Shown one piece after another: positions 1-64,000 of a DNA stretch of 64,000 bases. Source of the stretch: a virus. The first letter of the stretch is position 1, and the number at the start of each line of letters is the position of its first letter. The stretch lies in the IMG/VR virus record IMGVR_UViG_3300019458_000002, positions 1-64,000 of that record; one strand, given 5' to 3'. The position numbers and the translations under genes were made by a program. The notes beneath the pieces were generated by a model, which was given only the letters and a program-made list of their open reading frames with translations, was not told the origin of the DNA and did no database searches.

Positions 1-2303
1 CCAAGGGGTCCAGTACCAGTTCCTTCCAGGTCTTTGAAGTCACCCCTATTTGCTCTGCCAAGTCTAATAAGACCAAGACCAGCCTCCATGCCAACGCCTC
101 TGCCTGCTCTAATACTTGCTCCACCACCGAGAGCACCAGCCATGCTAGCTTTATTTTCAAAGCCAAGTTCTTTCCAACTTTCTAGGGAATCATATCCTCT
201 TTCTTTGAAAGCCTCTATTGCCTTTCCCATAGGAGTTGCTTTCGCAGATGGTGTCATTGCTAGGCCATGGAAAATTCCACCAGCAATTTTGTTGGTAGCT
301 TGCCTAAATGACTCCTTAGTGATTCCTGCTTTTGCAAATCTTGCGGGCAATATATATTCGGGATTTTCGTCCATTGCCCTCATAATTGCCATCTTCTCTG
401 CTTCAGAGGTTTTTGCGTATGCAGAGATTGCAAGGTTGTTATCTCCGAATGCGCTGACCATCGCCGCCTGATTAAGGGCGTCGTTTAGGTTATCCATTTT
501 GCCGCCAGCATAAACGTCAGCAAGCATCATTCCCTTGCCTAGCTGTCTAGCAATGGTTAGGTCAGTGGCTGCGTTTCCGGTAGCAGATGCTCCTGCCATG
601 GTTCTGGTAAATCCACCCCACACCTCAGCACCAGCTGCTCCTAAGTTTGGAGCAGCTTCAATTTGCATTGAAATCTGGTTACTAAGTGCATTTGCAGCTG
701 CTGTTCCTAATCCACCTCTTCCTGTAATAGACTTTGCAATCCCATACATTGTACCGGGGTCTCCACCGGCTCCCATAAAGGCCTGCATCAAACCAGGTGT
801 ACCAGTAAATCCACCCGCCGCCCTATCAGATAGGCCTTCTGCAAATTTAGCATATCGACCGCCCATGCTCTGAATCAACGAAGCTCTACCTGACATCAAT
901 TCACTTATAGACATGCCTTTTGCTTCAAGACGTCCAGCTAATGCAGTCCCTGCTTCCATCTGCCTTCCGCTTATAGTTACGGTTCTGCCAAAACCCCCAT
1001 AACCTCCCGCGCGTGCCATGGCTGCTCTTCCAGCAGCTTCAGCGCTTGTTCTCTGAAATGCCTCAACCATTCTAGGGCTGGTTGCCATCTGAGCTTCCAT
1101 AGCCTTTGCATTTGCAGCTTGCTGGTCTTCGGCCATTTTTTGATTAAGGGCTGCTCTACTTGTTTTGTAAATTCTTTCTTTTTCTGTTTCAGTTATTCCT
1201 GCCGCAGCATTTTCACCACCTACAGCTTCACGAGCTTGAAGAATTGCATGTTTCGTCTCTTCTGAGACGGTACTCCAGATATCCCCAAACTTTCCTGTTT
1301 CTGAAGCATAGCCCGCCTTCATCTTCAGAATGCGGTCCATGTCTGCTACATTTTTTTCACTGTATAGCGCTTGAATGGGCTTTAGTAATTCTTGCTGGCC
1401 TTGGATGGCATAGGCTAGAGCATAGTTACCTTTTTGAATTGAGCGACCCTGCTGAGTCAATCCAGCGAAGGAGGCTCTTTGATTCATTGCAAACCAAGCG
1501 GACTTTTGTCTAAAGTCATTGCCCTGCATTTCTTCTGAGTTAACCCATCCCGTAAACTTATCAGCCATTGCAAGGCCACCTACAACTGCACCACCATAAC
1601 CCGCCCCCGGAACACCAGCCCTCATTGCTCTGCCTATAATACCCTGGCCAAGATATTGGCCAAGCATGTCACCGCCAATCTGATTTATCATGCCTCTGAG
1701 TGGTGACATAGCTGGTGCTGGTGCAATTGGAGGCATCGTAGGTGTCGCAGGCGATGGCATACCTGGAGAAGCGGTTTGCATTTGAGGACCCATACCTAAT
1801 AAAGTTCCGGTTGGCCCTCTTCCTCCAAACCCACCTCCACCACCGAATCCACCTCCACCTAAATTTATCCCGCCTATATTACCTGCAGCACCACGTAGAG
1901 AAGTAAGGGCTGTGTTTAGTTTTTGTACGCTATCTGTCAGCGTATTTATACTTACAGTTCCCTGGTCACTAAATGTCTTTAGACCATCAGAGATGTCTTT
2001 AAAAATTTGCTTGCTACCAAAAATAGCGCCTTTGATACTAGTAATGCCACTGGCAATGCCACCGAAAATTCCACCAATACCTCTAGAGACGGCTCCCTGT
2101 GGACCACCCAGACCTGGAATGCTGATATTGTTGTTTGCGACTTTAACACCACCACCACCTACTCCACCCAATACCTGGGTTGCTCGCTGAGCATTCTCTA
2201 TGAGTTTAGTGACTTCAGAGTTAATGCCCTCAATTAGTCGCTTTGCATTAGCAGCTGAATTTTGGTCAACTATAATGCTGATTTTAATATTTTTATCAGC
2301 CAT
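1..2303 (-). CDS. Large Gly/Ala/Met-rich virion protein, tape-measure-like (N-terminal part only; C-terminus lies left of the window)
   Basis: Absent from the ORF track because no stop is in-window. ATG at 2303-2301 (MADKNIKISIIVDQ...) stays open to base 3 (about 767 codons; frame hand-checked at 1500-1550 and 3-56). Contains poly-Gly runs (GGGGFGGGGGFGG). Follows two small genes, as in chaperone-TMP layouts. Confidence 0.6.
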   Translation of the reverse strand, partial: MADKNIKISIIVDQNSAANAKRLIEGINSEVTKLIENAQRATQVLGGVGGGGVKVANNNISIPGLGGPQGAVSRGIGGIFGGIASGITSIKGAIFGSKQIFKDISDGLKTFSDQGTVSINTLTDSVQKLNTALTSLRGAAGNIGGINLGGGGFGGGGGFGGRGPTGTLLGMGPQMQTASPGMPSPATPTMPPIAPAPAMSPLRGMINQIGGDMLGQYLGQGIIGRAMRAGVPGAGYGGAVVGGLAMADKFTGWVNSEEMQGNDFRQKSAWFAMNQRASFAGLTQQGRSIQKGNYALAYAIQGQQELLKPIQALYSEKNVADMDRILKMKAGYASETGKFGDIWSTVSEETKHAILQAREAVGGENAAAGITETEKERIYKTSRAALNQKMAEDQQAANAKAMEAQMATSPRMVEAFQRTSAEAAGRAAMARAGGYGGFGRTVTISGRQMEAGTALAGRLEAKGMSISELMSGRASLIQSMGGRYAKFAEGLSDRAAGGFTGTPGLMQAFMGAGGDPGTMYGIAKSITGRGGLGTAAANALSNQISMQIEAAPNLGAAGAEVWGGFTRTMAGASATGNAATDLTIARQLGKGMMLADVYAGGKMDNLNDALNQAAMVSAFGDNNLAISAYAKTSEAEKMAIMRAMDENPEYILPARFAKAGITKESFRQATNKIAGGIFHGLAMTPSAKATPMGKAIEAFKERGYDSLESWKELGFENKASMAGALGGGASIRAGRGVGMEAGLGLIRLGRANRGDFKDLEGTGTGPL

Positions 2304-2312
2304 CTTACTGAG

Positions 2313-2930
2313 TTATAGATTGCTGTCAGGGTCCGACTTTTTCAACATGCTAAATAGCATTGGGTCCATATCTAAAGGCAGTTCCTCGTCATCAGATAGA
2401 AACTGCATACTGATTTCTGGTTCTACATTGGGCGAGGGCAGGATAGGTTCTCGCATTTTAAATGGTCTTTCTAGAGGAAGTATGGTTGAACCTTTTTTGT
2501 CCCCAGATACAACAGAAGACAAATCAATAAGCTGTTCAGAAAGCTGTTCAGTTACCTGACCCAGACCTGGGAGCTTGCTAATGTGTTTCTTTTCTGTCTT
2601 GAAAAGATTCTCCATCATCTCCTTCTTACTCATGAGGTCTGCTTGAACCGCAGCTTCTTCATCTTCTTGGCGCAAACGAGAAGCTTTCTCTTCTTCTGTT
2701 TCCAGGAGAGAGGCTTTTTCCATGTCAAGCTCAGGCTCCTTCATCTCCTCGTACTTAGATTCATAGTACGCAGTGAGAACATCCTCTAGAGGTAATTCCT
2801 CTACTAGGTGTAGGGGCGTAGCGAAGGTCTTTGAATACCAACGAAAGATATACCGGAGAATATATTCTGTATCGTCTCCGCTGAGAACATCGCTTAACGC
2901 ATTTAAGCGTATAGCGGTATATAGGTCCAT
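2313..2930 (-). CDS. Acidic protein, possible tail assembly chaperone
   Basis: 205-aa Glu/Asp-rich ORF. ATG overlaps the stop of 2930..3316 (TAATG) and the ORF ends 10 nt before the TMP-like gene. The chaperone idea rests on position only. Confidence 0.5.
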   Translation of the reverse strand: MDLYTAIRLNALSDVLSGDDTEYILRYIFRWYSKTFATPLHLVEELPLEDVLTAYYESKYEEMKEPELDMEKASLLETEEEKASRLRQEDEEAAVQADLMSKKEMMENLFKTEKKHISKLPGLGQVTEQLSEQLIDLSSVVSGDKKGSTILPLERPFKMREPILPSPNVEPEISMQFLSDDEELPLDMDPMLFSMLKKSDPDSNL

Positions 2931-3316
2931 TACTCTTTCTTGAGTTTTTCCGTGGCCTTTTCTGCTTTGCCCTTCAGTTCTTCCTTAGCGGCTTTTTCAG
3001 CTTCCATGGCCTTACTGTAAATGTCTACGACTACATCAAGGTCTTCAAGGTCTAGGCCACCATTACTAGAAACCCACCATGAAGGTGGTTCACCAACAAT
3101 ACGGACCCCTAGCTCTGAAAAAATGGTTGCAAGCTGGCTAACGTACTTGCTAGGCTCGCCTGGTTGCTTGCCGATGAAGTCACGATACAGCTGGTCCCTG
3201 ATTAATGCGTCGCGATGGGAAAACCGTGTTTTAACTTTAAATGCACCGCTCCATTTTTCACCCGTAGTTTCTCCCACTACCGATATAGTAAAGCTTGACT
3301 CGTACTTGTTCGCCAT
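2930..3316 (-). CDS. Hypothetical protein, possible tail assembly chaperone
   Basis: 128-aa ORF and first gene of the leftward block. Lys/Glu-rich C-terminal helix (EAEKAAKEELKGKAEKATEKLKKE). Function inferred from position only. Confidence 0.5.
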   Translation of the reverse strand: MANKYESSFTISVVGETTGEKWSGAFKVKTRFSHRDALIRDQLYRDFIGKQPGEPSKYVSQLATIFSELGVRIVGEPPSWWVSSNGGLDLEDLDVVVDIYSKAMEAEKAAKEELKGKAEKATEKLKKE

Positions 3317-3346
3317 GATATAATCCTCTATCCCTTATAGCCTAAA

Positions 3347-3357
3347 TGATTGTTGCT
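3347..3357 (-). promoter_or_regulatory. AACAATC motif upstream of a structural gene (candidate late-promoter element)
   Basis: Plus strand TGATTGTTGCT (minus AGCAACAATCA), 31-41 nt upstream of the start at 3316. One of four near-identical copies (see 29186, 31100, 37638). Confidence 0.3.
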
Positions 3358-3377
3358 CTGTTTCACTCTTTTGTCCC

Positions 3378-3405
3378 TTGACTTAAGATTCAAGGCTGTT
3401 ATCAT
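3378..3405 (+). promoter_or_regulatory. Sigma70-like promoter abutting the ATG of 3412..3870 (leaderless layout)
   Basis: TTGACT (3378-3383), 16-nt spacer, TATCAT (3400-3405), then 6 nt before ATG at 3412. No Shine-Dalgarno site. Confidence 0.5.
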
Positions 3406-3411
3406 TAGTTC

Positions 3412-3870
3412 ATGATGAACTTCTGTCCATACTGTGGAGACCGAATGAAGTTGGTTCAAATGGTCTACGAAAAATCTAATGTCGCTGGTATGGTTGTGGG
3501 TATGACCACTGAGGGCGTGGGTGGTGGCATTACAATGCAAATGAATGCAGTTGGGCATGCTTGTAGACCACCCAACATCATTGCTCAGGATTTTCCATTT
3601 TTGTGTGTAGCCATTGGTATGTTTGGAGTTTCCGCTCTCTCGCTTGCTCTAGGAGGACAACTAAGTCAGGCCAGCACCGTTTTGATGATGGGCCTCGGAT
3701 TTGTGTCTCTTGCACTTTATATCAAGGTTCCAAAGTATTCTAAAAAGGCCCTTGCAAGATATGAAGCTTGGGCCAGGCTTTCTTTGTGTGAAAGCTGTGG
3801 AGCAGTCGGAACCCCCGACAAAAAGACCCTTCATGTTTCCAACATTCAAGACTACCTGAGGAGCCTATGA
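3412..3870 (+). CDS. Membrane protein with N-terminal zinc ribbon
   Basis: 152 aa. CPYCGDRM near the N-terminus, followed by hydrophobic segments (FLCVAIGMFGVSALSLALGG; LMMGLGFVSLALYI) and a C-terminal CESCG. Confidence 0.6.
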   Translation: MMNFCPYCGDRMKLVQMVYEKSNVAGMVVGMTTEGVGGGITMQMNAVGHACRPPNIIAQDFPFLCVAIGMFGVSALSLALGGQLSQASTVLMMGLGFVSLALYIKVPKYSKKALARYEAWARLSLCESCGAVGTPDKKTLHVSNIQDYLRSL

Positions 3871-4061
3871 CCGATATAAACAAGCTCATTGACGGAATCG
3901 TAAATTCTATGGACGAAGAAGACCTAGAGTATCTTGCTATCAGGGTGAATGCTCGACTCTCTTTATCAACAGAGAAAGAATGCGTTGATTATGAAATTTT
4001 TTGTACATGCGGGCACTCATGGTGTCCCGCCTGCAAATTCTTTGGCCTAAAAGTCTATTGA
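3867..4061 (+). CDS. Small Cys-rich hypothetical protein
   Basis: 64 aa. ATGA overlap with the upstream stop. Contains CTCGHSWCPAC. Confidence 0.5.
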   Translation: MTDINKLIDGIVNSMDEEDLEYLAIRVNARLSLSTEKECVDYEIFCTCGHSWCPACKFFGLKVY

Positions 4062-4086
4062 CTTTCTTACTAAACTTAGTTATAGT
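4058..4086 (+). promoter_or_regulatory. Sigma70-like promoter
   Basis: TTGACT (4058-4063), 17-nt spacer, TATAGT (4081-4086). A hairpin AGCCCG-N9-CGGGCT lies in the leader. Confidence 0.55.
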
Positions 4087-4167
4087 TGAGGCTAGGACGT
4101 AGTGTCCAGCCCGTCGTGGTTTCGGGCTTATTACAAATCACGAAGTTCGTCGAAAGGAACGCTCGAA

Positions 4168-4770
4168 ATGGTAAATATACCTAAGATTGCAAAATTCAAA
4201 ACAGTTAAAACCTCTACAGGAAGCGATAGAGTAAAGATTTATCTTCCATATATGCCATGGAATTTTGGCAAAATATTCCCAGATGCTGTCTGGAACAAAG
4301 CCCCAGAAAAGTCTTGGGATGTAGACCTTAACATGAAGCCAGTTGTTGAAAAATTCCTAAAGGACCAGGGTTTCCATATTCTCCAGGACGAGGCACCGCT
4401 TGTCAAGAGTCCTGCTAAGGTTTCTACACCCATTGCGCCTGTCTCTGTTGTTGTCCCACCAAAAACAGTTCGTTTTTCATGGAAAAATAACCCTACAGCT
4501 AATTCCTTTCTAACAAAGGTAGCCCAGAATCTTGTTCCGCTATTTGACTACACCCCATCAGAAGAATTGGGTAAGGCCTTTTTAATTAGCTTCAATACAG
4601 AAACAAAAATGTCAGTACGACCAGGCCCGATTGCATCTGAACTTCATCGTCTTGCGAAGGAACTTGAAGAGGACCATAAGGGATGGAATAAAAACAAAGA
4701 TAACCTTGTCCTTGCAAGGCTTTTTAGAGTTTCTGCACAGGCATTGGCTTTACACAAAGACTCTGTCTAA
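4168..4770 (+). CDS. Hypothetical protein
   Basis: The ORF track starts at GTG 4102. I prefer the in-frame ATG at 4168 (MVNIPKIAKF...), preceded by AAGGAA. Confidence 0.55.
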   Translation: MVNIPKIAKFKTVKTSTGSDRVKIYLPYMPWNFGKIFPDAVWNKAPEKSWDVDLNMKPVVEKFLKDQGFHILQDEAPLVKSPAKVSTPIAPVSVVVPPKTVRFSWKNNPTANSFLTKVAQNLVPLFDYTPSEELGKAFLISFNTETKMSVRPGPIASELHRLAKELEEDHKGWNKNKDNLVLARLFRVSAQALALHKDSV

Positions 4771-4772
4771 TT

Positions 4773-5210
4773 ATGATATACGCTGAAGTTGGGACCTGGG
4801 AAGAGATGGCAATGGATGTGTGTGCCACCCTTACAAAAGGTGAAACAATCATAGGTCCCAACTTCAGCGTGTGCGCCTTTGATAAACCTAAAGACAGTAT
4901 TATAACACGAGGCACAGTAGACCTGGAGGACGGGCTCTACTGGATTGTTATTGACAATACAAATACAGTAACAGTATACATTGCCCATGACGCATGGAAT
5001 GCAGCAAATTTCTGGCACAAATTTGAAACCGGGGAAATGAAAGCCTTCGAGCAGACAATGGTTTGTCCTACCGACAAGCAACTTGCCGAAATAGACACGC
5101 ATTACTCAATGCAATATTACAAGCCAATGCTTGACAAGTGGTTGCTACAGGTGAGAAAGAAAGAACGGTTCCGCAGAGAAGCTAAAGCTAAAGAAGTCAA
5201 GAAAATTTAG
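4773..5210 (+). CDS. Hypothetical protein
   Basis: 145 aa, 2-nt gap from the upstream gene. Basic C-terminal tail (RKKERFRREAKAKEVKKI). Confidence 0.55.
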   Translation: MIYAEVGTWEEMAMDVCATLTKGETIIGPNFSVCAFDKPKDSIITRGTVDLEDGLYWIVIDNTNTVTVYIAHDAWNAANFWHKFETGEMKAFEQTMVCPTDKQLAEIDTHYSMQYYKPMLDKWLLQVRKKERFRREAKAKEVKKI

Positions 5211-5239
5211 CTATTACTCTGTAAAGGAATCCGAACTTT

Positions 5240-5425
5240 ATGAAAGTATTCAACCCTGAATTCAAGGCACCGTTTTGTTTTCTGCCCAATTGGGCGCTTC
5301 GCACAGCTATCATTGTTTTTGCTCCGGTAACGGCAGTGGTCTACGCTGGCTTCTATGCAGTCATGGGACTGGTGGAGCTTGCGGAAGAATATAAGGCAAT
5401 CTGGAAGACCACATCGAAGGAGTAA
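5240..5425 (+). CDS. Small membrane protein
   Basis: 61 aa with a hydrophobic core (ALRTAIIVFAPVTAVVYAGFYAVMGLV). Confidence 0.5.
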   Translation: MKVFNPEFKAPFCFLPNWALRTAIIVFAPVTAVVYAGFYAVMGLVELAEEYKAIWKTTSKE

Positions 5426-5428
5426 CCA

Positions 5429-6421
5429 ATGACAAAAGACGAACTAATTAAGAAGCTAACTGATTGGAAGGTAACAAACACCAAGGCCTACGACATTCTA
5501 GTCTCTGGAGTAGAGGACGCAAAGGTCCAAATCCTAAACGATGTCGTAAACCTTAGGAATACACTTATAGATGAGTGCGATAGTCTAGAGGTCAACGTCA
5601 AGACAGATACAGATGGCCTAAAGAATGCCATTCTGACTCAGAAGAATCTTTCGACTTCATCTCTAGAAACCCTAATTGCAGCTGCATCGGTCCCTGACCC
5701 CGTTGTAATTCCTCCTCCACCTCCCGTTGTTCAGGACAAGGCAGGAATCCTAGTTCCCGCTTACTTCTATCCAGGAGGTACAGGACTTACATATTGGAAT
5801 CAGGTTATTGCTGCTGCAAGCAAGGTGCCAATTTTTGCTGTTGCAAACCCTGGAAATGGACCAGGCACAAGTGTCAATGCTCAGTACACAGACGTTATCA
5901 AGCGAACAATTGCAGCTGGCGGCAAGATTCTAGGATATGTTTCAACAGTTTATGGAACTCGCCCATTAGCCGACATTCAAGCCGACATACTCAAGTGGAA
6001 GTCGTATTACGGAGTAATTAATATTTTCCTTGATGAACAGTCAAACAAGCTTGAACACGTTGCGTTTTACAGGGACCTAATCAAGTGGATTAAGACTCAG
6101 AGCCCTGGTGCGTATGTCGTTACAAACCCTGGCACAATTTGCCCTCAGGAGTATTATACGCAGGCTGCCCCAGACTCCATTCTTATCTCTGAAATGGCTG
6201 GGAATATTCTGGCTTTGCCCACATGGGCCAAGGATGCCCCCGACAAGTACTTTACAGGCATCTGCTATGCAACAGATGTTACTAAGGCGCTATCCCTTGC
6301 AAGTAGCATGAGAGCTATGGGAATCGGTCTCATCTATGTTACTGGAGACACCCTTTCAAACCCATGGGATACTCTTCCAACTTATTGGTTGCAATTGGTC
6401 GATGCAGTTGCTAAAGTATAA
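5429..6421 (+). CDS. Spherulin-4 / GH135-like putative glycoside hydrolase with N-terminal helical region
   Basis: AGGAG lies before the ATG. After a PPPPP linker, the C-terminal 230 aa reads LVPAYFYPGG...W..V...VANPGNGPG...GYVSTVYGTR...GVINIFLDEQ. I recognise this as the spherulation-specific family 4 pattern. Confidence 0.5.
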   Translation: MTKDELIKKLTDWKVTNTKAYDILVSGVEDAKVQILNDVVNLRNTLIDECDSLEVNVKTDTDGLKNAILTQKNLSTSSLETLIAAASVPDPVVIPPPPPVVQDKAGILVPAYFYPGGTGLTYWNQVIAAASKVPIFAVANPGNGPGTSVNAQYTDVIKRTIAAGGKILGYVSTVYGTRPLADIQADILKWKSYYGVINIFLDEQSNKLEHVAFYRDLIKWIKTQSPGAYVVTNPGTICPQEYYTQAAPDSILISEMAGNILALPTWAKDAPDKYFTGICYATDVTKALSLASSMRAMGIGLIYVTGDTLSNPWDTLPTYWLQLVDAVAKV

Positions 6422-6437
6422 ACCATAGGAGGCTGCT

Positions 6438-6845
6438 ATGGAACTGGACAAGGAGACTGAGAAGTTTTACCGGGAATCTCTTGGAAATGCCGCAAAGCGC
6501 ATTTCTAAGTACCTCAAGAAGAACGGGGACCTGCGACGATTTAAGCCGTTCACCGTGTTCACAAACATTTATTCTTCTTTGCCCGTGGAGCCTTCTGACA
6601 TCGTTGGACACCTCTTTGTTGAGGCCTTCGAAGATGTCAATGTGGCATTGTATGCTTATGTGGAAATTGAAAAGCATATGGTCCTTGGAAAGCTTCCTCA
6701 GTCCATCCTGGACGACCTGTCTGGATTGAATGATGCCAAGTTCGTTAAGAATCGGCGTAGGTCTTACATCAAGCTGTTGCGTGAGTTTTCGGATTGGGCT
6801 CTTGAAGAGGGTCAGTTTGACCCGAAGCACTATGTAGAGGAATGA
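6438..6845 (+). CDS. Hypothetical protein
   Basis: 135 aa. GGAGG lies 7 nt before the ATG. Confidence 0.55.
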   Translation: MELDKETEKFYRESLGNAAKRISKYLKKNGDLRRFKPFTVFTNIYSSLPVEPSDIVGHLFVEAFEDVNVALYAYVEIEKHMVLGKLPQSILDDLSGLNDAKFVKNRRRSYIKLLREFSDWALEEGQFDPKHYVEE

Positions 6846-6848
6846 TTA

Positions 6849-7055
6849 ATGAGGGTTACTATTTGGGACTGGGCATACGAAGCTAAAGAAACGCTAAGAG
6901 CACTTGGGTATGAACATGGCCAGCAAATTGAAGACTGCAACCCATTTGATGTTGCTGAGAACATTTTTAGTGCTGGCTTAAATGTAATGGTCTTTCACAC
7001 ACCTGAAGATGTGGTTGTAGCGGCTGACACAAAACGGTTTGGTTCAAGGGGTTGA
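6849..7055 (+). CDS. Hypothetical protein
   Basis: 68 aa, tightly packed after 6845. Confidence 0.5.
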   Translation: MRVTIWDWAYEAKETLRALGYEHGQQIEDCNPFDVAENIFSAGLNVMVFHTPEDVVVAADTKRFGSRG

Positions 7056-7236
7056 CTAGGGTCTATAATAGAATAGCGGCAGCGTAACTATCGCTGCTCC
7101 AGTATAGCTAAGCTGGGACCAAACATAGTTAGAGGTACGTCAGTGGGCCGGTTGAGTATCGGGCGCCTCAAAATGGCGTGAAACTTGGTGCGAATCCATC
7201 CTCTAAAATTAAAGCACTGACACCAGAAGAAATACA

Positions 7237-8340
7237 ATGGCACTTAAAGTACAAGAATTCCTCCGTAATGGAGGAACTTTAGAGCAGCTGGAGTCCCAGT
7301 ATGGGATTGTTGCCAAACGAGGCAAGTATCTGTGGCTTGTACTTCTAAAGTACGACATTGGCTCGCCCATGGGCGAAGAGATTGTACAGGAGTGTCGGGG
7401 GCTCATCCTTGATTCTGTCCGTAACTGGGACATCGTTTCATTCCCCTATAAGAAGTTCTTCAATCATGGGGAAGGGCATGCTGCTAAAATTGACTGGAAC
7501 ACTGCCAAAGTCTTTGAAAAGCTGGACGGAAGCCTATGTACGCTGTACTGGCACCAAAATGAATGGCATGTTTCGACCTCAGGAACTCCTGATGCCAACT
7601 GTCTAATTAACTACACAGAAAAGACATTTGCCATGCTTTTTTGGGAAGCCTGGGAGAAGATGGGTTACTGCAATCCAGACAACCTTCTTCGTGACCACTG
7701 CTATATGTTTGAGCTTTGTGCCAAAGAGAATCAGGTTGTAGTTCAGCACGATGAACTGCGTCTAGTTCTACATGGCATTAGAGAAATAGGACCAGAAAGC
7801 TGTTACTTAGAGATACCTATCGAAGGGTATTCTAACGTTTTTGAGCTAGCACAGACTTACTCTCTTACTTCCATGAAAGAGTGCCTTGATGCTGCAGAGC
7901 AATTTAATCCGATTCAGCATGAAGGGTTTGTTGTAGTCGATGGGAATTTCAACAGAGTTAAGGTGAAGGGCCTTAAATATGTGGCCCTGCACCACTTACG
8001 CTCTGACTTTAGTGAGCGTCGCATATTGGACCTTGTCCGCTTGGGCGAAGTTCCTGAAGTAGTGTCTTATTTCCCTGAAATGGGAGATAAGATTCAGGAA
8101 ATCAAAGGTAAGTACGAGCGAATCATTGAGGAGTGCGCATCTGAGTTTGAGCGTGCTTCAAAGGAAGCTGCATTCTCTATCACGGACGACTACAAAGTGC
8201 GCCGAAAGAAGTTTGCTGCAATTGCTGGGAAAAGCAAGTACCGCAGTGTACTCTTTGCAAAATACGATAACAGGGATATCAAGGATTTTGTTGACAACTT
8301 GCAAGTTGATGGTATACTGAACTGGATAAGGGATATGTAA
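7237..8340 (+). CDS. ATP-dependent RNA ligase (Rnl1/tRNA-ligase-like adenylyltransferase)
   Basis: 367 aa. Covalent nucleotidyltransferase motifs: I FEKLDGSL, IV HEGFVVVD, V RVKVKG. Confidence 0.7.
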   Translation: MALKVQEFLRNGGTLEQLESQYGIVAKRGKYLWLVLLKYDIGSPMGEEIVQECRGLILDSVRNWDIVSFPYKKFFNHGEGHAAKIDWNTAKVFEKLDGSLCTLYWHQNEWHVSTSGTPDANCLINYTEKTFAMLFWEAWEKMGYCNPDNLLRDHCYMFELCAKENQVVVQHDELRLVLHGIREIGPESCYLEIPIEGYSNVFELAQTYSLTSMKECLDAAEQFNPIQHEGFVVVDGNFNRVKVKGLKYVALHHLRSDFSERRILDLVRLGEVPEVVSYFPEMGDKIQEIKGKYERIIEECASEFERASKEAAFSITDDYKVRRKKFAAIAGKSKYRSVLFAKYDNRDIKDFVDNLQVDGILNWIRDM

Positions 8341-8343
8341 ATT

Positions 8344-8625
8344 ATGACCTCTAAAGATTTTTGTTACTGGTTACAGGGTTTCTTTGAATTGAGCGGAGGA
8401 GAAAAGCCGCTGACAGCACCACAGGTTAAGCAAATCAAGGCTCACCTCAACATGGTCTTCAAGCATGAAATTGACCCGTCATATGGAGATAAAGTCCATC
8501 AGGCCACTCTTCAAGAAATTCACGATGCCATTACAAAGAAAATAGAAGAGGCTCCAAAGCCCCCTAAGAAAGACCAGCCAGATTTTAAACATCCGTTTGA
8601 CCACGATATTCTAATTAGATGCTAA
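8344..8625 (+). CDS. Hypothetical protein
   Basis: 93 aa (FCYWLQGFFELSGG...), same-strand packing. Confidence 0.55.
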   Translation: MTSKDFCYWLQGFFELSGGEKPLTAPQVKQIKAHLNMVFKHEIDPSYGDKVHQATLQEIHDAITKKIEEAPKPPKKDQPDFKHPFDHDILIRC

Positions 8626-8636
8626 AGGAGAAACTA

Positions 8637-8864
8637 ATGGAAAAGAAAACTGCCGCAGAGGCCGCTGGTTCATTGCTAGGACTTATTTTTATGTCTCTTA
8701 TTTGGGCATTAGCTTTCAAGCTGGACGTAGAATTCTGGACTAATCATCTTGGACACTTCAGGCACGTCTCTATCCTTCCTGCGCTTCTAGCTGGTTTCCT
8801 TTTGCCTGGCAAGGTAATGTACTCGGCCTCAGCATTTACGCTGTGCTATTGGCTACTGACGTAG
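8637..8864 (+). CDS. Small membrane protein
   Basis: I prefer ATG 8637 (AAGGAG 7 nt upstream) over the track start at 8619. Two hydrophobic segments. Confidence 0.5.
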   Translation: MEKKTAAEAAGSLLGLIFMSLIWALAFKLDVEFWTNHLGHFRHVSILPALLAGFLLPGKVMYSASAFTLCYWLLT

Positions 8865-8871
8865 GTCTGCT

Positions 8872-9276
8872 ATGCCAGATAAATATAGTGCCCTGTCCTT
8901 CCGAATGAAGGGCAGATATGGGAAGGCTGTAGGTTGTGGAGCCTCACGTCGAGCCTTCAGGCACAAGAACATAATCATAAAGGTTCCTGTAAATGAAGCA
9001 GGAGTTTGGGATAACCAAAAAGAGGCGAGGGTCTATAGGGATTTTAAAAAGGGCTTAAAGCCATTTTATGTCCCTGCAGCATGCAAACTCATAGTTGACA
9101 AACAGTCTGGATTGCCCATATTATTCATGGAAAGACTTATTCCATTCAGGAGAACCTGGAACATAAGTAGGCTACCAGAATGGGTTAACGACCTTTGTGA
9201 TGCAGGACTCGATTTCTTTCAAGTAGGAAAGTCCTTAACTGGCGAAATTAAGTGCTACGATTACGCAATGGAATAG
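8872..9276 (+). CDS. Hypothetical protein (weak resemblance to a protein-kinase N-lobe)
   Basis: 134 aa. GCGASRRAF, IIIKV, QKEARVY and LFMERL are spaced like the G-loop, VAIK, helix-C Glu and hinge. No HRD/DFG motif, so the function is left open. Confidence 0.45.
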   Translation: MPDKYSALSFRMKGRYGKAVGCGASRRAFRHKNIIIKVPVNEAGVWDNQKEARVYRDFKKGLKPFYVPAACKLIVDKQSGLPILFMERLIPFRRTWNISRLPEWVNDLCDAGLDFFQVGKSLTGEIKCYDYAME

Positions 9277-9277
9277 T

Positions 9278-9928
9278 ATGAGATACAAATATCCAAGAAC
9301 CTTTCATTTCCCTACGTCGCCAGGTGCAGACAAAAGCGACAAGATTATGGAGGACACATCTGCCTTTGAGCCAAAGAAGGATGTCGTAGTTACTCTCAAG
9401 ATGGATGGAGAGAACACAACCCTTTATCATGACTATTGGCATGCCAGAAGCATGAACCAAAACCAGCATCTGTCCAGGAACTGGTTGGCTGCCTTTCATG
9501 CTTCCTGGCAACACCTTATCCCGCCTGAAGTGCGTATATGCGGAGAAAACCTATATGCTAAGCACTCAATCCACTACAAGAATCTTGCCTCGTATTTCCA
9601 AGTCTTTGGAATCTGGGAAGGCGATAAATGCTGGTCTTGGGAAGACACAAAGCAGTTCTGTCAAGACCTTAAACTAGAAACTGTACCAGTCGTTTCAGTG
9701 CAAAAATGGCAAGGGGAAACAGCAATGTATTGGCTATTTAAGGGTTTAGTTGAGACAGGATATTGCGAGGATGAGGTAGAGGGTCTGGTTGTTAGGTTGG
9801 CTGAGGAAATTCCTGTTGACAAATGGACCGCAAATGTGGGAAAATTCGTGAGGGAAAATCATGTCTCCACTGACCAACATTGGATGACAAAACCTGTAGT
9901 AAAAAACGGCCTGAAAATCAAGGAGTAG
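9278..9928 (+). CDS. RNA ligase family protein (minimal Rnl2/Rnl5-like nucleotidyltransferase)
   Basis: 216 aa. N-terminal YPRTFHFPTSPG, motif I LKMDGEN, motif IV VEGLVVRL, motif V GKFVRENH. Confidence 0.65.
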   Translation: MRYKYPRTFHFPTSPGADKSDKIMEDTSAFEPKKDVVVTLKMDGENTTLYHDYWHARSMNQNQHLSRNWLAAFHASWQHLIPPEVRICGENLYAKHSIHYKNLASYFQVFGIWEGDKCWSWEDTKQFCQDLKLETVPVVSVQKWQGETAMYWLFKGLVETGYCEDEVEGLVVRLAEEIPVDKWTANVGKFVRENHVSTDQHWMTKPVVKNGLKIKE

Positions 9929-9932
9929 GAAT

Positions 9933-10193
9933 ATGAGCAAAAAGCAAATCACCGTATGCATCACCGACAAAGACATTGACACCGGCAAGCCCCGCAGCCA
10001 GCGAGCCTGCCCAATCGCTAAGGCAGCAAAGCGCCATTCCAAGAATGGCAATGTTCGTGTTACGAATGACACTATTCTACTGAATGGCGTTCGTCATCCG
10101 CTGCCCCCAAAGGCTCAGGACTTTGTTGTCGATTTCGACAGCTATCGCTTCGTTTACCCATTCAAGTTCCACTTGCTCGTCAGCAAGAAGTAA
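9933..10193 (+). CDS. Small CP[IV]A-motif protein, paralog 1 of 4
   Basis: 86 aa: ITVCITDKDIDTGKPRSQRACPIAKAAKRH...PPKAQDFVVDFD...YPFKFHL. Confidence 0.6.
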   Translation: MSKKQITVCITDKDIDTGKPRSQRACPIAKAAKRHSKNGNVRVTNDTILLNGVRHPLPPKAQDFVVDFDSYRFVYPFKFHLLVSKK

Positions 10194-10195
10194 TT

Positions 10196-10456
10196 ATGAA
10201 GAAGCAAATTACTATCTGTGTGACTGCCAAAGACATCAGTTCTGGAAAGCAGGGTAGCTACACCAAGTGTCCTATTGCTTTGGCTGCTAAGCGCCATTCA
10301 AATGGAGGTAAGATACGAGTAGGATACAAGTTCCTGACACTCAATGGTCAGCAGGTTCAGCTTCCACCACTTGCTCAGGACTTTGTTACTTGGTTTGATA
10401 CAGGATATAACTACCTTGTACATCCTTTCAAGTTTCACGTAAGAATCGAGAAGTAA
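10196..10456 (+). CDS. Small CP[IV]A-motif protein, paralog 2 of 4
   Basis: 86 aa: ITICVTAKDISSGKQGSYTKCPIALAAKRH...PPLAQDFVTWFD...HPFKFHV. Confidence 0.6.
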   Translation: MKKQITICVTAKDISSGKQGSYTKCPIALAAKRHSNGGKIRVGYKFLTLNGQQVQLPPLAQDFVTWFDTGYNYLVHPFKFHVRIEK

Positions 10457-10458
10457 AC

Positions 10459-10722
10459 ATGTCAAAGAAAATTACCGTTACAGTAACGGCAAATGACATC
10501 AAGGCCTCTAAAAAGGCACTGAAGTCTGGTGAATGGCGCACCACCTGTTGCCCCGTAGCTCAGGCTCTACGGAGGCGATGGCCTGATGCTGGGGTGGGAA
10601 CTACTAACTTCACAAAGGGCTCTGGGCTCTATCAAAGCCTGCCAAAGAAGGCTATGGATTTCATCTATGATTATGACCAAGGGGTAGCAGTAAAACCATT
10701 CCGATTTACACTATGGGTCTAA
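10459..10722 (+). CDS. Small CP[IV]A-motif protein, paralog 3 of 4
   Basis: 87 aa: ITVTVTANDIKASK...CCPVAQALRRR...PKKAMDFIYDYD...KPFRFTL. Confidence 0.6.
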   Translation: MSKKITVTVTANDIKASKKALKSGEWRTTCCPVAQALRRRWPDAGVGTTNFTKGSGLYQSLPKKAMDFIYDYDQGVAVKPFRFTLWV

Positions 10723-11006
10723 TGTCTGAGAACACAACATATCAAAATGTAAAGCTCAACCCAATGGATTGGCACATTGGGTTGACTCCTACACAAATCT
10801 CTGTTAAGAGTGTACGTAGAAGTGATGGTCGTACAGTTACCAAGACCGTTGATTTCAAGGACACTGGTGTTTCTGATGCAACGGCAAATATGTGGTTACT
10901 TTTAGAAGAACTAGCTTCCACACTTTTGATGCCCTTTGACACAGTTACAATGCCTGATGGCAGAATGTATATGGCGCTCGTCCTGTTCCCGCATCCTGAG
11001 GCTTAA
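10722..11006 (+). CDS. Hypothetical protein
   Basis: ATG 10722 overlaps the upstream TAA (TAATG); the track start is 10713. Unrelated to the flanking paralogs. Confidence 0.5.
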   Translation: MSENTTYQNVKLNPMDWHIGLTPTQISVKSVRRSDGRTVTKTVDFKDTGVSDATANMWLLLEELASTLLMPFDTVTMPDGRMYMALVLFPHPEA

Positions 11007-11254
11007 TGAAAATTCAGGTCACACAAGAAGACATTGAAAAAGGAGTACGAAATGTATGCGCCTGGTGTCCTGTTGCGCGTGCAGCAACCAGGGCCTTTGG
11101 AAAGCCAATGAAAGCCATGCGCTGGCGCCTAGAAGATGTGGCTACTGGTGAGTGCATTGAAACTCCGAAAGAGGTTAGTCGCTGGATGTTTAAGTTCGAT
11201 GACCATCAGCCTGTGGAGCCTTTTGAATTTGAGGTGTCTGATGGACTGGTATAA
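11006..11254 (+). CDS. Small CP[IV]A-motif protein, paralog 4 of 4 (divergent)
   Basis: 82 aa: IQVTQEDIEKGVRNVCAWCPVARAATRA...PKEVSRWMFKFD...EPFEFEV. Confidence 0.55.
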   Translation: MKIQVTQEDIEKGVRNVCAWCPVARAATRAFGKPMKAMRWRLEDVATGECIETPKEVSRWMFKFDDHQPVEPFEFEVSDGLV

Positions 11255-12281
11255 AGGAAATTTGCTTTGGCTTCCAGAGCGTACAATATTTCTGACCAAG
11301 GCAGGTTCCCATGCCTATGGCACCAACATTGAAACCTCAGATATTGACTTACGAGGTGTTGCTATTCCACCCCGTGAATACTTCTTGGGTTTCCTAAAGC
11401 AATTTGAGCAAGCAGAAAGCAAAGACCCTTACGATGCCGTAGTCTACGACATCAGGAAGTTCTTCAAGCTCGCGTCTGCATGCAATCCAAACATCATAGA
11501 GCTTTTGTACTGTGACCCAATGGACTGGATGGTTCCAAATCCATTTAGTAGTGCATTGTCTCCATGGATTCTCATTCTTCAGCACCGAGACCTGTTTCTA
11601 TCTAAGAAGGCCAGATATACCTTCAGTGGATACGCAATGGCTCAGTTGAAGCGTATCAAGACCCATCGTAGATGGTTGCTTAATCCTCCAGCCAAAAAGC
11701 CAGACCGTTCTGACTTCGGACTTAGTCCACACAATGCCACTCTAAACAAAGAGGACATGGCATTGATTGAAAGTCAAATCAGGCGAGTTGAAGACACGCT
11801 AGGTGGCGAAGGTTTCACTAAGGACCGCGTTCAAGAGAACGATGACGAGATAGTGGTTCAGGTCGCAACCAAGCTGAACCTAGCCAAAGACCTTTTCCCT
11901 TTGATTATTGCAGAGCGTAAGTATAGGGCTGCCAGTCATGAGTGGGACCAGTACACAAAATGGAAAGAAGAACGTAACCCTGTCCGCTCTGCCCTAGAAG
12001 CAAAATATGGATATGACACAAAGCATGCTTCTCACCTTGTTCGGCTAATGCGTATGTGTACTGAAATCATGGAAAGTGGTGTCGTCCATGTTAAGCGGCC
12101 AGATGCAGAAGAACTAAAGGCTATTAGAGGGGGTAGCTGGACTTACGACCAGCTTATGGAATGGGCCACTGAGCAAGACACAAAGCTCAATGACACATAT
12201 CAAAAAAGCAGCTTGCGAAATAGTCCTGACCTTGATAAGATAGACGTACTACTAGTTTCAGTTGTTGAAAGATTTTTATGA
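11241..12281 (+). CDS. RlaP-like (RNA-repair-associated) Pol-beta superfamily nucleotidyltransferase
   Basis: I prefer ATG 11241 (MDWYKGNLLWLPERTIF); the track start at 11136 overlaps the upstream gene. Motif AGSHAYGTNIETSDIDLRGV gives the GS...DxD signature. Confidence 0.6.
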   Translation: MDWYKGNLLWLPERTIFLTKAGSHAYGTNIETSDIDLRGVAIPPREYFLGFLKQFEQAESKDPYDAVVYDIRKFFKLASACNPNIIELLYCDPMDWMVPNPFSSALSPWILILQHRDLFLSKKARYTFSGYAMAQLKRIKTHRRWLLNPPAKKPDRSDFGLSPHNATLNKEDMALIESQIRRVEDTLGGEGFTKDRVQENDDEIVVQVATKLNLAKDLFPLIIAERKYRAASHEWDQYTKWKEERNPVRSALEAKYGYDTKHASHLVRLMRMCTEIMESGVVHVKRPDAEELKAIRGGSWTYDQLMEWATEQDTKLNDTYQKSSLRNSPDLDKIDVLLVSVVERFL

Positions 12282-12460
12282 CCTGTAAAAGGTGTGGTCA
12301 AAAATACAAATCTTCTAAAGAAAAATGGAAGGACGATTTGAAGGATGTTTCAATTAGCACTCGAAGGACTATCAATTCTATAATAGATTTATTAGATGCA
12401 TTAGAAAAAGGTGGCCCACAAATGTGTGAAACATGCCACAATTTTGTGTTTTCAGAATAA
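12278..12460 (+). CDS. Small zinc-ribbon protein
   Basis: 60 aa. CKRCGQ ... CETCHNF. ATGA overlap with the upstream stop. Confidence 0.5.
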   Translation: MTCKRCGQKYKSSKEKWKDDLKDVSISTRRTINSIIDLLDALEKGGPQMCETCHNFVFSE

Positions 12461-12472
12461 GAAAGGGTACCA

Positions 12473-13618
12473 ATGCAAGACAATAAGTGGTGGAATAACA
12501 TCAATGCGCCAGCATACCACTCTGAAGGTGGATATCTGGACCAGGCATTTTCTGAAATGGCCCTCTCCTACGGGACATTGAAGGACGAAAACCTAACTCT
12601 TTACTCTCGTTCGTGTGAGGGTCCTCTAAAGGAAGAATTTATCAAGACCTTCTTGGCTTCCTTCGAAGCAAAGATGGCTGAGAAGGGCGGTCGTTTGTTG
12701 TATGATACGGTGTGGGGACGCAAAGTCGAAGGCAATAGCCGCGTCTACCTCATCAAAGACGGAATCTGCAATTTTCGTTTCGAAGACAATGCCTTTGATG
12801 TTCGTTTTTCTTCCTACGACAAGGACTGGATTGAGGAATTTTGCGCTTGGCTGAAGCCCCTTGTTGGAGCTAAGGTCAGTCATGGCAAGGCTTACGTGAT
12901 TGTGTCGGGTGTTGAAGGGCCTTCTCTGACTTCCATTGGTGTGGCATCCGTGAATTTTGAACCAGGCAACTACACAAAGGACGTAACAGATGGCTTTCGC
13001 CATGTCATCACAGACCTGAAGACCGTGACCCCTAGTGGACGAGTGGCCATTCTCGATGGAGAACCAGGAACAGGCAAGACCTTCCTTATTCGGTCTCTAC
13101 TCAAGGAAGTTCCTGATGCTATTTTCATCATGGTGGCTGCAGGAGCAATTGAAATGCTCACTTCTCCAAACTTGGTTCCTCTGTTGATTCGTACAAAGCG
13201 TGAGTCAACGGTCCCCATTGTCTTCGTAATTGAAGACGCCGATGCCTGTCTGGTGCCACGCGCAGCTGACAATGTCAACGCAATCAGTACGCTACTGAAC
13301 TTCTCTGACGGTATCCTGGGTTCGCTTCTGGATATTCGTATCATTGCCACCACCAATGCCAAAATCACAGAGATTGATAAGGCAATACTACGGCCAGGCC
13401 GCCTTAGCCGTCGCATCGATGTGTCTCGCCTGAATCCATCTCATGCAGTCGAAGTCTTCAAGCGTCTGACCGGCAAGGACCCTGAAGCTGGCCAGCTTGA
13501 TGCTAAGCGTGGGAATACTTTGGCTGAGATTTACTCTATGGCTCGCGATAACGGATACGTGCCTCCTGCGGCTAACAACAAAATCGGCTTCCACAACGAC
13601 TTCCCTGACTTCGACTAA
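12473..13618 (+). CDS. AAA+ ATPase
   Basis: 381 aa. Walker A GEPGTGKT, Walker B VFVIEDAD, sensor/Arg region RPGRLSRRIDV. Unassigned N-terminal domain of about 190 aa. Confidence 0.8.
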   Translation: MQDNKWWNNINAPAYHSEGGYLDQAFSEMALSYGTLKDENLTLYSRSCEGPLKEEFIKTFLASFEAKMAEKGGRLLYDTVWGRKVEGNSRVYLIKDGICNFRFEDNAFDVRFSSYDKDWIEEFCAWLKPLVGAKVSHGKAYVIVSGVEGPSLTSIGVASVNFEPGNYTKDVTDGFRHVITDLKTVTPSGRVAILDGEPGTGKTFLIRSLLKEVPDAIFIMVAAGAIEMLTSPNLVPLLIRTKRESTVPIVFVIEDADACLVPRAADNVNAISTLLNFSDGILGSLLDIRIIATTNAKITEIDKAILRPGRLSRRIDVSRLNPSHAVEVFKRLTGKDPEAGQLDAKRGNTLAEIYSMARDNGYVPPAANNKIGFHNDFPDFD

Positions 13619-13806
13619 TGGCAAGGGACCTTGTCCGCATTAGGAATGTCTGTCCAAAATGCGGAGCCCAGAGATTCCTACTCCACAAAAACTATGGAGA
13701 CACTTTAGAAGAGTGGAATGCTTACGTAAAAAGACAGAAGGAAAAGGAGCCTACACGTTACGCCTGCGACAGATGTACGAAGGTTCCGACTTATGATGAC
13801 GAATAA
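13618..13806 (+). CDS. Small zinc-ribbon protein
   Basis: 62 aa. CPKCGAQ ... CDRCTK. TAATG overlap. Confidence 0.5.
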   Translation: MARDLVRIRNVCPKCGAQRFLLHKNYGDTLEEWNAYVKRQKEKEPTRYACDRCTKVPTYDDE

Positions 13807-14191
13807 ACGCAAAATAGCTATTGTAGGCAGTCGTGACTTCGCCAAACTAGAACTGGTGGATGCGCTCATTTACAAACTGAACAAAGACGAGCACGAAATA
13901 GTGTCTGGAGGCGCAGTAGGAGTAGATACTCAGGCTCAGAACACAGCTATTCTAAATGGCTTTGAAGTTCAGATATTCTACCCAGACTGGAGCCAGGGCA
14001 AGGGTGCAGGTATTGCCCGAAATAGCGACATTGTGGCTTACGCTGACGATGTTTACGCCTTCTATGATGGCAAAAGCAGGGGCACGCTAGATAGCATGAG
14101 AAAGGCTGTAGCAGCAGGCAAGCTACGCCGGGTCTTCAACGAACATGAAGAAGCTAAAGATATTATTCCTAGCCCTGACCCTGTCGTGTGA
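13793..14191 (+). CDS. SLOG-superfamily (DUF2493/DprA-like Rossmann) protein
   Basis: 132 aa: IAIVGSRDF...IVSGGAVGVDTQAQ...GAGIARNSDIV. Confidence 0.55.
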   Translation: MMTNKRKIAIVGSRDFAKLELVDALIYKLNKDEHEIVSGGAVGVDTQAQNTAILNGFEVQIFYPDWSQGKGAGIARNSDIVAYADDVYAFYDGKSRGTLDSMRKAVAAGKLRRVFNEHEEAKDIIPSPDPVV

Positions 14192-14384
14192 TGGCGACAT
14201 ACCTTGTCCTACGGCTGAAGAAGTTGTAGAACAGGATGCTAAAACGCCTACAATAGCATTCCAGTGCGACCTCCTAATTCAAGGAATTAGATTTTGCTTA
14301 ACTCTAAGCAAGAACAAAGAGGGTAAGCCTATTTTCGGACTTACTCCAGTTCTTAGACCGTTCTGTGAAGTGCCTCATGAATGA
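14145..14384 (+). CDS. Putative lipoprotein
   Basis: 79 aa. Signal peptide MKKLKILFLALTLSC with a lipobox-like LTLSC. The 47-nt overlap with the upstream gene lowers confidence. Confidence 0.4.
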   Translation: MKKLKILFLALTLSCDGDIPCPTAEEVVEQDAKTPTIAFQCDLLIQGIRFCLTLSKNKEGKPIFGLTPVLRPFCEVPHE

Positions 14385-14664
14385 GGTTTGGATGTGCTTC
14401 TACACAAAGCATGGACCAAAACTAATCATAGCCCATGATGACAAGGTCCACTATGCCATTGCCGAGGGCCTTCTTGAGTTATACAGAGAAACTGGACTTG
14501 ATGCAGATTACGTAGAAATTACAGAAAAAGACTACAAAACCCTTTTTGCGGAATTCAAAGAAGCACGCATCTTCCCTTCTACCTTTGAAGAAAAATGCTT
14601 AATGAAAATTGTTGGACCCCTAGGCTATACAGCCGTTAAGTGCTTTAAGGATTCACCCTCTTAG
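14377..14664 (+). CDS. Hypothetical protein
   Basis: I prefer ATG 14377 (ATGAATGA overlap); the track start is 14365. Last gene of the rightward block, converging on 14645..15427. Confidence 0.5.
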   Translation: MNEVWMCFYTKHGPKLIIAHDDKVHYAIAEGLLELYRETGLDADYVEITEKDYKTLFAEFKEARIFPSTFEEKCLMKIVGPLGYTAVKCFKDSPS

Positions 14665-15427
14665 GTGCCTTACCTGCTTTAATGGACTTGAGGTAGTCGT
14701 AGACAGTTGGAACAATGAAGTCGATGGCGTTGGCTTCAGTAGCCTGCCGGTAATTTAGTTCCCAGTTGCCGTGTTCAATTTTAGCATTGTATTCTTTTGC
14801 TGAAATCCCGAGTCTGTCAGAAATGACCCTGGACATGATTTCAGATATCACTGAAATGCTCTTGTGAAGTTCTAGAAGGGTTTCTGGGTTTAGTTGCGTA
14901 CCCTCCTCAACTACAAAACTTGGATTGTGGGCAAGTAGAACCGAGGTAAGTGTCATTGTGCGGACATCGCATGCTTGCAACATAAAGAAGGCCATGCTGG
15001 CTCCATATCCATTTACAGTGCAATGAACCTTAACGCCCTTCTCAGCCTTGAATTCGTTCAGTGACTGATACATAGAGAATCCTGAAAATACAGAACCTCC
15101 TGGGCTGTTGATTTCAATGAAAAGGTTTTTGAGATTCTTTGCGTCCTTCCAGGATTCCAGCCAATTCTGGAAAGCAATTCTCTGGGAGCTATCAATGATT
15201 CCATGAATCTTGTGGTAGGCAGTACATTTCTTGCCGTCGCTAGCTTTGCACTTTTGTGCATCTGGCTTTTCTGGCATACCAAGAAGTATGTTAAATGTTT
15301 GCCCTGTCTTTGGAATAGAATCGGCGGCTACTGAGGAGGTAGGTTTTTGAACAATGTTATGAACTTTACCGGCACATCCTGCAAAGACCATAAAGAATGA
15401 TAGAACAACGCATACCAACCCCTTCAT
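14645..15427 (-). CDS. ClpP/SppA (S14/S49)-type serine protease with lipoprotein signal peptide
   Basis: 260 aa. N-terminal MKGLVCVVLSFFMVFAGCAG contains the lipobox FAGC. Also INSPGGSVFSG and NGYGASMAFFML (Ser nucleophile context). Confidence 0.65.
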   Translation of the reverse strand: MKGLVCVVLSFFMVFAGCAGKVHNIVQKPTSSVAADSIPKTGQTFNILLGMPEKPDAQKCKASDGKKCTAYHKIHGIIDSSQRIAFQNWLESWKDAKNLKNLFIEINSPGGSVFSGFSMYQSLNEFKAEKGVKVHCTVNGYGASMAFFMLQACDVRTMTLTSVLLAHNPSFVVEEGTQLNPETLLELHKSISVISEIMSRVISDRLGISAKEYNAKIEHGNWELNYRQATEANAIDFIVPTVYDYLKSIKAGKAPKRVNP

Positions 15428-16015
15428 TTATTCTCCTTTGCCCATTAGGGCCTTGATGTCATTTAGATAGGGGTCTTTGAATGCTTCCCCTGACTTTAGT
15501 TTATCATGAAACCCTTTGAAAGCCCTCTTGACAAGTCTCTTAAAGGGAAACATCCAAGCGTACTCGGGTCCAGTGAAATACGGAACAAGTTGATTTTCGA
15601 TGTACCAGTCATTGACATCGCTTGGGTTCTTAAGGTATGCTACCGTCATTGTGACGCAGTATGCCTGAAACTCAAACCAAGCTCGAAAAATTGCTGGCAA
15701 TGGTAGAAATGGAAGTAGGTACAGAAGCCCCATTAGCGCAGGAGTGAACTTCTTTGCCTGGATAGCGTGTCTACCCTCATGAAGTAGTGTTTCCCACTCC
15801 CAAGGCTCTCCTGCTGCGCCTATTGGCCTATAGGTAGTATACCCAAAGGTCGTGTAGAAGTTGGTCATGTAGCCTTTATTAAAAAACATAAGTTTTCCAA
15901 TTAGGCGCTGCAGCTTATTGTCGGCCTTGTTTTCGACGGTAAAGGCTGGAGCGTACTTACGAATCAGTTCAATAGCTTTGGCGTTCTTATCTACTACGGG
16001 CTTTGGCATTACCAT
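15428..16015 (-). CDS. Putative HExxH metallopeptidase-like protein
   Basis: 195 aa. LLHEGRHAIQ followed by a hydrophobic stretch (LMGLLYLLPFLPLPAIF). Confidence 0.5.
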   Translation of the reverse strand: MVMPKPVVDKNAKAIELIRKYAPAFTVENKADNKLQRLIGKLMFFNKGYMTNFYTTFGYTTYRPIGAAGEPWEWETLLHEGRHAIQAKKFTPALMGLLYLLPFLPLPAIFRAWFEFQAYCVTMTVAYLKNPSDVNDWYIENQLVPYFTGPEYAWMFPFKRLVKRAFKGFHDKLKSGEAFKDPYLNDIKALMGKGE

Positions 16016-16272
16016 TACTCACCCAGGTATTCTTCGCCCCTTTTGCCCTTCTTTTTTGAAGGTGCAGGAGCAGGCGTGCGAGTTAGGTGCCGAGTAGCTA
16101 CCCACTTAGTCGCGGCATTGCCTCCGACATAGATTGCGCATACGGAAATGAGGCCCATTACGACTTCGCTAAAGATAGCGGCAGGAATGAAAAGGCCTGA
16201 CAGAATTACAGAAAGACTGGTTCCTACACAGAACCACATTTTACGGCTAGTTACGCCACCATCGCTCATCAT
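16015..16272 (-). CDS. Small two-TM membrane protein
   Basis: 85 aa. Two hydrophobic helices and a Lys-rich tail (PSKKKGKRGEE). Confidence 0.55.
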   Translation of the reverse strand: MMSDGGVTSRKMWFCVGTSLSVILSGLFIPAAIFSEVVMGLISVCAIYVGGNAATKWVATRHLTRTPAPAPSKKKGKRGEEYLGE

Positions 16273-16298
16273 ACCCTAAAGATTAGGGCTTGGCGCTG

Positions 16299-16664
16299 TT
16301 ATGGGAACAGAGTCCAGATTAGGGTGAGAACCTTTTGTCCCAATATGGCTAATGCGCCTGCTGCCATTAGCCATAAACCCTTCTTTAGGTTTGCGCTAAA
16401 CCTGCTTCTACGTTCTTCTACGACTTCAAGGGCGGCAACTCGTTTGTTTGCTGCCTCAAGTTCAGTATCTGTCTTTTCTAGCTTCTCAGTAAGAGGCTTA
16501 ATAAGGCCTTCGATTTTATCGCTTATTTGGGCAAATCCCTCAGATACCTGAATCGTTAAATGCTGAAGCTGTACACCTTGCTTAGCGATTTCGGCGGCGT
16601 CTTCTTCTAGACGCTGCAGCCGCTCTTCGTGAGCCTGTACTTGGTCGTTATTGCTACCAGACAT
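16299..16664 (-). CDS. Coiled-coil protein with C-terminal membrane anchor
   Basis: I prefer ATG 16664 (MSGSNNDQVQ...); the track start at 16712 is TTG. C-terminal GLWLMAAGALAILGQKVLTLIWTLF. Confidence 0.5.
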   Translation of the reverse strand: MSGSNNDQVQAHEERLQRLEEDAAEIAKQGVQLQHLTIQVSEGFAQISDKIEGLIKPLTEKLEKTDTELEAANKRVAALEVVEERRSRFSANLKKGLWLMAAGALAILGQKVLTLIWTLFP

Positions 16665-16701
16665 TGTTGTAACAATAAGATTATTTTCCTTCACGGGACA
16701 A

Positions 16702-17715
16702 TTACTCGTCAACTTTGTTTAGGTCATTTGCACAGTTGATATGGCAAGGAAACTTGTCGTTCACGCTTCTAGCGTACATATGCTCGGTATATTTCCCGCA
16801 CATATAGCAATTAAGTTTGGATGACCTACCATTGACTAGTGGAGCATCTTCCATTCTAGGATAGTCCTTTGGTGTTTCTTCTAAGTCAAAGTTAAAGTCA
16901 ATGTCGTGCTTGTGGTCTGCACGGCTGATTCTATCAAGGTCAGACCCATATGTTGGGTGGTTGTAAGGCTTTTGATGTTCTGAGAAGCGGTCAATCTCCT
17001 CAGGGGATGCAGTTTCTCGTTTGGCTCCAGGTAGAGACATTTCGTTCCAACCATCGGTAACAGGAATTGGAACATCTCCAATTCCAGGAGAAGCATTAAC
17101 TTCTGGTGCCTTGCAACAAGCGCAGGGTATGACAATGTCGGACCTATATAGTTTTTCAATATCGGACTTATACAGTTTTATGTGGCTATTATCATAAACC
17201 ACATTACGCATGACAGGAGATAAGTCTTCAATGTAGAGTCCTGCTCCCTGTGTTAGCTTACCTGGAGGCACATTGTAGTTACCGGCTTCTAGAGCCTTAA
17301 CTAGTTGCTGGATTCTGTGTTCTAAAGAAATAGCTGCATAGTCCTGAGGCGAAAGAACTAGTTGCTCGGGCTCTCCAAAGCTCTCTTCCATAATCTTCTT
17401 AGCTTCATCGAAAGCCTTCTTATCAAGCTCCATGGAGCAGCTGAAGTCAAATGAAGTTCCTTGATTGTGAGAGGATAGAGAAGGCTCCCAAATGTCATAC
17501 CAGCTATCTGTATCTTCTAAAATTTCCTCACGCAACTTCCACCCTTGAAGCTCATAAACGCCATTCTTCTCGTCCTCTTTACCAAAGTTCATAATGAGCT
17601 TTTGTCCAGGACCCGTTGGCGGTGGCGCTATACAGAATTCTCCAGAGTGACCGCGAGTCTCGCAGTCCTTCGTCTTTTCATGTGGACATACTTCCCAGAG
17701 GTAGTTTATTCCCAT
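16702..17715 (-). CDS. Cys-rich hypothetical protein carrying one fibre-type RADHKHD motif
   Basis: 337 aa. ISRADHKHDIDF matches the repeat unit of fibre 32337..34268. Several CxxC-like pairs (CACC, CYMCG, CHINC). Confidence 0.55.
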   Translation of the reverse strand: MGINYLWEVCPHEKTKDCETRGHSGEFCIAPPPTGPGQKLIMNFGKEDEKNGVYELQGWKLREEILEDTDSWYDIWEPSLSSHNQGTSFDFSCSMELDKKAFDEAKKIMEESFGEPEQLVLSPQDYAAISLEHRIQQLVKALEAGNYNVPPGKLTQGAGLYIEDLSPVMRNVVYDNSHIKLYKSDIEKLYRSDIVIPCACCKAPEVNASPGIGDVPIPVTDGWNEMSLPGAKRETASPEEIDRFSEHQKPYNHPTYGSDLDRISRADHKHDIDFNFDLEETPKDYPRMEDAPLVNGRSSKLNCYMCGKYTEHMYARSVNDKFPCHINCANDLNKVDE

Positions 17716-17721
17716 GATTAC

Positions 17722-18183
17722 TTATAGCCCGCTTTCCCTTAAGCGCTTATCTGCCTCGTACAAGATTCCTTTCTTGTTAGTCCACTCTTGGGATTCATGC
17801 TTCACATCAGCCTTACCTGTTTTTACGAAAAAGTAGGCGTGCAGGAGTTCATGGCTAAAGGCCGTACGACTAAAATTAGCTTTCTTTGGCCACGCTATCA
17901 TTGTCGCAAAGGGCCAAAACAAACCATTCACGCAATGGTCTTTTTCCTTGCTAAGCGGATTCCAGAAGCTGTTGCAGTCATTGCAAGTTAAATCAGGGGC
18001 TTCAACCCAAATAATCTTTGGTGGCAAGCCCTGCATGCCATAGACCTCGTTCCAGACTATTTTGATAGCGTCTTCTTGTCCAGGCTTAACGCTATCATGA
18101 AGGCCCTTGCCTCTAGGTGAAGTCCTGCCTATGACAAATCCAAGGTATAAACAAAAAGCGGCTAACAGTGCTATAGCAATCAT
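17722..18183 (-). CDS. Membrane-anchored HExxH metallopeptidase-like protein
   Basis: 153 aa. N-terminal TM segment MIAIALLAAFCLYLGFVIG. Motif FSHELLHAYF. Resembles 47133..47735. Confidence 0.6.
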   Translation of the reverse strand: MIAIALLAAFCLYLGFVIGRTSPRGKGLHDSVKPGQEDAIKIVWNEVYGMQGLPPKIIWVEAPDLTCNDCNSFWNPLSKEKDHCVNGLFWPFATMIAWPKKANFSRTAFSHELLHAYFFVKTGKADVKHESQEWTNKKGILYEADKRLRESGL

Positions 18184-18201
18184 CTACAGCTAAGATTGGA
18201 G

Positions 18202-18315
18202 TTGACCCGGAAGGAATCGAACCTTCAACCGCTAGAGTGTTTAATCTTGCTGTTGATATTCCATACGGAATACCGTTGGTTTATGTCTAATGCTCTACCA
18301 TTGAGCTACAGGTCA
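18202..18315 (-). tRNA. tRNA-scaffold gene (114 nt) with about 42 extra nt in the anticodon loop; anticodon unresolved
   Basis: TGACCTG-TA-GCTC-AATGGTA-GAGC-A-TTAGA-[49 nt, including hairpin GGTATTCC-GTAT-GGAATATC]-TCTAG-CGGTT-GAAGG-TTCGATT-CCTTC-CGGGTCA-A. Parsed by hand. Confidence 0.55.
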
Positions 18316-18324
18316 ATAAAATTG

Positions 18325-18394
18325 AGCCCCAGGCAGGAGTTGAACACTGCGACCTCCGGTTTATTTCCGGTGCTCTACGCTGAGCTACTGAGGC
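18325..18394 (-). tRNA. Compact tRNA-scaffold gene (70 nt) with non-canonical anticodon loop AAAUAAA
   Basis: GCCTCAG-TA-GCTC-AGCGTA-GAGC-ACCGG-AAATAAA-CCGGA-GGTC-GCAG(T)G-TTCAACT-CCTGC-CTGGGGC-T. No U33, and the D loop is only 6 nt. Confidence 0.5.
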
Positions 18395-18413
18395 TTAAGC
18401 TAGATTAGGATTG

Positions 18414-18519
18414 AGTCCTAGGTTGGATTCGAACCAACGCCCTTCAGCTAAAGGCTGACGCTCTACCTTTGTGGTTTTCATTAATCTAGAATCTTTGCCA
18501 CGGCCTGAGCTACTAGGAC
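18414..18519 (-). tRNA. tRNA-scaffold gene (106 nt) with about 35 extra nt in the D loop; anticodon unresolved (loop CUUUA)
   Basis: GTCCTAG-TA-GCTC-[43-nt D loop with GTGG...CCAC helix]-GAGC-G-TCAGC-CTTTA-GCTGA-AGGGC-GTTGG-TTCGAAT-CCAAC-CTAGGAC-T. Confidence 0.55.
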
Positions 18520-18523
18520 ATTG

Positions 18524-18644
18524 GCGGGGCAGAGAGACTTGCACTCTCGCATGGCGGCACCATTAGCATTATTTTGCTGGATGTATTCGTTAAACGGAAT
18601 ACAGTTTTTGCAAGCCGCTGCCGTACTATCTTGGCTATGCCCCG
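18524..18644 (-). tRNA. tRNA-Cys(GCA)-like gene (121 nt) with a 48-nt insertion directly 3' of the anticodon loop
   Basis: CGGGGCA-TA-GCCA-AGATAGTA-CGGC-A-GCGGC-TTGCAAA-[48 nt]-GCCGC-CATGC-GAGAG-TGCAAGT-CTCTC-TGCCCCG-C. The TTGCAAA loop is canonical for Cys. Confidence 0.6.
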
Positions 18645-18650
18645 CGTATT

Positions 18651-18923
18651 TTAATTTTCTCTACACTCTATTCGCCACTCATTTGACCAACGCTTGAATT
18701 TTGCACCTGAATCCAGGCAGTTATCGAGGTAATTGAATTCACCTACGACAGTCTTTTTACCTGAGGCTGTTGTAACGATAAGCTTCCATGGAGGCTCTGG
18801 AACTGCTATTCCAAAATCTCCTCTGAGATAAGGGGTTGCGCAACCCGCAAACATGCTACCTACCAAGAAGATAAAGAACAATAGCAAAAACAGCCAGAAG
18901 GCCCTTATGACTTTATTTGCCAT
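18651..18923 (-). CDS. Putative lipoprotein
   Basis: 90 aa. Signal peptide ending in the lipobox FAGC (LVGSMFAGCA). Confidence 0.6.
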   Translation of the reverse strand: MANKVIRAFWLFLLLFFIFLVGSMFAGCATPYLRGDFGIAVPEPPWKLIVTTASGKKTVVGEFNYLDNCLDSGAKFKRWSNEWRIECREN

Positions 18924-19164
18924 ATTGCCCGCAATGCCTCTTAAAGACTGTGTGCCACTTTTCTTCCCAGTTGCAGTCGCTACTAGTGCAAATCATTCTA
19001 CCAATCAGACACTCAGTAACGGTTTCACCTGCATACTTTGTATTGTTCTTTCGGCACTCCAAAACTAGCCCACGGTTTGCCATAACCGTCTCTGGTGTCT
19101 GGCATGGTCCAGATGCACACCCTGCGATGGTCATTGCAGAAAGTAGAATAATTAGTTTTACCAT
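18913..19164 (-). CDS. Putative Cys-rich lipoprotein
   Basis: I prefer the internal ATG at 19164 (MVKLIILLSAMTIAGCASGP, lipobox IAGC). The 140-aa track ORF has an implausible N-terminus. Confidence 0.5.
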   Translation of the reverse strand: MVKLIILLSAMTIAGCASGPCQTPETVMANRGLVLECRKNNTKYAGETVTECLIGRMICTSSDCNWEEKWHTVFKRHCGQYGK

Positions 19165-19174
19165 GAGTAAAATT

Positions 19175-19375
19175 CTATACCTCAAAACAAAAATCGTCAA
19201 TAATTCCATCAGTAAAGTAGGTGAAGCACATATCTGTTTCTGGGTCATAATCAATGCACCATCCATCAGGCGATGTACTATGTGCAGAGGCAATGAAATT
19301 AGCTCCAGCAGCAGTTCCAAGAGTGACACATCCACTTATTGTGTATCCATCATTCTTATATTTCTTTTTACTCAT
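19175..19375 (-). CDS. Small hypothetical protein
   Basis: 66 aa. Fills the gap downstream of the promoter at 19475-19503. Confidence 0.4.
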   Translation of the reverse strand: MSKKKYKNDGYTISGCVTLGTAAGANFIASAHSTSPDGWCIDYDPETDMCFTYFTDGIIDDFCFEV

Positions 19376-19474
19376 GATGTTTCCAAAATTCGTGTAACCA
19401 GGCGGTACGGCGGCTCCGCGACATGGGCGCTACCCATCACATCTCCGATTCCTGATGCTACAGGCTACAGACAA

Positions 19475-19503
19475 AGAATAGCAAATTAAGCTTACTCTGT
19501 CAA
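19475..19503 (-). promoter_or_regulatory. Sigma70-like promoter (leftward)
   Basis: Minus strand TTGACA (19503-19498), 17-nt spacer, TATTCT (19480-19475). Followed by a GC-rich leader of about 95 nt. Confidence 0.45.
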
Positions 19504-19797
19504 CTAGATATCAGAGGCTTTTCTTTGACGCAGATGGTCTCTAGACTTAAGCTCCAGATATGACCACTCTTTCTTAGAACCTACACTATCTACAATCCAG
19601 CCCTTACTCGGGGTCCTGGTCTCCGCAGCTGGTGAATCAGAGGGCCATTGCAGCTTTGCGTGAGTCACAAATGTAATGTCAATAATGTGCCCAGGCTTAG
19701 CAAACTCATTAGGAATCCAAGCTACGTGGCGTTGAATACTGCCATCGCTCAATGTCCTGCTCATTGAGCATTGGGCGTAAACGTCCTTCTTTGCCAT
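19504..19797 (-). CDS. Hypothetical protein
   Basis: 97 aa. TAATG-type overlap with the upstream gene. Confidence 0.55.
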   Translation of the reverse strand: MAKKDVYAQCSMSRTLSDGSIQRHVAWIPNEFAKPGHIIDITFVTHAKLQWPSDSPAAETRTPSKGWIVDSVGSKKEWSYLELKSRDHLRQRKASDI

Positions 19798-20099
19798 TAC
19801 TGTGGCTTGCTAGTGGTTACAATAATGAAGTCGGGACCGTCAGCAAATACCTCAACTAGTAGACGTGTGTCAACACCCTGAACAGTAGCAATTACATAAG
19901 CAGAACCTACGGCTAGTGCTGTAATTGTAACCTGAGTCGAAACTGGATTGGTGGCGCTAATGATTAGGGCGTTGCTGACTGTCCAAATTGGGTCTGGATA
20001 AGTGTCTGCAGGAAACGAGGTAGCGTTAGCTATGGTTGTTTGACCAACCCTCATTTTGAGTCTGGGGTATTCGAAGGGAATTTTAGCGTTTCCTAGCAT
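19797..20099 (-). CDS. Ig-like (Big_2-like) domain protein
   Basis: I prefer ATG 20099, 11 nt after the upstream stop. Beta-rich TVSNALIISATNPVSTQVTITALAVGSAYVIATVQG. Confidence 0.45.
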   Translation of the reverse strand: MLGNAKIPFEYPRLKMRVGQTTIANATSFPADTYPDPIWTVSNALIISATNPVSTQVTITALAVGSAYVIATVQGVDTRLLVEVFADGPDFIIVTTSKPQ

Positions 20100-20109
20100 G
20101 AGTTTAAGA

Positions 20110-20640
20110 TTACTTCCGTTCTTTCCTGCATTTCTCGCAAAGCGTTGATATCCAGCCATCATCATTCGGCTTACCTGGTTGCCCGCAATCCTCGCAGGTT
20201 TTATAGCTCAGTGCCTCGGCTTCGCTAATGAGGTTGTCCATTTCGTCTGTGGAAGTGGTCATGTAAAATCTAAGGCCTCCAAACTTTTCCTTGACTTGAG
20301 AAGCCCTTGGTCTAACAGATTGAAATCTTGAGCAAACTTCACGAGGATATTGTTTACCATGAAACTCATAAAATGGCCTTTTAGCAATATCTTCAGAGCA
20401 CAGCTTGCATTCTCCCTCATGACGGGGATGTGTTGGACCTTCTCCCCAGCCACATTCACAATCATCGGGAAGAGCCGCAATAAGTGGCTCAAGTTTTGCA
20501 CTCAATTCATCAATAATTTTAAACCAGCCGGGACCAGTGTCAAAGCCCCAACACATACACGTAACCTGCATGGAAGCACCACGGTCTGCGTAAAGCAGTG
20601 GGTACTTTCTACATAGCTCTTCATCTAGCTCTTTTTTCAT
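20110..20640 (-). CDS. Conserved Cys-rich phage protein of unknown function
   Basis: 176 aa. GFDTGPGWFKIIDEL ... QVKEKFGGLRFY ... TCEDCGQPG. I have seen this pattern in many phage hypotheticals. Confidence 0.6.
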   Translation of the reverse strand: MKKELDEELCRKYPLLYADRGASMQVTCMCWGFDTGPGWFKIIDELSAKLEPLIAALPDDCECGWGEGPTHPRHEGECKLCSEDIAKRPFYEFHGKQYPREVCSRFQSVRPRASQVKEKFGGLRFYMTTSTDEMDNLISEAEALSYKTCEDCGQPGKPNDDGWISTLCEKCRKERK

Positions 20641-20679
20641 ATTGATATCCTATCACATTATAATAGCCTATGTAAAGGC

Positions 20680-20708
20680 TTGACAGAAACTTTTATTTCC
20701 TGTAAAGT
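20680..20708 (+). promoter_or_regulatory. Sigma70-like promoter abutting the ATG of 20715..20981 (leaderless layout)
   Basis: TTGACA (20680-20685), 17-nt spacer, TAAAGT (20703-20708), then 6 nt before ATG at 20715. No SD site. Confidence 0.55.
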
Positions 20709-20714
20709 CATAGC

Positions 20715-20981
20715 ATGGCAAAAAAGTACACAGACGAGCAGCTTTCTAGGATTCTAGGCGAGCATGATTGCGGACACCTCAGAATATATGGTGCAGAGAA
20801 TTGGGCTAGGGGTGGGGAATACCCTAAGGGTTGTATCAATCAAGCTGCATACAACTCACATGACATTAACGCAGACTACCTAAACGTGTGGCCTGCTCGT
20901 AAGTTTGACTTCTACTATGAACCATTTTCTTCTCCAGAAGAGCTATTAGAGCTTATTGAAGGCGCAAATGAAGAACAGTAA
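20715..20981 (+). CDS. Hypothetical protein
   Basis: 88 aa, first gene of the rightward block. Confidence 0.55.
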   Translation: MAKKYTDEQLSRILGEHDCGHLRIYGAENWARGGEYPKGCINQAAYNSHDINADYLNVWPARKFDFYYEPFSSPEELLELIEGANEEQ

Positions 20982-21318
20982 GCTGGGTTGGACGGGCTTT
21001 GACCTTGATGGAACACTTGCCGAGTATCATGGCTGGACTGGAAACCCATACCACATTGGTAAGCCTATTCCAGCAATTGTAGATATTGCTAAGGATTTGC
21101 TCGCAAAAGGACAACCAATCAAAATTCTGACTGCACGAGCATGTATTTATGACCCAAATACGCTTGTAGCCATTGAAGAGTGGTGTGAAGAGCATTTAGG
21201 TCAGGTTGTGCCAATTACCTGCCAGAAGGATTATAATATGGAGCGACTTTACGACGACAGAGCAGTCCAGGTTGAAACAAATACCGGAAGAATTATCCAG
21301 GATGCCAAGACAGATTAG
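20956..21318 (+). CDS. HAD-superfamily phosphatase (T4 Pnkp-phosphatase-like DxDxT)
   Basis: 120 aa. Motif I GFDLDGTLAEY, motif II KILTAR, acidic motif YDDR. The start could instead be ATG 20968. Confidence 0.6.
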   Translation: MKAQMKNSKLGWTGFDLDGTLAEYHGWTGNPYHIGKPIPAIVDIAKDLLAKGQPIKILTARACIYDPNTLVAIEEWCEEHLGQVVPITCQKDYNMERLYDDRAVQVETNTGRIIQDAKTD

Positions 21319-21715
21319 AACTGCCGAATGTCATCCAGAGCGTAAACACTTTGGAAAGAATAAGTGCAAAAACTGCTATGACAAAGAATACGCAAAGAAT
21401 AATAGAGCTAGAATAAACGCAACTTCCAGAAAATGGGCCAAAAACAATCATAAAAAAGTTCTTGCAATATCTAGAAAGTATCTTTACGGGATAGACGACA
21501 TCCATGTGAGGGCTTTATTGAGAGCCCAAGATGGGGTTTGTAAAATCTGCATGAAAGAACCAGCGAGTCATCTAGACCATGACCATAAGAACGGAATGCC
21601 AAGAAGTCTACTGTGCGGACCTTGCAATCAGGGTCTAGGATTCTTTAAAGAGAATGTTCAGTCATTACAAAATGCTGTCAAATATTTAGAATTATGGAAG
21701 GACTGGTACGAATAA
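21302..21715 (+). CDS. Endonuclease VII / HNH-type homing endonuclease
   Basis: I prefer ATG 21302; the track start at 21206 overlaps the upstream gene. Motif HLDHDHKNGMPRSLLCGPCNQGLG. Confidence 0.7.
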   Translation: MPRQIRTAECHPERKHFGKNKCKNCYDKEYAKNNRARINATSRKWAKNNHKKVLAISRKYLYGIDDIHVRALLRAQDGVCKICMKEPASHLDHDHKNGMPRSLLCGPCNQGLGFFKENVQSLQNAVKYLELWKDWYE

Positions 21716-21719
21716 TCCC

Positions 21720-22208
21720 ATGAAGCTCTTATACGCAGGGTCCTTTGACCCACTACACTACGGTCACTGCAGCATCATTGACCGGGCTCGTTTTATGGGT
21801 GATTTGACTGTAGGAATCGCTCGTAATGAGGCCAAGAATCCATTTTTGTCCATTGGAGCCCGACATTACAACTTATCAAATATGTATAAGGGTGCAGCGG
21901 AAGTTGTCATGCTTCCAAGCGGTCAATTTACGGGAGCCTGGGCTAAGGCTCAAAAGTTTGACTATTTAGTTAGGGGAGTTCGGGGTCCAAGGGATGTCGA
22001 GGATGAGCTAGCTCTTGTTCACTTTAACAAAGAGAACTTCTATATGGAGACAATTCTGCTACCATGCGAAGAAGCATGTCGTCAAATTTCTTCAACGGCC
22101 ATCAAGGCTATTATTCAGAACGAAGGCTGGGAACGAATCATTATGGACTATGTTCCAGACTCAGTCGCTACCCTTATAAAAGAAAAGATTGAAAGAGAAA
22201 GACCATGA
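21720..22208 (+). CDS. Phosphopantetheine adenylyltransferase (CoaD)-like nucleotidyltransferase
   Basis: 162 aa. YAGSFDPLHYGH, DYLVRGVRG..D.E.E and ISSTAIK are collinear with bacterial PPAT as I remember it. Confidence 0.65.
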   Translation: MKLLYAGSFDPLHYGHCSIIDRARFMGDLTVGIARNEAKNPFLSIGARHYNLSNMYKGAAEVVMLPSGQFTGAWAKAQKFDYLVRGVRGPRDVEDELALVHFNKENFYMETILLPCEEACRQISSTAIKAIIQNEGWERIIMDYVPDSVATLIKEKIERERP

Positions 22209-22720
22209 ACGAAATCCTTCACCAACTATCCCATCACCCGCATGCAGGGATTGTATTTGCACTCCTGCTTATCTATCAACTAAAGCACTTTTTAGCTGAT
22301 TACCCACTTCAGGGAGCATACATGCTCGGCAAGTTTAAGGACCATGGTTGGGTTCTTCCACTCGCTGCACATTGTGCGGTACATGGCTGGTTTACATTTG
22401 CAATTGCAATGGCATTTGGAATGAAACCACTGCAATGTTTAGGTCTTGCTGCTTTTGACTTTGTGGTCCACTTTACAATGGACAGAATCAAAGCCAGTCC
22501 TAAACTTATGGGGCGTTGGAAGGCTCTATCTGGCAGAGAATATGTTACGGTAAAAGAAAACCTGGCCTGGTATAGTCCATTCAGGGACCAAACAACTGCA
22601 AATGAGTGTAGAGCGGCTTTACGAAACAACAAGCTATTCTGGTGGGCATTGGGATTTGACCAAATGGTCCATCACCTCACTCACTACGCAATCATCGCTT
22701 ACATCGCCTGCAACCGATAG
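22205..22720 (+). CDS. DUF3307-like polytopic membrane protein
   Basis: 171 aa. KHFLADYPLQG and several His-containing hydrophobic segments. ATGA overlap with the PPAT-like gene. Confidence 0.5.
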   Translation: MNEILHQLSHHPHAGIVFALLLIYQLKHFLADYPLQGAYMLGKFKDHGWVLPLAAHCAVHGWFTFAIAMAFGMKPLQCLGLAAFDFVVHFTMDRIKASPKLMGRWKALSGREYVTVKENLAWYSPFRDQTTANECRAALRNNKLFWWALGFDQMVHHLTHYAIIAYIACNR

Positions 22721-22727
22721 GATATCC

Positions 22728-23198
22728 ATGAACAAAGACCATCAGAAAGTCCTAGCGGAAGTAAAGAAGATTCAAGACGAAGCTCAGGCTCGTATTGACA
22801 AGGTGCTGAAGGAACTTAATCAAGAGCCTCAGCCTATTAATGAAAGTCAAGAGCTTGTGTTCAGGCTTATGGAATTGTCTTCCTTCAATAGCTTCGATGG
22901 CCACCAGGTTGTAAAAGACCTAAAGAAACACCGAAGTCTTTGGAGGGGTGTCATTCATGACCGCATTGGAAGCTTAATCAAGCTCCGAGACATTGACAGT
23001 GGACAAGGATTGAATGTGGACACAGTCTTTATTTTGCCCACATACGGTCTAGAAGATAAGCTCCATGAAGTGGCTCGGGGCTGGGATGCTGATTCAATTA
23101 TCTGGCTTGGAGAAGAAGAAGCCTGCATTCTCCTGGGTTCTTCGTCACCCAATGGAGAAGATGACAAGAAGGTTATTCTACGAGTCTGGTGGGATTAA
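22728..23198 (+). CDS. Hypothetical protein
   Basis: I prefer ATG 22728 (MNKDHQKVLAEV...); the track start at 22602 overlaps the upstream gene. Confidence 0.55.
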   Translation: MNKDHQKVLAEVKKIQDEAQARIDKVLKELNQEPQPINESQELVFRLMELSSFNSFDGHQVVKDLKKHRSLWRGVIHDRIGSLIKLRDIDSGQGLNVDTVFILPTYGLEDKLHEVARGWDADSIIWLGEEEACILLGSSSPNGEDDKKVILRVWWD

Positions 23199-23384
23199 GT
23201 GATAGTCAACAAACACGGATTAAGCTTCTACAAACGCATAGTCCGATGTCCTAAGTGCAATCGTAGATATGAAATCACCCGGATTCTACTGCCTGGGAAT
23301 CCTAGACAAAGGGTCTTTAGAGAAGTCCGAGAGACCAGTAAGAGGCCCTGCGACGAATGTTATCTAAAGGATGTCGGGAACTAA
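23199..23384 (+). CDS. Small zinc-ribbon protein
   Basis: 61 aa, GTG start. CPKCNRR ... CDEC. Confidence 0.45.
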   Translation: MIVNKHGLSFYKRIVRCPKCNRRYEITRILLPGNPRQRVFREVRETSKRPCDECYLKDVGN

Positions 23385-24601
23385 ACGTCTCTTTCAAACG
23401 TTAATGTAATTCCTCGCACAGTCAATGTAACGGGCGCACCAGAAAGTGACCCTGCTTGCATTGATAAAGAAAAGGTACCAAAAACACTGGCCAAAGGAAA
23501 TACAACAGGAGCATTGTTTGGTACTAAGGGGTCTCCCTGGAGAACATTGCCAGGAGGTGAATCTGAACCGGCCAGAACAGCTATTTTGCTGCCACCACCC
23601 TCTGTTTCTCCAATAATGCTCCACAAAATAGTTCCATCTAATGCACCAAGAACTGAAGGTTGCATTCTTAGTTGAATAAACCCTGGCGTATCTGGTGAAC
23701 CACTTTGGTCATAAATCAACATGGCCTTAGTAAGTATATTTTGTCCAGGGGCTGAAAGACTACTGAAGTCAACACCCCATTCAGCTTTCCCTTCTTCTGT
23801 TAGGGAATTGCACACAAACTCTGCTCCAGTTTCCTGAGCAAACTGAAACGTAAGAACCTTGCCTAATGGCCTAGCAGCTGTAATAGCAGTATCAATAGCT
23901 GTAGTAACATCAGCACTAGATATTGGGACACCGCTAATTTGAAGCGTGCCAGTGCTAAACTCAGAAATTCCTTCAGACCAGTAAAAAATTATGTCGCCAG
24001 CTGCTCTTTGAATCTCAAGAACCGCATATTGATTAGCGGTCATACCGCGAATCTCGGAAGTTACATTTACTGCCGGTCCACGAGTACCATCTACCGCACT
24101 AGCTGGAAGTACTATTTCGAACGATGTAATTTCAGTGAACTCTATAGCGTCTGTATCGACAACCGCTGGCACACCAGTAACTTTATATACCTTCCCAATA
24201 TTAGTTGTTCCACTTTGAACGTAAATACGTTTCCCAAGTGTTATCTCAGAAAGCTGGTCGAAGTCCGTAGCCCGTCTAAGATAGTCTGTGTTTGGTCCTC
24301 CAATCGCATTGCCAGTATAAACACCGGCATCACTAGGGAGAGCCGTATGCTCAGGTAAGAGCAAATATCTCTGGCTTGGACTTTGACTGGTCCCATCAAT
24401 AGTAAACTTTCCACCATGAAGTGGTGGTGGTGCGGGGATGGCTGGGTTCTTCGCTATGATTTTTCCAATACCCGCTCCAGAAGTGGTGTAAGCGGGTAAA
24501 ACTGCCGCTGTAGCTCCTGTAACTAACAAATAGTCTAGGGGTGCATTACCGGACTTAAGCGGGGTAGGCGTGGTTCTCAGATTGTATACATGAAGTGCCA
24601 T
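23381..24601 (-). CDS. Virion structural protein (tail/baseplate region)
   Basis: 406 aa, last gene of the long leftward structural block. Beta-rich and Gly/Thr/Ala-rich. Confidence 0.55.
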   Translation of the reverse strand: MALHVYNLRTTPTPLKSGNAPLDYLLVTGATAAVLPAYTTSGAGIGKIIAKNPAIPAPPPLHGGKFTIDGTSQSPSQRYLLLPEHTALPSDAGVYTGNAIGGPNTDYLRRATDFDQLSEITLGKRIYVQSGTTNIGKVYKVTGVPAVVDTDAIEFTEITSFEIVLPASAVDGTRGPAVNVTSEIRGMTANQYAVLEIQRAAGDIIFYWSEGISEFSTGTLQISGVPISSADVTTAIDTAITAARPLGKVLTFQFAQETGAEFVCNSLTEEGKAEWGVDFSSLSAPGQNILTKAMLIYDQSGSPDTPGFIQLRMQPSVLGALDGTILWSIIGETEGGGSKIAVLAGSDSPPGNVLQGDPLVPNNAPVVFPLASVFGTFSLSMQAGSLSGAPVTLTVRGITLTFERDV

Positions 24602-24602
24602 A

Positions 24603-24818
24603 TTAGGTTAAGTTCCCATTGGCATCATACCAGTTGTTGTCGTTTGGTCCGCCTGAGTATTGAGGGGCTTTATCGTCTGTATTCCAGATTTCAAAGCCTA
24701 CCGGGAACTGATTGGCTAATGGACGTGACGTATTAGAGTATTTTGGAGGAGAAAGTATTGCATACCCCTCACTGTCTACAGGAACATTGTCCCTAACCCT
24801 TATTTCTTTACCGGGCAT
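24603..24818 (-). CDS. Small structural-region protein with VDSEGY N-terminal motif
   Basis: 71 aa: VRDNVPVDSEGYAILS. Confidence 0.5.
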   Translation of the reverse strand: MPGKEIRVRDNVPVDSEGYAILSPPKYSNTSRPLANQFPVGFEIWNTDDKAPQYSGGPNDNNWYDANGNLT

Positions 24819-25609
24819 TATTCTTCCCAGACCATTAAGGTTCTAGACCACAGCATCTCAGGAGCATTAACGCCAAAGTGATGCAGTACCACGCTTACGT
24901 GGGTTGCTACGTTTGGTAGCTTTGCAATTCCGGTTGACTTCTTGACTGCGCCGCCATCTCCACGGCCATAAAAGTCTACGCCATCAGTCCAGGCTTCTAG
25001 GTCATGCCAATTTGAGTCAATGGCAACTCCTAAGTCTAGAATTTGAGGTGCTGCTGCGCCCAATGAGGCTACAGCTACGAAGTTTGTATTTGAGCCACCA
25101 GCATTCTGGGTTGTCCCAACTACGCCCACGCTCATATGCTTGTTAGTAGCAAACTCAGGAATGGTGCTGCCACCAGAATCCGAATCCATGCCACCAGCAG
25201 AAATCCAGGTATTTGTAATGGATGGAATTGCCGTTACTTTAATGCGAGAAGCAGTATATCGCTTCTTAGAAGCTCCAAAAGCATCCCAGAGATTTGGAAC
25301 GGCATAAAGGAGAATTGCACTATCACTAGACGTATCTGGTACAAGCAATTGAGGAGCACCAGGCAAGTCCTGAGGAGCGCCTGTGGTTCCGCTTGGGAAA
25401 GCCACGCCTGACATAATATTAGTGAACTTTGAAGGAGAGTCATACAGGAAGTACCCAACCTTTTTGTCATTTGCAATACCAAGCTTTCGCTTGGCCTCAT
25501 TCAAATGGTACTCTAACCAGCCTACGCTTCCAGGAATGACTGCATAGCCTTCGCTGTCAACAGGCAAATCTTCTCTAACCTTTAAAACTCTACCGTATCC
25601 TTCACTCAT
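24818..25609 (-). CDS. Structural-region protein with VDSEGY N-terminal motif
   Basis: 263 aa: VREDLPVDSEGYAVIPG. Confidence 0.55.
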   Translation of the reverse strand: MSEGYGRVLKVREDLPVDSEGYAVIPGSVGWLEYHLNEAKRKLGIANDKKVGYFLYDSPSKFTNIMSGVAFPSGTTGAPQDLPGAPQLLVPDTSSDSAILLYAVPNLWDAFGASKKRYTASRIKVTAIPSITNTWISAGGMDSDSGGSTIPEFATNKHMSVGVVGTTQNAGGSNTNFVAVASLGAAAPQILDLGVAIDSNWHDLEAWTDGVDFYGRGDGGAVKKSTGIAKLPNVATHVSVVLHHFGVNAPEMLWSRTLMVWEE

Positions 25610-25652
25610 CGTAATCCTTTAATCTAAAGTTTGTGTTTGTTAACGAAACAAA

Positions 25653-25665
25653 AGGACTTAGTCCT
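25653..25665 (-). terminator. Weak hairpin + U-tract (possible intrinsic terminator)
   Basis: Minus strand AGGAC-UAA-GUCCU followed by UUUGUUUCGUU, just after the stop of 25678..26112. The stem is only 5 bp. Confidence 0.25.
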
Positions 25666-25677
25666 GCTCAAGCAACC

Positions 25678-26112
25678 TTAGGTTGCTAAAGATGACCAGC
25701 GTACAAAAAAGTGGAGTGTTACAACGTTTTCGGTAGGGCTAGGACCATCTCCAAAAAAGAAGCCGCTTAATTTATCGTTCTTATTAAATGGAATGGGAGT
25801 TGTAAACTCTACTGCAGTATCAACTGGACCACCTTCAATAATGCGCATTTCTGGGCCAATCGGATTCCCGTTCAAGGTCATTCCGCCGACAATATCACGT
25901 AAACCTTGTGGTTCACGAAGATGCGCTACTGCTCCTAGAATTTCTCCTGTTCCCAGAACCATAATAGGAATAGTTGGTGGAGACCCTCCACCCTCAATAG
26001 AGAACCAAACTGGCCCTATCTGAGATAGGTTTTTTAGAACCGTATAACCCTCAGAATCTACAGAAAAATCTGTTCCCCTAAGAATGGGAGATATAGACCT
26101 TGAATTAGCCAT
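25678..26112 (-). CDS. Structural-region protein with VDSEGY N-terminal motif
   Basis: 144 aa: LRGTDFSVDSEGYTVLKN. Immediately downstream of the tube gene. Confidence 0.55.
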   Translation of the reverse strand: MANSRSISPILRGTDFSVDSEGYTVLKNLSQIGPVWFSIEGGGSPPTIPIMVLGTGEILGAVAHLREPQGLRDIVGGMTLNGNPIGPEMRIIEGGPVDTAVEFTTPIPFNKNDKLSGFFFGDGPSPTENVVTLHFFVRWSSLAT

Positions 26113-26121
26113 ATAAGTTCT

Positions 26122-26592
26122 TTATGGTAGCTGAGTAGAACCAGCTGTTTCGAAGTTCTCAGTGCTTTCGTCGTCTACGAAGATGCCAATGAAAGTGATT
26201 GTAACCTCTTCCAATGTTCGACTTGAAATGGTCGTTGCATATGATGTAGGACGAACCTCTTTGAACGTAGCAACACGTTTATTAGTCTGTCGGTCTAGGA
26301 CCGCCATCTGTAGATATTCGTGCGTAAGCAATTGGCTCAGGGCTGGTACTCGGCCTTCTACGTGAGGACCATGGTCAATAACTCTCCAACCAGAGGCTGT
26401 GATAGTCACTGGCTCCTGGGCAGTATAGTCAATTTCGGCAGGCGAGTACCGACCTAGAATATATACAGGCTGAGCATCATAGGTCAGCCCATAACTAACA
26501 TTGTTAAAGATACCGACTGGAAGAGTCTGGTCTTTGTTTGGGTCATAGAATCCGAGAATCGCTCGGGCGCCAGACATTACTTTCGGGGGCAT
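26122..26592 (-). CDS. Tail tube protein (putative)
   Basis: 156 aa, directly downstream of the sheath gene. Beta-rich. Size and position are typical of a myovirus tube. Confidence 0.55.
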   Translation of the reverse strand: MPPKVMSGARAILGFYDPNKDQTLPVGIFNNVSYGLTYDAQPVYILGRYSPAEIDYTAQEPVTITASGWRVIDHGPHVEGRVPALSQLLTHEYLQMAVLDRQTNKRVATFKEVRPTSYATTISSRTLEEVTITFIGIFVDDESTENFETAGSTQLP

Positions 26593-26618
26593 TTATTTAT
26601 CTCCTGTTTCCTTGAATA

Positions 26619-29147
26619 TTAACCAGCGCTTTGCTGAACCTGTGTAACTAGGAAGCTGATTGGCACGAAGTAGATTGCGCCAGCGAGCTTGACTTCTAGG
26701 CTTACTATCATTGTTGGACCCTTGATACGGATAAGGGCATTTCGGAAACCCCTTGGAGCATCAATGCTAGAAGCAATGAGCTTCAACCGGAACAAGTCTG
26801 CCATGATGGATTCGAGGGTAGTTAGGGCAAGCTGTGCGCTTACATCTGCTACGCTCTGACCAACGAATGCATTCTCCATACGTCGAGCAGTTGTCAAAGC
26901 AATTACGTCTGCTACGTAGGTTGCCTGGATACTATTAAAGACGAAGTTATCGTCCTTAGTGTATGTAGTCTGGTCCGATACCCAAAAGAAGCCGCCAGTT
27001 TCAGACCGCTTGATGGGGAGTAGACCATTTAGCAGGGCATCTTCCAAATTCGAGTCATTTTGGTCACTAAAGTCTCCTGCCTTTTGCAAAGCTCCAGAGA
27101 TATTGATGAACTTGTGAACGATTGGACGATAGAAACCTGCTGCCTGCATACCGGCTGCCTTGACGGCGCCCATCCATGGCTGGAACTGAACAATAGTTCC
27201 AACGGAGTTGCTGTCTTTGACATCCTGGAATGTCATTGAGCAACGGCTAGATGCAATGTTAGAAGCTGCGAGCTTGTTGTTTAGGAAACTTGCCTGCTTA
27301 GACAAGAATGCCTGTCGATTTCGTCTACGCTTAAATGTAGACATCTTGAGTACGTGGGTTCGGCAATACGCATTGAGGTCATCAATGAGGTATGTCGAGC
27401 TTGGGTCAGTAATACCATCTGCAATGTCTAGAGATGCATCGCGGGAGAAACAAGGAACTACGAAGTTACCTTGTACACTCTCTAGAGCATCAATGGCAGC
27501 AGTTAGGTCTGCTTGAAGTGTGGCTCCCTTAGCTCCACCCGATAGGAAGGCGAGGGCGGACACGTTTGGAAGGCCTGCATCTGGTTCAGTTGGAAGTTCA
27601 ACTAGAACTGCATTGTCTCGCATAAATGTAAAGAGACTGTTTGCGTCCTGCTTAATTCTTCCATTCTTGGCTCCCCAGGTGCTAGCAATACCATATGTAC
27701 CTGAGTCCAGGTTAGAGGTTGCTTGCTGAGCTAGGCTTGTTGTTGCCGCAGCCGCAGTATATCCACCAAGAGAATTGATATAAGTAACTAGGTCACCAAC
27801 GGTTGGGTAGTCGGTCATCTGAAGAACGATAGTTCCTGGATTTGCACCACCAACTGCAGTCAGTGTCAATGTCCGAGGAGCAGCGGATTTGCTGGCAATT
27901 GCCGCAGTTGCGGTTGTACCGGCATAACCTAAAGTTAGTACCACTACTCCACCAGCGAACAAGTCTTCAGTTACAGAATCTAGCGACCTAGAAGCATTGA
28001 TATTGGCAATGTACTCAGAGCTAGAAGCTAGGTTTGTGGGGGTTCCGCTCTTAGATACCCAAGCTGCTAGTGTTGCCACTAGAGTCGTGGTATTGAGAGT
28101 GAATGCCATATCTGATAGCAAACCACCAGACGAGTTGTTACCGATTTCCAGGGACTTGCCTAAGCCATCAACAACAATTCCTGCTTCCAGGGTTATGGTG
28201 ATTGCAGAGAAGTCACGAAGATGGTCAACGGTTGCAACAGTAATTGCTCCACCAGCATCATTGACTGGTGCAGTAAGTGTGGCTCCTGCGCCAGTTAGGT
28301 CACGAAGCTTAATTGCAAAGATTTGAGTTGTAGAAGCAGAGGTAACTACGTAAGAACCAACGTTCTCAGCGCCCGCCCCTTCAATAACTGAAGCAGCAGG
28401 AATTACCATGATATCACCAACAGATGGGGTTGTATCCCAGGTTCCACCAGTTAGGTCTACTCGTACGCTATTTCCAGAAATGACAACAAGCGCAAGACTC
28501 TTACCTGCAATGACAGCTGCTAATGTGCGTTCAACGCCACCAGTTGCTGCTACGTCTGATACGGCGTCAATGGCTGTCTTCATGGTGTCAGGAGTGTCAC
28601 CAGCAGTTAGAAGGGCAGATAGCTCTGCTCCACCATTAACTCGGAACTTGACGGTTGTATTCACCTGTGGAACAGTTAGTACAGTTGCACCCGTTGAAGG
28701 TACAATTTCAGACTGCTTTGCTGTAACAGCATAAGCAATTAGATTTCCAAGTTTTCCGTATGTACGGTCCTGGATAACTGAATAGGTGCCACCACCAAAC
28801 TTCGAAAGAATATTGGAAGCTCGCAAGCTCTTGTTGGGCTTAACGAGAATTGCTCGAAAAAATGTACCGGCAATGTTTGGGTCATTGGCTGCCGCAATCA
28901 TGTCACGGAAACCATCGACAAGAGGTCCACTCTTATACTTGGCAGTTACATCGGCTGCCTGGTCTGGCCCGAAGCTATTGAGAGAAAGGTCTTCTTCTAG
29001 TGTAAAGTCAGGACCCGCGTCAGCTTCTCCAACTAGCATGATGACGCCAGTAGTGGAAAGGCCAGAGTTTGAGGTTTCGACTTTGATTGTCGAATAAGCT
29101 CCGGGGATGATTAGGACTCCTGCGTCCGTTACGAATTGCTGTGCCAC
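26619..29147 (-). CDS. Contractile tail sheath protein
   Basis: 842 aa, GTG start with AGGAGA upstream. N-terminal IIPGAYSTIKVETSNSGLSTTGVIMLVGEADAGP and a C-terminal ...ALIRIKGPTMIVSLEVKLAGAIYFVPISF pattern, both typical of sheaths. Confidence 0.75.
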   Translation of the reverse strand: MAQQFVTDAGVLIIPGAYSTIKVETSNSGLSTTGVIMLVGEADAGPDFTLEEDLSLNSFGPDQAADVTAKYKSGPLVDGFRDMIAAANDPNIAGTFFRAILVKPNKSLRASNILSKFGGGTYSVIQDRTYGKLGNLIAYAVTAKQSEIVPSTGATVLTVPQVNTTVKFRVNGGAELSALLTAGDTPDTMKTAIDAVSDVAATGGVERTLAAVIAGKSLALVVISGNSVRVDLTGGTWDTTPSVGDIMVIPAASVIEGAGAENVGSYVVTSASTTQIFAIKLRDLTGAGATLTAPVNDAGGAITVATVDHLRDFSAITITLEAGIVVDGLGKSLEIGNNSSGGLLSDMAFTLNTTTLVATLAAWVSKSGTPTNLASSSEYIANINASRSLDSVTEDLFAGGVVVLTLGYAGTTATAAIASKSAAPRTLTLTAVGGANPGTIVLQMTDYPTVGDLVTYINSLGGYTAAAATTSLAQQATSNLDSGTYGIASTWGAKNGRIKQDANSLFTFMRDNAVLVELPTEPDAGLPNVSALAFLSGGAKGATLQADLTAAIDALESVQGNFVVPCFSRDASLDIADGITDPSSTYLIDDLNAYCRTHVLKMSTFKRRRNRQAFLSKQASFLNNKLAASNIASSRCSMTFQDVKDSNSVGTIVQFQPWMGAVKAAGMQAAGFYRPIVHKFINISGALQKAGDFSDQNDSNLEDALLNGLLPIKRSETGGFFWVSDQTTYTKDDNFVFNSIQATYVADVIALTTARRMENAFVGQSVADVSAQLALTTLESIMADLFRLKLIASSIDAPRGFRNALIRIKGPTMIVSLEVKLAGAIYFVPISFLVTQVQQSAG

Positions 29148-29185
29148 GTTATTGTCTCCTGTATAAAACCTTTATCTAGTTTCTA

Positions 29186-29196
29186 GATTGTTGTTT
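29186..29196 (-). promoter_or_regulatory. AACAATC motif upstream of the sheath gene (candidate late-promoter element)
   Basis: Plus strand AGATTGTTGTT (minus AACAACAATCT), 39-49 nt upstream of the start at 29147. Confidence 0.3.
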
Positions 29197-29219
29197 ACTT
29201 TGTTCAAATTTTTGTTGCT

Positions 29220-31064
29220 TTACTCTTGTTTCAATGGCGTAAGCGGCGCCTTTGCTTGACCAGGAGGAGCTTTTACACCACCTAGTCTGCTAACTGCTCC
29301 ATGAAGCTCTTTTATTTTCTTCTGAGCTTCTGGTGTCATTGCTGATGCATGCCCAGACTTTGCAGACAACCAGTTAAGGGTGTGCGCAACTGCATGTGCA
29401 GATGGCTTCTGACCATTGATAAGGGCTGCTTTGACAGTTGCGTGTGCAAGTCTGTCGGCTCCATTCTCTGGGTCAGCTGCTTCTGTCATCCAATTCAGGT
29501 GTGCCTGATAGGGATGTGGCTTAGGCTGGGGTTGTCCTGGAATGGTATCAGCCTTGTACATTGACTTGGCTGGTTCTCCTGGATGTGGGGCAGTGTCTGG
29601 AGCAGTCATGGCTGTTTTGTTGCCAAATGCCTTCTCACTGACTGTAGGTTTACGACCTACCTCAGGCTTATCTGCCTTAGTCATTTCACTGCGAGCCAAT
29701 GCACCCATACCAGCCGCTAATCGACTGCCAGTCTTTGCCTTAGATGGTGCGGTTGCGACTTGCTGCCAATTCGCATTACCTGTACCTCGGAACTTAGAAA
29801 TGAGGCTATTTAAGAAGCCTACGCCTCCTGCTCTCTTGTCTGCTGCCAATTCATTAGCAGCTGGACGTCCAGGAATCTTCATTGTGGTATCGCCTATGGG
29901 AGCCTGTGCAGGCATGACCTTAGGAGTTGGATTACCGGCTGCTCGTGCAGCTAGAATTTCATCGGCACCAATTTTTCTTTCAAATGCTGGCATAGCAGGC
30001 ACTGCTCCAGCGGCTGGAACTGCAGGCAATGTAGGTGCTGTACCTAGTGCTGCCTTTGCATTTCCCATTGCTCGAATATCTTGTAGAGAAGTAATTGTGC
30101 TTTGGTGTGGTTTCAAAGAAGGAACTGCGCCCCGAATACCTGCGGTGCTACGACCAGGAATCCTTGGTGTGGCTCCCCGAATGCCTGCGGCTGAACGACC
30201 TTTGCCAGGGATAACTGGAGTCTTGCCCTTTGTGGACATTGTAATTGGGCCTTCAGTAGACATCTGCTTTGCAAGGCTGTCAGATTTGCTGAGCCCTTTG
30301 TTTTCTTTAATTTGCCCACCAGAACCTTCAGCTTCGACCTTTTTAGAGGCTTTGGTGCCAGGAAGTGTGCCTTCCTTACCAATGGTCTTTGTACGAGCCT
30401 TAGGATTTGCTGAGTCTTTGCGATTGATATAGTCTTCAGATTTCTTAGACTGACCCTTAAGTGGGTAACCAGCTACACCCTCTGCCTTAGCCGTAGCATT
30501 TGGTGCTTTAGGCATAGTGGGCTTGGGAGTTGATGGGACACCAGCTGCTCTTAGAGCATGAGTTGAACCTATAACTGCTTTGTCCATAGGAACTTCAGGC
30601 TTAATTTCATCTGTCGAGCATTTGCCCATAGTTTCTTTGTGGGTCTTTCCACATTTAGAACAAGCTTCTGCTTTAGAGTAATCGCACATGGCATTTTTAT
30701 TCATGCCAACGCCAGTCTGCTGAAGGCCAGGGACTCCAGAACCGCTCATTGCTGAGCTTGCTCCATAACCTTCCACTGCATTCTTATTTAGGCGCTTTGA
30801 TTTCTGCTCATTGTGAATCTTCCAAGCAGTTGCATAAGCCTTTTCTTTGTCACCACCATATTCTCGCTTGAGCTTGTGCATCAGTTCTTCTGATACTCCA
30901 GGTGGTGTAGTTTTCTTTAATGGTTCAAGAGCTTTTTGCGCTGACTCTTCTTTCTTAGAAAGCTGCTCCAAATTCTTCTCGAATTTAGTGAGCTTTTCTT
31001 TAAGCGCTGTAGCTAGGCCTTCTCGAATCTCACCAGTTGTTAAATCTTTTTCTTTTTCAGACAC
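29220..31064 (-). CDS. Low-complexity Lys/Ala/Gly/Pro-rich protein (scaffold or internal virion protein?)
   Basis: 614 aa, GTG start with AAGGAGA upstream. Tandem RSAAGIRGATPRIPGRSTAGIRGAVP. Cys cluster CDYSKAEACSKCGKTHKETMGKC. Confidence 0.6.
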   Translation of the reverse strand: MSEKEKDLTTGEIREGLATALKEKLTKFEKNLEQLSKKEESAQKALEPLKKTTPPGVSEELMHKLKREYGGDKEKAYATAWKIHNEQKSKRLNKNAVEGYGASSAMSGSGVPGLQQTGVGMNKNAMCDYSKAEACSKCGKTHKETMGKCSTDEIKPEVPMDKAVIGSTHALRAAGVPSTPKPTMPKAPNATAKAEGVAGYPLKGQSKKSEDYINRKDSANPKARTKTIGKEGTLPGTKASKKVEAEGSGGQIKENKGLSKSDSLAKQMSTEGPITMSTKGKTPVIPGKGRSAAGIRGATPRIPGRSTAGIRGAVPSLKPHQSTITSLQDIRAMGNAKAALGTAPTLPAVPAAGAVPAMPAFERKIGADEILAARAAGNPTPKVMPAQAPIGDTTMKIPGRPAANELAADKRAGGVGFLNSLISKFRGTGNANWQQVATAPSKAKTGSRLAAGMGALARSEMTKADKPEVGRKPTVSEKAFGNKTAMTAPDTAPHPGEPAKSMYKADTIPGQPQPKPHPYQAHLNWMTEAADPENGADRLAHATVKAALINGQKPSAHAVAHTLNWLSAKSGHASAMTPEAQKKIKELHGAVSRLGGVKAPPGQAKAPLTPLKQE

Positions 31065-31099
31065 TGCTTAGTCTCCTTGATAGGCTAATGACATTAATT

Positions 31100-31110
31100 A
31101 GATTGTTGTT
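31100..31110 (-). promoter_or_regulatory. AACAATC motif (candidate late-promoter element)
   Basis: Plus strand AGATTGTTGTT, 36-46 nt upstream of the start at 31064. Identical 11-mer to 29186-29196. Confidence 0.3.
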
Positions 31111-31128
31111 GTATCGCGGAACAAATAT

Positions 31129-31728
31129 TTAGAACTTGCGCTCCAAGTCTCTAGTCATTTGCACATAATTTTCAGCACGCCGCGCCTTCCGGTGCTCGGC
31201 AATACCCTGAAGTATCCGGTGCTCAGATTCTTTGTATCCACCCAAGGTAGGGTCTTGTTCAACCGTAAATTCCGATGGATTCAGTTTGTTCCAGTCAAAA
31301 TGGAGGCTTAAAAACCCCTTTGATGGGACAGCCGTATACAAATCCTTAGGAGGTTCTGTTCCAAAATCAAATGCCCCTGTTGAAGAATGATACATTCCCT
31401 CATTTGGGCCATTGGTATAAAGCAATTGATGCTTGCCGTCTTCTCCATGAATTACGGACTCCTGGCCAAACTCCTTGCCCAATTGAAACATTTCTTTGCG
31501 AGTTGGATTTCGAACAATAAAGCTTTTCTCTGGATGTTCATACTTACCATGAGTCTCTTCGTATTTGAGTCCCATTTCATTGAGCCTTGACTTGAGACCT
31601 GTGTGTCCACCCTCATTCACCTTGGGATAAGATGGTCTCTCTCCAGAGATAAGACCTACTGAATGACCCTCTCTAAATAGAGGATGGTCCTTAAGGGGAT
31701 GAATATCGTGAATGGAAAACTTAGGCAT
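31129..31728 (-). CDS. Hypothetical protein
   Basis: 199 aa, His-rich, within the structural block. Confidence 0.55.
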   Translation of the reverse strand: MPKFSIHDIHPLKDHPLFREGHSVGLISGERPSYPKVNEGGHTGLKSRLNEMGLKYEETHGKYEHPEKSFIVRNPTRKEMFQLGKEFGQESVIHGEDGKHQLLYTNGPNEGMYHSSTGAFDFGTEPPKDLYTAVPSKGFLSLHFDWNKLNPSEFTVEQDPTLGGYKESEHRILQGIAEHRKARRAENYVQMTRDLERKF

Positions 31729-32337
31729 TTAGGATACGTAGTCTAGTTCAAGCATAATTAAGTGACCAGAACGCAATGACATTGAGTCTGCATCGCCTTT
31801 CATAACCTGAACCTTATATTCATGATTGCCAGTAGGTGGAGGTATGTCTGTATCGATATCAAACATCTTCCATTCGCCTTCTGTATCTGGAAATTCATAC
31901 GGCGCAGACATCATGTCAACGACAGTTCCATTTAGGTCATCACAAATCAGTTTAAGTGCTGCTCCAGTACCTTCAGTTTTTACACAGCAATTGAGACGAC
32001 CTCGAATTTTAGTTACATCATAAGCAAAGAATGCTGGATTAGTTACGATTCCACTGCTTTCGACATCTATCCAAGTTTCACTTGTTACAATAAGTTCTTT
32101 GCCCATAAATCTAGAACTGGCTCTGAATTGCACACGAAGATTTGGGTCATAATAGAACCCCTTCTGAGCCATCGCTTCATCTAAAGACTCTAGAACTCCA
32201 TCTATGTTGTCATTGACTTGAATATCAATGTAATCCTTTGTAGTAACAATTACATTTGTGTCTTGTGATACCAAGTTCTTTAGCATTGCTTCGTTGAAAG
32301 CAATGCCCGGTCTATATCGTCTTTTTACATTTGCCAT
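31729..32337 (-). CDS. Hypothetical structural-region protein
   Basis: 202 aa, abuts both neighbouring genes. Confidence 0.55.
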   Translation of the reverse strand: MANVKRRYRPGIAFNEAMLKNLVSQDTNVIVTTKDYIDIQVNDNIDGVLESLDEAMAQKGFYYDPNLRVQFRASSRFMGKELIVTSETWIDVESSGIVTNPAFFAYDVTKIRGRLNCCVKTEGTGAALKLICDDLNGTVVDMMSAPYEFPDTEGEWKMFDIDTDIPPPTGNHEYKVQVMKGDADSMSLRSGHLIMLELDYVS

Positions 32338-34268
32338 TATGCGAATTCCGCTGTTACTGTTATAGATAAGGAACCGTTAGCAATTGAAGATGCTTTTGCT
32401 GCAGTTAATTCAATAAGGTCGCCTGCTGCTGTTGTTACGTTGTGTCCTGCATTGGTATCGGAGGCATCACCAATTACGCCTGTTGCTAAGGTACAAGTTA
32501 GGGTTGTTGGTGTACCATTTTTTACAACGGTATAGACAACGCTGTTTCCATTACCGTTTCCTGTATTGTGACGAGCGCGCAAGTTTTTGATAGTGCCTGC
32601 TCTAACTCTCATTCCAATGGCTGCTGTTCCGGTTGTACTAGCATAGTAACCTGGAGTTAAATATCGCGTATCTGCACCAGCCGCTATAGAATCAGCACCC
32701 CATGTCAAATGAGCCCCTGAAGAAGCTAGCCCATCTAAAATGGCCTTGTCTGCTGCACTCATGAAGCCATGAGAAACACCCGCTACGACTAATGCGTGAT
32801 GAGTTTCTACGGTTTGGTTGCCGTGATTGTGACCGTGGTCAGAACGAGCAATTGTTGAGGCTGAACCTTCTGTATTGGATGTACCAATAACTGTAGCAGC
32901 AGCTGTACTAATATCATGCTTATGGTCTTCACGAGCTACATTTGTACTAGTTCCTGCAGCTGCAGCAGCTTTTGTTATGTTAACGGGTGCTCCAGGAGCA
33001 GGGAATGCGTGTCTATGGTCAGAGCGAGAAAGTGAGGTTGCGGCACCATCTGAAGCAGTATCTCCTATGCTTAGAGTTCCGGCTGCAGCTGTACTGATAT
33101 CATGCTTATGGTCTTCTCTAGCTGCATTCTGGCTTGTGCCAGCAGCAGCAGAAGCTCTAGTCACAGCTACTGGCGCGCCAGGGGCTGGGAATGCGTGCTT
33201 ATGGTCAGAACGAGAAACTGAAGAAGCTATACCTTCAGCAGAAGAATCTCCAACTAGGAGTGAGCCAGCAGCAGCTGTACTAATATCATGCTTGTGGTCT
33301 TGTCTTGCGGCTTCTATTGCTACACCCGCCGATGCAGCGGCTTTTGTTACATCAACTGGAGCAGTAGAACTTAGTGGAGTATTGGTTGCACCCGCTGTAA
33401 TGCCGTCGAGCTTAGTCTTGTCAGCTTTATCAAAGAAACCATGACTTACGCCAGCTACTGCTAGTGCATGTTGATTATCTGCGGTTTGAAGACCGTGTGC
33501 GTGAATATGGTCAGAGCGAGCAATGGTAGTAGCTACACCCTCTGAGTTAGCTGCAGCTACTGAAACTGGTGCAGCTGTAGTGATATCATGCTTGTGGTCG
33601 GCGCGTGCAGCATCTGGTGAGACACCAATAACGGCTGCTGCTCGGGTAACGTCCACAGGAGCCACTGATGCCATTTGGACATTTGTAGCACCCGTTGCAA
33701 TACCATTTAGTTTTGTCTTATCAGCCGCAGACATACTACCTGCAGAAGCAGGAGTTGCTGGACTAATCGCTAAAGTCCTGTCTACAGTTAAGTCGCCGCC
33801 ACCTGTAAGAGGGGCCGTTGTATTGATTTGCCGAGATGTGGGAACACCACCTGATACGAAGCCGTCAAGGTTTTCTTTATCTACAGCGGACAAAAATCCA
33901 TTTGCTCCACCTACTCCACCAACGGAAGGAATGGCAACTGCATGAACAGCTGGGTCGGAATGAAAGCCGTGAGCATGGATGTGGTCTGCTCTTGAAAGGC
34001 TTGCAGATGCACCCGTTAGATTTACCGCACCTACATTTGATGGACCAGCAGTCGAAACCTGGTGCCTATGGTCACTACGTGAGAAGAAGCTTGCAGTACC
34101 TGCTACGCCTACGTTAGCATTTACAATGCTAGGCAGGGTTGTAGTAGTAAAGGAAGAGAAGGTTCCTGCATTCAAATATGAGGACAGGGCTAACTTATCG
34201 GAGTCCGAAAGCGACGTAAGCAGGGTTACGAGATAGTGTTTTACAGCTGCGTTTTGTGTGACTGCCAT
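32337..34268 (-). CDS. Tail fibre protein with DHxH and G.MSAADK.KLDGI repeats
   Basis: 643 aa. Ten [SA]R.DH.H units and four G(F/S)(F/L/M)SA.DK..L(D/N)G units, a motif common in phage tail fibres. Confidence 0.7.
   Translation of the reverse strand: MAVTQNAAVKHYLVTLLTSLSDSDKLALSSYLNAGTFSSFTTTTLPSIVNANVGVAGTASFFSRSDHRHQVSTAGPSNVGAVNLTGASASLSRADHIHAHGFHSDPAVHAVAIPSVGGVGGANGFLSAVDKENLDGFVSGGVPTSRQINTTAPLTGGGDLTVDRTLAISPATPASAGSMSAADKTKLNGIATGATNVQMASVAPVDVTRAAAVIGVSPDAARADHKHDITTAAPVSVAAANSEGVATTIARSDHIHAHGLQTADNQHALAVAGVSHGFFDKADKTKLDGITAGATNTPLSSTAPVDVTKAAASAGVAIEAARQDHKHDISTAAAGSLLVGDSSAEGIASSVSRSDHKHAFPAPGAPVAVTRASAAAGTSQNAAREDHKHDISTAAAGTLSIGDTASDGAATSLSRSDHRHAFPAPGAPVNITKAAAAAGTSTNVAREDHKHDISTAAATVIGTSNTEGSASTIARSDHGHNHGNQTVETHHALVVAGVSHGFMSAADKAILDGLASSGAHLTWGADSIAAGADTRYLTPGYYASTTGTAAIGMRVRAGTIKNLRARHNTGNGNGNSVVYTVVKNGTPTTLTCTLATGVIGDASDTNAGHNVTTAAGDLIELTAAKASSIANGSLSITVTAEFA
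32820..34082 (-). repeat. In-frame coding repeat array (10 x [SA]R.DH.H, period about 30-60 aa)
   Basis: SRSDHRHQ, SRADHIHAHG, ARADHKHD, ARSDHIHAHG, ARQDHKHD, SRSDHKHAF, AREDHKHD, SRSDHRHAF, AREDHKHD, ARSDHGHNHG, spanning aa 63-483. Confidence 0.7.
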
Positions 34269-34271
34269 TGT

Positions 34272-35291
34272 TTAAGCTTTCTTATTTACATCTAGGCCAA
34301 TTGGGTCTAGCTCTGCATACCAAGGATTGTCGTCTGTGTCAGATGGGTCTCCAATGAAAGTATCTGTTGTATGACCTACTGCACTGATATTAAGGGGGTT
34401 AATTTTAGTGCCTTGAATACGGGGTGCAACTATCTTTGGCCAGTAGTTTCTGATGTAGCCAGTAATGGTTATGAAGCGCGAGTACGCTAATTCAACGTCT
34501 AGGTTCTGGTTTCTTACGAAGTCACTGGAGGAAATGACACTTCTTTCAAAACCACGACCCTCTAGTAAAGCTTCCTTGTAGGCTAGAAGAACAAAGACCA
34601 TAATAGAATGTAGGTAAGTCAGATTGACGGGCTCTCCTAATGAGTGGCAACCAATACGATAAGTCTCTTTAAATGACAAACTTTCTAAGCTCGTAATTAG
34701 CACAGGACGATGGCTACGAATGGTTACTTGGCTGAAGTCGGCAAGTGTTGATGGATTAACTTTGACTGTATTATAATCAACAACTTCTTGGACCGCGAAT
34801 GAGTTGCCTACACGGTCTACAATAAACATATTGGTATTGAAATCGACTATTCCGGCAATCGAGTCAGGCACAATCATGACCCCAGTTTGTAAGTTGTATG
34901 AAACTGGGTCAAAGGGTCCAAAGAGAACTGGCCAAGTGGCTTCAGTTTCTTCATATGGGACATAATGAGTGTCAGCAAGCGTGTTCTCAGCTTCTGAAGA
35001 TTCCACTAGCTGTATTGAAATGCATGGGAGCTTGGATTCGCCTGGACGATAATCCATGAACACAGGAATGTCTGTGGACAGAAACCATTCCTTAGCTCTC
35101 TTGACTTCCTGTTCACCGTAAGCAGATGCAGTCAATGTGTCTTGAGGCAATGATGCAAACACCTGGTTTAGTAGCCATGGAGACTCCCGAAGACTGGCAA
35201 TGCCCGTGAGCAAAGCCGTCCGAATCAGGATGTCGGATTGGTGTATTCCGAGTATCTCTGAGTTACTGCTTGGGGCTGGAGTTTCTAGCAT
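34272..35291 (-). CDS. Baseplate-region structural protein
   Basis: 339 aa. Call rests on position between the fibre and the lysin genes only. Confidence 0.5.
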   Translation of the reverse strand: MLETPAPSSNSEILGIHQSDILIRTALLTGIASLRESPWLLNQVFASLPQDTLTASAYGEQEVKRAKEWFLSTDIPVFMDYRPGESKLPCISIQLVESSEAENTLADTHYVPYEETEATWPVLFGPFDPVSYNLQTGVMIVPDSIAGIVDFNTNMFIVDRVGNSFAVQEVVDYNTVKVNPSTLADFSQVTIRSHRPVLITSLESLSFKETYRIGCHSLGEPVNLTYLHSIMVFVLLAYKEALLEGRGFERSVISSSDFVRNQNLDVELAYSRFITITGYIRNYWPKIVAPRIQGTKINPLNISAVGHTTDTFIGDPSDTDDNPWYAELDPIGLDVNKKA

Positions 35292-35751
35292 TTAGGAACC
35301 GTAATAAAGATTGTGGGTCAGTGTTTTCAGGAATTAGTATCTCGCTTCCTGGATACTTAATGGCTTGCAATAAGCTGACGGCTATTTCGGAACAAAAGAA
35401 TGCCTTCTTGCTGGCAAATGGGTTACGTATACGCCGCCTGAATATTCTGGCAATTTGAACAAATGCTTGTCCCAATAGCCCCCCATAGTCATACGGTGTA
35501 TCTAGCCAACTGGAAAGCACCACAAGCACCTCTTCCTCTTGAGGAAGGTCGAATGACTCAACTATGACGCAGTCTTCTAACATGCGCTCTAAAGTCCTAA
35601 TATGAAAGCCTGTACTGATAGCTTCCAATACCATTTCCTTCTTGAAGGCCTTGTCGTAATAGACAAAGGCTACGTGACTGACCTTGGACCTGGTTATAAA
35701 GCGTATGGTTCGTGATAACCAGCTATTGCTAGCGGTGAACACAATCCTCAT
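35263..35751 (-). CDS. Permuted papain-fold (YiiX/C92, NlpC/P60-like) peptidase, probable tail-associated lysin
   Basis: 162 aa. His context SKVSHVAFVYYD lies upstream of Cys context KAFFCSEIAVSLL. Confidence 0.5.
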   Translation of the reverse strand: MRIVFTASNSWLSRTIRFITRSKVSHVAFVYYDKAFKKEMVLEAISTGFHIRTLERMLEDCVIVESFDLPQEEEVLVVLSSWLDTPYDYGGLLGQAFVQIARIFRRRIRNPFASKKAFFCSEIAVSLLQAIKYPGSEILIPENTDPQSLLRFLNARNSSPKQ

Positions 35752-35754
35752 GGC

Positions 35755-36270
35755 TTATACAGGAATTCTAGTAAATGGATTTGTTGTAGTAGCTGAGCCT
35801 GCAGCGTCTTTAAGGTCGAACTTAACTAGGGGTGTAATATCGTCATCGTCAAAAACAACTAGGCGATTGGCATCAGGGCCTGAAGTAAAGATTTGCCACT
35901 TATTAGTAGAAATCTTTCTGACTAGGTCTGAGTCAACGCTAAGAGTTTCAACTTGGCCTGTAATGACAGTAGGCAAGAATTGGCCTCCGTCTGGCATCGC
36001 ACTCAATTGAAGAGTCCCAACTACGTTGGTAGCAGTTAAAGGCACTAGTACGTGATACAGTCCTGGAGCCGCAGATGAAGAAATTTCAAAGAAGTTTACG
36101 CCAGCTACAAGAATAATGGTTGCAAGAGTTCCATTGCCTTTTACAACGGTTACATTACCTTGAGTTGTACCATCATTGAAATCGGTAGGCACAAGACCAG
36201 CTACACCACTGCCTGCAACGTCGATACATCTTACGGGAAGGCGGATTGCAGTGTCTTTTCTGATTATCAT
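35755..36270 (-). CDS. Structural-region protein
   Basis: 171 aa, beta-rich. C-terminal NRLVVFDDDDITPLVKFDLKDAAG. Confidence 0.55.
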   Translation of the reverse strand: MIIRKDTAIRLPVRCIDVAGSGVAGLVPTDFNDGTTQGNVTVVKGNGTLATIILVAGVNFFEISSSAAPGLYHVLVPLTATNVVGTLQLSAMPDGGQFLPTVITGQVETLSVDSDLVRKISTNKWQIFTSGPDANRLVVFDDDDITPLVKFDLKDAAGSATTTNPFTRIPV

Positions 36271-36632
36271 TAAACCTTCTCCATACCTTTATTGAAACGC
36301 TTGGGGTCATTGCCAACAGGGCTTCCTTCTATAGTAAAGAAGGTAACCTCTGAACCTCTGGGGTCGGCGGCTCTTCGTGAATTAGCCCCCATAACAGATT
36401 GGTCAAATGCATCTTCTCCTAACTGCCCAGGATTGGTTCTTTGTGAATTATATTGCATATCTCCAGGCTCAAAGGCTTCATCTGCAAAATGGGCCGGATT
36501 TGTTCTTAGTGAATTGTATTGTAGGTCTGATGGTTTAAATGCCTCAGCAGCAGCATGTTCTGCTGGAGTGCTGGCAGAGCTATATTGTAAGTCTGCGGGA
36601 GAAAACGCTACTGAACCATCTGCTTCAGCCAT
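36270..36632 (-). CDS. Small protein with three tandem AF.P.D(L/M)QYNS.RTNP repeats
   Basis: I prefer ATG 36632 (TAATG overlap) over the track start at 36662. Repeats: AFSPADLQYSSASTP, AFKPSDLQYNSLRTNP, AFEPGDMQYNSQRTNP. Confidence 0.5.
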   Translation of the reverse strand: MAEADGSVAFSPADLQYSSASTPAEHAAAEAFKPSDLQYNSLRTNPAHFADEAFEPGDMQYNSQRTNPGQLGEDAFDQSVMGANSRRAADPRGSEVTFFTIEGSPVGNDPKRFNKGMEKV

Positions 36633-37612
36633 TAAGCGGTCTCTATAATGGAGCCATTCCAAGGCAGGACCATGTTGCAGGAACTGCCCTTCAACATGAC
36701 AAACTGTCTAGTGGCATTATTAGGAAATGTCGTTACATCACCCAAAGTCTGAGAAGTTACCCACGCATCTACAAAGCTACCAAAACGCCCATGCTCAGAG
36801 TTGCCGCCACCAGCTAGAATTTGAAATCCAACTGGAGACAATATATACGAATTGTCTAGTGTGCTTAATTGTCCACCTGTATCAGTATAAAGAAGTGGGC
36901 CACCAAAAATTCGGGCTTCCGTAGTGCATGCCCCATTTTGACGGAGATTGCTTACATGCGCATAGACTTCACTGCTAGATATCAAGTTTCCTAGTCCTGC
37001 ATCATAACGAACAGCAGCAATATGCGGATTTGTCCAACCACCTGTAGGCAAGAGTGGGAGCATGATGGCTCCACCGTGCTCAGCAACATCGGCCTGATAG
37101 TATTGCCAATACGTTGCTGAACCATCAGTTGCTTGCCAAACATGAAGACGATGCTGAACAGCTATTGTCGAGAACCAGTTAAAGCATTGATTTGGGAAAG
37201 CCTGATGTATTGCTCCTAATGCAAATTCATCTGTAGCTGTTGGACGTGTAGAGGCGGTTCCTCCCGAAAAGCCCGTATAAGAGGCCAGGATATAAGCTCG
37301 CGTATCTAGGGCTGTGGTATTGTCCATACCAATAACAATTTCAAAGGCTGCAGCAATTCCTGTTTGTCGTAGCTGAATCCAAGAACCTGACCCACCTGAA
37401 CCTGGAACAAGGTCGGCTATCGTTGACCAGGTATCACCGCCTGAAGCGGTAGTATTGCCTGAATCCTGGACCGTCCAAGGAGAAAGAGCAAAGCCCTTTA
37501 AACTGTTTTTTAGAGCTAAAATAGCTCCACGAGTTAAGATGCTTGCGTCAACGCCGGTAATAGTTTGATTTACGTCAAATTGCCAGGTTTTGGCCAATGT
37601 AGGTAGTGCCAT
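36632..37612 (-). CDS. Structural-region protein (beta-rich, lectin-like composition)
   Basis: 326 aa. AAGGAAA lies before the ATG, preceded by an AACAATC motif. Confidence 0.55.
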   Translation of the reverse strand: MALPTLAKTWQFDVNQTITGVDASILTRGAILALKNSLKGFALSPWTVQDSGNTTASGGDTWSTIADLVPGSGGSGSWIQLRQTGIAAAFEIVIGMDNTTALDTRAYILASYTGFSGGTASTRPTATDEFALGAIHQAFPNQCFNWFSTIAVQHRLHVWQATDGSATYWQYYQADVAEHGGAIMLPLLPTGGWTNPHIAAVRYDAGLGNLISSSEVYAHVSNLRQNGACTTEARIFGGPLLYTDTGGQLSTLDNSYILSPVGFQILAGGGNSEHGRFGSFVDAWVTSQTLGDVTTFPNNATRQFVMLKGSSCNMVLPWNGSIIETA

Positions 37613-37637
37613 TATGTTTCCTTATTTCCTAAACTGA

Positions 37638-37648
37638 AGATTGTTACT
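37638..37648 (-). promoter_or_regulatory. AACAATC motif (candidate late-promoter element)
   Basis: Plus strand AGATTGTTACT, 26-36 nt upstream of the start at 37612. Confidence 0.3.
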
Positions 37649-37655
37649 TAGACCT

Positions 37656-38015
37656 TTATTCTTCGATTTCTTCTACATACACTGGAGGTAAAACACCTAC
37701 AGTAACCAAATACTCTTCAGCGACTGTGTCCGAGGGCTCTGAGCCAGTGCCCAAAGTTGTTTGTGCGCTATCGAAGTAAGTTAGGTTTTCCGTGTCATAA
37801 GCTTCTACTACGGCAGCATCAGGAGTACGCCCTTGAGCATAGTCTTCCTTAATTCGGAGCGCCTTTGACACTCCGTTTCTAAGTTCGACGTAGTCGGTGC
37901 CTTCCCAATGCGTGTTTTCATTTACGATGTAAACGTGGAAAACGACGATTTCTTGGGTTTCGTCATAAACCCGACGAGTAACTTGCAATTTATGATTGGC
38001 TGTGATTTGGTACAT
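37656..38015 (-). CDS. Hypothetical structural-region protein
   Basis: 119 aa, downstream of the three fibre paralogs. Confidence 0.55.
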   Translation of the reverse strand: MYQITANHKLQVTRRVYDETQEIVVFHVYIVNENTHWEGTDYVELRNGVSKALRIKEDYAQGRTPDAAVVEAYDTENLTYFDSAQTTLGTGSEPSDTVAEEYLVTVGVLPPVYVEEIEE

Positions 38016-38024
38016 GTGATTTCC

Positions 38025-40259
38025 TTATGGAAGATTGTCAGCGGGAACAGAGAGCATTTCTGGTTCAAAGCTCGTTAAAATGTAATTGACTCCACCTGTT
38101 GTTCTCCAGGTCATTGCGTGACCTAACCTTCGCTTTTGGTTTGTTCCAGACAAAGTTGGAACTGCAACCTGAGCATTTCCAGGTGTAGAAGTCGATAGGT
38201 AAACTATGTCTCCTGTGGCAGCAGGTAAGTCGTCACTTCTAACCCATTGAACACCCTCTGTCTGGCCTCTGAATCCAGCACTTAATTCACCATTAACTGT
38301 TCCGTCATCGCATCGGCTAGTAGCCAAAACCAAAGTTCCCGATGCATTTGCAGCAGTAGAAGCATCAGCCAAAGCACAATCAACAATGCGCGGTTGAAAG
38401 GCTCCAGTTCCAGTAGCCCTTGCTATCTGAAATCTCTCTATGAAGGGCGCAGTTGTGTCATTAAAGTAAATGTTTGGTGTAGGAATCGCTACTACATATG
38501 TGGAAGAAGTATTGAAGTTTTCTTCAGCTGTTGGATAAAATACGTTATTTGCTTCATCACGAATTTCTCCATAAAGAGAATCAAAGGTATTCCACGATGG
38601 GGTCGCTGAACCGTTATTATCAACAACTACCCCCCCGCCTCCAACAAAACTAGTGCTATCTCCCCTGAGATATGTGCTAGGTGGACCAAAGGCAGAAAGA
38701 TTAACTATATTGTTCCTTCCCACTATATAAAATCCGGTTTGTGAAAAAGACCTAGTATCATGAAAATTATGGAGCAAAAATTTACCGTTGTCACAGTATG
38801 CCCTAATCGCTTCGGAGTTGCCTCCATCCATAAAAGAGTCATTTAGCTCTATGGAGATTGGGATTCTTGCTGTAAATCCCAAGTCAACGCTAATTTGATT
38901 TCGGAATCTAGAGTTGCTTACGGTTAAAAACAGAGGTCTTTTAATTGTAAAGAATGAAATGGTACTTAAAATGGAATCTAAAAACGTAATATTTCTAACG
39001 TCTTCAAGCACAGTATGCTGCGCAGAAACGAAGGATGTTGCTGTAAAATTTTCTAAGTCAGTAAGAAGGAGGCTTCCTCCTAGGTTTTTGTATCCTATAC
39101 CAATAGAACGAGCAACGGGTGATGTATCTATGGTTATCCAAGTAGGAGAAACTTGTAGTGCCGCGCATCTCTGCCATCGAGGGCTTCTGCCCTGACATCC
39201 CACAATAGAAGTAACCTGTCCTACTCCCAAAAAGTTGAATAGCTGGGTTCCAGATGCAGTTACCCTTATTCCACCAACCTGACCTAAATTTAATGGATTG
39301 GCTGCCTCATTAATAGAGGTAGATACGACTACGTTGCTAAATCCAACACCAGGCTCCTCTATGTACCAGAAGTCATTTGTAGGGTCCACAATAGATGGAC
39401 CAGGTACAATTGTGCTAGTTGTTAGTTTTTGTGGAAGAAACACAGTATTTCTATTTGCAACAGTTGTGTTTGCAATATCCCCTCTCCAACGCCATCCAAA
39501 GGATGTAGTTTCAGTAGGAATTGCTGCCGCTGAGCCGTCTGCTTTTACGACCTTCCAAATAGTTACAGTCCCACCACAAGCTGACATGTCGGGAAAGGCT
39601 GTACCATCAGAACTTGTGTTAGTCCCGTCTAACTCAAAGTGAGTTGAGTCTATTACAGTGATAGTCCAAGTGGTGTTGATGTAGCAAAACAGACCTAAGG
39701 CATCTAATGCCCCCGATATTTGAACTGCCTGACCAGAAGTAAACGTTACAGTTCCATCATGCTCAACTTCTACGGGTGCCGCATTTGTAGCGCCTACAAT
39801 GGTTGCGGTCTCTTTAGTGATTCTATAGCCAGCTGTATTTGTACCAGTTGAACGCCTAAACCCCATCATAATGTGGTCATTAGCATCACCAGCAAATGCT
39901 ACGGAGCTAGCTGTAGTGTCTGTGACAGTACCTCTGATACCCCAGCGGGAATATCCAGAAAAGTCCGTGTAATCAAGGACGGCATCAGCTGTATTTGCTG
40001 CATTTCTATATGCTACACCACCAGCGCGTTGCTTAATGGCTACCTCAAACATGCGGCCATTACCTTCTTTGGGCAATATATCTAATAGACCTTCCCAAGT
40101 TTTCTTTGCTACGGCTCCCGCAGTAGCTAGGTCTACGTCAGAGTAACCTAGGTTTGCATCGTTACCGCTGTCATAATCGACAGCAAATCTACGAACGGTA
40201 GTTGTGGGCCAATTTGCTCCACGAACCTTATTTATTTCTAGTCTAGTTAGCTCGGCCAT
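38025..40259 (-). CDS. Receptor-binding tail fibre/spike, paralog A
   Basis: 744 aa. N-terminal RRFAVDYDSGNDANLGYSDVDLATAGAVAKKTWEGLLDILP. C-terminal GDIVYLSTSTPGNAQ...SGTNQKRRLG. Confidence 0.65.
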   Translation of the reverse strand: MAELTRLEINKVRGANWPTTTVRRFAVDYDSGNDANLGYSDVDLATAGAVAKKTWEGLLDILPKEGNGRMFEVAIKQRAGGVAYRNAANTADAVLDYTDFSGYSRWGIRGTVTDTTASSVAFAGDANDHIMMGFRRSTGTNTAGYRITKETATIVGATNAAPVEVEHDGTVTFTSGQAVQISGALDALGLFCYINTTWTITVIDSTHFELDGTNTSSDGTAFPDMSACGGTVTIWKVVKADGSAAAIPTETTSFGWRWRGDIANTTVANRNTVFLPQKLTTSTIVPGPSIVDPTNDFWYIEEPGVGFSNVVVSTSINEAANPLNLGQVGGIRVTASGTQLFNFLGVGQVTSIVGCQGRSPRWQRCAALQVSPTWITIDTSPVARSIGIGYKNLGGSLLLTDLENFTATSFVSAQHTVLEDVRNITFLDSILSTISFFTIKRPLFLTVSNSRFRNQISVDLGFTARIPISIELNDSFMDGGNSEAIRAYCDNGKFLLHNFHDTRSFSQTGFYIVGRNNIVNLSAFGPPSTYLRGDSTSFVGGGGVVVDNNGSATPSWNTFDSLYGEIRDEANNVFYPTAEENFNTSSTYVVAIPTPNIYFNDTTAPFIERFQIARATGTGAFQPRIVDCALADASTAANASGTLVLATSRCDDGTVNGELSAGFRGQTEGVQWVRSDDLPAATGDIVYLSTSTPGNAQVAVPTLSGTNQKRRLGHAMTWRTTGGVNYILTSFEPEMLSVPADNLP

Positions 40260-40261
40260 GG

Positions 40262-42484
40262 TTATGGATTCCCGTCTGCATCAGCGGATAGTATTTCTGG
40301 AGCCCAACGTAAGAGCACCATGTTTGAACCTGTTGTTGTATCGACTCGTATTGCCTGACCTAACCTTCGCTTTTGATTCGTTCCTGAAACCACAGGAATT
40401 GTCTTTTGAGCATTGCCTGCAGTTGCGGTAGATAAATACATCATATCGCCAATTACAGGGACATCGTCTGAAATTACCCAGACGTAGCCTGAACCAACGG
40501 CTACTATGTAACCCAAGGCTGTCGTAGAGGCGTGGCTCATCGCTACCATTAGGTTTCCCAATGCATTAGCAACTGTATCTGCTCTTGCAAGCCCTACGTC
40601 TTCAACAATACCAGTTCCTGTGGCCTTTACGATTGAGTAGCGAGGCACAGCTGCTACGCCATTATTTCTGAACAAGGCAGGGCCATCTGTAGTAACTCCT
40701 TGGCTTATTCTGGGGGTGCTTAGGGTATTTGTATCAGAAGTCAGTATAGAAACTCGATTGCCATTTAGGTCACGAGCATCAGCAAGGAACAAATCTACAG
40801 AACGAAATCCAATGGTTAGGGCTCCAGAATTCCCCATAGCAATTTGGCCAGGTGTACCTAAGCTACCTAAATTAGTTCCTCCACGGAAGTAGACGCCACG
40901 CTTACCGAAATTAAGTACGTTGTCATTACCAGTAATTCGAATGCCCGCTCGTGTAGTAGAGGCTTCTGTTGTAGAAGGCCTTTGGTCGTTGATTTTGTTG
41001 AAGAACCAAGCTTGGTTTCTTCCGTTGATAATTATGGCAGGAACTGGTCCTTCAAACTGACAAACATCAAGAGCGCCATTAGATGCACTCACATTGATTG
41101 TGCGCGTAAACCTACACTTTGAAAAGATAGAGTTGGAGTCACCGCAGTTAACAAGGGAAAGGAGTGCGTGTTCTGTGCTGCATACAGCTGGAGAAAAGGC
41201 ATATGTGTCACACTGTACAAAGTCGCACTCTTCTCCGAAAACAACACCCTGTAAGTTCAATAGGCGCACACGATTAGCTGACAAGAAACCGCCACTAAGA
41301 AATCCACCAACCGAAATATTCACCCCTGGCTTATTTCTCCACGTCTGGGACGCATTTGCCGAAAATATGTTCGCAAATGCTGTACCCCCACCAGTATCTC
41401 TACATCCAATTAATGAGACTGAGCCCAATACACCATTTGCCTCAATGCTAGATGCGCTAATGCCACCCATTTGTATGCCAGTAAGCACACCTAAGCCTGC
41501 ACCAGTTACGCTATTGCCCAGCTGAACGGAGCCAAATAGAACGCCTGGTTCCTCTAGGTACCAGATGTCTCCAGCTGCAGAAATAAACACACCTCCATCA
41601 GGAACTGGGACAAGGGTATCTACGCCATTAGCGTATAGTGAAGATGTCTTGTTTCTGTTTGCAACCGTAACCGTGGCTACATCTCCACGAATACGCCACC
41701 CCAGAGAAGTGAATGATTCAGATGGTAACGTGGCAGGGCTTGAATCTGCATTCGTAACCTTATATCTTGTTATAGTTCCACCGCATGCAGTCAAAGAGGG
41801 GAATGTAATTGCGTCTGAATTGGTCAGAGAAATATGTGTGCCATCAACTGCAGCTAAAACTGTCCAGACGTTAGCATTGATGTAGGCATTAGCATCCCCA
41901 GCTGTAGAGGCTGCATCCTTTGCTCCTGATATAACAATTCTTTCACCAGCTACGAACGTAAGAACTCCGTCATGTTCAACAACAACAGGAGTTGCGTTAG
42001 TCGCACCAACAATGGCAGCAGTTGCCTTCGTAATTTTGTAGCCAGCTACATTTGAGCCTGTGCCAGGCTGATGGCCCATGCAAATCTCGTCATTTACATC
42101 GCCAGCAAAGGCCACAGACCCCGCCGAAGCAACAGTCTTTGTGCCTCTGATGAGGATACGAACATAGTTATTAAAACCACGAATATCAAGCATTGCGTCT
42201 TCTGTATCAGCAGCGTTACGGTACACAGCACCAGCTGCGCGAGCTTTGACAATAATCTCAACCTGACGTCCTGCACCCGCTTGCGGCAAAATTGCCTGTA
42301 AACCCTCCCAGGTTTTCTTAGCAACCGCTCCAGCAGTAGGCACATCAACATCTGAGTAACCTAGGTTGGTATCGCTACCTGCATCGTAGTCAACAGCGTA
42401 ATAACGAAAATCGGCAACTGGCCAGGAAGCGCTTTGAACTGCGCCCTGTATCTTTGCTTTTTGAGCTTGAGTAATCTCAGCCAT
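40262..42484 (-). CDS. Receptor-binding tail fibre/spike, paralog B
   Basis: 740 aa. N-terminal RYYAVDYDAGSDTNLGYSDVDVPTAGAVAKKTWEGLQAILP. C-terminal GDMMYLSTATAGNAQ...SGTNQKRRLG. Confidence 0.65.
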   Translation of the reverse strand: MAEITQAQKAKIQGAVQSASWPVADFRYYAVDYDAGSDTNLGYSDVDVPTAGAVAKKTWEGLQAILPQAGAGRQVEIIVKARAAGAVYRNAADTEDAMLDIRGFNNYVRILIRGTKTVASAGSVAFAGDVNDEICMGHQPGTGSNVAGYKITKATAAIVGATNATPVVVEHDGVLTFVAGERIVISGAKDAASTAGDANAYINANVWTVLAAVDGTHISLTNSDAITFPSLTACGGTITRYKVTNADSSPATLPSESFTSLGWRIRGDVATVTVANRNKTSSLYANGVDTLVPVPDGGVFISAAGDIWYLEEPGVLFGSVQLGNSVTGAGLGVLTGIQMGGISASSIEANGVLGSVSLIGCRDTGGGTAFANIFSANASQTWRNKPGVNISVGGFLSGGFLSANRVRLLNLQGVVFGEECDFVQCDTYAFSPAVCSTEHALLSLVNCGDSNSIFSKCRFTRTINVSASNGALDVCQFEGPVPAIIINGRNQAWFFNKINDQRPSTTEASTTRAGIRITGNDNVLNFGKRGVYFRGGTNLGSLGTPGQIAMGNSGALTIGFRSVDLFLADARDLNGNRVSILTSDTNTLSTPRISQGVTTDGPALFRNNGVAAVPRYSIVKATGTGIVEDVGLARADTVANALGNLMVAMSHASTTALGYIVAVGSGYVWVISDDVPVIGDMMYLSTATAGNAQKTIPVVSGTNQKRRLGQAIRVDTTTGSNMVLLRWAPEILSADADGNP

Positions 42485-44952
42485 TATGGTTCTCCGTCCG
42501 CATCTACTGGAATTAGCTCCATCTGAGAAAGATTGATAAGGGCATAGTCTCTTCCCTGGTGACTTACGACCTTTTGAGCGAACCCAAGTCTAAGCTTTTG
42601 ATTGGTTCCTGATAATGTAGGAATCGTATTCATTGCCTGACCAGCATTGACTGTAGACAAATACATCATGTCGCCCTTTGTAGCTAAGGTATCGGTCACA
42701 ATCCAGCATGCTCCAGACCCTACAGCTGGAATTAAGTCTCCATTTATTTGAGTTGTAAGACAAACTCCTACAATTCCAGCGGCATTTGCATAGCTATCTG
42801 CTTGAGCAGGAATTGTCATGTTATTGTCGTCAATGGGAAAGCCAGTAATAGTTGTGGATAGCCTTATTAAGGAAAACAGCAATGGAACCGTAATAGTAGA
42901 ATCATTTCTATAGAAAGATGGGGTTTCCAAAGAAACTCCCCATAGATTTTCTGAAAGAAAAAATCCGGTACTCGCAATTTCAGAGCCTGTACTTGTTTGA
43001 TAAATTAGCAAACCATTTGGGTCTCTAAATGCAGCTAAATCAAAGTCAGTAGAATAGTGTTGATATCCCGTGCTTCCGTCGATTACAGTTCCAGAATTTT
43101 TTTGTTCAATCCAAATTTCTGCATCGGCACCGCCATTAGGTGCCTGAAATTCGACTGTCTTATTTCTGAAGTTAATGACTCCAGCCCCACCTCTTTGAAT
43201 TCTTAATCCAACTAGGGGGCTGTTTCTTTGGTCTCCAATCATTTCTAACATCATGGTGCTACCTAAGCCCGCAATGGTTATTGCCGACCTAAAGCTTCCA
43301 CCATTTTCAAACTGTACATTGGCCACGTATCCATGACTAGTTGTCCAAATGACAGAATCAGATGTATTAGCTCTAACGATTCTTATTGGTTTTCTCGTTG
43401 CAGTATCTGGAGATGACCCAATATTTGGAGATTTCGTTTGTTGAGCAGCTAATCCCTCGGATGTTCCTGCAGTTCCACAGCTGTTAATATTTAATCCAGC
43501 ACCAATGTAGCCAGGGCCAATAATTGCGTAGCTTATAAGTCTATTTAAAGCTACTAATCCCCCGGTATTGTAAAAGCTGCTTAAACTAGTAAATAAACAA
43601 TCTGAAACAGTTGTCCCGCTGCTAGACCTAAAACCTATACCTGTTGTTCTAGAGACTCCAGAAATACCCTGATATGAATTTAAAGCTCTTATAGACCCTA
43701 TGTGGTTTATGGTAAATGAAGTGCCTTCACAAAAAGAAAAGAACAATCCTATTGGAGCATCTGTAGCAGTAACAGCCCCTAAAGAGCGAATGCCCGCAAT
43801 TATTAGTGAATTATTATTTGTGTTATGTAGAGTGGATGCCTCTCCTGTACCTACGGTAACGCTGGTAAAGGCAACTCCTGGTTCCTCTATATACCAGATA
43901 TCAGCGGGGTCAATAGCTGCTGGGTCCAAATCCAAAACTATGGTATTTGTACTATTGGCCAAAATGGTTCTAGTAAGGTTCCTGTTTGCAACAGTTGTAG
44001 TTGCTGAATCACCTCGTACACGCTTTCCCAATAATGCTACTTCTGCAGTCAATACTGGAGCAGAATCATCAGCTTTAACAACTTTTATTCTTTCTATATT
44101 ACCGCCCACTGTCCAGGGTCTAAAGGTAGCTGCATTGGACCTTGTTAATGTAAAATGAGTAGCATCATTTATAGATTGAATAGTCCATACTTGCCTAATA
44201 TGAGATAGACCACCATCAAACCCATCTTCGGTACCTGAAATAAATATTTTTTCACCAGCCACAAATGTCTGAGAGCCATCATGCTCTATTTCTACTGGAT
44301 TCGTATTTGTCGCTCCTAAGACCGGAGTAGAGATTTTGGTAAATTTATAACCAGCAGTATTTGTACCGGCAGCTACTATGCCTCCTGCTGCTATTTCATC
44401 ATTAGCATCACCCGCAAATGCAGTGCAGCTTGCTGTAGCAATGGTATCGGTTCCTCGAATTATGTGTCTTGCATATCCAAAGCGCCCAGTGATATCTAGA
44501 GATTCTCCGTAGCTTGCACCAGCCGCTCGTGTTCTAACTGCCACTTCAAACTGTTTATTGTTACCAAAGGTTGGAAGAATGGCTAGAAAGCCCAACCAAG
44601 TCTTTTTCGCTACGGCTCCAGCTAAAGCAAGAGAAGTGTCAGAAAATCCTGCATTTGCATCATTTCCATTGTCAAAGTCTACAGCAAAGAATCGCGTAGT
44701 TGCCCAGGTTGCTACCGATGAGCCCCCGCCTCCCGTAAACTCAGTCCAAGTATTTGGAAGTGCAGTCAGTTGCCAAAGCTTGTTGTCAGTCTGTGTGACC
44801 GCGAACATGCCAACCTTTTTACGGGATGTAATAATGGCATCGCGTGCAGTTACGTCAGCAACTACATGTAGGCCGCCCTTATTGTCCGTATCCTCTGTAA
44901 AAGGAAAGGGTCCACCTGGTCTGAATGTTCCACCGACGAAAATATCAGCCAT
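42484..44952 (-). CDS. Receptor-binding tail fibre/spike, paralog C (extra N-terminal extension of about 85 aa)
   Basis: 822 aa. RFFAVDFDNGNDANAGFSDTSLALAGAVAKKTWLGFLAILP. C-terminal GDMMYLSTVNAGQAM...SGTNQKLRLG. Confidence 0.65.
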   Translation of the reverse strand: MADIFVGGTFRPGGPFPFTEDTDNKGGLHVVADVTARDAIITSRKKVGMFAVTQTDNKLWQLTALPNTWTEFTGGGGSSVATWATTRFFAVDFDNGNDANAGFSDTSLALAGAVAKKTWLGFLAILPTFGNNKQFEVAVRTRAAGASYGESLDITGRFGYARHIIRGTDTIATASCTAFAGDANDEIAAGGIVAAGTNTAGYKFTKISTPVLGATNTNPVEIEHDGSQTFVAGEKIFISGTEDGFDGGLSHIRQVWTIQSINDATHFTLTRSNAATFRPWTVGGNIERIKVVKADDSAPVLTAEVALLGKRVRGDSATTTVANRNLTRTILANSTNTIVLDLDPAAIDPADIWYIEEPGVAFTSVTVGTGEASTLHNTNNNSLIIAGIRSLGAVTATDAPIGLFFSFCEGTSFTINHIGSIRALNSYQGISGVSRTTGIGFRSSSGTTVSDCLFTSLSSFYNTGGLVALNRLISYAIIGPGYIGAGLNINSCGTAGTSEGLAAQQTKSPNIGSSPDTATRKPIRIVRANTSDSVIWTTSHGYVANVQFENGGSFRSAITIAGLGSTMMLEMIGDQRNSPLVGLRIQRGGAGVINFRNKTVEFQAPNGGADAEIWIEQKNSGTVIDGSTGYQHYSTDFDLAAFRDPNGLLIYQTSTGSEIASTGFFLSENLWGVSLETPSFYRNDSTITVPLLFSLIRLSTTITGFPIDDNNMTIPAQADSYANAAGIVGVCLTTQINGDLIPAVGSGACWIVTDTLATKGDMMYLSTVNAGQAMNTIPTLSGTNQKLRLGFAQKVVSHQGRDYALINLSQMELIPVDADGEP

Positions 44953-45929
44953 TAGGTCACTGTCAGCGTGAACGCCGCCGTAATAAAGTTGTCAGACTCA
45001 AGCACTGTGTAACCTCCTGCTACAAGCACCGCAAACGCATTTGTAACTGCTACTCCCGTCGCGACTGCAGTCATAGGGAAATCGAAGCCGTTCTGGTCCT
45101 TAATGCTGGCAGGGGAACCAAAGGCAGTCGGATAGCAAATATAGATTTTGGTAGTGGGTGTACCAGCCGCAAATACATAGACTCCACCTCTTCCAGACTG
45201 AAGACGACTTGAAACTAGGCCTTCAATGAAGGCTTCATCGTATGCACCTGGAACAGTTGTGATTCCGTAGAAAACTCGTGGCTGCCATTGGTCAACTATT
45301 GCAGCAGTTTTAATTGGTCCAGAAGGAGACTTCTTGGCACTCAATGTATGTGTAACAGTTCCATTAATTGTGGAGCTAACATATGAACGGGCAGGAAGGC
45401 CTGAACCATTGAAGTTGTTGTAGCCAAAGGAAGTGCTGGCGGCAAGATTGATTGGGTCAGTATTGGTTCCGTCCAATAGATTGAGCGGAGTAGTTAAGGT
45501 TGCGTTATAGCTGGCTGTATATCGTGGGTCTACAATAGAGTCCCCAAGCTCCTTAGGAGAAGAGTAACCGCTACGTGCAAAAGATGTGATTGCAAAGGCA
45601 GGGTCAATGTCGTCCTGAGTTAATCTGCGATTTACCAAGCTACCTAGTCCTGTGTCTACAGGAACTGCACCGTCTGTTGCAGTAAGCATGGGCACAACAC
45701 CAGAATTAGCATTAGAGGCTGGGTCTGCATCTATTGAAACTATTCCAATGCCAGTTGGAGGGCTGACGGTCGTATTAGTTCCATCAATTACCTGGTCTAC
45801 TGCTCCTCCACCACCTCCACCTGTAGAGTTAACCTCCACCTCACCACGCCCAGTAGCGGGGTTCAGAATAATATTTAGGCCCGCAAGTAGTCTTGTGACG
45901 CCCTTGCGGAAGAAGCTACTGGTAATCAT
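44952..45929 (-). CDS. Fibre-like structural protein
   Basis: 325 aa. Poly-Gly (STGGGGGGAV), Thr/Ser/Asn-rich. TAATG-type overlap with paralog C. Confidence 0.55.
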   Translation of the reverse strand: MITSSFFRKGVTRLLAGLNIILNPATGRGEVEVNSTGGGGGGAVDQVIDGTNTTVSPPTGIGIVSIDADPASNANSGVVPMLTATDGAVPVDTGLGSLVNRRLTQDDIDPAFAITSFARSGYSSPKELGDSIVDPRYTASYNATLTTPLNLLDGTNTDPINLAASTSFGYNNFNGSGLPARSYVSSTINGTVTHTLSAKKSPSGPIKTAAIVDQWQPRVFYGITTVPGAYDEAFIEGLVSSRLQSGRGGVYVFAAGTPTTKIYICYPTAFGSPASIKDQNGFDFPMTAVATGVAVTNAFAVLVAGGYTVLESDNFITAAFTLTVT

Positions 45930-45976
45930 ATCTCTACACCAAGATTGGTGTTGTTGCCGATACGAATCTTCTGAAT

Positions 45977-46282
45977 ATGGAACCAGAAGAACAGATACTC
46001 TTCATCAAGAAAGTCTTCGGATGTATGCTTAATGACAATGCAAACAAGCTGAAGAATGGGTTGGCTAGACGCGAGGAAATTAGGAAGAAGCTTGAGGCTG
46101 GAGAATCAGTCGTCAATTATCGCACTGCCTGGATAAGAGACAGCGCAAGTAAAATTATTGACGTATTGAAGCAGTCTGCGATTGAATTCAATGCCAAACA
46201 CGAGGATGACAAGGTTAGCGCCCTAGACCTTGTTGACGTAGTGGCTACAGTCAATGGCCTATTAAAAGGCACAATAAAATAA
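45977..46282 (+). CDS. Hypothetical protein encoded opposite to the late block
   Basis: The 101-aa ORF exactly fills the 354-nt gap between two leftward structural genes. No clear promoter or SD site seen. Confidence 0.4.
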   Translation: MEPEEQILFIKKVFGCMLNDNANKLKNGLARREEIRKKLEAGESVVNYRTAWIRDSASKIIDVLKQSAIEFNAKHEDDKVSALDLVDVVATVNGLLKGTIK

Positions 46283-46283
46283 A

Positions 46284-47132
46284 TTACCCGATTATCGCGT
46301 CAATTTTATCCATTAGACGCGGTGCAATTTTTTCTTCAATCTGTTCTTGAGCCCATTTAACAGAATCTGCAAGGATATTCGTACCTTCGATGCCGGGATG
46401 CTGCCAGCGGTCTTGTCCCCGGTGCTTAGAAGAGGCAATTCTGAAGGTCATGATTGACTTTTGAACTTTCCCGCCCTTCTCTTTCTGATATACACCTACA
46501 CCCTGTAGAAATGGCGTGCCGCCACCTCCTGGGCCTCCACCAGCTGCCTGGCGTGCATTAGGCCCCTGTCGGACATCTCCAATGGGTCCTCTGCCCTGGC
46601 CAGGGCCATGATGGGACTTGATGGGCGCATTCATTACATCGAAGCTATGGAGCTTGCCTAGCTTGGGTTTGCCGTTTTCATCCTTCTCAATTTTTGCCCA
46701 AGGTATATTCTTTTTCTTCATCTCGGTTTTGAGAGTAGAGATGAGGTCTTGTTGGGCCTGAGTCGTGCTTCCTTTGCCCTTGCCTGGTCCATGATGGAAG
46801 GGTATGGTTACATAGGTTGAGCCATCGGCAGCTGTCTTGGCTTTTGGTGAGGAAAGTAGGTCGTCGAGCATGTTGTGCTCAGGCATACCATCTTCTATCC
46901 AGCCTACTGATGCATCTAAGTGCAATACCCAGACTCCATCTTCCTCATAAGTAGACAGGCCATCAATAAACATTTGCCGCCTAGAATGTAGGCGTTCGCT
47001 GGCAAGCTCTACGGCTTTGCCATAGGTCATTTGAGCTAGGTCTCTGTTTACTTGCTTAGCAGCATCATTCAGAGTCTTCTCAAGCTCCTTCAGAAAGTTC
47101 AGGTCTGAAGTATCGACATTAACTAGGAACAC
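46284..47132 (-). CDS. Virion-morphogenesis-region protein
   Basis: 282 aa. Gly-rich central part (HHGPGKGKG, HHGPGQGRGP, GGGPGGGG). Confidence 0.55.
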   Translation of the reverse strand: MFLVNVDTSDLNFLKELEKTLNDAAKQVNRDLAQMTYGKAVELASERLHSRRQMFIDGLSTYEEDGVWVLHLDASVGWIEDGMPEHNMLDDLLSSPKAKTAADGSTYVTIPFHHGPGKGKGSTTQAQQDLISTLKTEMKKKNIPWAKIEKDENGKPKLGKLHSFDVMNAPIKSHHGPGQGRGPIGDVRQGPNARQAAGGGPGGGGTPFLQGVGVYQKEKGGKVQKSIMTFRIASSKHRGQDRWQHPGIEGTNILADSVKWAQEQIEEKIAPRLMDKIDAIIG

Positions 47133-47735
47133 TTATTTCATGCCGAACTTTACTTCGGTCATCTTTTTGTGATGGTCATCGACATAGTTTGCGCCATTAA
47201 GGGCTACGTGGCTGAATTCATGCTCAATCAGAGCTTCTACACGCGACCACGGGTCTGATTTGCGCCAAGTCACTGTCACCATTTGTCCCTGTGTAAGACC
47301 AACGGCTTTCTGGGTAGACCAGCCTGTAGTTGAGGGAGCCTGATATTCTACGAATTCTGCATCGACAAAGGTTAGCGAGCTTCCTTCAAAATACTTCTTA
47401 ATGTCATCTGCTTTATCTGGAAACTTAGCAATCCAAAATCCCCTAGTTCTAGCAATTGCATCGCAGATGTCACCATTGTGTTCGCCATGACCTCCGTCCA
47501 TAACCATGACGCCTTCAATGGTTGTAAAGGAAATCTTGCTGGCCCACTTCCATCGTAGATAAAATAGGATTCCAGCAATAGCGGCCATGCAAAGAGGAAC
47601 TACCACAAGTAATGCAGATGCAATAAATGGAAGTGCTGCATTGAAAGTAAAGGCCTTGATAGAAGCTAGAGTTGTAGCCAATACCATGCCCCCGTAAATT
47701 GCTAATCTATCCCATGTAAATACTTTGAATCTCAT
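47133..47735 (-). CDS. Membrane-anchored HExxH metallopeptidase-like protein
   Basis: 200 aa with three N-terminal hydrophobic segments. Motif LIEHEFSHVAL. Resembles 17722..18183. Confidence 0.55.
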   Translation of the reverse strand: MRFKVFTWDRLAIYGGMVLATTLASIKAFTFNAALPFIASALLVVVPLCMAAIAGILFYLRWKWASKISFTTIEGVMVMDGGHGEHNGDICDAIARTRGFWIAKFPDKADDIKKYFEGSSLTFVDAEFVEYQAPSTTGWSTQKAVGLTQGQMVTVTWRKSDPWSRVEALIEHEFSHVALNGANYVDDHHKKMTEVKFGMK

Positions 47736-48397
47736 TATCGTGCCTCCTCGTCTATGTACCTAAAAGTATGGCCCTTGCACCTTCGCAACAGACCCCATAA
47801 AACCTTGCTAAGGTGTGAAGAGTCTACACCCAATTTTTCTTGAGCTTCCCCTAGGCACCCATAAACATGCCCAGATTCATCTACAAACGGTCTCCCTCCC
47901 ATAATTGCAGACCGTTCCCTTCTGGATTCGGGTTTTCTTATGGATTTTTTGAATTTTTCTTTTTGTGCTTCAGAAGCAACAAATCCTCTATGGGACTTGG
48001 AGGACTTCAATTTGGATTCTTCTGTCCAAATTCGTCCTTTATTAGCAGCACCTATTTTTGCCTTACCTGATTCGGTATGTTTATATCCAAGCATTCCTTC
48101 ACCGCCGTTCGTTCCATTTGTAATTCTATGTCCCAGAATTTTATATAGACGTATATAGTAAATCTCAGCTTCATTTAAAGAATTTTCTTCTTCAAATCCA
48201 TTTTCAATAACCTCAATCGCTGGAGACAATCCCAAACTCTTAAGTTTCTTAATCCAGTTATTTTTGAGTGTATTGGGCTTAAGATTAGAATTTTGAAGGT
48301 GTTTTAATAGCCTGTTTTTGGGCGTTAATACCATGCTTTTGCCAACATATTTTATATGAGCATTTCTTGGGTCAACTAAACAATAAACAAATCCCAT
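47735..48397 (-). CDS. GIY-YIG homing endonuclease (free-standing)
   Basis: 220 aa. GFVYCLVD...IKYVGKS, and NUMOD-like GYKHTESGKAKIGAANKGR / SKSHRGFVASEAQKEK. Confidence 0.7.
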   Translation of the reverse strand: MGFVYCLVDPRNAHIKYVGKSMVLTPKNRLLKHLQNSNLKPNTLKNNWIKKLKSLGLSPAIEVIENGFEEENSLNEAEIYYIRLYKILGHRITNGTNGGEGMLGYKHTESGKAKIGAANKGRIWTEESKLKSSKSHRGFVASEAQKEKFKKSIRKPESRRERSAIMGGRPFVDESGHVYGCLGEAQEKLGVDSSHLSKVLWGLLRRCKGHTFRYIDEEAR

Positions 48398-50644
48398 TTA
48401 CCTGGCCCCTGGCTCTCTTGAGGATGTTGCGTGTATGGCAGGGTCTTGGCTCAAGATTTTACCGGCTCTCATTTGCTTAAATGACGAACTACCATCAATA
48501 TGCGCAACTTTAATTTTCCCATTTAATTCTGTTCCTACTGGCAGATTGAGGTTGCGGTGTGCAGACTTTGTTTCTTTTTCTAGTACTCCAGGAGGCTTGG
48601 CATCAGGATTTTCTGATGGGTCTAGCTCTGAATGACCCTCCATCTCAGCCTTGAGCGTGTATCTGTACGCACCAAAGGCCTCATCAAATGAACGTGGGTC
48701 ATTATCGTCATCAAGGCCTCCTCCTGGAGCAGGCTCCTGAGCTTCAGCCACGTATTCCATGCCATGCTTAGCCGCAAGCTTTGAATGAACTTTGTGGGCT
48801 AGTGTTGAATGGTCATCTCCCTGGACCTCGTTAGCATGATGCTTATTCTTGGCATGAGCCATGAGAGCTTCATATGCAGCTAACCCAAGGCCCTTGCCTC
48901 TGTGTTCAGGGTCTAATTGAGAAAAAGTTGTATGTAAGTACTTGCCATCGTTGTCGCTATGGACTCTACCCGATACATAACCAATATCATTGTCTTGAGA
49001 TGGCTTCTCTCCATTTGGAGTATGGTGGAGTCTGGCTCGTAAAATATTGGTTGCACCCATATGGGTGTCATGAAGTACCATTTTGTATTTTTTCTTATCA
49101 GGAAGAACGTGGGAATAGTCGTACATTGCCTTTGGGTTTCCGCCAGCAGAACGAGCACCAGATACCTTCAAACCAATTGGAATATCCTTGAGCGCCATCT
49201 TCACAAGCTCAGACTTCAACTGGTAGTTATAGGGACTGTAAGCACTATCAAAATCCTTCTGAGGCCCAAAATGCTCTCGTGCAGCCTGATACTGCATACC
49301 GTGTTTTTGTGCAAGTTTCTCATGGACGGCATGTGCAGCAGTCGAATGTCTACCGCCTTCAACCGTAGTAGCTTCTAAGAAATTTTTACCATGAGCAAAC
49401 AATGCCTCATACATGGCTGTACCAAGACCCTTACCTCGGTACTCTGGGTCCATCTCACTCATACCAGGGCTAATACTACGATTTTCCTTGCGGTAGTCTC
49501 CTGAAATATGGCCTACTTCAGCTTTACCATGATGAACTGTTGCAAATACATGTCCTCCAAAATCATTGGTAACATCGTCGTGCGCAATATAGACTTTGTA
49601 GCCCTTGTTCTTCAGTTCCTTAGGAAGCACATGAGAATAATCAAAGTGCTCTGTTCCTTCTGGAGAACGCACACGCTTTCCAATAGGTATATCACTTACA
49701 GCCATCTTCTCAAATGGCTCTTCGGACTTACTGACTTTTGGGTTTGTGTCTTCGCTGCCTCCATCATTCCCAGGCACACGGGCTGTGCTAGCCGATAATT
49801 CACGGGCCATAGCAATGACACCTTGTACAAGCCGCATAATGGAACCATAGGTATCTGGGGCAGTCTGTTTAATTTGAGCTAATATGGGGGCTTGCTGCTT
49901 TACGGATTGTAGAATTTGGGCTACTTGGTTGCGAAGGTCATCATGGTTTTTAGCTTTGTTACTTTGCTCATCCATGTCCTGCTTACCTTGAGCCTGAGCA
50001 AGCTTATGAAAGTGCTTCTCAGCATCAGCTTCAGCGTGAGTCATCTCAGGTTGTGGAGGAGGCCGGTTTTCATCAATCATCTGATACAGGCTCTGGGCCT
50101 CAGAATGTTCACCGCTCATCTTGGGCTGTTGCTTACTGGGCTCTGAACGATATGCGCCCTTACCTAAATACTCGGACACAATTTTCTTCTGACTGGGTTC
50201 AGGGTTCTGCTTAGCAGACTCAATTTCTTTGTCAAATTCAGGGGACCAGAAAATAATGCGGTCTTTACCACGAAGCTTAGCAACAAGCAAGGCTTTTGCG
50301 CTTTCAGACAATTTTAGGCCCACACCTACAGAAACTGTAGCGCCTACAGCCGTTGCATACTGCTCTCTGAACTTAGGAATTTGGTCAATTGCGGAAGCAG
50401 GTATTTCTAGCCGCACCTCATCACCACCGGCCTCGATGACCGACCCCCCACAATTCTCTGCAAAGCTCTTCCAGATTTCATTTCCTCGGTTTATGTCCTG
50501 GTTAATCTTACGGATTTTCTCTACATCGTCTTCCAAAGTAGCTAGTCCTACTACTCTTCCAATGTCATCACCATCGATTGAGACAAACAAATTCATAGCT
50601 CTAAGATTGTGTTGACCGCCTGTAGGTTTTTTTGCTATATTCAC
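48398..50644 (-). CDS. Multidomain protein: N-terminal mCpol/GGDEF-like palm domain + two GNAT acetyltransferase-like domains
   Basis: 748 aa. FVSIDGDDIGRVV ... GGSVIEAGGDEVRLEI ... VSVGVGL ... AKLRGKDRI, then a duplicated module with YRGKGLGTAMYEAL and HRGKGLGLAAYEAL. Confidence 0.55.
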   Translation of the reverse strand: MNIAKKPTGGQHNLRAMNLFVSIDGDDIGRVVGLATLEDDVEKIRKINQDINRGNEIWKSFAENCGGSVIEAGGDEVRLEIPASAIDQIPKFREQYATAVGATVSVGVGLKLSESAKALLVAKLRGKDRIIFWSPEFDKEIESAKQNPEPSQKKIVSEYLGKGAYRSEPSKQQPKMSGEHSEAQSLYQMIDENRPPPQPEMTHAEADAEKHFHKLAQAQGKQDMDEQSNKAKNHDDLRNQVAQILQSVKQQAPILAQIKQTAPDTYGSIMRLVQGVIAMARELSASTARVPGNDGGSEDTNPKVSKSEEPFEKMAVSDIPIGKRVRSPEGTEHFDYSHVLPKELKNKGYKVYIAHDDVTNDFGGHVFATVHHGKAEVGHISGDYRKENRSISPGMSEMDPEYRGKGLGTAMYEALFAHGKNFLEATTVEGGRHSTAAHAVHEKLAQKHGMQYQAAREHFGPQKDFDSAYSPYNYQLKSELVKMALKDIPIGLKVSGARSAGGNPKAMYDYSHVLPDKKKYKMVLHDTHMGATNILRARLHHTPNGEKPSQDNDIGYVSGRVHSDNDGKYLHTTFSQLDPEHRGKGLGLAAYEALMAHAKNKHHANEVQGDDHSTLAHKVHSKLAAKHGMEYVAEAQEPAPGGGLDDDNDPRSFDEAFGAYRYTLKAEMEGHSELDPSENPDAKPPGVLEKETKSAHRNLNLPVGTELNGKIKVAHIDGSSSFKQMRAGKILSQDPAIHATSSREPGAR

Positions 50645-50647
50645 AGC

Positions 50648-51163
50648 ATGGCTATTCCATCAAATTTCCTTACCAAAGGACCAATTGCTCCTAAGCCCAT
50701 TGAAGCCAAACCTCTTGCCGCTCAGGAGTTTGCGGAAAAATATCCGGGGCAATGGGTCAAGCTGGATATTTACAAAAACCGCGATATTTCAATGGGCAAA
50801 ATTCCAGATGAACTGGAGTTGACAATTCATGGCATTGGCAGGGCTTTTGTTCTTGGATACTACACTCAAGTGAGTGGTAGTCAAATGGTGGTTGTTCATG
50901 TTGACCCCAGCCAAGGTTGGCGTTGGAAGGATGTGCCCACGGAAATTAAGCGAAGTATCTGGATGGTTGTTCCAATGATTGAAGAAGAACTAACTATTAT
51001 GGCAATTTCCCCAACTATCCTGATTGCTCCTACGCCTCCCGTGGATATCAGAATCCAATTCCCTCACGACTGCTATTGTGGAAGCCCTTGCTTCAAGATG
51101 TACTCGTCCGTGGAATGCTCTAATGCATCATGTCGACATTACACAAAAATTGGCAATTGTTAG
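50648..51163 (+). CDS. Hypothetical protein with Cys-rich C-terminus
   Basis: I prefer ATG 50648 (MAIPSNFL...); the track start is GTG 50609. C-terminal HDCYCGSPC...CSNASCRH. Confidence 0.5.
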   Translation: MAIPSNFLTKGPIAPKPIEAKPLAAQEFAEKYPGQWVKLDIYKNRDISMGKIPDELELTIHGIGRAFVLGYYTQVSGSQMVVVHVDPSQGWRWKDVPTEIKRSIWMVVPMIEEELTIMAISPTILIAPTPPVDIRIQFPHDCYCGSPCFKMYSSVECSNASCRHYTKIGNC

Positions 51164-51192
51164 TTGACAAAGAACTCATTATAAGGTAGTCT
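51164..51192 (+). promoter_or_regulatory. Possible sigma70-like promoter
   Basis: TTGACA (51164-51169), 17-nt spacer, TAGTCT (51187-51192). The -10 element is weak. Confidence 0.35.
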
Positions 51193-51237
51193 ATAAACAG
51201 GTAGCAATAACGCTACTCAAACAAAAAGGAAAAACAC

Positions 51238-51402
51238 ATGCGAGACCGAATTGTGAATGCACTGCGAAACGTGATGCCCGTTGACGAAATTGAGGCCTAC
51301 AAGAATGGCCGTCCTGCCACCGCTGGCCTCGTGAAGCTGGTGCTGGTTTCTACCGTTGTCGACGTCCTGGTTGGCGTTGTCATCGGCGCCCTGGTGTTCT
51401 AA
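51238..51402 (+). CDS. 54-aa tail-anchored membrane peptide (not in the ORF track, below its size cut-off)
   Basis: AAAAGGAAAAACAC precedes the ATG. MRDRIVNALRNVMPVDEIEAYKNGRPATAGLVKLVLVSTVVDVLVGVVIGALVF. About 56% G+C by hand count, against 19/60 in the upstream 60 nt. Confidence 0.45.
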   Translation: MRDRIVNALRNVMPVDEIEAYKNGRPATAGLVKLVLVSTVVDVLVGVVIGALVF

Positions 51403-51619
51403 TAATTTGTGGCCGTGTACAAGAACGGCTGGTAAGTGCAGCTAAGAGAATAGACGTAGCCGGGAACCTCAAAGCTGCCGCCACAAGCGACTCTGTCCGC
51501 AGTTGTACAGAAATTGACACAAGGCCGATAAGTAGTGGTTATCCCACTTACACCGTCTTATATAACCCAATGCCACCCGGTCATTGGTGTCGAAACTGGG
51601 TACCTTTAGAAAGGAAGAC

Positions 51620-51871
51620 ATGGCCGAAGAAGTAATTAGCACCCGTAAGGGTGGAGGTCGCCTATTGAAGGCGGTTGTAGAGGCTCGCGAAAGCGAAGCC
51701 ATTATCATGTTTCGTAGTGGAAGCTCTGCAAAGACCGTACAAGAGTATCTGAAGACCAAGTATGGTAAGCAGATGCGAGCCAAGAGGCTATACGAACTTA
51801 AGAAATTGGCTCAGGCCAAAGATGCGGAAGCAGCAGTTACACTGCCCGTAACCGCAGAACTTGTAGTTTAA
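51620..51871 (+). CDS. Small basic protein (possible DNA binding)
   Basis: I prefer ATG 51620 (AAGGAAG upstream) over the track start at 51584. Lys/Arg-rich. Confidence 0.5.
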   Translation: MAEEVISTRKGGGRLLKAVVEARESEAIIMFRSGSSAKTVQEYLKTKYGKQMRAKRLYELKKLAQAKDAEAAVTLPVTAELVV

Positions 51872-52015
51872 GATATTGCCAAGCAAGCCCAGAAGTGGAA
51901 GGCAAAGCCCAGTCGAAGTCATAACGACGGTTATGTTCGCGTCAACCTGCGACAGATTGGGGTAAAGGGACAGGTATCCTAGGGCACCAGGGATATTGCT
52001 GGGTAGGTGTCATTT

Positions 52016-52102
52016 TCCCTGGTCATCTAGCGGAACAAGACCAAGTTCGGATACTAAATCCGTTTCCTTGGAACGTTGGTTCGAATCCAACCTAGGGAGC
52101 CA
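52016..52102 (+). tRNA. tRNA-scaffold gene (87 nt, CCA encoded) with an extended or interrupted anticodon arm; anticodon unresolved
   Basis: TCCCTGG-TCA-TCT-AGCGGAACA-AGA-CCAAG-TT-CGGAT-ACTAA-ATCCG-TTTC-CTTGG-AAC-GTTGG-TTCGAAT-CCAAC-CTAGGGA-G-CCA. Confidence 0.55.
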
Positions 52103-52103
52103 A

Positions 52104-52487
52104 ATGAAACCATTCCAACACTGCAAAAACAGTGCCCGTAAGTACGGAGGAGTTGCTGAGGACTACATTCCTGTCCACAACTTCTTTGACGAGACGAAAG
52201 CCCATATGCCTGATGTAAGGCATCGCACAATTCTGCACAACAGCTATGGAATCTGGCTAGCTGAACGTCTATTTGGAACCACAATAACCAATAGCGAAGG
52301 CAAGAAGGTTTCTGTAAGGGATTTGGGTGAGGACCATGTAATAGAAGACCTTGGATTTATACCAACTCTTCAAGATGTCTTGAAAGATTTACCAATCAAT
52401 GATATAGTAGGAGCAAGGCTTCGTAAACGAACGAAGTATGATTTGCAGGGCAACAAAGTAGAAACTAAAGAACTGGAGGATGATTAG
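52104..52487 (+). CDS. Hypothetical protein
   Basis: I prefer ATG 52104 (MKPFQHCKNS...), directly after the tRNA. The track ORF start at 51996 runs through the tRNA. Confidence 0.6.
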   Translation: MKPFQHCKNSARKYGGVAEDYIPVHNFFDETKAHMPDVRHRTILHNSYGIWLAERLFGTTITNSEGKKVSVRDLGEDHVIEDLGFIPTLQDVLKDLPINDIVGARLRKRTKYDLQGNKVETKELEDD

Positions 52488-52934
52488 ATGGGCGCACTAG
52501 ATAAGGTTAAGGAAATTGAGCAGATGAAGAAGGATTACCAGGCTCGCTTAGAGAAAGAAGCAAAGGCAGTCGTTGGCGAAGTATTTGCGGAGTTTTTTGC
52601 AGCGAATCCAACTGTCAAAGTAGTTCACTGGGCTCAGTATACGCCCTATTTCAATGACGGGGACGTCTGTGAATTTGGTGTAGGCGACTTCTACTACAAC
52701 CTAGAGACAGATGAATTTGACGGTGAAGGAGATGGTGACGATGATGGAGGTGATGGCAAGACTGGGTATCGCTATGCCAGCGACTGGCGTGATGACGTGA
52801 GCCCCGTAGAGAAGGCCGTTGCAAACCTCAGAAAGGTTCTTCCAGAAGATGTTCTGGAGGTTGCTTTCGGTGACCATACCAGTGTCAATGCAACCAAAGA
52901 TGGTTTTGAGGTAGAATCATACGACCATGACTAA
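52488..52934 (+). CDS. Highly acidic hypothetical protein
   Basis: 148 aa with an Asp/Gly-rich tract (DEFDGEGDGDDDGGDG). Confidence 0.6.
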   Translation: MGALDKVKEIEQMKKDYQARLEKEAKAVVGEVFAEFFAANPTVKVVHWAQYTPYFNDGDVCEFGVGDFYYNLETDEFDGEGDGDDDGGDGKTGYRYASDWRDDVSPVEKAVANLRKVLPEDVLEVAFGDHTSVNATKDGFEVESYDHD

Positions 52935-53124
52935 GAACTTGGCATTTGTTTTGCTATTTCTGTCAATCTGCGGCCTAGGTACCAGGCTGTTCTATGTTCA
53001 GAAACATCTTGACGAATCAAGGGCTTCCATGGGAAAGTGTATAAAGGTTGGCTGGGAGTGTGCTCACATGCTCCGAGCCTGTTATAACAACAAATCAAAT
53101 CTCATTGATGCGGAGCTACAATAA
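52927..53124 (+). CDS. Small membrane protein
   Basis: 65 aa. N-terminal hydrophobic LAFVLLFLSICGLG. Confidence 0.5.
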   Translation: MTKNLAFVLLFLSICGLGTRLFYVQKHLDESRASMGKCIKVGWECAHMLRACYNNKSNLIDAELQ

Positions 53125-53513
53125 TGCCTGGATATTGGAGAAAATACGTACCTGAGGAGCTTCCTAAAACCCGATATTCCTTTTTTAAGGAAAACGGAAA
53201 ACTAAGGGCCGTAATTGCAGCCATTGAATGGGAAGGAAGCATCTACACAGCGGTTGCTATGTGTCATGCTGACGACCAATTCAATAGAATCATTGGCAAA
53301 AGAATTGCTGAAGGCCGCGTCCACAAGCTAATGGCCATGGGGTTTTCATGCCATGGAGAAAAAGCGGTTATTTTGCCTGTAGAGGACTTCGTTCAACATC
53401 TTAGGGTCTTGCGAGTCTTGGAGGAACAGTCTACACTCAGTGCTATTCCTGGTAATTCATTTGTTGCCGCAAGTGTTGTTTCGAAAATTGTTGACATCTT
53501 TGGATATGAATAA
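53124..53513 (+). CDS. Hypothetical protein
   Basis: 129 aa. TAATG overlaps on both sides. Confidence 0.55.
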   Translation: MPGYWRKYVPEELPKTRYSFFKENGKLRAVIAAIEWEGSIYTAVAMCHADDQFNRIIGKRIAEGRVHKLMAMGFSCHGEKAVILPVEDFVQHLRVLRVLEEQSTLSAIPGNSFVAASVVSKIVDIFGYE

Positions 53514-54361
53514 TGAAAAACCCAATCATTCTCCTGGTAGGCGATGCTGGCTCTGGCAAGGATACTATTGGCAAGACTATTGCCGATAACTACAACGGAA
53601 TCACAATTGGCCAAGCTGACCCAATGAAAAGATTCGCAAAGAAGGTCTTTGGGTTCTCTGATGAGCAGCTGTGGGGGTCTTCGGAAGAAAGAAACATCCC
53701 ATCTGAATTCACAATCTCCTCAACCCATGAGAAATTGGAGCTTCACGGACCAGATTGGGTGGATAGCATCCTTGAACCCGTAAACAAGACTAACCTTCAC
53801 AGAGAAACCGTTAAGGAACTTGAAAATTGGTACTGGAAACACGTAGTCCATCGTGGAGATATTTCCAGCAAAGCTCCAGAAGTTCAGTTGATTACCCCAA
53901 GATATGTCCTCATGACTCTGGGGACCGAGTTTGTTCGTGAGTCAATCGACAAAGACCTGTGGGTAGATGACGCACTTTACTACTCAAGGCAATTACTTGG
54001 TGGTGGCTTCGGATATACCAGAGACAAGGGTTTGTGTCGTGATGGCAAGCAAGCAGGTTACGATTACGTTGTGATTACAGATGGTCGCTTCCGCAATGAA
54101 GTAGTTGCAGTTAGGTTTGTGGGAGGAGCTACTGTCAGAGTTATTCGGGCAGGTAGTGCATCACAGGCTGCCCAGAAGGCTGGGATACAAGGCCATTCCT
54201 CAGAAACAGAGCAATGGCAAATTCCACACCATTTCTTTGACGAAGAAATTGGAAATGTAGGTACACTGCAAGACCTGGAAAGAAAGACCCACGCCTTCAT
54301 GAGCCTGGGATTCGATGACTCAAGGAGCTATAATGCTCTAAAGAGCTTTCCTTCTTTCTAA
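53513..54361 (+). CDS. P-loop kinase, dNMP-kinase (T4 gp1)-like
   Basis: 282 aa. N-terminal IILLVGDAGSGKDTIGK. Confidence 0.55.
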   Translation: MKNPIILLVGDAGSGKDTIGKTIADNYNGITIGQADPMKRFAKKVFGFSDEQLWGSSEERNIPSEFTISSTHEKLELHGPDWVDSILEPVNKTNLHRETVKELENWYWKHVVHRGDISSKAPEVQLITPRYVLMTLGTEFVRESIDKDLWVDDALYYSRQLLGGGFGYTRDKGLCRDGKQAGYDYVVITDGRFRNEVVAVRFVGGATVRVIRAGSASQAAQKAGIQGHSSETEQWQIPHHFFDEEIGNVGTLQDLERKTHAFMSLGFDDSRSYNALKSFPSF

Positions 54362-54381
54362 CTCTGTGGCATAGTAAACCT

Positions 54382-54702
54382 ATGGACCGATTTTACCGAA
54401 TGGCTAGAAAGCTCTCTTTTAAGAGCAAGTACCATGAGTCTAATAAACGCATGGCAGCAGTCGTGGTTAAAGGTGGGTCCATTATCAGTGCAGAAGTTAA
54501 TAGACTTCAGAAGCATGCAGAGCGTAGAGCCCTAAGGCCCCATGCGGACCTTGAGGGTGCATCCGTCTATGTCGCAAGGTCTAATGGCTTGATTTCTAGG
54601 CCTTGCAAGGAGTGTATGGACGTTATCATAGCCTCAGGCATTAGCAAAATTGTTTACGTCAACAAAGACGGCAACTTGGTAAAGGAGTACATTAGACGAT
54701 GA
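54382..54702 (+). CDS. Small cytidine/deoxycytidylate-deaminase-fold zinc enzyme
   Basis: 106 aa. KHAERRAL (HxE) and RPCKECMDVI (PCxxC). Confidence 0.65.
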   Translation: MDRFYRMARKLSFKSKYHESNKRMAAVVVKGGSIISAEVNRLQKHAERRALRPHADLEGASVYVARSNGLISRPCKECMDVIIASGISKIVYVNKDGNLVKEYIRR

Positions 54703-54917
54703 CTTACCTGCTATACGCATACCTAGCTTTACTTGTGTTTTTCTTGGGCTTGTCACGGGAAAGCCTTTTTCTTCCTTCTACCTCAAAGAAGGAGGCCGTT
54801 GTTATGCTGCTTGTGGTTTTGTTTTGGCCGCTTAGTATTTTGTTTGCAGTGTACGAAAACTACATGTCGAATCGGGCCTGGAAGAAGTTTATGGAAGAAA
54901 GAGGCCACAGCAAGTGA
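54699..54917 (+). CDS. Small membrane protein
   Basis: 72 aa with two hydrophobic segments. ATGA overlap. Confidence 0.5.
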   Translation: MTYLLYAYLALLVFFLGLSRESLFLPSTSKKEAVVMLLVVLFWPLSILFAVYENYMSNRAWKKFMEERGHSK

Positions 54918-54922
54918 AGTAA

Positions 54923-55225
54923 ATGGACTACCTAATTTCAAACTACATTGTAGACAAGTGGAGCTTAGTCCATGTATTTGTGTGGTTTGTTTGCTCCCTG
55001 TACTTCATCAAGAAAGAATACCTCTGTTTCTCAGACGTTATCACATATGGGCTGGTCAGCGCATTTGCTTGGGAGGCCTTAGAAATGCTACTGTTTGCTG
55101 CTTACGGAGTGAAGCACGACGAACCTGCATTAAATCGCTGGCTAGCTGACCCGATTTTTGATATGATTGGTGTACTGGGTGCTTACTGGACTTATCTTTG
55201 GTGTCATTACGACCCCGATAACTAA
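54923..55225 (+). CDS. Membrane protein
   Basis: 100 aa with three hydrophobic segments. Confidence 0.5.
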   Translation: MDYLISNYIVDKWSLVHVFVWFVCSLYFIKKEYLCFSDVITYGLVSAFAWEALEMLLFAAYGVKHDEPALNRWLADPIFDMIGVLGAYWTYLWCHYDPDN

Positions 55226-55227
55226 GG

Positions 55228-55303
55228 GCTTGCATACGCTCAGTTGGTAGAGCATCTGGAGTGATGATTCAGAAGGTCGCGGGTTCGAGTCCCGCTGCGA
55301 GCA
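55228..55303 (+). tRNA. tRNA-Ile(GAU)-like gene with atypical geometry
   Basis: GCTTGCA-TAC-GCTC-AGTTGGTA-GAGC-A-TCTGGA-GTGATGA-TTCAGA-AGGTC-GCGGG-TTCGAGT-CCCGC-TGCGAGC-A. The connector is 3 nt and the anticodon stem 6 bp. Confidence 0.6.
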
Positions 55304-55315
55304 CAAGGGATAAAT

Positions 55316-55591
55316 ATGGAAGAAAAACATACAAAAGTAGTCAACATTCATTTTCCTCTTACACCAACAGAACTAGCTATTGGTATCTCAGAGCTTCGGT
55401 ATGATGGGCTACAGAAATTTCTAGAGGTGTTAGCAGATAAAATCAGTGATGATGCCGCCCAAGATTTAAGCAAAGGACGGGTAAAGCTTTCCTCCTCTCT
55501 TAAAGAAGCATCTACTTGCTTAAGTGATGCTGCGGCACGCATTGCTGATGCCTGGGAAATTTGCGAACCTTACGAGACAAAAAATGACTGA
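55316..55591 (+). CDS. Hypothetical protein
   Basis: 91 aa, between the tRNA and the Nudix gene. Confidence 0.5.
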   Translation: MEEKHTKVVNIHFPLTPTELAIGISELRYDGLQKFLEVLADKISDDAAQDLSKGRVKLSSSLKEASTCLSDAAARIADAWEICEPYETKND

Positions 55592-56093
55592 CCAAGAAGA
55601 ATGGCCTAAGGCTGCACTTAGCGTAGATATTGTTTGTTTGAAGCTTACAGCTGGTCCAGGCTCACAACCCGAGGTTCTACTAGTAAAAAGGCGGAATAAG
55701 CCATATAAAAACATGTGGGCACTGCCTGGTGGATTCGTGGACATTGCAACAGGCGAAACAACAGAGCATGCCGCCGTCAGAGAGTTAGGTGAGGAAACTG
55801 GGGTTTGGGGAATTCATGAATCTGAAATGAAGCTCTTTGGAGTTTACTCTGAACTCAATAGAGACCCTAGGCATCGCACAATTTCAGTTGGTTATTATTT
55901 GACTGTATCAAGCGCCCTTGGTATCGTGGCTGGTGATGATGCAGCGGAGGCAAGCTTCTTCCCTTTATCTTTACCCACGATAAGGAAAGCTATGCCTCTA
56001 GCCTTTGACCATAACAAGATTTTAAATGATGCAGTTCAGACGCGGCTATATATGAATTGTAACGGTGTCTGGCAAATGAAGGAGCTACCATGA
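55584..56093 (+). CDS. Nudix hydrolase (ADP-ribose pyrophosphatase-like)
   Basis: I prefer ATG 55584 (MTDQEEWPK...). Nudix box GGFVDIATGETTEHAAVRELGEETGV. Confidence 0.75.
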   Translation: MTDQEEWPKAALSVDIVCLKLTAGPGSQPEVLLVKRRNKPYKNMWALPGGFVDIATGETTEHAAVRELGEETGVWGIHESEMKLFGVYSELNRDPRHRTISVGYYLTVSSALGIVAGDDAAEASFFPLSLPTIRKAMPLAFDHNKILNDAVQTRLYMNCNGVWQMKELP

Positions 56094-57487
56094 AGGACAA
56101 TCTGATTATTGACACAGATAGCTATAAGGCAGGACACTTCCTACAGTGGCCGCCTGGCACAACTAAAGCTGTTGCGTATCTGGAAGCCAGGGCTGGCTCC
56201 ATGTACGACTACACGCTGTTTGGGGGCCTCCAGATTCTGCTTATGAGAGACCTGGCTGGTGCCGTAGTCACTGAAGCTGATGTTGATGAAGCCCGCCTGT
56301 TCTTTGAACAGCATGGCGAGCCATTCCCGAGGGATGGCTGGATGAAGATTGTAGACAAGTGCGGGGGCCGTCTGCCTGTTCGAATTCGCGCGGTTCCTGA
56401 AGGAACTGTAGTGCCCATTAACAATGTGCTAATGACTGTGGAGTCACTAGACCCTGAACTGTACTGGCTGCCTGGTTGGCTTGAGACCAAGCTTATGCGC
56501 CTTTGGTATCCTATCACGGTTGCAACCCGTAGCTTTGCCTGCAAAAAGGTCATCAAGTCTTTCTTGGATAAGACCGCCGATAACACTGACGCGGAAATTA
56601 ATTTTAAGCTCCATGACTTTGGTGGAAGAGGAGTGTCCAGCCGAGAAAGTGCTGGCTATGGGGGCTGCGCACATCTTTTCAACTTCATGGGTAGCGATAC
56701 CTGTGAAGGAGTTCACTATGCCAACACCTACTACAACAACCACAAGATGTCAGGCTATTCCATTCCCGCAATGGAACACTCCACAGTTATCTCCTGGGGT
56801 CCAGAGCATGAAAGAGATGCATTCGAGAACATGGTTCGTACATCGAAGGGCCATAACCTGATTGCTTGCGTATCCGACAGCTACGACATCTATAATGCGG
56901 TAGCCAATATCTGGGGAGACCCCAATATGGTTGAGTTTTTGAAACTCCATAAGAAGACTGTGGTCATTCGTCCAGACAGTGGAGACCCACAGGTTGTCAA
57001 CTTTAATATTCTAAGGATTCTGGAAGAGAAGGTTGGTATGACCCTTAACACAAAGGGCTACAAGGTTCTGCCTGATTGCTACCGCCTGATTCAGGGCGAT
57101 GGTAATAACACAGAAAAGGACATTGCAGATGTTCTAGGCTATCTCGAAAGGGCTGGATACAGCGCTTCCAATATTGCCTTTGGCATGGGTGGAGGACTTC
57201 TGCAGAAGCTTGATAGGGACACACAGCGCTTTGCCTTCAAGACCAGTCAACTGGTTGTGGACGAAGAACGCAGGGATGTCTGTAAGACACCCGCTACCGA
57301 CCCTTCCAAGGCCAGCAAGAAAGGCTACCTGGATTTGGTAAAGATGGATGGACAGTATTACACTGTCAAGGTGCTTGAGAACAAGCCCCACAATGAATCT
57401 CAACTTGTGACAGTCTTTGAAAACGGCAAAATCATGAAGGAGTACAGCCTTGAAGAAGTCCGTAAAACAGCTGCCTCCAGTCTGTAG
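56090..57487 (+). CDS. nadV: Nicotinamide phosphoribosyltransferase (Nampt)
   Basis: 465 aa. NLIIDTDSYKAGHF at the N-terminus, with length and layout typical of NadV. ATGA overlap with the Nudix gene. Confidence 0.85.
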   Translation: MKDNLIIDTDSYKAGHFLQWPPGTTKAVAYLEARAGSMYDYTLFGGLQILLMRDLAGAVVTEADVDEARLFFEQHGEPFPRDGWMKIVDKCGGRLPVRIRAVPEGTVVPINNVLMTVESLDPELYWLPGWLETKLMRLWYPITVATRSFACKKVIKSFLDKTADNTDAEINFKLHDFGGRGVSSRESAGYGGCAHLFNFMGSDTCEGVHYANTYYNNHKMSGYSIPAMEHSTVISWGPEHERDAFENMVRTSKGHNLIACVSDSYDIYNAVANIWGDPNMVEFLKLHKKTVVIRPDSGDPQVVNFNILRILEEKVGMTLNTKGYKVLPDCYRLIQGDGNNTEKDIADVLGYLERAGYSASNIAFGMGGGLLQKLDRDTQRFAFKTSQLVVDEERRDVCKTPATDPSKASKKGYLDLVKMDGQYYTVKVLENKPHNESQLVTVFENGKIMKEYSLEEVRKTAASSL

Positions 57488-57674
57488 ATATAACAAAGAG
57501 CACAGGGGTGGCAGCACCCTCTGTTATCTGTATTGTTTTACTGAGGACGAACCCGCATTCTGGTTGGACTGGAAAAAGAATAAGTTTGAAGCAGTTCAAG
57601 TAGACCCACAGACTGGGATAGCATATACTAGAGACTTAAACCATCCAATCGAAGAAGACGAATTTGTTCGATGA
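57450..57674 (+). CDS. Doubtful small ORF between nadV and the NMNAT gene
   Basis: The only in-frame start is TTG 57450, inside nadV. The C-terminal half looks protein-like, and its stop overlaps the next ATG (ATGA). Confidence 0.3.
   Translation: MKKSVKQLPPVCRYNKEHRGGSTLCYLYCFTEDEPAFWLDWKKNKFEAVQVDPQTGIAYTRDLNHPIEEDEFVR
57505..57539 (+). terminator. Hairpin + T-rich tract after nadV (possible intrinsic terminator/attenuator)
   Basis: GGGGTG-GCAG-CACCCT followed by CTGTTATCTGTATTGTTTT. Confidence 0.35.
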
Positions 57675-58900
57675 AGCTACATCCATGGAAGGCGCTTAAA
57701 ATGAAAGCTGGCGGTGCATACAAGTTCTTTTCGGACCTAAGGGATAAAGGTGACACAAACCTCTACATTGCAGCTGCAGGAGGTGCCTCCGACCTACAGG
57801 GCAGCGCACTCCTAGTGCCTGGAGCAAGTTCCTACCTTGTAGGTGCAGAACTTTTGTACTCCACTCACACATTCGACAGATTTATTGGCCATACTCCACG
57901 CAATTACTGCAGCCAGTATGCAGCAATTGAGCTTGCAATTTCAGCTTTCATTAGAGCAAAGATGGATTGTGCATATGACCTCAAAGTCAAGCCCAAGAAG
58001 AGCATTGGCTTAGGTATAGCCTGCGCATTGACCGCATTCAAGCATAGACGCGGAGAAAATAGAGTCCATGCCGCCGTAGTTTCTGACTACGGATGTTACA
58101 TTGTGTCTCTGACTCTTCCAAAGGAAGAAGACCCAAATCTCTCTGTGGATGACCGATTTTACGCAAGAATTGGAGAAAATCACGATTGCGATGACCTTGG
58201 TCTTGAGCTTCTTGATTTTATTGTTAATGGCGGCGACTTCAAGGCTGATAAGATTGAAGACACCGAACTCCTGGAGCACATCATGGACAGGCCCACATTC
58301 GTTTTCGATGGACGCCGTTGTCCTGCTCCAGAAGTTAAGGCTGCTCAGGACAATATTATGCTGTATCCAGGGTCTTTCAATCCTGCGCATGAAGGTCACA
58401 AAAGGACGGCTGAAAGTGTCATTGAGGCTGGGTTTGCTGGTGAAGTCATTCCTTACATTACAATTGACCCACCACATAAGGCCCCCATTAAACCCATTGA
58501 CCTTCTAACCAGAATATCGTATCTTAAAGTTCAGCTACCCACCAATACAGTGCTGGTTAGCAAAGGAGACCCGTTGTTTGTTGATAAAGCCGCACGTTGG
58601 CCAGGAGTTACCATGGTCATGGGCTCTGACACACTTAACAATGTCATGGACCCTAAGTACGGTCTGTCTCCAGAAGAAGTTTGTAGGCAGTTCAATACAC
58701 ACAAGACATTTCTAATTGTGGTCAAGCGTCCGGGGCACGAGTACCGTATAGATTTAAAGCCCCTTGACACGCCTGTTCAGTATTTAACTGGCTACAACAA
58801 TCTCGAAACCTCATCTACGCAGATTAGGAAGGGCTGGGAGCCCTGCGAGGAATGTCACGTAATTGGAAATCACAAAATGGACTGTGGGAGAAATAGATGA
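57671..58900 (+). CDS. Fusion: CinA/PncC-like (NMN deamidase-like) N-domain + NMN/NaMN adenylyltransferase C-domain
   Basis: 409 aa. N-domain IAAAGGASDLQGSALLVPGASSYLVGAELLYS. C-domain YPGSFNPAHEGH and ETSSTQIRKG. Confidence 0.65.
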   Translation: MKLHPWKALKMKAGGAYKFFSDLRDKGDTNLYIAAAGGASDLQGSALLVPGASSYLVGAELLYSTHTFDRFIGHTPRNYCSQYAAIELAISAFIRAKMDCAYDLKVKPKKSIGLGIACALTAFKHRRGENRVHAAVVSDYGCYIVSLTLPKEEDPNLSVDDRFYARIGENHDCDDLGLELLDFIVNGGDFKADKIEDTELLEHIMDRPTFVFDGRRCPAPEVKAAQDNIMLYPGSFNPAHEGHKRTAESVIEAGFAGEVIPYITIDPPHKAPIKPIDLLTRISYLKVQLPTNTVLVSKGDPLFVDKAARWPGVTMVMGSDTLNNVMDPKYGLSPEEVCRQFNTHKTFLIVVKRPGHEYRIDLKPLDTPVQYLTGYNNLETSSTQIRKGWEPCEECHVIGNHKMDCGRNR

Positions 58901-60072
58901 GCGACGTAAAACATCCAGACAGCGCACTGTTGCCTGACTTATTCAAGAAGAATTCAAAGGGCGGCATCCAGTACTGGGCCATCAAGTACAATAAGAACGT
59001 TATCACTGTCACCCATGGCAAGCATGGTGGGAAAATGCAGGTAACAGAAGAGGTTATTGAAAAAGGCAAGAACCTTGGCAAGGCCAATGAGACTACACCC
59101 GCAGAGCAAGCTCGTCTTGAGTCTATCAGCAAGTGGGAGAAACAAGTCAAGAAGGGTTACGTCACCCAGATTGTAGATGCTGAAGAAGGCAAGGTGGATG
59201 AAACCGTTATTGAAGGTGGCATCAACCCCATGCTCGCTCACAAATACACTGAGCACCCAGACAAAATCCAGTGGCCTTGCTATTCACAGCCAAAGCTAGA
59301 TGGAATTCGGTGCATTGCAGTCATTGAAGGTGGAGTATGCACATTGTGGAGCCGCACCCGCAAAGTCATTATTGGTGTACCTCACATCAATGAGTACTTA
59401 GCTAAGAAGTTTGCTGGCTCAAACATCATTTTGGATGGCGAGCTTTACAACCACAAGTACAAGAACGACTTCGAAAAAATCTCACATTTTGTGGGACAGA
59501 AAAAGGCCCCAGAGAAGGGCCACGAAATAGTCCAGTATCACGTTTATGACATCCCCTCATGCAATGGAGGCCTACCTAAGGTAAATGCTGATACCAGCTT
59601 TGAAAAGCGTGCGGAGGCCCTTAATGTTCTGAAGAATTTTGCTGGTAAGGAATCTCCAGTTGTTGTAGTTGAAACAGTCAGTCTTGAGGACGAAGACGCC
59701 ATGAACGACTACTTCGATGCCACTACCAAAAAGGGTTACGAGGGCGTCATGCTTCGTAATGCAGCAAGTAAGTATGAAAACAAGCGCTCCTATAACCTGC
59801 AGAAGGTTAAGGAATTCATTGACGAGGAATTTGAGATTGTAGGTATGGAAGAGGCTCGTGGCAAGCGTGCTGGCCAGGCCATCGTTATTCTCAAGGCTGA
59901 GAACGGTAAGGAATTTGGAGCCGTCCCAATGGGGACAGATGAACACCGCAAAGAAATCCTCCTTAGGAAGGGCGAGCTTATTGGTAAATTGGCCACAGTA
60001 AAGTATCAAAACCTGACTGCTGATGGAATCCCAAGATTCCCGGTCCTAAAGACCATTCGAGACTACGAATAG
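58897..60072 (+). CDS. ATP-dependent DNA ligase
   Basis: 391 aa. Motifs: I PKLDGIR, III ILDGELY, IV EGVMLR, V LQKVKEF. C-terminal OB-like KYQNLTADGIPRFPV. Confidence 0.85.
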   Translation: MSDVKHPDSALLPDLFKKNSKGGIQYWAIKYNKNVITVTHGKHGGKMQVTEEVIEKGKNLGKANETTPAEQARLESISKWEKQVKKGYVTQIVDAEEGKVDETVIEGGINPMLAHKYTEHPDKIQWPCYSQPKLDGIRCIAVIEGGVCTLWSRTRKVIIGVPHINEYLAKKFAGSNIILDGELYNHKYKNDFEKISHFVGQKKAPEKGHEIVQYHVYDIPSCNGGLPKVNADTSFEKRAEALNVLKNFAGKESPVVVVETVSLEDEDAMNDYFDATTKKGYEGVMLRNAASKYENKRSYNLQKVKEFIDEEFEIVGMEEARGKRAGQAIVILKAENGKEFGAVPMGTDEHRKEILLRKGELIGKLATVKYQNLTADGIPRFPVLKTIRDYE

Positions 60073-60100
60073 TGAGAAAGAAAAGACTGGAGAGATTGCC

Positions 60101-60364
60101 GTGGTAAAGAAAAAGTCCGAAACCCAAGTAGTTGAGGTTGTAGAAGACATTCTCTGCAATAAATGCGGGGATTCGTGCATGAAGGCCTTTGATATTGCAG
60201 ACTCATCAATCAGGGGAGATTTTTATGGAACCACAATAGGTTATCAGCCTGGCTATTCATCCACACATTTTTCGGATGACAACTGCACACATCGCGCAGA
60301 CATTTGCGAGAAGTGCATCTTCGAGTTTTTCTCAAGCTTCAAGATTCCAGCAGAGGTGTTTTAA
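60101..60364 (+). CDS. Small Cys-rich hypothetical protein
   Basis: 87 aa. CNKCGDSC ... CEKC. Confidence 0.5.
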   Translation: MVKKKSETQVVEVVEDILCNKCGDSCMKAFDIADSSIRGDFYGTTIGYQPGYSSTHFSDDNCTHRADICEKCIFEFFSSFKIPAEVF

Positions 60365-60657
60365 TGTATGTAAAACCAAAATACATGCACATTCCTGATT
60401 ATGTAGATATCAAGCCACTTAAACCGCTGATTCACTATGACATGGGCACGGTTTATGTAAATTTTGACCTACCCTACATTCCGCAGCTTTTACTGTTCGA
60501 CCTCCAAACCGTTTTGGATAAATATCGACAATATGTAGTTAGCCCAGAACTTATAAGAAACTTGGAATTTGAAGCAATTAATTTTCTGGATGGCGCATAC
60601 CAAAGAGAAGAAATTTGGTGGGAGCCGCACTTGAAGACCTGGAGATATCTTCTTTGA
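60364..60657 (+). CDS. Hypothetical protein
   Basis: I prefer ATG 60364 (TAATG overlap) over the track start at 60304. Confidence 0.5.
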   Translation: MYVKPKYMHIPDYVDIKPLKPLIHYDMGTVYVNFDLPYIPQLLLFDLQTVLDKYRQYVVSPELIRNLEFEAINFLDGAYQREEIWWEPHLKTWRYLL

Positions 60658-60833
60658 AAGACCCTGATTTTCAAGCAAAGAGGGCTTTAAAGAACTTTAT
60701 CTGGTTTAGGTGCGACCATGAACTTGGACCACATGGAACTGGTCTAGTGTGCATTGAATGCACCTTCGCTTGGATAGGCGAAGGGTGTCCTACTCCTTCT
60801 GAGAATCCTCGTGACAAAAACACTCAGGAATAG
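60615..60833 (+). CDS. Doubtful small ORF
   Basis: 72 aa with a non-ATG start. Overlaps its neighbours by 43 nt (5') and 44 nt (3', convergent). Confidence 0.3.
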   Translation: MVGAALEDLEISSLKDPDFQAKRALKNFIWFRCDHELGPHGTGLVCIECTFAWIGEGCPTPSENPRDKNTQE

Positions 60834-60972
60834 GCTGCTCGCAATCATAGCAGTATTCTGGTGCCCCAGCCTTTTCGTAGCAGGCATCATTGCAGTAATG
60901 CCATTCGTAGCCACGTAGACCGCAACTACAACAGGAATGAAAGTGCTTCTTGCAAGTTCTACAGGTTGCCAT
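60790..60972 (-). CDS. Small Cys-rich protein
   Basis: 60 aa with 13 Cys (CRTCKKHFHSCCSCG...CYDCEQPIPECFC). Confidence 0.45.
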   Translation of the reverse strand: MATCRTCKKHFHSCCSCGLRGYEWHYCNDACYEKAGAPEYCYDCEQPIPECFCHEDSQKE

Positions 60973-61529
60973 TACTTGAAAGGTATTCCTTCCACGCCCT
61001 TAGTTTCTAACTCCCTAGCAAACAATGACAAGGCTCTAGCTGGCTTATCTACTGGCTTTGGGGGAGGAGGCAAAGGAAATACCTTTGCCAGTACCTTCTC
61101 ACAAAACTCCTTGTACATTTCAGGGGTCACACCTACGGTCACCATGACTCCATCTCCCTTGTACTCGTGAGTCTTCTTTGTAGAACCATCGTACAACTGA
61201 TACTGGGTTTCAAAAGTCCCTGCAATGCGTGCCCGAGTAATGTGCTGCTTGCCACGCAAATAAGCAATGGCTGCGTATAGGCCGGTTATATAATCAAACT
61301 CAGGGCCACCAAAGGCAACTGGATTAATGCCGCTCATATAGAAGCCTGAGCGATATGGCAGATGCTTCCACTTCTCTCGATATGCATCATACCTAGCTCC
61401 CCTGTAAGGATTTGAAGATTCTCGGCATAAGGCGGTCCACTCTGCATCTTTCTCTTTAAGTGCCTTGGCATTTTGGTGCTCTGTAGCAATCAGCTTTCTA
61501 AGTTCAGTTTTCATTTCTTTCTTTTCCAT
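60972..61529 (-). CDS. Hypothetical protein
   Basis: 185 aa. TAATG-type overlaps on both sides. Confidence 0.55.
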   Translation of the reverse strand: MEKKEMKTELRKLIATEHQNAKALKEKDAEWTALCRESSNPYRGARYDAYREKWKHLPYRSGFYMSGINPVAFGGPEFDYITGLYAAIAYLRGKQHITRARIAGTFETQYQLYDGSTKKTHEYKGDGVMVTVGVTPEMYKEFCEKVLAKVFPLPPPPKPVDKPARALSLFARELETKGVEGIPFK

Positions 61530-61906
61530 TATTCATTTCCTTTCAATAGTCTAAGGTTTCTAACATACGGACGCACTAAATCTCTGTCACATGGAGCAAT
61601 GCCAATAGCCATAAGCTCGTCATTCCTATCTGGCTCACGGATAGCGGACATAGCTATGCTAGCACTTAAAAGCATACTCTCAACCTTTTTAAGGTCATCT
61701 TCGTTTGACACCATCAATGCTACTGCATGAGTGTCTTCAGGAAGTTTGGAGCCTAGGTTATTGGAAGCTCCTGCTGCGTGAATAAGTTGGGCACAAATGG
61801 TCCCAAAAGAAACGTCTGTTCTGACTATGCAGTAATGGTAAAGAGGAGATTTTTCTGATGTGGGCAGTATCCGTGGAATCCTAGAGCCGAGTTGCAATTC
61901 ATGCAT
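61529..61906 (-). CDS. Pth2-like peptidyl-tRNA hydrolase (putative)
   Basis: C-terminal 125 aa of the 232-aa track ORF: YHYCIVRTDVSFGTICAQLIHAAGAS...HAVALMVSNEDDLKKV...IREPDRNDELMAIGIAP. The first in-frame ATG is at 61906. Confidence 0.5.
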   Translation of the reverse strand: MHELQLGSRIPRILPTSEKSPLYHYCIVRTDVSFGTICAQLIHAAGASNNLGSKLPEDTHAVALMVSNEDDLKKVESMLLSASIAMSAIREPDRNDELMAIGIAPCDRDLVRPYVRNLRLLKGNE

Positions 61907-62253
61907 AGAATTCGGTATCCCTGTGGATATTTGTTTTTTCTTAGCCAAAAAGCCATGTCTCTTACAGACTTGGTGGTGTTTCTGTGAATATTTCCTTTGC
62001 CATCTATATGGTCGAAAGTCAAAAACTCTAAACCCGTTTCTCCACAACACTGACAAAAAGGAATTTTGTTTCCACTGTAATGTACTAATGCTTTTAGTTT
62101 TAACTCCTTGTGGTGTTCTCTTGAAGAACGAGCACGACACTCTCGACAATATGCATTTAGTGTATTTTTTGCTTTGGGTCCACGAGTTCCAAAGAATTCG
62201 AACGTAGCCAAGAAGCCTCTCTGGCACTTTGGGCAGACTTTTGTTTTTGTCAT
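61825..62253 (-). CDS. HNH homing endonuclease (free-standing)
   Basis: 142 aa. CPKCQRG, CRECR, FDHIDGKGNIHR ... LCMNCNSALG. TATAAT-like box on the minus strand at 62324-62319. Confidence 0.7.
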   Translation of the reverse strand: MTKTKVCPKCQRGFLATFEFFGTRGPKAKNTLNAYCRECRARSSREHHKELKLKALVHYSGNKIPFCQCCGETGLEFLTFDHIDGKGNIHRNTTKSVRDMAFWLRKNKYPQGYRILCMNCNSALGFHGYCPHQKNLLFTITA

Positions 62254-62326
62254 ACGGCCTAACCGCGTTACTGATGCGAGCTTTGGGTTTCCATTTTCGT
62301 AGATGTCTCCACTGTTATATTATAGC

Positions 62327-62668
62327 TTAAGAACAACTCTTGTAGAATCTTGATACCGAATCTTTTCGGTAAACAGGGGCCTCATTGGTAGTGTAAGCTT
62401 CCTGGTGAGATGAAACTGGAGCCTGGCCATCGTTAGCCAAAATTTCGGTAAAGGTAATGGTAGGCGGTGTGTACGGTGTATTTGGATTGTACCAGGGGTA
62501 TGGGTCCGTATAAGGATACGGAGGAAAGAATGGTGTGGGAATTGAAATCGGTTCAGGCACATATGGAGCCTGTAAGGTATAACCCCAGCCAAGAGCTTCC
62601 CTAATCTCGTAAGCAGTTCCTTCAAACTCGATTACTCTGCCACCTAACTCTTTGATAGTCGCTTTCAT
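62327..62668 (-). CDS. Pro/Tyr-rich hypothetical protein
   Basis: 113 aa (PYVPEPISIPTPFFPPYPYTDPYPWYNPNTPYTPP). Preferred over the overlapping ORF at 62320..62625. Confidence 0.5.
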   Translation of the reverse strand: MKATIKELGGRVIEFEGTAYEIREALGWGYTLQAPYVPEPISIPTPFFPPYPYTDPYPWYNPNTPYTPPTITFTEILANDGQAPVSSHQEAYTTNEAPVYRKDSVSRFYKSCS

Positions 62669-63432
62669 TATATATCCCCAATCTTAGATTGATGCTGTTC
62701 ATAGTGAGCAGATGCTAATTTCTGATGGAACATCTGAGATGGTTTTGACAGGTTTGGGTTTCTGGATGCTTTAATGTGTGCCATATATGCATCATGGTGG
62801 TCTTGGCTTGTAAAATTCTTGAAAGTTCCAACATGACCAACGGCAGCAGCCCGATGCTGCATGGCATCCTTAGGCATAGTGGATGGAGACATTATGGGTT
62901 TGCCAGATTGTGTATTTCCAATAGAAACCCCAGCTGGTTTTGAAGGCGGTACTGGACCGGCAGCCTTAAGTAGCTTCTCGACAATGACCTTAGCTACGGA
63001 CTTAGCCATAGTTGGCTCATTGTCCTTTCTATCTTCTTTGCCACCGGCAAGGAAGCTATCGCTATCGTGGCCCTTGAAACGATAAAGCTTTGGAGGCTGG
63101 TGCTTGAGTCTATTTGTAATGGAAGTAGGTACTTCTCCTACTTCAGGGTGGCCCAGTTGCTTCAGTGCCATCTGATAAAGTGCGCCATGCTGACGAGCAG
63201 CATCCATGTCTCCTGCGCCTTGGGCAGCCCGCATACCTGCTAAGTGGTGAGCAGCTGACTCTTCCGTTCTTTCTTGTATGTAGTCGTCATAGGCCTTCTT
63301 CTCGGCCTCATGACGAGGTAACTTATGATTGAACTCGTGGATTGCGCTCTGGGTTTCCAGGTCACTAACGTGTTCTGGGTCGGCAATGTCATACTTATCT
63401 AGCCACTTGGCCTTAGGTTTATTTTCGTCCAT
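62668..63432 (-). CDS. Hypothetical protein
   Basis: 254 aa, His/Lys-rich. Confidence 0.55.
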   Translation of the reverse strand: MDENKPKAKWLDKYDIADPEHVSDLETQSAIHEFNHKLPRHEAEKKAYDDYIQERTEESAAHHLAGMRAAQGAGDMDAARQHGALYQMALKQLGHPEVGEVPTSITNRLKHQPPKLYRFKGHDSDSFLAGGKEDRKDNEPTMAKSVAKVIVEKLLKAAGPVPPSKPAGVSIGNTQSGKPIMSPSTMPKDAMQHRAAAVGHVGTFKNFTSQDHHDAYMAHIKASRNPNLSKPSQMFHQKLASAHYEQHQSKIGDI

Positions 63433-64000
63433 TTAACGACTCCATAACTGTAATAGCTTCTTCAGGGTCTAGTTTGCTGAGGTCCAAAGTGAATGCCTGT
63501 TCTCTTAGAATCGACTTAACGCTCTTGCAAAGGTCTCTGACACAGATGCAGCCTACAAACCTACTATCTTTGAATGGCTTCGTTCCGCATTCTCCACAGC
63601 TATAACTATTGGCAAATTTTTCACTAAGTTTCATTGTAGTAGCCTTAGGCTTAGCTGAAGTGCCTTTGCTAGCTTGAGGGGTTACATTAGCAATTGGCTT
63701 TATAGTCGCAGACTGCGTAGCTGTTGGTGCAGCAGGGGGTTCTGGAGCAGTTGGCTTTGCAGTCCCTCCTGTACCAGCTGCAGTGTCCTTTGCTTTCTTG
63801 GACATGTCCTGCGCAGCCTTACGTATTGATTGCAGGCTGTGTTTAGCATCAGCGGATTGATGTTCACCCGACTTCTTAATCTTATCTACAACCATCTTGG
63901 CAATCTTCTTAGGAAGACCTTCACTCATGGTCATGCTTACGCCACCTGTAGGGGCAGAAGGTGCTGGTGCTGCTGGAGCAGGGTTTGAAGTTCCTATCAA
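63419..64000 (-). CDS. Hypothetical protein (5' end may lie beyond the window; internal ATG at 63934)
   Basis: The frame is open to the right window edge. C-terminal CGECGTKPFKDSRFVGCIC. Confidence 0.5.
   Translation of the reverse strand: MIGTSNPAPAAPAPSAPTGGVSMTMSEGLPKKIAKMVVDKIKKSGEHQSADAKHSLQSIRKAAQDMSKKAKDTAAGTGGTAKPTAPEPPAAPTATQSATIKPIANVTPQASKGTSAKPKATTMKLSEKFANSYSCGECGTKPFKDSRFVGCICVRDLCKSVKSILREQAFTLDLSKLDPEEAITVMESLNGRK

Follow-up and report, generated by a model that had tools for sequence, protein, structure and literature searches.

Enzyme-spliced tRNA introns are regarded as an archaeal and eukaryotic trait and, to our knowledge, interruption of tRNA genes in bacteria and their viruses is thought to be limited to self-splicing group I introns. 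Group I introns in the anticodon loops of bacterial tRNAs (Rfam RF00028) disrupt genes of bacteria and phages alike, and their excision takes place on the RNA. They usually exceed 200 nt and carry a conserved catalytic core (P3-P8), whereas the inserts described here are 40-54 nt long and show no match to them. The protein-spliced introns of Archaea and eukaryotes measure 15-100 nt, lie in or near the anticodon arm (at sites that include 29/30) and leave exons that are joined by an RNA ligase (PMC4090602). They exhibit a bulge-helix-bulge (BHB) motif and no conserved internal hairpin plus hexamer, while the family considered here exhibits hairpin and hexamer, has no BHB and belongs to a bacterial host. 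Introns called "enigmatic" have also been reported in tRNA genes of the Lak megaphages (Devoto et al. 2019, PMC6784885). Like the members of our family, they are short non-group I sequences located near the anticodon of phage tRNA genes and conserved between genomes. However, the Lak inserts listed are longer (e.g. 93 nt, compared with 40-54 nt here), one of them holds a tRNA-like sequence, and neither a conserved motif nor a protein partner is described for them. CAGCAA is absent from the available part of the intron table, and on this part of the table the Lak introns are of a different type.

YrlA-type bacterial Y RNAs with Rsr/Ro60 (Chen et al. 2014, PMC4201824; Rfam RF02553) provide another point of comparison. 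As in the family here, they combine a tRNA-like part with a module that binds protein. Their genes, often present in multiple copies and also known from phages, neighbour a Ro60-family gene encoded on the same strand, and our family is likewise linked to a Ro60-like DUF2828 gene. However, the tRNA-like module of YrlA is permuted, ends at the anticodon side and lacks an anticodon, whereas family members retain a normal tRNA topology and mostly a perfect anticodon arm. The motifs (GNCGAAN0-1G in YrlA, CAGCAA here) and the proteins (PF05731 in YrlA, PF11443/PF25043 here) also differ and, unlike YrlA genes, the cluster described below has no DUF2828 or TROVE gene seen adjacent to it. Finally, some phages encode tRNAs whose altered anticodon loops protect them from host anticodon nucleases (PMC10264068, PMC11555353), and phage tRNA repair by Rnl1, Pnkp and RlaP has been described (PMC7824862). 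The phage studied here resembles these systems in combining, in one genome, non-canonical anticodon loops with RNA ligase and RlaP genes. In nuclease-escape tRNAs, however, the alterations are point changes in otherwise normal 7-nt loops, whereas in the present cluster a loop is either replaced, reduced in length or split by a module of 42-48 nt.

The window (the whole stretch of 64,000 nt that was analysed) carries four tRNA-like units on the minus strand (18202-18645), U1 to U4, of 114, 70, 106 and 121 nt. They occur where the original prediction placed them and include the T arms that it quoted (GAAGG-TTCGATT-CCTTC in U1 and GTTGG-TTCGAAT-CCAAC in U3). The acceptor stem is paired over 7/7 bp in all four units and the T stem over 5/5 bp in U1, U3 and U4. 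CCA is encoded in none of them, N73-CAAU being found at the 3' side of each. The ENA and Logan assemblies are 100% identical across the cluster, which is therefore not an assembly artefact. Search programs treat these units unevenly. With the Rfam tRNA model RF00005 (gathering score 29 bits), U1 obtains 54.7 bits with a 48-nt gap at the anticodon loop and U2 39.8 bits, while U3 obtains only 25 bits over model positions 9-63 and the U4 precursor is unmatched. The original identification of the units as tRNA-scaffold genes is supported. ARAGORN with intron search calls U1, U3 and U4, the three units originally read as split, and detects U2 at a relaxed threshold only. In default mode it detects 0/4 units, and phage tRNA annotation pipelines currently overlook such genes. 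The combination of features expected of a decoder (5-bp anticodon stem, 7-nt loop, U33 and a purine at position 37) is lacking in U1, U2 and U3 and is shown by U4 only after removal of 48 nt.

U4 (18524..18644, minus strand, 121 nt; to 18645 with the encoded G-1) is a tRNA-His-type gene with G-1 at 18645, C73 at 18524 and an interrupted anticodon loop, in which 55 nt instead of 7 separate the two stem halves. In the His register the intervening element is 48 nt long (18563..18610, minus strand), the length of the intron called by ARAGORN -i. It is composed of an A-rich linker, a hairpin (18582-18603) with a 7-bp stem and an 8-nt loop, a UC spacer, the hexamer CAGCAA (18574-18579) and an A/U-rich tail. 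Removal of these 48 nt after G34 produces the arm GCGGC-UUGUGGU-GCCGC, and ARAGORN then calls tRNA-His(GUG). The recoverable anticodon agrees with the acceptor identity of the unit (G-1:C73), and its T loop (UGCAAGU) resembles that of the tRNA-His of a relative (L014). Alternative deletion registers generate Cys or Arg anticodons. The original reading of three split genes gains support for U4, but not for U1, which no single excision restores, nor for U3, which is discussed below.

U1 (18202..18315, minus strand, 114 nt) has a tRNA body whose 5-bp anticodon stem (UUAGA/UCUAG) is intact and surrounds 49 nt (18237-18285) instead of a 7-nt loop, so that for this unit, as for U4, the insert does lie in or at the anticodon loop as first described. 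No single excision gives a loop with both U33 and R37. The insert carries a hairpin-CAGCAA element (18244..18277, minus strand) with an 8-bp hairpin closed by a GUAU loop (18255-18274), an AA spacer and CAGCAA (18247-18252). Both inserts have in common the motif GTATTCCGT..GAATA..CAGCAA, which is matched twice in the window where no match is expected. They are discrete and, at 42-48 nt, far below the size of group I introns, again in line with the first reading, and Rfam places no intron or ribozyme family there. The exact U1/U4 motif has 0 matches in IMG/VR and 33 in the JGI metagenomes, compared with about 30 expected according to a hand estimate in which the collection size was roughly guessed. 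A promoter function of the insert was dismissed: neither strand shows a sigma-70 or Bacteroidota-type consensus, and elsewhere in the window the motif is not over-represented. We also discarded a permuted YrlA-type module built from the 3' half of U2 and the 5' half of U1, the strands of which are not complementary; the best YrlA match in the region covers two adjacent units and reaches 18.8 bits, the gathering score being 69.

Beyond what was first noticed, the inserts of U1 and U4 are homologous and belong to a family of elements that is widespread in phages. Members are defined by a hairpin of about 7 bp whose short loop begins with G, followed by a spacer of 2-3 nt and CAGCAA, and they occupy the anticodon arm of a tRNA gene in sense orientation. 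A scan of IMG/VR for tRNA bodies with 30-60 extra nt identified at least 120 loci, and the layout of hairpin, 2-3 nt and CAGCAA was found in at least 24 other distinct phage tRNA genes. The typical loop is a tetraloop beginning with G, and the mean folding energy of the hairpin (dG) is -6.8, compared with -1.2 in shuffled sequence. In an alignment of 14 IMG/VR sequences, none of them from the window, 99% of the hairpin cells are paired and changes on both sides are observed in 7/7 pairs. None of 500 shuffles reaches the observed pairing and covariation, and slid controls pair at 31-43%. The covariance model derived from this alignment, used on a search space of 128 kb, ranks the U1 insert first in the window (22.1 bits, E=0.002) and the U4 element second (13.9 bits, E=0.37), the latter not significant alone; U4 is the weaker member of the family. 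No Rfam family corresponds to the element, and no intron or ribozyme match was obtained at E<=10.

In 19 of 24 family members a single deletion of 40-54 nt restores an anticodon stem of 5/5 bp together with a loop that contains U33 and R37. The restoring deletion usually follows nt 27-29, and the insertion site of U4 (34/35) is unlike this norm. Members L149, L155 and L176 are tRNA-Asn/Thr genes with a predicted 28/29 junction. Like U1, members L138, L070a, L174 and L176a cannot be restored to decoders. The element is always in sense orientation, with a strictly conserved single-stranded hexamer beside the hairpin, and the distances between element and junctions vary by 2-13 nt on both sides. 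No intron-less allele was found among the family loci examined. On contig L027, which matches the covariance model and is the sole double match of the exact U1/U4 motif in the JGI metagenomes, at least 7 copies of the element lie outside any recognisable tRNA, and a DUF2828 gene is adjacent. These copies fit an autonomous protein-binding RNA module better than an intron.

A gene encoding DUF2828 and DUF7788 is found in 11 of 23 family loci, at a distance of 160-850 nt from the element, compared with 0 of the 97 other loci of the IMG/VR scan (Fisher p=1e-9). Such genes directly border the units that bear the element, share their strand and are often accompanied by 2-5 tandem units. In a comparison of the AlphaFold model of the protein with the PDB, Ro60 provided the top three matches (E=2e-5); the model is of low confidence (pLDDT 65, shallow alignment). 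The DUF2828/vWA Ro60-like gene has thousands of homologues. In the present phage, tblastn and profile HMM searches of the window, L057 and L058, about 81 kb of the 171.7-kb contig, gave no DUF2828 gene, and these 81 kb include no TROVE gene. Neither a candidate excision endonuclease nor an EndA homologue was identified in the sequence in view. The window does encode an Rnl1-type RNA ligase (7237..8340, plus strand; PF09511, E=2e-18), a candidate for the sealing of anticodon-loop breaks, an Rnl2-type RNA ligase (9278..9928, plus strand; PF09414, E=2e-27), a candidate nick-sealing enzyme, and an RlaP nucleotidyltransferase of RNA-repair systems (11136..12281, plus strand; PF10127, E=3e-19). The genome is related to Myxococcus phage Mx1. 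A blastn search of the region against INPHARED phages gave no match, searches of IMG/VR with neighbouring proteins gave no relatives, and no close homologue of the capsid protein was obtained from 5.8 billion proteins.

The two remaining units do not carry the element. U2 (18325..18394, minus strand, 70 nt), which had been described as the unsplit unit, does not correspond to a normal tRNA: it is a tRNA-like RNA with a 4-bp anticodon stem, a loop AAAUAAA without U33 and a bulged T stem. U3 (18414..18519, minus strand, 106 nt) includes about 36 extra nt in the D loop (18468-18503), close to the 35 or so originally claimed, and its anticodon arm consists of 5 bp and a 5-nt loop (CUUUA). The extra sequence is weakly structured. 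A homologue in the relative L007 (16647-16732) has an equal architecture with compensatory changes in the acceptor stem, and in L007 a YrlA-like RNA and this U3-like RNA lie upstream of a TROVE gene. Judged on its sequence, U3 looks like a tRNA-like non-coding RNA rather than a split tRNA, since the D-loop insertion accompanies a 5-nt anticodon loop and the same architecture stands beside a YrlA-like RNA and a TROVE gene in L007. The GGUAUUCCG similarity between the U1/U4 inserts and the D-loop hairpin of L007 was judged coincidental (stem in one, loop in the other). U1, which has no recoverable anticodon, and U2 and U3, with their shortened anticodon arms, are most likely non-decoding tRNA-like RNAs.

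We give about even chances to the interpretation that the hairpin-CAGCAA family represents a new class of intervening element in phage tRNA genes, probably excised and religated by proteins. The locus is a run of four tRNA-derived genes encoded by the phage. They are probably transcribed together with the minus-strand genes on either side, and the units would be released by RNase P and RNase Z before CCA addition. U4 and U1 each harbour one copy of the element (A-rich linker, 7-8-bp hairpin, 2-3-nt spacer, CAGCAA and A/U-rich tail). U4 would be a split tRNA-His(GUG) gene, in which decoding would require removal of a 48-nt RNA between G34 and U35 and joining of the two halves. The predicted exon junction is GCGGCUUG|UGGUGCCGC and the mature tRNA-His is expected to measure 73-76 nt. 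The most likely route would be protein-dependent cutting or trimming followed by ligation, rather than group I-type self-splicing or the action of a BHB endonuclease. The Rnl1-type and Rnl2-type ligases of the phage and its RlaP are candidate sealing enzymes and, in other phages, the neighbouring Ro60-like DUF2828/vWA protein is a candidate reader of the hairpin-CAGCAA module.

The main alternative, possible although we would not expect it to prevail, is that the element is retained and that the long RNA is itself the product, a stable Y-RNA-like chimera in which a tRNA-like body displays the hairpin-CAGCAA module for a Ro60-like protein, in parallel with YrlA and Rsr. The tRNA-like body may in this case serve RNase P, RNase Z and CCA processing, stability, or the recruitment of tRNA-binding proteins. 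The YrlA precedent (PMC4201824) argues for such RNAs, as do the DUF2828 genes that directly adjoin tandem element units on the same strand, the structural match of their product with Ro60, the L027 elements outside tRNAs, the arrangement upstream of the TROVE gene in L007 and the members without a recoverable anticodon, U1 included. However, 19 of 24 members have kept a perfect split anticodon stem, a canonical loop and ordinary anticodons, which is hard to explain unless decoding matters, and the recoverable anticodon of U4 fits its acceptor identity. Moreover, no Ro60-like gene occurs in the 81 kb or so of this phage, the Rsr motif GNCGAAN0-1G is absent and the YrlA score of the region is far from the gathering score. 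A simple decay of tRNA genes is improbable. The units would be functionless remnants of the larger arrays of relatives, which bear 3-28 normal tRNAs where this phage has few, broken by indels and possibly by a selfish DNA element; the absence of a usable anticodon loop in 3 of 4 units and the barely structured extra sequence of U3 are consistent with this. Yet the damage is restricted to anticodon arms and D loop, while acceptor and T stems remain completely paired in each of the four units, the inserted element is a conserved and covarying RNA structure that is always in sense orientation, and the U3 architecture has been kept in L007 through compensatory acceptor changes.

Processing by the RNA itself appears less probable still. 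The element, alone or with the tRNA body, would catalytically cleave or excise itself, and the ends would then be joined by an RtcB-type ligase of the host. A strictly conserved single-stranded hexamer beside a hairpin might suit such an activity, and the Pistol ribozyme present in the tRNA region of a relative (L017) indicates that small ribozymes do occur in such arrays. Nevertheless, no ribozyme family is matched at E<=10, the conserved part spans only about 30 nt and the variable distances between element and junctions are contrary to a fixed catalytic geometry. We regard as least probable, and contradicted by the sequence, an intron of archaeal/eukaryal type cut by a BHB endonuclease or a group I intron. 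It is true that the lengths are like those of archaeal introns and that ARAGORN can set the U4 insert at the canonical 37/38 position. However, when all canonical-loop registers were inspected by hand, the 4 nt upstream of the 5' site could not be paired with the 4 nt upstream of the 3' bulge, and neither in U1, U3 and U4 nor in the family members with a 28/29 site can two 3-nt bulges be placed around the required 4-bp helix. No BHB can form because the sequences on both sides of each insert are A/C-rich and, in the predicted folds, unpaired, and the analogy with archaeal and eukaryal introns made in the original prediction is not upheld. The group I core is absent from the inserts (42-48 nt, without Rfam match) and the genome is that of a phage related to Mx1.

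Returning to excision by proteins, a more specific formulation can be put forward tentatively: phages may carry small tRNA introns that have so far gone unrecognised, of 40-55 nt, with a covarying hairpin and CAGCAA and usually located in the 5' strand of the anticodon stem. Their processing would rely on a protein cut-and-seal mechanism distinct from both the group I and the BHB types, and a divergent Ro60-like DUF2828/vWA protein would read them. The tRNA-His gene described here would be one instance, served by the Rnl1, Rnl2 and RlaP of the phage. If this is true, regulated tRNA splicing would be a phage-controlled step in bacteria. Excision of the elements would imply a new RNA splicing or repair pathway in bacterial viruses, and possibly a switch that holds phage tRNAs inactive, or hidden from host anticodon nucleases, until phage enzymes act. 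If the elements are instead retained, they would define a new kind of Y-RNA-like particle and provide a first function for DUF2828.

The four minus-strand units U1 (18202-18315, 114 nt), U2 (18325-18394, 70 nt), U3 (18414-18519, 106 nt) and U4 (18524-18644 or 18645, 121 or 122 nt) lie head to tail, and their coordinates and lengths agree with those of the original prediction (114, 70, 106 and 121 nt). They are flanked by a 90-aa ORF and a 104/153-aa ORF, with a capsid gene downstream of the array. The cluster sequence is base-for-base identical in two independent assemblies of the sample. The tRNA scaffold originally predicted for all four was recovered by the Rfam tRNA model (RF00005) in U1 (54.7 bits) and U2 (39.8 bits), in part in U3 (25 bits), and not in U4. 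ARAGORN called none of the four with default settings; its intron mode called U1, U3 and U4, U2 being absent from those calls. Acceptor stems (7 bp) are fully paired in all four units, D stems are of 3-4 bp and T stems of 5 bp, with a bulge in that of U2. Departures from a normal tRNA are limited to the anticodon arm, plus the D loop in U3. The anticodon stem of U1 (UUAGA/UCUAG) is intact and encloses 49 nt, and that of U4 (GCGGC/GCCGC) encloses 55 nt. U2 carries a 4-bp anticodon stem with the loop AAAUAAA; U3 has about 36 additional nt in the D loop and an anticodon arm with a 5-bp stem and the 5-nt loop CUUUA. None of the units encodes CCA. CAAU directly follows the discriminator base in U2, U3 and U4, and CUCCAAU follows U1 (minus-strand sites at 18198-18201, 18321-18324, 18410-18413 and 18520-18523), which may represent a common 3'-processing signal. 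No terminator-like site was found in the 2 kb around the array, where promoter-like sites occur upstream on the same strand and nowhere else, making co-transcription with the neighboring genes plausible.

The inserts of U1 and U4 are homologous. They share GTATTCCGT..GAATA..CAGCAA (two matches in the window versus 0 expected, and none elsewhere in it) and the same layout, running from an A-rich linker through a hairpin, 2 nt and CAGCAA to an A/U-rich tail. A scan of IMG/VR for tRNA bodies whose D and T arms are separated by 30-60 additional nt returned at least 120 loci, and among those listed at least 24 distinct genes carry this layout. The typical insert has a 7-bp stem, a 4-nt loop with an initial G, a 3-nt spacer and CAGCAA. 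Among the loci listed, family hairpins average -6.8 kcal/mol versus -1.2 for shuffled controls, and 88% reach -5 kcal/mol or lower versus 5% of controls. In a gap-poor, CAGCAA-anchored alignment of 14 sequences, from which those of the window were left out, 99% of cells are paired and 7/7 pairs have changed on both sides; 0/500 shuffles attained the observed values and slid controls were paired at 31-43%. A covariance model built from this alignment and run over the whole window ranked the U1 insert first (22.1 bits, E=0.002) and the U4 insert second (13.9 bits, E=0.37, its 8-nt loop being penalised). In the IMG/VR loci the model reveals arrays of 2-5 elements spaced by 110-130 nt, corresponding to tandem tRNA-like genes of 113-138 nt. 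Rfam 15 contains no family for this element.

Four hairpin-CAGCAA tRNA genes are present among the first 120 matches listed from GTDB genome contigs (L185, L222, L255 and L286). Three of these four contigs belong to Lachnospiraceae MAGs, indicating that the family goes beyond contigs labelled viral. Other recurrent inserts occur in phage tRNA genes of the same IMG/VR scan (L061-L180): a nested permuted tRNA-like module (L062, L093, L096), a 'GAGACCAAAUAGUCCGUCGCAU' type (L077, L082, L114) and a 'GGUUAUC/GGUUACU' type (L103, L117, L147, L160). The 'GGUUAUC' type also appears, as inserts of about 60 nt, in tRNA genes of Kofleriaceae (Myxococcota) MAG contigs (L195, L205 and L251, one of 222 kb). 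They include a GC-rich hairpin followed by ..GGUUAUCG.. and are below the size range of group I introns; these genes may be cellular or prophage.

For each family member, all single contiguous deletions leaving an anticodon arm of standard length were examined. Among the 24 IMG/VR members listed, one deletion restores 19 to a 5/5-bp stem whose loop contains U33 and R37, the register being unique in most. The deletion removes 40-54 nt, in most cases from within the 5' strand of the stem, following nt 28 or 29, and leaves ordinary anticodons (Asn, Thr, Asp, Gln, Ile, Val, Arg, Ala and GCU). The distances from element to junction vary (2-13 and 5-13 nt), suggesting that the junctions are set by the tRNA helix and not by the element. 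Removal of 48 nt after G34 of U4 (18563-18610) yields the loop UUGUGGU with anticodon GUG, and ARAGORN recognizes the product as tRNA-His. U4 also encodes G-1 paired with C73, the identity element of bacterial tRNA-His, and its odd T loop (UGCAAGU) is similar to that of the tRNA-His of a relative (L014). Alternative registers give Cys or Arg anticodons, which are inconsistent with C73. In U1 and four other members (L138, L070a, L174 and L176a) the stems are complete and a canonical loop is not recoverable; L138 has the same stem sequence and GUAU hairpin loop as U1.

The window belongs to a 171,731-bp metagenomic contig (ENA ERZ27251176 k141_894879) of a contractile-tailed phage with a tail sheath (phrog_279), a ClpP-like protease and NAD-salvage genes. 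Its nearest isolate is Myxococcus phage Mx1 (45.6% tail-sheath identity, comparable genome size). Sheath identity with 15 IMG/VR relatives is about 50%, and the INPHARED collection gave no nucleotide match. The phage tmRNA (L058 6756-7118, minus strand; Rfam 84.5 bits) lies about 2.3-2.7 kb past the right end of the window; a tmRNA beside tRNA arrays is also found in Mx1 and most IMG/VR relatives. At 52016-52102 (plus strand) the ARAGORN intron mode places a tRNA-Pro(CGG) with a 14-nt intron, without an Rfam match at gathering score. Related phages include a Pistol ribozyme between tmRNA and tRNA genes (L017 15726-15802; 39.6 bits, gathering score 34.5), a tRNA with a 6-nt anticodon loop (L017 14734-14805) and tRNAs with the ochre-suppressor type anticodon UUA and G33 instead of U33 (L008 11795-11866, L010 18527-18598).

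An RNA-repair gene cluster occupies 7237-14191 on the plus strand: an Rnl1-type RNA ligase (7237-8340), an Rnl2-type ligase (PF09414; 9278-9928), an RlaP nucleotidyltransferase (11136-12281), an AAA ATPase (12473-13618) and a DprA/SLOG-like protein (13793-14191). Rnl2-type ligases prefer a nick in a duplex, and the classic substrate of Rnl1 is a broken anticodon loop, as established for the T4 enzymes. By analogy, a bulged insert taken out of the stem would leave ends forming a nick in duplex that an Rnl2-type enzyme could seal, and the break in the anticodon loop of U4 would call for Rnl1-type sealing. Rnl1, Rnl2 and RlaP-type enzymes are treated as phage tRNA-repair tools (PMC7824862).

Clustering the ORFs of family loci identified one protein recurring in 11 of 23 family loci versus 0 of 97 other loci listed from the same scan (Fisher p=1e-9), encoded 160-850 nt from the element on the same strand. 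It combines DUF2828 and DUF7788 (PF11443 and PF25043) with a vWA MIDAS motif, has at least 7,990 unnamed homologues and is weakly similar to the TROVE protein of Mx1. AlphaFold predicts its structure with low confidence (pLDDT 65); Ro60 supplies the three best PDB matches of this model, with full-length alignments (E=2e-5 to 1e-4). In the giant-virus-like contig L027 (1460-2320 and 3486-5216, minus strand), a DUF2828 gene neighbors an intergenic region with at least seven elements outside detectable tRNAs, where ARAGORN found no tRNA. This contig also carries EsV-1-7 repeats, an Rpb1 domain, zf-CCCH, GGUCGGUUAUCUAA repeats beside the elements and an adjoining HNH endonuclease gene. The arrangement of DUF2828 gene and element resembles that of rsr and Y-RNA genes (PMC4201824). 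No DUF2828 or TROVE gene was found in about 81 kb of the 171,731-bp phage contig.

The closest relative of U3 among 65 tRNAs of related phages is at L007 16647-16732. This RNA has a hairpin at the D-loop position of U3 and a tiny anticodon arm (GCC-UUUU-GGC). The D and T stems of the two match, and the acceptor stem shows three double changes and one single change. The L007 RNA lies immediately upstream of a YrlA-like permuted tRNA-like RNA (E=0.001) and a TROVE-domain gene; the region (16640-18750), which includes additional repeated motifs upstream of that gene, looks like a phage Ro60/Y-RNA locus. Other phage tRNA arrays also include tRNA-like genes that bear D-loop hairpins. The additional sequence of U3 is barely structured (z=-0.2). 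We infer that U2 and U3 are non-decoding tRNA-like RNAs.

We consider it roughly an even call that the hairpin-CAGCAA element interrupts the tRNA and has to be removed at the RNA level for decoding, in which case U4 would be a split gene for tRNA-His. Excision would depend on proteins, with a Ro60-like protein as a possible reader of the element. The main rival, in which the long RNAs serve unspliced as final products of a chimeric, Y-RNA-like kind, is appreciably less probable; it is favored by family members without an anticodon, by element arrays adjoining Ro60-like genes and by the L027 elements. Further explanations are less likely than either. Decay of the units is improbable, a tiny ribozyme more so, and bulge-helix-bulge or group I introns are hardly credible. 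Group I introns are excluded by the small size, as originally argued, and by the missing core. The comparison with archaeal/eukaryal introns did not hold, since the A/C-rich flanks are unpaired and no register allows the 4-bp helix that such introns require. The Lak-phage intron type is not that of the U1 and U4 inserts.

Phage tRNAs with short 'enigmatic' introns were known before (PMC6784885). Searches of Rfam and of full texts found no earlier description of the motif, its usual anticodon-stem position or the DUF2828 link. That these inserts constitute a truly new splicing system is possible, though less likely than not. Removal as an intervening sequence and a Y-RNA-like role are compatible: on the precursor, the element could serve as a handle for a protein.

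Follow-up and report, generated by a model that had tools for sequence, protein, structure and literature searches.

A conserved hairpin module shared by tRNA-like genes of a tailed phage and of unrelated phages with large tRNA arrays

The tRNA arrays of phages are generally interpreted as codon supplements or as spares against tRNA-cutting host nucleases. The tRNA cluster of phage T4 also encodes species 1 and 2 (rnaD and rnaC), stable non-decoding RNAs of ~120-140 nt that are co-transcribed and co-processed with the tRNAs. Group I introns, at least about 200 nt long and built around a P1-P9 core, interrupt bacterial-type tRNA genes at the anticodon loop and occur in phages. Archaeal BHB introns of tRNA genes are also found at non-canonical sites, and paralogous introns have moved between the tRNA genes of Thermoproteales. 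In the TMERs of murine gammaherpesvirus 68 (MHV68), tandem pri-miRNA stem-loops are fused to viral tRNA-like genes, and in engineered 'tRNA scaffold' RNAs a cargo RNA replaces the anticodon arm.

The locus considered here lies in a window of 64,000 nt (the whole stretch analysed, positions 1 to 64,000 of IMG/VR record IMGVR_UViG_3300019458_000002) from a large, uncultivated tailed phage whose closest cultured relative is Myxococcus phage Mx1 (tail sheath 45.6% identical over its full length). Two of its tRNA-like units, units 1 and 4 (Table 1), carry a common folded RNA segment of about 35-45 bases, in the following called the module. With T4 rnaD and rnaC the likeness consists in non-decoding RNAs of similar size among phage tRNAs; sequence similarity was not found by blastn. 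With group I tRNA introns the inserts share the location in the anticodon loop of bacterial-type tRNA genes and the occurrence in phages, but they measure only 42 nt (unit 1) and 48 nt (unit 4) and consist of a single hairpin with an internal loop. A group I intron is rejected, as an Rfam cmscan of positions 18100-18750 at E <= 10 matches no intron family. Like BHB introns, the inserts comprise tens of nucleotides located in the D arm and within or close to the anticodon loop, and related inserts occur in different tRNA genes of one genome. Unlike BHB introns, they reside in a tailed phage akin to a Myxococcus phage, are as conserved as the exons, leave no consistent anticodon loop upon removal, and have no hBHBh' at their junctions: an exhaustive h-B-H(4 bp)-B-h' scan finds none at the insert boundaries of units 1 and 4, and in unit 3 nothing beyond a weak hBH (h'=0), which would leave a 16-nt D loop. 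An archaeal-type intron is rejected on this ground. An archaeal virus, first suspected because of the D-loop insert and a PTH2 gene, is likewise dropped, given the negative BHB scan and the relationship to Mx1. The MHV68 TMERs are similar in that viral tRNA-shaped genes bear extra conserved hairpins, and here, too, the tRNA shape would give expression and processing. TMER hairpins, however, are located 3' of a complete tRNA-like part, from which they are excised to yield microRNAs in an animal cell, whereas the module replaces or adjoins the anticodon arm within the cloverleaf and is expected to be retained in the mature RNA. No microRNA pathway is known in bacteria, the hosts of these phages. 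As in the engineered tRNA scaffold, the acceptor, D and T arms are kept and the cargo sits on the anticodon stem, but the arrangement is natural and conserved instead of artificial, and the cargo is one specific module.

Table 1. Coordinates of the tRNA-like units, the module copies and the nearby RNA-repair genes in the 64,000-nt window.
Feature	Position	Strand	Description
Unit 1	18202..18315	-	tRNA-like gene; acceptor stem, D arm and T arm canonical; stem UUAGA/UCUAG encloses 49 nt where a 7-nt anticodon loop is expected
Insert 1 of the preliminary description	18237-18278	-	
Module core, unit 1	18244..18277	-	AAC-G-GUAUUCC GUAU GGAAUAUC AA CAGCAAGAU; hairpin 18255-18274
Unit 2	18325..18394	-	tRNA-like gene; 15-nt anticodon arm CCGG-AAAUAAA-CCGG; without module
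Unit 3	18413..18519	-	tRNA-like gene; D-loop insert of ~37 nt at 18468-18504; 15-nt anticodon arm (UCAGC-CUUUA-GCUGA), based on the fold
Unit 4	18523..18645	-	cloverleaf-shaped RNA, not a canonical tRNA; acceptor stem 8 bp, D stem 3 bp, GCGGC/GCCGC around the module, T loop UGCAAGU
Insert 4 of the preliminary description	18559-18606	-	
Second small hairpin, unit 4	18560-18580	-	
Module, unit 4	18570..18614	-	(U)UGCAAAAAC, hairpin UGUAUUC..GAAUACA (18582-18603), UC, CAGCAAAAU
Unit 5	52016..52102	+	fifth tRNA-like unit; CCA encoded; without module; extended anticodon arm CCAAG-UU-CGGAU-ACUAA-AUCCG-UUUC-CUUGG
RNA-repair gene block	7237..13618	+	5-11 kb from the cluster; Pfam matches
Rnl1-type RNA ligase	7237-8340	+	Pfam
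Second RNA ligase	9278-9928	+	family PF09414 (Pfam)
RlaP nucleotidyltransferase	11136-12281	+	Pfam
AAA ATPase	12473-13618	+	Pfam

The units differ in how closely they match a tRNA. Against the Rfam tRNA family RF00005 (gathering threshold 29 bits), unit 1 reaches 54.7 bits with a 48-nt insertion at the anticodon loop and unit 2 reaches 39.8 bits; unit 3 (25 bits, a partial match) and unit 5 (26.6 bits) fall below the threshold, and unit 4 is unmatched even at E <= 10. The term anticodon-loop insertion, used in the preliminary description, is therefore apt for unit 1, with its strong tRNA match and 48 nt for a loop, and only loosely right for unit 4. With default settings ARAGORN reports one tRNA only in the window; when introns are allowed, it calls unit 1 as 'Phe', unit 4 as tRNA-Cys(GCA) with a 48-nt intron and unit 5 as 'Pro(CGG) with a 14-nt intron'. 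The GCA 'anticodon' of unit 4 is a piece of the conserved GCAAAAA motif of the module itself. The minimum-energy fold of unit 1 retains the acceptor, D and T arms, and the cloverleaf fold of unit 4 is isoenergetic with its minimum-energy fold. Units 1 and 2 have GTAGAGCA..ATAAACC in common (repeat D2), and the T arm and acceptor stem of unit 5 are similar to those of unit 3. The orthologs of unit 2, LD (CCCG-AUAUAAA-CGGG) and K2 (CCGG-UUAUAAA-UCGA), both retain AUAAA within the loop; the 4-bp stem of this arm is changed on both sides in LD and retains only three of its four pairs in K2. In LB, the ortholog of unit 3, the D-loop hairpin differs and the arm reads CCUGC-UAUC-GCGGG.

The inserts of units 1 and 4 are homologous, as the preliminary description had proposed. 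Both strings that it quoted are present on the minus strand (insert 1 at 18278..18237, insert 4 at 18606..18559) and have a block of ~35 nt in common, in which an AAC-N-GUAUUCC hairpin is followed by CAGCAA-R-AU. The local alignment score of 24 between the two is matched by 2 of 5000 shuffles and by none of 10,000 random window segments, and a repeat search independently pairs positions 18265-18277 with 18594-18606. Unit 1 aligned with LA, the ortholog of unit 4 in the relative L003, scores 33, and none of 10,000 random segments scores as high. In the 64 kb, units 1 and 4 are the only places that match the composite pattern GTATTCCG..GAATA..CAGCAARAT (0 matches expected), whereas its single arms are not rare: CAGCAARAT has 5 matches versus 2.3 expected, and for GTATTCCGT, when one mismatch is allowed, the counts are 9 versus 7.2. 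Two finer points of the preliminary description fail against shuffled or random controls. At the 3' end of each insert, the resemblance to a degenerate copy of the interrupted loop is at chance level (p 0.08-0.21; of 20,000 tail shuffles, 3187 reach the score for unit 1, 1510 for unit 4 and 4296 for the L003 ortholog), and the proposed relationship of the unit 3 D-loop insert to the module is matched too easily (p 0.1-0.76; 1014, 3684 and 7596 of 10,000 random segments reach its score against unit 1, unit 4 and LA, respectively).

The module constitutes a new family, here defined by the models R1 and R2, that has no counterpart in Rfam. It consists of GCAAAAA, 4-6 nt, a hairpin with AUYCYGU..GRAU, exactly 7 nt, and GCAA, a definition that the copy of unit 4 fits, as does that of unit 1 apart from its GCAAAAA part; the GRAU belongs to the 3' arm of the hairpin. 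The copy of unit 1 scores 59.8 bits with R1 and 35.2 bits with R2 (at 18243-18287), that of unit 4 scores 59.4 and 47.0 bits, respectively. The hairpin has 7-8 bp and a loop of the GUA, GUAA or GUAU type. In an alignment of five copies, 97.5% of the cells are paired and four of eight pairs are changed on both sides; in an alignment of twelve sequences the paired fraction is 97.9%. In neither alignment is the covariation score reached by any of 500 shuffles, and in both the pairing falls to 22-56% when the partners are slid by 1-3 columns. The spacing between GRAT and GCAA is exactly 7 nt in 12 of 12 aligned sequences. RNAalifold applied to unit 4 and LA pairs the UGC of UGCAAAAA with the GCA of CAGCAA. 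The copy of unit 1 is without the 5' GC of GCAAAAA, which closes the module in all other copies, and in the predicted best fold of this unit, 7.5 kcal/mol better than the cloverleaf, CAGCAAGA pairs with the 3' side of the unit 1 stem; both features suggest that it is possibly a degenerate copy.

The search of related phages that the preliminary description suggested as a check gives further copies in two related contigs, L003 and L178. LA carries TGCAAAAACTGTATTCCGT and AATGGTGCCGCCATGCGAG unchanged. In L178 both the ortholog of unit 4 (K4) and the ortholog of unit 1 (K1) bear the module, with 45.7 and 30.1 bits from a model built without them, and K1 folds as a cloverleaf with module. A model from three copies thereby finds two new copies in an independently retrieved relative (E = 2e-9 and 2e-5). 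As both unit types bear the arm in the relative and a flanking protein is only 51% identical, the two window copies are old paralogs. Between unit 4 and LA, loop and insert are identical at 44 of 51 positions (86%) and the body at 57 of 65 (88%): the insert is as well conserved as the tRNA-like body and better than the acceptor and T stems. For the same pair of phages, identity at the third codon positions of five flanking genes amounts to 0.42-0.59. Three compensatory pairs separate unit 4 from LA in the acceptor and T stems, and the stems of the host RNAs likewise show purifying selection with compensatory changes. Purifying selection with compensatory changes acts on the insert, unlike what is expected of an insertion that is selfish or neutral. 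The window phage, L003 and L178 are not alike in the number and kinds of their units.

A pattern rebuilt from the five copies extends the occurrence to unrelated phages whose tRNA arrays are large, represented by 17 IMG/VR contigs; these phages have no proteins in common with the window in the stretches compared. These 17 loci (V units) correspond to 12 distinct tRNA-like RNAs of ~128 nt with module; a V unit passes the Rfam tRNA threshold with 35.5 bits and a 69-nt insertion. In these RNAs the D arm and a distinct anticodon-like arm flank the module, itself an additional arm, and the acceptor, T and anticodon-like arms covary. V units encode CCA and keep, apart from the module, an intact 7-nt loop (CUGUAAA or CUGUGAA) that has both U33 and A37. 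In L203 a single copy stands alone as a stem-loop, with the stem GGGGC/GCCCC and a GCCA tail. The proposed single insertion family is thus confirmed and widened, from units 1 and 4 to their orthologs LA, K4 and K1, to a third, unrelated tRNA-like scaffold and to one stand-alone stem-loop; the module sits in at least three unrelated scaffolds. A stricter first pattern (GTATTCCG..GAATA..CAGCAARA/T) returned chance matches in coding sequence only from IMG/VR, JGI metagenomes and GTDB, because it was too specific to the copies of the window phage and L003. A blastn search of the cluster and a V unit against 50,697 records of cultured phages gives generic tRNA similarity only, and the loop pattern of unit 2 finds nothing in IMG/VR. 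Relatives of the window were sought in IMG/VR by means of a 337-aa ORF, the Clp protease and a Clp alignment, and none were found; two candidates (P0002 and P0003) were rejected for lack of synteny. The hairpin was also considered as a CRISPR-repeat mimic (RNA anti-CRISPR), a reading rejected since its pattern has 58 single matches in scattered taxa and no arrays among 185,579 GTDB genomes.

The presence of the same segment in tRNA-like genes of unrelated phages points to a conserved RNA part, and neither to junk nor to a classical intron. We give roughly even chances to the reading that the shared insert is a conserved folded recognition arm on non-decoding tRNA-shaped scaffolds, neither an intron nor a selfish insertion. 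In this arm, the GC of GCAAAAA closes with the GC of GCAA, followed by an A-rich 5' strand, the hairpin, and the GCAA at a fixed distance of 7 nt. The tRNA shape would supply stability and give access to processing by RNase P and RNase Z and to CCA addition, and the arm, which we infer to be retained in the mature RNA, would act as a specific site for one protein or RNA partner. It occupies the position of the anticodon loop in units 1 and 4 and their orthologs, which are thereby unable to decode, and is an additional arm in the other lineage. Recognition by one factor, as raised in the preliminary description, would agree with how strictly sequence and spacing are conserved; the factor is putative.

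A less likely alternative is a new, non-BHB type of tRNA intron, spliced by proteins: a phage or host endonuclease would cut on either side of the module, and the phage ligases (Rnl1-type or PF09414), with RlaP for end repair, would reseal the pieces into functional tRNAs. The insert does lie within or adjoining the anticodon arm, the intron that ARAGORN assigns to unit 4 falls at the canonical 37/38 site, V units without their extra arm would have the size of a normal tRNA with a 7-nt loop, and the two RNA ligases and RlaP near the cluster in the window phage and in L003 would suit a cut-and-rejoin scheme. Yet insert removal restores no consistent anticodon loop. Unit 4 without its insert has the loop UUGCAAU, but LA is missing one U of 'UUGCAAA' and K4 has AAUGCAAAAAAA, three nt before GCA, so that in the orthologs the 'Cys GCA' loop has lost its register; with introns allowed, ARAGORN calls neither LA nor K4. 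In unit 1 no split of the loop yields U33. The insert, moreover, is as conserved as the exons, unlike typical introns, a BHB motif is absent from both inserts, and the 14-16 nt arms of units 2 and 3, LB and LF are not convertible to anticodon arms. Neither a splicing endonuclease (EndA family) nor a polynucleotide kinase-phosphatase is found by Pfam/PHROGs among ~50 ORFs of the window (64 of 171.7 kb).

More doubtful still is that the module is a small mobile or duplicative insertion (MITE-like or retro-inserted) that disables tRNA genes, the cluster being the decaying remnant of an Mx1-like array. It would account for the contrast between the syntenic region of Mx1, with at least 26 canonical tRNAs, and the four aberrant units of this phage, for the module in at least three unrelated scaffolds, and for the differing unit number and kinds among the window phage, L003 and L178. 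The preliminary description had envisaged a family that spreads, as one of two possibilities, and had suggested a check for short flanking duplications. Such flank repeats, however, are at chance level when checked by shuffling (p 0.16, 0.08 and 0.21), and terminal inverted repeats are absent. The covariance models show copies only inside tRNA-like RNAs in the window, the relatives and the flanks, and scans of metagenome and GTDB contigs add chance matches only, outside a tRNA-like context. The equal conservation of module and scaffold and the compensatory changes in the stems of both also speak against a mobile element.

Quite improbable is a small element with self-cleaving or processing activity that would cut the tRNA-like transcript, for instance into tRNA halves or to make ends for the ligases. 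The small size, the strictly conserved unpaired GCAAAAA and GCAA with their 7-nt spacing and the RNA ligase genes close by would be in line with it, but Rfam gives no ribozyme match at E <= 10 for 651 nt of the window and 181 nt of a V unit, inspection reveals no hammerhead, twister, pistol, hatchet or HDV core, and the architecture is a simple hairpin with an asymmetric internal loop. Likenesses to preQ1, ToxI, SRP, a ribozyme and group II domain 5, noticed by eye, were dropped as they have no Rfam support. That the similarity of inserts 1 and 4 is chance in A/T-rich loop sequence can be dismissed: short motifs are individually not rare, but the random-segment test, the composite pattern and the two new copies in an independent relative already refute it.

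If the shared insert is a recognition arm, its partner may be sought among RNA-repair and RNA-binding proteins. The block of RNA-repair genes (Table 1) is syntenic in L003; it forms the context of the tRNA-like cluster and its products are possible partners, its membership in the feature itself being putative. For RlaP, a role in the repair of tRNA ends is described in PMC7824862 and PMC12776372. The former also mentions jumbo-phage ROT/TROVE proteins 'with a tRNA-like partner'. At 8 of the 17 IMG/VR loci, a protein with DUF2828 and DUF7788 is encoded within 0.4-7.4 kb of the module; it belongs to phrog_850 together with the TROVE-annotated protein of Mx1, whose gene is located inside the Mx1 tRNA region, where the module is absent. 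A PDB sequence search with the DUF2828 protein gives no match. A Ro60/TROVE/phrog_850 gene is found neither in the window with 10 kb on each side (84 kb of a contig of 171.7 kb) nor in L003 and L178. By analogy with Ro60, a phage Ro60/TROVE-like RNA-binding protein (phrog_850) may be the most concrete candidate partner of the arm; the co-occurrence in the other lineage may also merely reflect that both sit in tRNA arrays.

The analogy extends to the YrlA RNAs (RF02553), likewise non-decoding RNAs that combine a tRNA-like module with a separate helix, protein-binding in YrlA, and adjoin RNA-repair genes; the phrog_850 gene near module RNAs, at the loci named above and in the Mx1 tRNA region, parallels YrlA and Ro60. 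The RNAs described here end in the acceptor stem, unlike YrlA, which ends in the Ro-binding stem, and with RF02553 the window reaches at most 18.8 bits and L003 24.4 bits against a cut-off of 69, each match spanning two adjacent units. The RNAs would then be analogues of the tRNA-like Y RNAs, acting with phage RNA-repair enzymes. We suggest only tentatively that the module is the protein-binding arm of a new class of phage ncRNA, working with Ro60/TROVE-like proteins, RNA ligases or RlaP. No firmer is the proposal that this putative class, across unrelated large tRNA-array phages, might form an RNA-repair or anti-defence particle or provide decoys for host nucleases that cut anticodon loops.

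For the reading of phage tRNA arrays, the module means that some of their 'tRNA genes' are not decoders and would instead be scaffolds for one conserved structured arm that is common to unrelated phage lineages. Default tRNA finders overlook such genes, and runs that allow introns assign spurious anticodons; irrespective of function, both forms of the motif, pattern and covariance model, offer a practical means of annotating such RNAs in viral metagenomes. Should the recognition-arm reading be true, the arrangement would be a natural counterpart of the engineered 'tRNA scaffold', and should the arm bind a Ro60-like protein or repair enzymes, it would offer a testable handle on phage RNA repair and on the evasion of tRNA-directed defence.

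Inserts in units 1 and 4 of a cluster of four tRNA-shaped units, which lie on the minus strand between two small ORFs, share a hairpin arm, here termed the module. The preliminary description had proposed that both inserts are homologous and belong to one insertion family, and the core of this proposal holds. Aligned locally, the two inserts score 24, a value reached by only 2 of 5000 shuffles and by none of 10,000 random window segments; an independent repeat search recovers the same pair as family D4. Within the window, just the two inserts match the composite pattern GTATTCCG..GAATA..CAGCAARAT (0 matches expected); each of its two short motifs alone is not rare. Two further suggestions did not survive the controls: the supposed degenerate loop copy at each 3' end is equalled or bettered by 8-21% of tail shuffles, and the scores taken as kinship with the D-loop insert of unit 3 are reached by 1014, 3684 and 7596 of 10,000 random segments.

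Coordinates of tRNA-like units and further features in the window and in the related contigs L003 and L178
Feature	Contig	Position	Strand	Remarks
Unit 1 (W1)	window	18315-18202	minus	Rfam tRNA 54.7 bits; 48 nt replace the anticodon loop
Insert 1	window	18278..18237	minus	string of the preliminary description present
Unit 2 (W2)	window	18394-18325	minus	Rfam tRNA 39.8 bits; N-N-AUAAA loop
Unit 3 (W3)	window	18519-18413	minus	partial Rfam tRNA match, 25 bits
D-loop insert of unit 3	window	18468-18504		37 nt
Unit 4 (W4)	window	18645-18523	minus	no Rfam tRNA match even at E<=10
Insert 4	window	18606..18559	minus	string of the preliminary description present
Fifth unit (W5)	window	52016-52102	plus	far from the cluster; Rfam tRNA 26.6 bits
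tRNA-Ile(GAU)	window	55228-55304	plus
RNA-repair block	window	7237-13618	plus	Rnl1-type ligase, PF09414 ligase, RlaP, AAA ATPase
DprA/SLOG-like gene	window	13793-14191		adjoins the RNA-repair block
PTH2-type peptidyl-tRNA hydrolase	window	21720-22208	plus	archaeal/eukaryotic-type
NAD salvage set and DNA ligase	window	55524-60072	plus	NUDIX, NAMPT, cytidylyltransferase/NMNAT-like; ATP-dependent DNA ligase
Second NMNAT-like gene	window	61529-62227	minus
LB	L003	1594-1696		ortholog of unit 3
LD	L003	1808-1877		N-N-AUAAA loop
RNA-repair block	L003	6876-14168		syntenic with the window
K1	L178			unit 1-type body
K2	L178	1557-1627		resembles unit 2; N-N-AUAAA loop
K3	L178			canonical tRNA, anticodon CAU
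K4	L178			ortholog of unit 4

Two related contigs were reached via homologs of the flanking proteins. L003, whose Clp protease is 72% (BLASTP) or 74% (MAFFT alignment) identical to that of the window, has a syntenic cluster of six units; the first, LA, is orthologous to unit 4 and has this insert as well, with an identical 5' part (TGCAAAAACTGTATTCCGT) and 3' junction (AATGGTGCCGCCATGCGAG). L178 (flanking protein only 51% identical) holds four units. The search for further copies suggested in the preliminary description was run with a covariance model trained on W1, W4 and LA only, which recovered two copies in L178, K4 (45.7 bits, E 2e-9) and K1 (30.1 bits, E 2e-5), both E-values being rough owing to the short calibration of the model. 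Both unit types therefore had the module before the lineages split, and the two window copies are old paralogs rather than the product of a recent jump. The unit 1 type has been lost or replaced in L003, as the downstream gene is kept (74% identity) and the last unit, LF, lacks the module.

Purifying selection acts on the module, whose copies are homologous and share a fold. In five flanking genes the window phage and L003 have 42-59% of third codon positions in common; loop and insert of W4 and LA agree at 44 of 51 positions and the remaining RNA at 57 of 65, hence the insert is constrained as much as the body, in which three stem pairs are altered on both sides with pairing kept. Across five copies 97.5% of the cells of the module hairpin are paired, with four of eight pairs altered on both sides and a covariation score reached by 0 of 500 shuffles; sliding the partners by 1-3 columns lowers pairing to 22-56%. 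The set of 12 module sequences from all lineages gives 97.9% and again 0 of 500 shuffles. From 5' to 3' the module consists of GC, AAAAA plus 4-6 nt, a hairpin of 7-8 bp with a loop of GUA, GUAA, GUAU or longer, and GCAA, which lies exactly 7 nt past the conserved G-R-A-U of the hairpin 3' arm in 12 of 12 aligned sequences. According to RNAalifold, the (U)GC ahead of the A-run pairs with GC(A) of CAGCAA. W1 is the odd copy: the closing GC is absent, and its best predicted fold, favoured over the cloverleaf by 7.5 kcal/mol, pairs CAGCAAGA with the 3' strand of the W1 stem.

A first strict pattern returned chance matches only from IMG/VR, JGI metagenomes and GTDB genomes, all single, mostly in coding sequence and none with tRNA-like flanks. 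The pattern rebuilt from five copies, GCAAAAAN{4,6}ATYCYGTN{2,5}GRATNNNNNNNGCAA, yielded 20 IMG/VR loci; a single exact pattern thus underestimates both spread and scaffold range. At 17 of these loci it detects one RNA family of about 128 nt (V units; 12 distinct sequences) that begins GGAGACA..., finishes ...CCACCA and matches the Rfam tRNA model at 35.5 bits with a 69-nt insertion. Here the module forms an additional arm, flanked by the D arm on one side and a distinct anticodon-like arm (AACU-CUGUAAA-AGUU or CCCU-CUGUGAA-AGGG) on the other, and acceptor, T, anticodon-like and module helices all covary. V units are embedded in very large phage tRNA arrays (up to 35 tRNAs per 10 kb), which include the suppressor anticodons CUA and UUA. 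On contig L203 a further copy (31.4 bits) lies directly 3' of a tRNA-Asp-like gene, as a stand-alone stem GGGGC/GCCCC around the module followed by GCCA. Two other loci are chance matches in coding sequence. Since the compared stretches of the V phages have no proteins in common with the window, the module occurs in phages that are not related and in no fewer than four distinct RNA contexts, always joined to tRNA-like or acceptor-like helices.

In the V-unit loop (L184-L201, e.g. L188 1168-1296) U33-G34-U35 is invariant and position 36 alternates between A and G (Tyr-type GUA versus His-type GUG); the tRNA-like gene ahead of the L203 copy has the loop CUGUCAC (GUC). Both tRNA-guanine transglycosylase and colicin E5-type nucleases recognise the motif UGU, which hints at a decoy or modification link. 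Other over-long tRNA calls in the IMG/VR arrays (L203 4462-4562; by ARAGORN in L185, L186, L192, L194 and L197) include a 101-nt 'tRNA-Thr(UGU)', whose anticodon loop holds an inserted hairpin of about 27 nt, and 'tRNA-Ile(UAU)' calls of 92-95 nt, found alongside suppressor tRNAs (CUA, UUA). The tRNA genes of phages may have inserts more often, and of more kinds, than this one module suggests.

The module-bearing RNAs of the window cannot present a conserved anticodon. Default ARAGORN calls none of the four cluster units, its sole call on the window being the tRNA-Ile. With introns allowed, unit 4 becomes 'tRNA-Cys(GCA)', the GCA being part of the module's own GCAAAAA; LA and K4 remain uncalled, and the GCA is preceded by one nucleotide in LA, two in W4 and three in K4, which leaves the three without a shared anticodon register. 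In unit 1, U33 is not obtained by any split of the loop. Neighbouring units are likewise not decoders. Unit 2, LD and K2 have a 15-nt arm of a 4-bp stem (intact and altered on both sides in W2/LD, with one mismatch in K2) and the loop N-N-AUAAA; W1 has it too, as GA-C-AUAAAC directly ahead of its module (repeat D2). With A, U, U or C at position 33, this conserved loop cannot serve as a normal anticodon loop. The anticodon arms of unit 3 and LB (14-15 nt) have stems altered on both sides and unrelated loops, LC has a 12-bp arm, and LF a 6-bp stem with a 4-nt loop.

The D-loop hairpin inserts of unit 3 and LB have a closing helix altered on both sides (GUGG/CCAC versus GCGA/UCGC) and UUCUAGA in common, being otherwise different; UAAUCUAG recurs in the spacer behind both units. 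W5 encodes CCA, is near-identical to unit 3 in T arm and acceptor stem, and ends 2 nt ahead of the ATG of a DUF6915 ORF; its anticodon arm is lengthened by an inner 5-bp hairpin, and ARAGORN with introns allowed reports 'Pro(CGG) with a 14-nt intron'. The tRNA-Ile has G32 and G37 in its anticodon loop, which is unusual, as Ile tRNAs normally have A37.

The window belongs to a 171,731-bp contig (ENA metagenome) and also encodes a tail sheath and a Clp-type prohead protease. The RNA-repair block lies 5-11 kb from the tRNA-like cluster; no polynucleotide kinase-phosphatase was found among the ORFs scanned. The NAD salvage set, the DNA ligase, the second NMNAT-like gene and the PTH2 gene are typical counter-defence cargo of large phages. 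Past the high end of the window (L204 1-6372) the contig encodes an 1850-aa protein, two PI3/PI4-kinase-like proteins and a Gad2-family protein; Gad2 is an anti-Gabija factor. Among cultured phages, Myxococcus phage Mx1 is the nearest relative, its tail sheath being 45.6% identical over the full length. No module copy lies in its syntenic region, where a TROVE/Ro60-like protein and a tmRNA are encoded along with at least 26 canonical tRNAs. In Mx1 (L176, OR576727.2; 7647-8024 and 6170-6298) the tmRNA (Rfam, 117.7 bits) is unannotated in the record and overlaps a CDS annotated 'Hef-like endonuclease'; several further tRNAs missing from the annotation match Rfam as well, and a weak YrlA-like match (32 bits, E 0.002) precedes the TROVE-domain gene of this tRNA region by about 12 kb.

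We hold it at about even confidence that the module is a recognition arm kept in the mature RNA: the tRNA shape would provide processing and stability, and the arm would serve as a specific recognition site. The leading alternative is splicing by proteins, with the phage's own ligases sealing the ends. Removal of the arm would leave V units as tRNAs of normal size, and two ligases and RlaP are encoded nearby, for which reasons we retain this model; it fits neither the conservation pattern nor the fact that units 1, 4 and their orthologs lack a consistent anticodon, and appears improbable. By their defining tests the module is neither a group I intron (the inserts are far too small), nor a bulge-helix-bulge intron (no such motif at the inserts in an exhaustive scan), nor a mobile mini-element, and no intron or ribozyme family of Rfam is matched.

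For the recognition arm, a Ro60-like or RNA-repair particle is a more specific, tentative reading. Ro60/TROVE proteins act with tRNA-like Y RNAs beside RNA-repair genes (PMC7824862). The most concrete candidate partner, by co-location only, is a DUF2828+DUF7788 protein encoded within 0.4-7.4 kb in 8 of the 17 V loci, which shares phrog_850 ('RNA-binding protein') with the TROVE-annotated Mx1 protein. Against such a partner, Mx1 has the protein without the module, and no phrog_850/TROVE gene was found in L003, in L178, or in the window plus 10 kb on each side (84 kb of the 171.7-kb genome).

Among known systems, the arrangement recalls archaeal intron families by its position; in logic it is close to the engineered tRNA scaffold and to YrlA, from which the score against the YrlA family model (18.8 bits versus 69) sets it apart. 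We regard the module as a new structured RNA motif on phage tRNA-like RNAs, and its carriers as grouping with the known non-decoding tRNA-like RNAs of phage tRNA clusters.

Follow-up and report, generated by a model that had tools for sequence, protein, structure and literature searches.

We report here that a Mx1-like myophage encodes a tRNA-shaped gene of the Cys(GCA) type (18524-18644, minus strand) that is interrupted by a 48-nt insert next to its anticodon loop, and that this insert fits no known intron class. Comparison between two diverged phages indicates that purifying selection acts on tRNA body and insert alike, while several features of the predicted RNA raise doubts as to whether it is a working tRNA-Cys. 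Our best reading, which we put forward tentatively, is a tRNA-scaffolded, non-decoding RNA in which the insert is kept as a structured module; most likely, to our minds, the insert is retained in the mature RNA, which may have a connection with the genes for tRNA repair (two RNA ligases, RlaP) that the phage carries.

The phage and a decisive relative

The window, by which we mean the whole 64,000-nt stretch of DNA analysed here, is part of a 172-kb Mx1-like myophage genome and corresponds to bases 95526-159525 of a 171,731-bp ENA metagenome contig. The same DNA is present with zero differences in a second assembly (Logan SRR7811943). Myovirus-type genes in the window include those for a tail sheath, a ClpP-like prohead protease and a head-decoration-like protein, and the sheath shares 45.6% identity with its counterpart in Myxococcus phage Mx1. 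The decisive relative is L168 (ENA ERZ27254861), whose ClpP is 72% identical; L080, a second contig from the sample of L168, has a sheath that is 93% identical. L168 carries a cluster of tRNA-like genes in synteny, the first of which is the ortholog of the Cys-type gene, insert included.

Structure and detection of the Cys-type gene

Read from 18644 down to 18524, the gene opens with CGGGGCA TA GCC(A) AGATAGTA (C)GGC A GCGGC TTGCAAA, continues with the 48-nt insert AACTGTATTCCGTTTAACGAATACATCCAGCAAAATAATGCTAATGGT and closes with GCCGC CATGC GAGAG TGCAAGT CTCTC TGCCCCG C. Its 5' part (18607-18644) thus holds the CGGGGCA acceptor strand, a 3-bp D arm, GCGGC and the 7-nt loop TTGCAAA, whereas the 3' part (18524-18558) provides the 3' strand of the anticodon stem (GCCGC), the variable loop CATGC, the T arm GAGAG-TGCAAGT-CTCTC, the acceptor 3' strand TGCCCCG and a discriminator C. 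All elements named in the original prediction (GCGGC/GCCGC, TTGCAAA, the 48-nt insert, CATGC and TGCAAGT with G55) are present, on the minus strand, and its proposal that GCGGC/GCCGC form the anticodon stem agrees with a comparative fold by RNAalifold, which recovers the cloverleaf, this stem and a hairpin in the insert.

The insert (18559-18606, minus strand) consists of AAC, the hairpin, CAGCAAAA, a variable stretch and AATGGT, and scores 76.1 bits with covariance model R1. Its hairpin (18582-18603) is predicted by folding to pair TGTATTC with GAATACA over 7 bp around the loop CGTTTAAC; in L168 the stem is kept with a loop of 3 nt. A single-stranded CAGCAA motif (18574-18579) is invariant in all three copies of the module according to alignment and pattern search.

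With introns allowed (-i), ARAGORN reports tRNA-Cys(gca) at c[18523,18644] and places an intron of 48 nt at 37/38, in keeping with the predicted insertion directly 3' of a GCA anticodon-type loop in a tRNA-shaped gene, and the same option gave 0 calls on 30 shuffled windows (1.92 Mb total). The insert boundary is ambiguous in a run of A's and falls at 37/38 or 38/39; the unspliced junctions read GGCTTGCAAAAACTGTATTCC and GCTAATGGTGCCGCCATG, the predicted spliced junctions GCGGCTTGCAAAGCCGCC and GCGGCTTGCAATGCCGCC, and an alternative spliced junction GCGGCTTGTGGTGCCGCC. Once the insert is deleted, ARAGORN returns an ordinary tRNA-Cys under default settings. With the insert in place, the gene is missed by default ARAGORN and by Rfam, and RF00005 (gathering score 29 bits) has no match on 18524-18644 even at E<=10. 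Compared with shuffles, the full-length RNA folds with a z-score of -2.44, and a second insert-bearing gene of the same cluster (18315-18202, see below) with one of -3.66.

An intron-aware call that turns into an ordinary tRNA-Cys upon removal of the insert is what one would look for in a spliced mini-intron. In such a scenario, the main rival to our reading and one that we consider possible though doubtful, a protein nuclease encoded by host or phage would excise the insert of this pre-tRNA (and its paralog in a neighbouring gene) at or close to 37/38. The tRNA body would hold the halves in place until the Rnl1-type ligase of the phage (with RlaP or end-healing enzymes if needed) rejoins them to a decoding tRNA. 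We know of no bacterial or phage pathway that removes such an insert, and this counts against the scenario together with points that we take up in the following sections.

Conservation of tRNA body and insert

The ortholog in L168, insert included, reads ...GGCAGCGGC-TGCAAAAACTGTATTCCGTAGGAATACATGCAGCAAAACAAAAGCAATGGTGCCGCC... and is 89% identical to the window copy in the 5' part, 79% in the insert and 83% in the 3' part. By comparison, identity drops to 46% in the ORF just upstream and to 57-62% in the neighbouring tRNA-like genes. A run of about 40 nt in the Cys-type gene is identical in both phages but for one indel. All pairs of the cloverleaf and the insert hairpin (27/27) form in both the window copy and the ortholog, which differ by three compensatory double changes (two acceptor pairs, one T-stem pair) plus one G-U change; slid controls for such compensatory changes gave none. 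With no more than two genomes and three copies of the module to compare, the statistical support from covariation is weak, 55 of 500 shuffles reaching the observed values, and this weakness tells against our reading of a retained module, too. Nonetheless, identity and compensatory pairs together show that the Cys-type RNA and its insert have been kept by selection since the two phages split, and their conservation excludes a dead pseudogene. That body and insert are both conserved between diverged phages supports a retained module, and purifying selection on the insert is equally in line with a mini-intron.

The insert recurs on a second tRNA-like body

The second carrier (18202-18315, minus strand) is recognised as tRNA-like by Rfam (54.7 bits) and ARAGORN -i, and R1 scores it 63 bits. 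The Rfam alignment leaves 48 nt between its anticodon-stem strands and, after the loop CATAAAC, a paralogous 41-nt insert (18238-18278) occupies the equivalent site. The body of this gene (TGACCTG...CGGGTCA) is unrelated to that of the Cys-type gene. Common to both inserts are AAC-N-GTATTCCGT, the hairpin and CAGCAA; AAC and CAGCAA are invariant between them, whereas the hairpin changes from TGTATTC/GAATACA in the Cys-type gene to GGTATTCC/GGAATATC in the paralog, U-A being replaced by G-C in the first pair and G-C by G-U in the second. Within the window, the insert motif pattern occurs twice, against 0.00 occurrences expected. RNAalifold further proposes that the GCA within CAGCAA pairs over 3 bp with the UGC of the anticodon loop, a helix restricted to the Cys-type gene. 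This pairing does not explain the motif because the paralog keeps CAGCAA without a complementary anticodon.

What the second copy implies can be argued in two directions. A module that sits on an unrelated tRNA body with hairpin and motifs intact is consistent with its being retained for a purpose of its own. One module at the same structural site of two tRNA bodies is, however, typical intron behaviour and as such an argument against retention; the mini-intron scenario would cast the insert as a small mobile element with anticodon loops as its target. A third gene elsewhere in the window (52016-52102), with the canonical loop TTCGGAT followed by 14 extra bases, also fits a mini-intron. Against it, the second carrier has A33, a UAA anticodon and a class I body. 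A stronger version, which makes the module a novel kind of mobile mini-intron aimed at the 3' side of tRNA anticodon loops and removed by an endonuclease and the Rnl1-type ligase and possibly RlaP, strikes us as unlikely.

Further copies of the module were found in none of the collections searched. A first motif scan of IMG/VR (GTATTCCGT..ATA..CAGCAA) gave 78 matches, approximately the number expected and without tRNA context, which we attribute to chance, and the same goes for the hits of a tighter motif derived from three copies (TTGCTGNNNNTATTCN{3,9}GGAATACNGTT), namely one in JGI metagenomes, two in GTDB genomes and none in IMG/VR. A covariance model of the three arms retrieved only those three from about 1 Mb (this genome and 48 related loci), and R1 run on the whole Lak-A1 genome produced one 27-bit match, apparently in coding sequence and without tRNA features nearby. 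BLAST against 50,697 phage records (Lak-A1 included) left the insert without a match and returned generic tRNA similarity only, to D29 tRNA-Asn for the paralog and to Phabba tRNA-Trp for the spliced form. In 84 Mx1-like loci recovered through their sheath genes, we counted 186 tRNAs, one 12-nt 'intron' call and 0 module copies, so that the tRNAs of related phages are essentially intron-free, which speaks against a mini-intron. For the proteins encoded next to the cluster (153 aa, 337 aa), IMG/VR contains no relatives and the protein database hardly any.

Known intron and ribozyme classes

From the position of the insert, the original prediction had implied an intron of the archaeal/eukaryal type and had suggested a check for a bulge-helix-bulge (BHB) fold. 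Our data do not bear this out. A strict scan for two 3-nt bulges with a 4-bp helix between them that bracket the splice sites found no BHB in the window copy, the ortholog or the genes at 52016 and 18414-18519, and the single match in the arm of 18315-18202 does not bracket the insert. Constrained folds yielded the insert hairpin only and no BHB; moreover, the phage is bacterial-type, and Pfam detects no EndA/TSEN splicing endonuclease among 40 ORFs of the window. Rfam cmscan of 17000-20000 at E<=10 returned only tRNA matches and noise, without any group I intron or ribozyme (hammerhead, twister, pistol, hatchet and HDV-like families being covered). A group I intron was rejected as the insert has 48 nt and one hairpin rather than about 200 nt or more with helices P1-P9. 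A match to YrlA (RF02553) was likewise dismissed, scoring 18.8 bits versus a gathering score of 69 and spanning the junction of two adjacent tRNA-like genes.

Hence, a small self-cleaving or self-splicing ribozyme, or a BHB intron cut by a splicing endonuclease, is to our minds very improbable. All that recommends it is the position beside the anticodon loop and the conserved single-stranded motifs, while both orthologs lack a BHB, ribozyme matches are missing in Rfam at E<=10, an insert of 41-48 nt is far below group I size, the virus is bacterial-type and an EndA-like domain is absent from the 40 ORFs scanned. The same lack of BHB, ribozyme or group I signatures weighs against a mini-intron and, conversely, is in accord with an insert that is not removed.

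Could the Cys-type gene decode cysteine?

The window copy has GCA at positions 34-36 and an anticodon stem-loop of textbook appearance, with 5 bp, U33, GCA and A37 directly before the insert. This is the look of an interrupted but working tRNA gene and one of the points against a retained module. Also, related Mx1-like phages possess uninterrupted tRNA-Cys genes, in which the loop reads CTGCAAA/C (and, in L094, the T loop TGCGAAT with G55), and the resemblance of the body to them argues that the Cys-type gene is derived from tRNA-Cys. Such likeness of the presumed exons to intact genes is again compatible with a mini-intron.

Other features are less easily reconciled with cysteine decoding. 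U73 is the main identity element for CysRS. The discriminator is C73 in both the window and L168 as opposed to T73 in all four related-phage tRNA-Cys genes, and the RNA would therefore be expected to be a poor CysRS substrate. The T loop TGCAAGT has G55 and the D loop lacks GG, so the T54-Psi55-C56/G18G19 combination is missing; G55 also occurs in the tRNA-Cys of L094 and in the tRNA-His of L154, both from related phages. The ortholog differs from the window copy (CTGCAAAA versus CTTGCAAAA) by one T fewer before GCA. Where the window has the loop TTGCAAA, the stem of the ortholog is thus followed by TGCAAA, a loop one base short, and as long as the 5-bp stem stays the same, a Cys tRNA cannot be obtained by any excision. 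A loop CUGCAAA can be restored only by a slipped register (AGCGG/CCGCC) that carries an A-C mismatch. The short loop is, like C73, a difficulty for a mini-intron, and along with C73 and G55 it favours a retained module, albeit a one-register slip of the GC-rich stem might rescue the missing base.

A G at 18645 is able to pair with C73 (18524) and would produce an 8-bp, His-like acceptor end, a further point against cysteine decoding; this preceding G is also found in L168. If the RNA is charged at all, such an end would favour His over Cys. A junction UUG|UGGU would generate a His (GUG) anticodon to fit the G-1:C73 end, but we set it aside, since the ortholog once more lacks one base and the paralog offers no counterpart. 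Taken together, the tRNA-Cys(GCA) assignment stands as far as the GCA loop and the likeness to related-phage tRNA-Cys genes are concerned, whereas C73, the loop of the ortholog and the non-decoding neighbours described below cast doubt, from sequence features at least, on its being a working tRNA-Cys.

A cluster of mostly non-decoding tRNA-like genes

The Cys-type gene is the first of four tRNA-like genes on the same strand in a 450-bp cluster (18644-18202), two of which exceed the Rfam tRNA threshold, i.e. 18315-18202 (54.7 bits) and 18394-18325 (39.8 bits). The second member (18414-18519) is tRNA-like with a partial Rfam match of 25 bits, a D-loop insertion of about 37 nt and, in place of a regular anticodon arm, a 5-bp hairpin with the 5-nt loop CTTTA. 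In its L168 ortholog (35.7 bits), the D-loop insert measures 39 nt and the loop of the hairpin 4 nt, compensatory changes between window and L168 affect all four stems, and an RNA similar to it, D-loop insert included, is found in the distant relative L103. ARAGORN class II calls for this gene, Ile(aat) in the window and Ser(aga) in L168, were rejected because the two folds are in different registers. The third member (18325-18394) is a 70-nt tRNA-like gene whose anticodon stem has 4 bp and whose loop, AAATAAA, lacks U33. Its relatives in L168 are one gene with a 12-bp arm and one with a 4-bp arm and the loop ATATAAA, and L168 has two more tRNA-like genes with tetraloop arms.

Each neighbour is a cloverleaf with compensatory changes between the phages but with an aberrant anticodon arm. 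Judged by their predicted loops (4, 4 and 5 nt) and the 12-bp arm, most members of the cluster are non-decoding, the exception being one gene of L168, whose loop ATATAAA includes U33 and which ARAGORN calls tRNA-Tyr(ata). Neighbours that are tRNA-shaped yet mostly non-decoding are in favour of a retained module and awkward for a mini-intron, whose product is supposed to decode.

One might also view the cluster as decaying remnants of an ancestral Mx1-type tRNA cluster, kept only as RNase P/Z punctuation for the surrounding operon, with anticodon arms at liberty to drift and gain insertions and the insert being functionless. In support of this, acceptor, D and T stems are maintained by compensatory changes while the length of the anticodon arm varies widely, the cluster is wedged between ORFs of its own strand, from which 7 and 19 nt separate it, and Mx1 and L103 have large canonical tRNA clusters as compared with one canonical tRNA in about 94 kb here. 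Drifting sequence, however, should not behave as the insert does. Insert and anticodon stem-loop are among the best conserved parts of the region (79% vs 46-62% nearby), and the module has been copied onto a second body with hairpin and motifs intact. As neither conservation nor an intact second copy is expected of drift, the evidence contradicts this explanation and we regard it as improbable.

RNA-repair genes and a possible retained module

Both phages carry genes for an Rnl1-type ligase, a PF09414 ligase and RlaP at distances of 6-11 kb from the cluster. In the window, all three are on the plus strand, with a T4 Rnl1-type RNA ligase at 7237-8340 (Pfam RNA_lig_T4_1, 2.2e-18; phrog_562, 1.5e-46), a second RNA ligase of the PF09414 family at 9278-9928 (Pfam RNA_ligase, 1.7e-26) and RlaP, an RNA-ligase-associated Pol-beta nucleotidyltransferase, at 11136-12281 (Pfam RlaP, 3.1e-19; phrog_388, 1.4e-61). 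The T4 Rnl1 homologue seals broken anticodon loops. We consider the Rnl1-type ligase a candidate for the enzyme that seals RNAs of the tRNA-like cluster or otherwise partners with them; its gene, 10 kb away, could serve a mini-intron, and the conserved vicinity of all three repair genes in both phages is consistent with a retained module as well. RlaP extends damaged 3' ends of RNA by 1-2 nucleotides and contributes to the restoration of repaired tRNAs (PMC12776372), and RNA-repair kits have been interpreted as counter-measures against host anticodon nucleases (PMC7824862).

How might a retained module work? The cluster would be co-transcribed with the flanking minus-strand ORFs, and the tRNA bodies may provide for end processing by RNase P and RNase Z and for stability. 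The Cys-type RNA would then display a 7-8-bp hairpin flanked by single-stranded AAC and CAGCAA(AA), its altered anticodon arm presenting this module to a partner, be it protein or RNA. If the module is retained, the RNA would belong to a group of small RNAs that do not decode and are built on a tRNA scaffold, with four members in the window and six in the relative. Given that the phage has a kit for repairing tRNA anticodon loops, conflict over tRNA cleavage would be the likeliest arena. A candidate role is that of decoy or competitor for a host nuclease that targets tRNA; alternatively, the repair enzymes may use the RNA as a cofactor or encounter it as a mimic of their substrate.

Relation to known systems and implications

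Several known systems resemble the present one in part. Archaeal and eukaryal 37/38 introns resemble our insert in being short, in lying directly 3' of the anticodon and in a possible pairing of 3-4 bp between anticodon (U)UGC and insert GCA(A), but here there is no BHB, the virus is bacterial-type and the pairing is absent from the paralog. Group I introns, as in cyanobacterial tRNA-Leu(UAA) and Azoarcus tRNA-Ile, are insertions into the anticodon loop of bacterial-type tRNA genes, too, from which our insert is set apart by the size and helices noted above. YrlA and Y RNA-like molecules keep the acceptor, T and D modules of a tRNA-like fold but have a non-decoding arm where the anticodon arm would be, and they occur in or beside phage tRNA clusters near RNA-repair genes; the topology here, however, is not permuted, and we saw no Rsr/Ro60 gene in the window. 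Phage T4 stable RNAs species 1 and 2 mimic tRNAs and are encoded in the T4 tRNA cluster. In engineered 'tRNA scaffold' RNAs, a foreign RNA is placed in the anticodon arm of a tRNA whose body supplies processing and stability. Those are man-made, as opposed to the natural and conserved arrangement described here.

The nearest published parallel is the tRNAs of Lak megaphages, for which 'enigmatic' introns were described (Devoto et al., bioRxiv 10.1101/356790 / Nat Microbiol 2019) and which set a precedent for a mini-intron. In both cases, phage tRNA genes are interrupted in the anticodon region, are visible to intron-aware finders only and have inserts conserved between related phages. Our insert shows neither sequence nor model similarity to Lak-A1, though, and it comes from the Mx1-like phage group and another host lineage. 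The introns that ARAGORN -i predicts across the whole Lak-A1 genome are heterogeneous (15-143 nt) and unrelated to the module, whereas here one module of 41-48 nt sits on two bodies among non-decoding neighbours. What is new relative to the Lak case is this defined, recurrent module and the clearly non-decoding neighbourhood.

Insert-bearing tRNA genes are already known in huge phages, and the case presented here is small and well defined. It also carries a warning for annotation, as default finders miss such genes and intron-aware finders label them as ordinary tRNAs, perhaps wrongly. Should the insert after all be a mini-intron, this would amount to protein-dependent cut-and-reseal tRNA splicing in a bacterial virus, which would explain the 'enigmatic' phage tRNA introns and tie repair enzymes to routine tRNA maturation. 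If, as we prefer to think, the module is retained, the phage would have a natural 'tRNA scaffold' for presenting RNA modules, which possibly serve as decoys or cofactors in tRNA-cleavage conflict.

Discussion

The base directly preceding the Cys-type gene (18644-18524, minus strand) is a G able to pair with C73, both in the window (18645 and 18524) and in the related phage L168 (about 1475 and 1591), so that the acceptor end of this gene can be read, from its sequence, as tRNA-His-like in both phages. If TTG and TGGT, at the two ends of the insert, were joined in the window's Cys-type gene, a GTG (His) anticodon would result. Short direct repeats of anticodon-side bases flank this insert as well as that of the second insert-bearing gene (window 18559-18613 and 18238-18285, respectively, minus strand). 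At the second gene the repeat is TAAAC...TAAAC; at the Cys-type gene it is GCAA...GC(T)AA in the window and an exact GCAA in L168. Such repeats could be target-site duplications or could have arisen by chance within A-rich sequence.

Within the same cluster lies a 70-nt tRNA-like gene (window 18325-18394, minus strand), whose anticodon stem has 4 bp and closes on the loop AAATAAA, without U33, and whose T stem carries one bulged T. L168 has two counterparts (1715-1801 and 1808-1877), one copy with a 12-bp arm and the loop TTAAAAAT, the other with the loop ATATAAA; A-rich loops of the ATAAA type are seen again in the second insert-bearing gene (18315-18202). A further tRNA-like RNA, whose D loop is enlarged by an inserted hairpin of 28-39 nt, is kept with compensatory changes in three Mx1-like phages: the window (18414-18519, minus strand), L168 (1594-1696) and the distant relative L103 (16647-16732). 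In all three its 'anticodon' hairpin is a miniature (3-5 bp, 4-5-nt loop), and TTCTAGA occurs in the D-loop insert of both the window copy and the L168 copy.

L103 also encodes a tmRNA (77.8 bits; 16028-16368 and 16740-17000 for the tmRNA and the element downstream of it). This element, directly following the tmRNA, is a permuted YrlA-like tRNA domain composed of a T arm, a TTCG-closed acceptor stem and a D arm, and has three copies of a ~22-nt motif, AGTGATAGAGACGGTTACTTC-like, on its flanks.

As for neighbouring protein genes, an RNA-repair-type block (7237-13618, plus strand) with an Rnl1-type ligase, a second RNA ligase, RlaP and an AAA ATPase is syntenic in L168 and L164, and a small DprA/SLOG-like protein is encoded at 13793-14191. 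An Endonuclease VII domain is encoded by the ORF at 21206-21715 (plus strand), which lies 2.5 kb from the cluster of tRNA-like genes and may specify a homing-type nuclease of the free-standing kind; at the syntenic position the relative L080, a contig from the same sample as L168, has other small ORFs instead. In a 748-aa protein (48398-50644, minus strand), GNAT acetyltransferase domains are found together with a minimal CRISPR polymerase (mCpol) domain, and two related loci (L081, L082) likewise encode mCpol proteins. A few kb past the window's right end, the window's own contig (L165, 2779-6372) carries genes for two PI3/PI4-kinase-like proteins and a Gad2-family protein.

Elsewhere in the window, a tRNA-Gln-like body (52016-52102, plus strand; T1:A72, G73, encoded CCA) scores 26.6 bits (Rfam), slightly below threshold. 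Its anticodon-stem strands are separated by 21 nt, which from base order would represent either the canonical Pro loop TTCGGAT followed by 14 inserted nt, or an extension hairpin of 5 bp whose tip loop has CTA at its centre. The sole fully canonical tRNA detected in about 94 kb of this phage's genome is Ile-GAT (55228-55304, plus strand), whereas Mx1 and L103 have 20 or more, which suggests that most of the ancestral tRNA cluster was lost in the lineage of the window phage.
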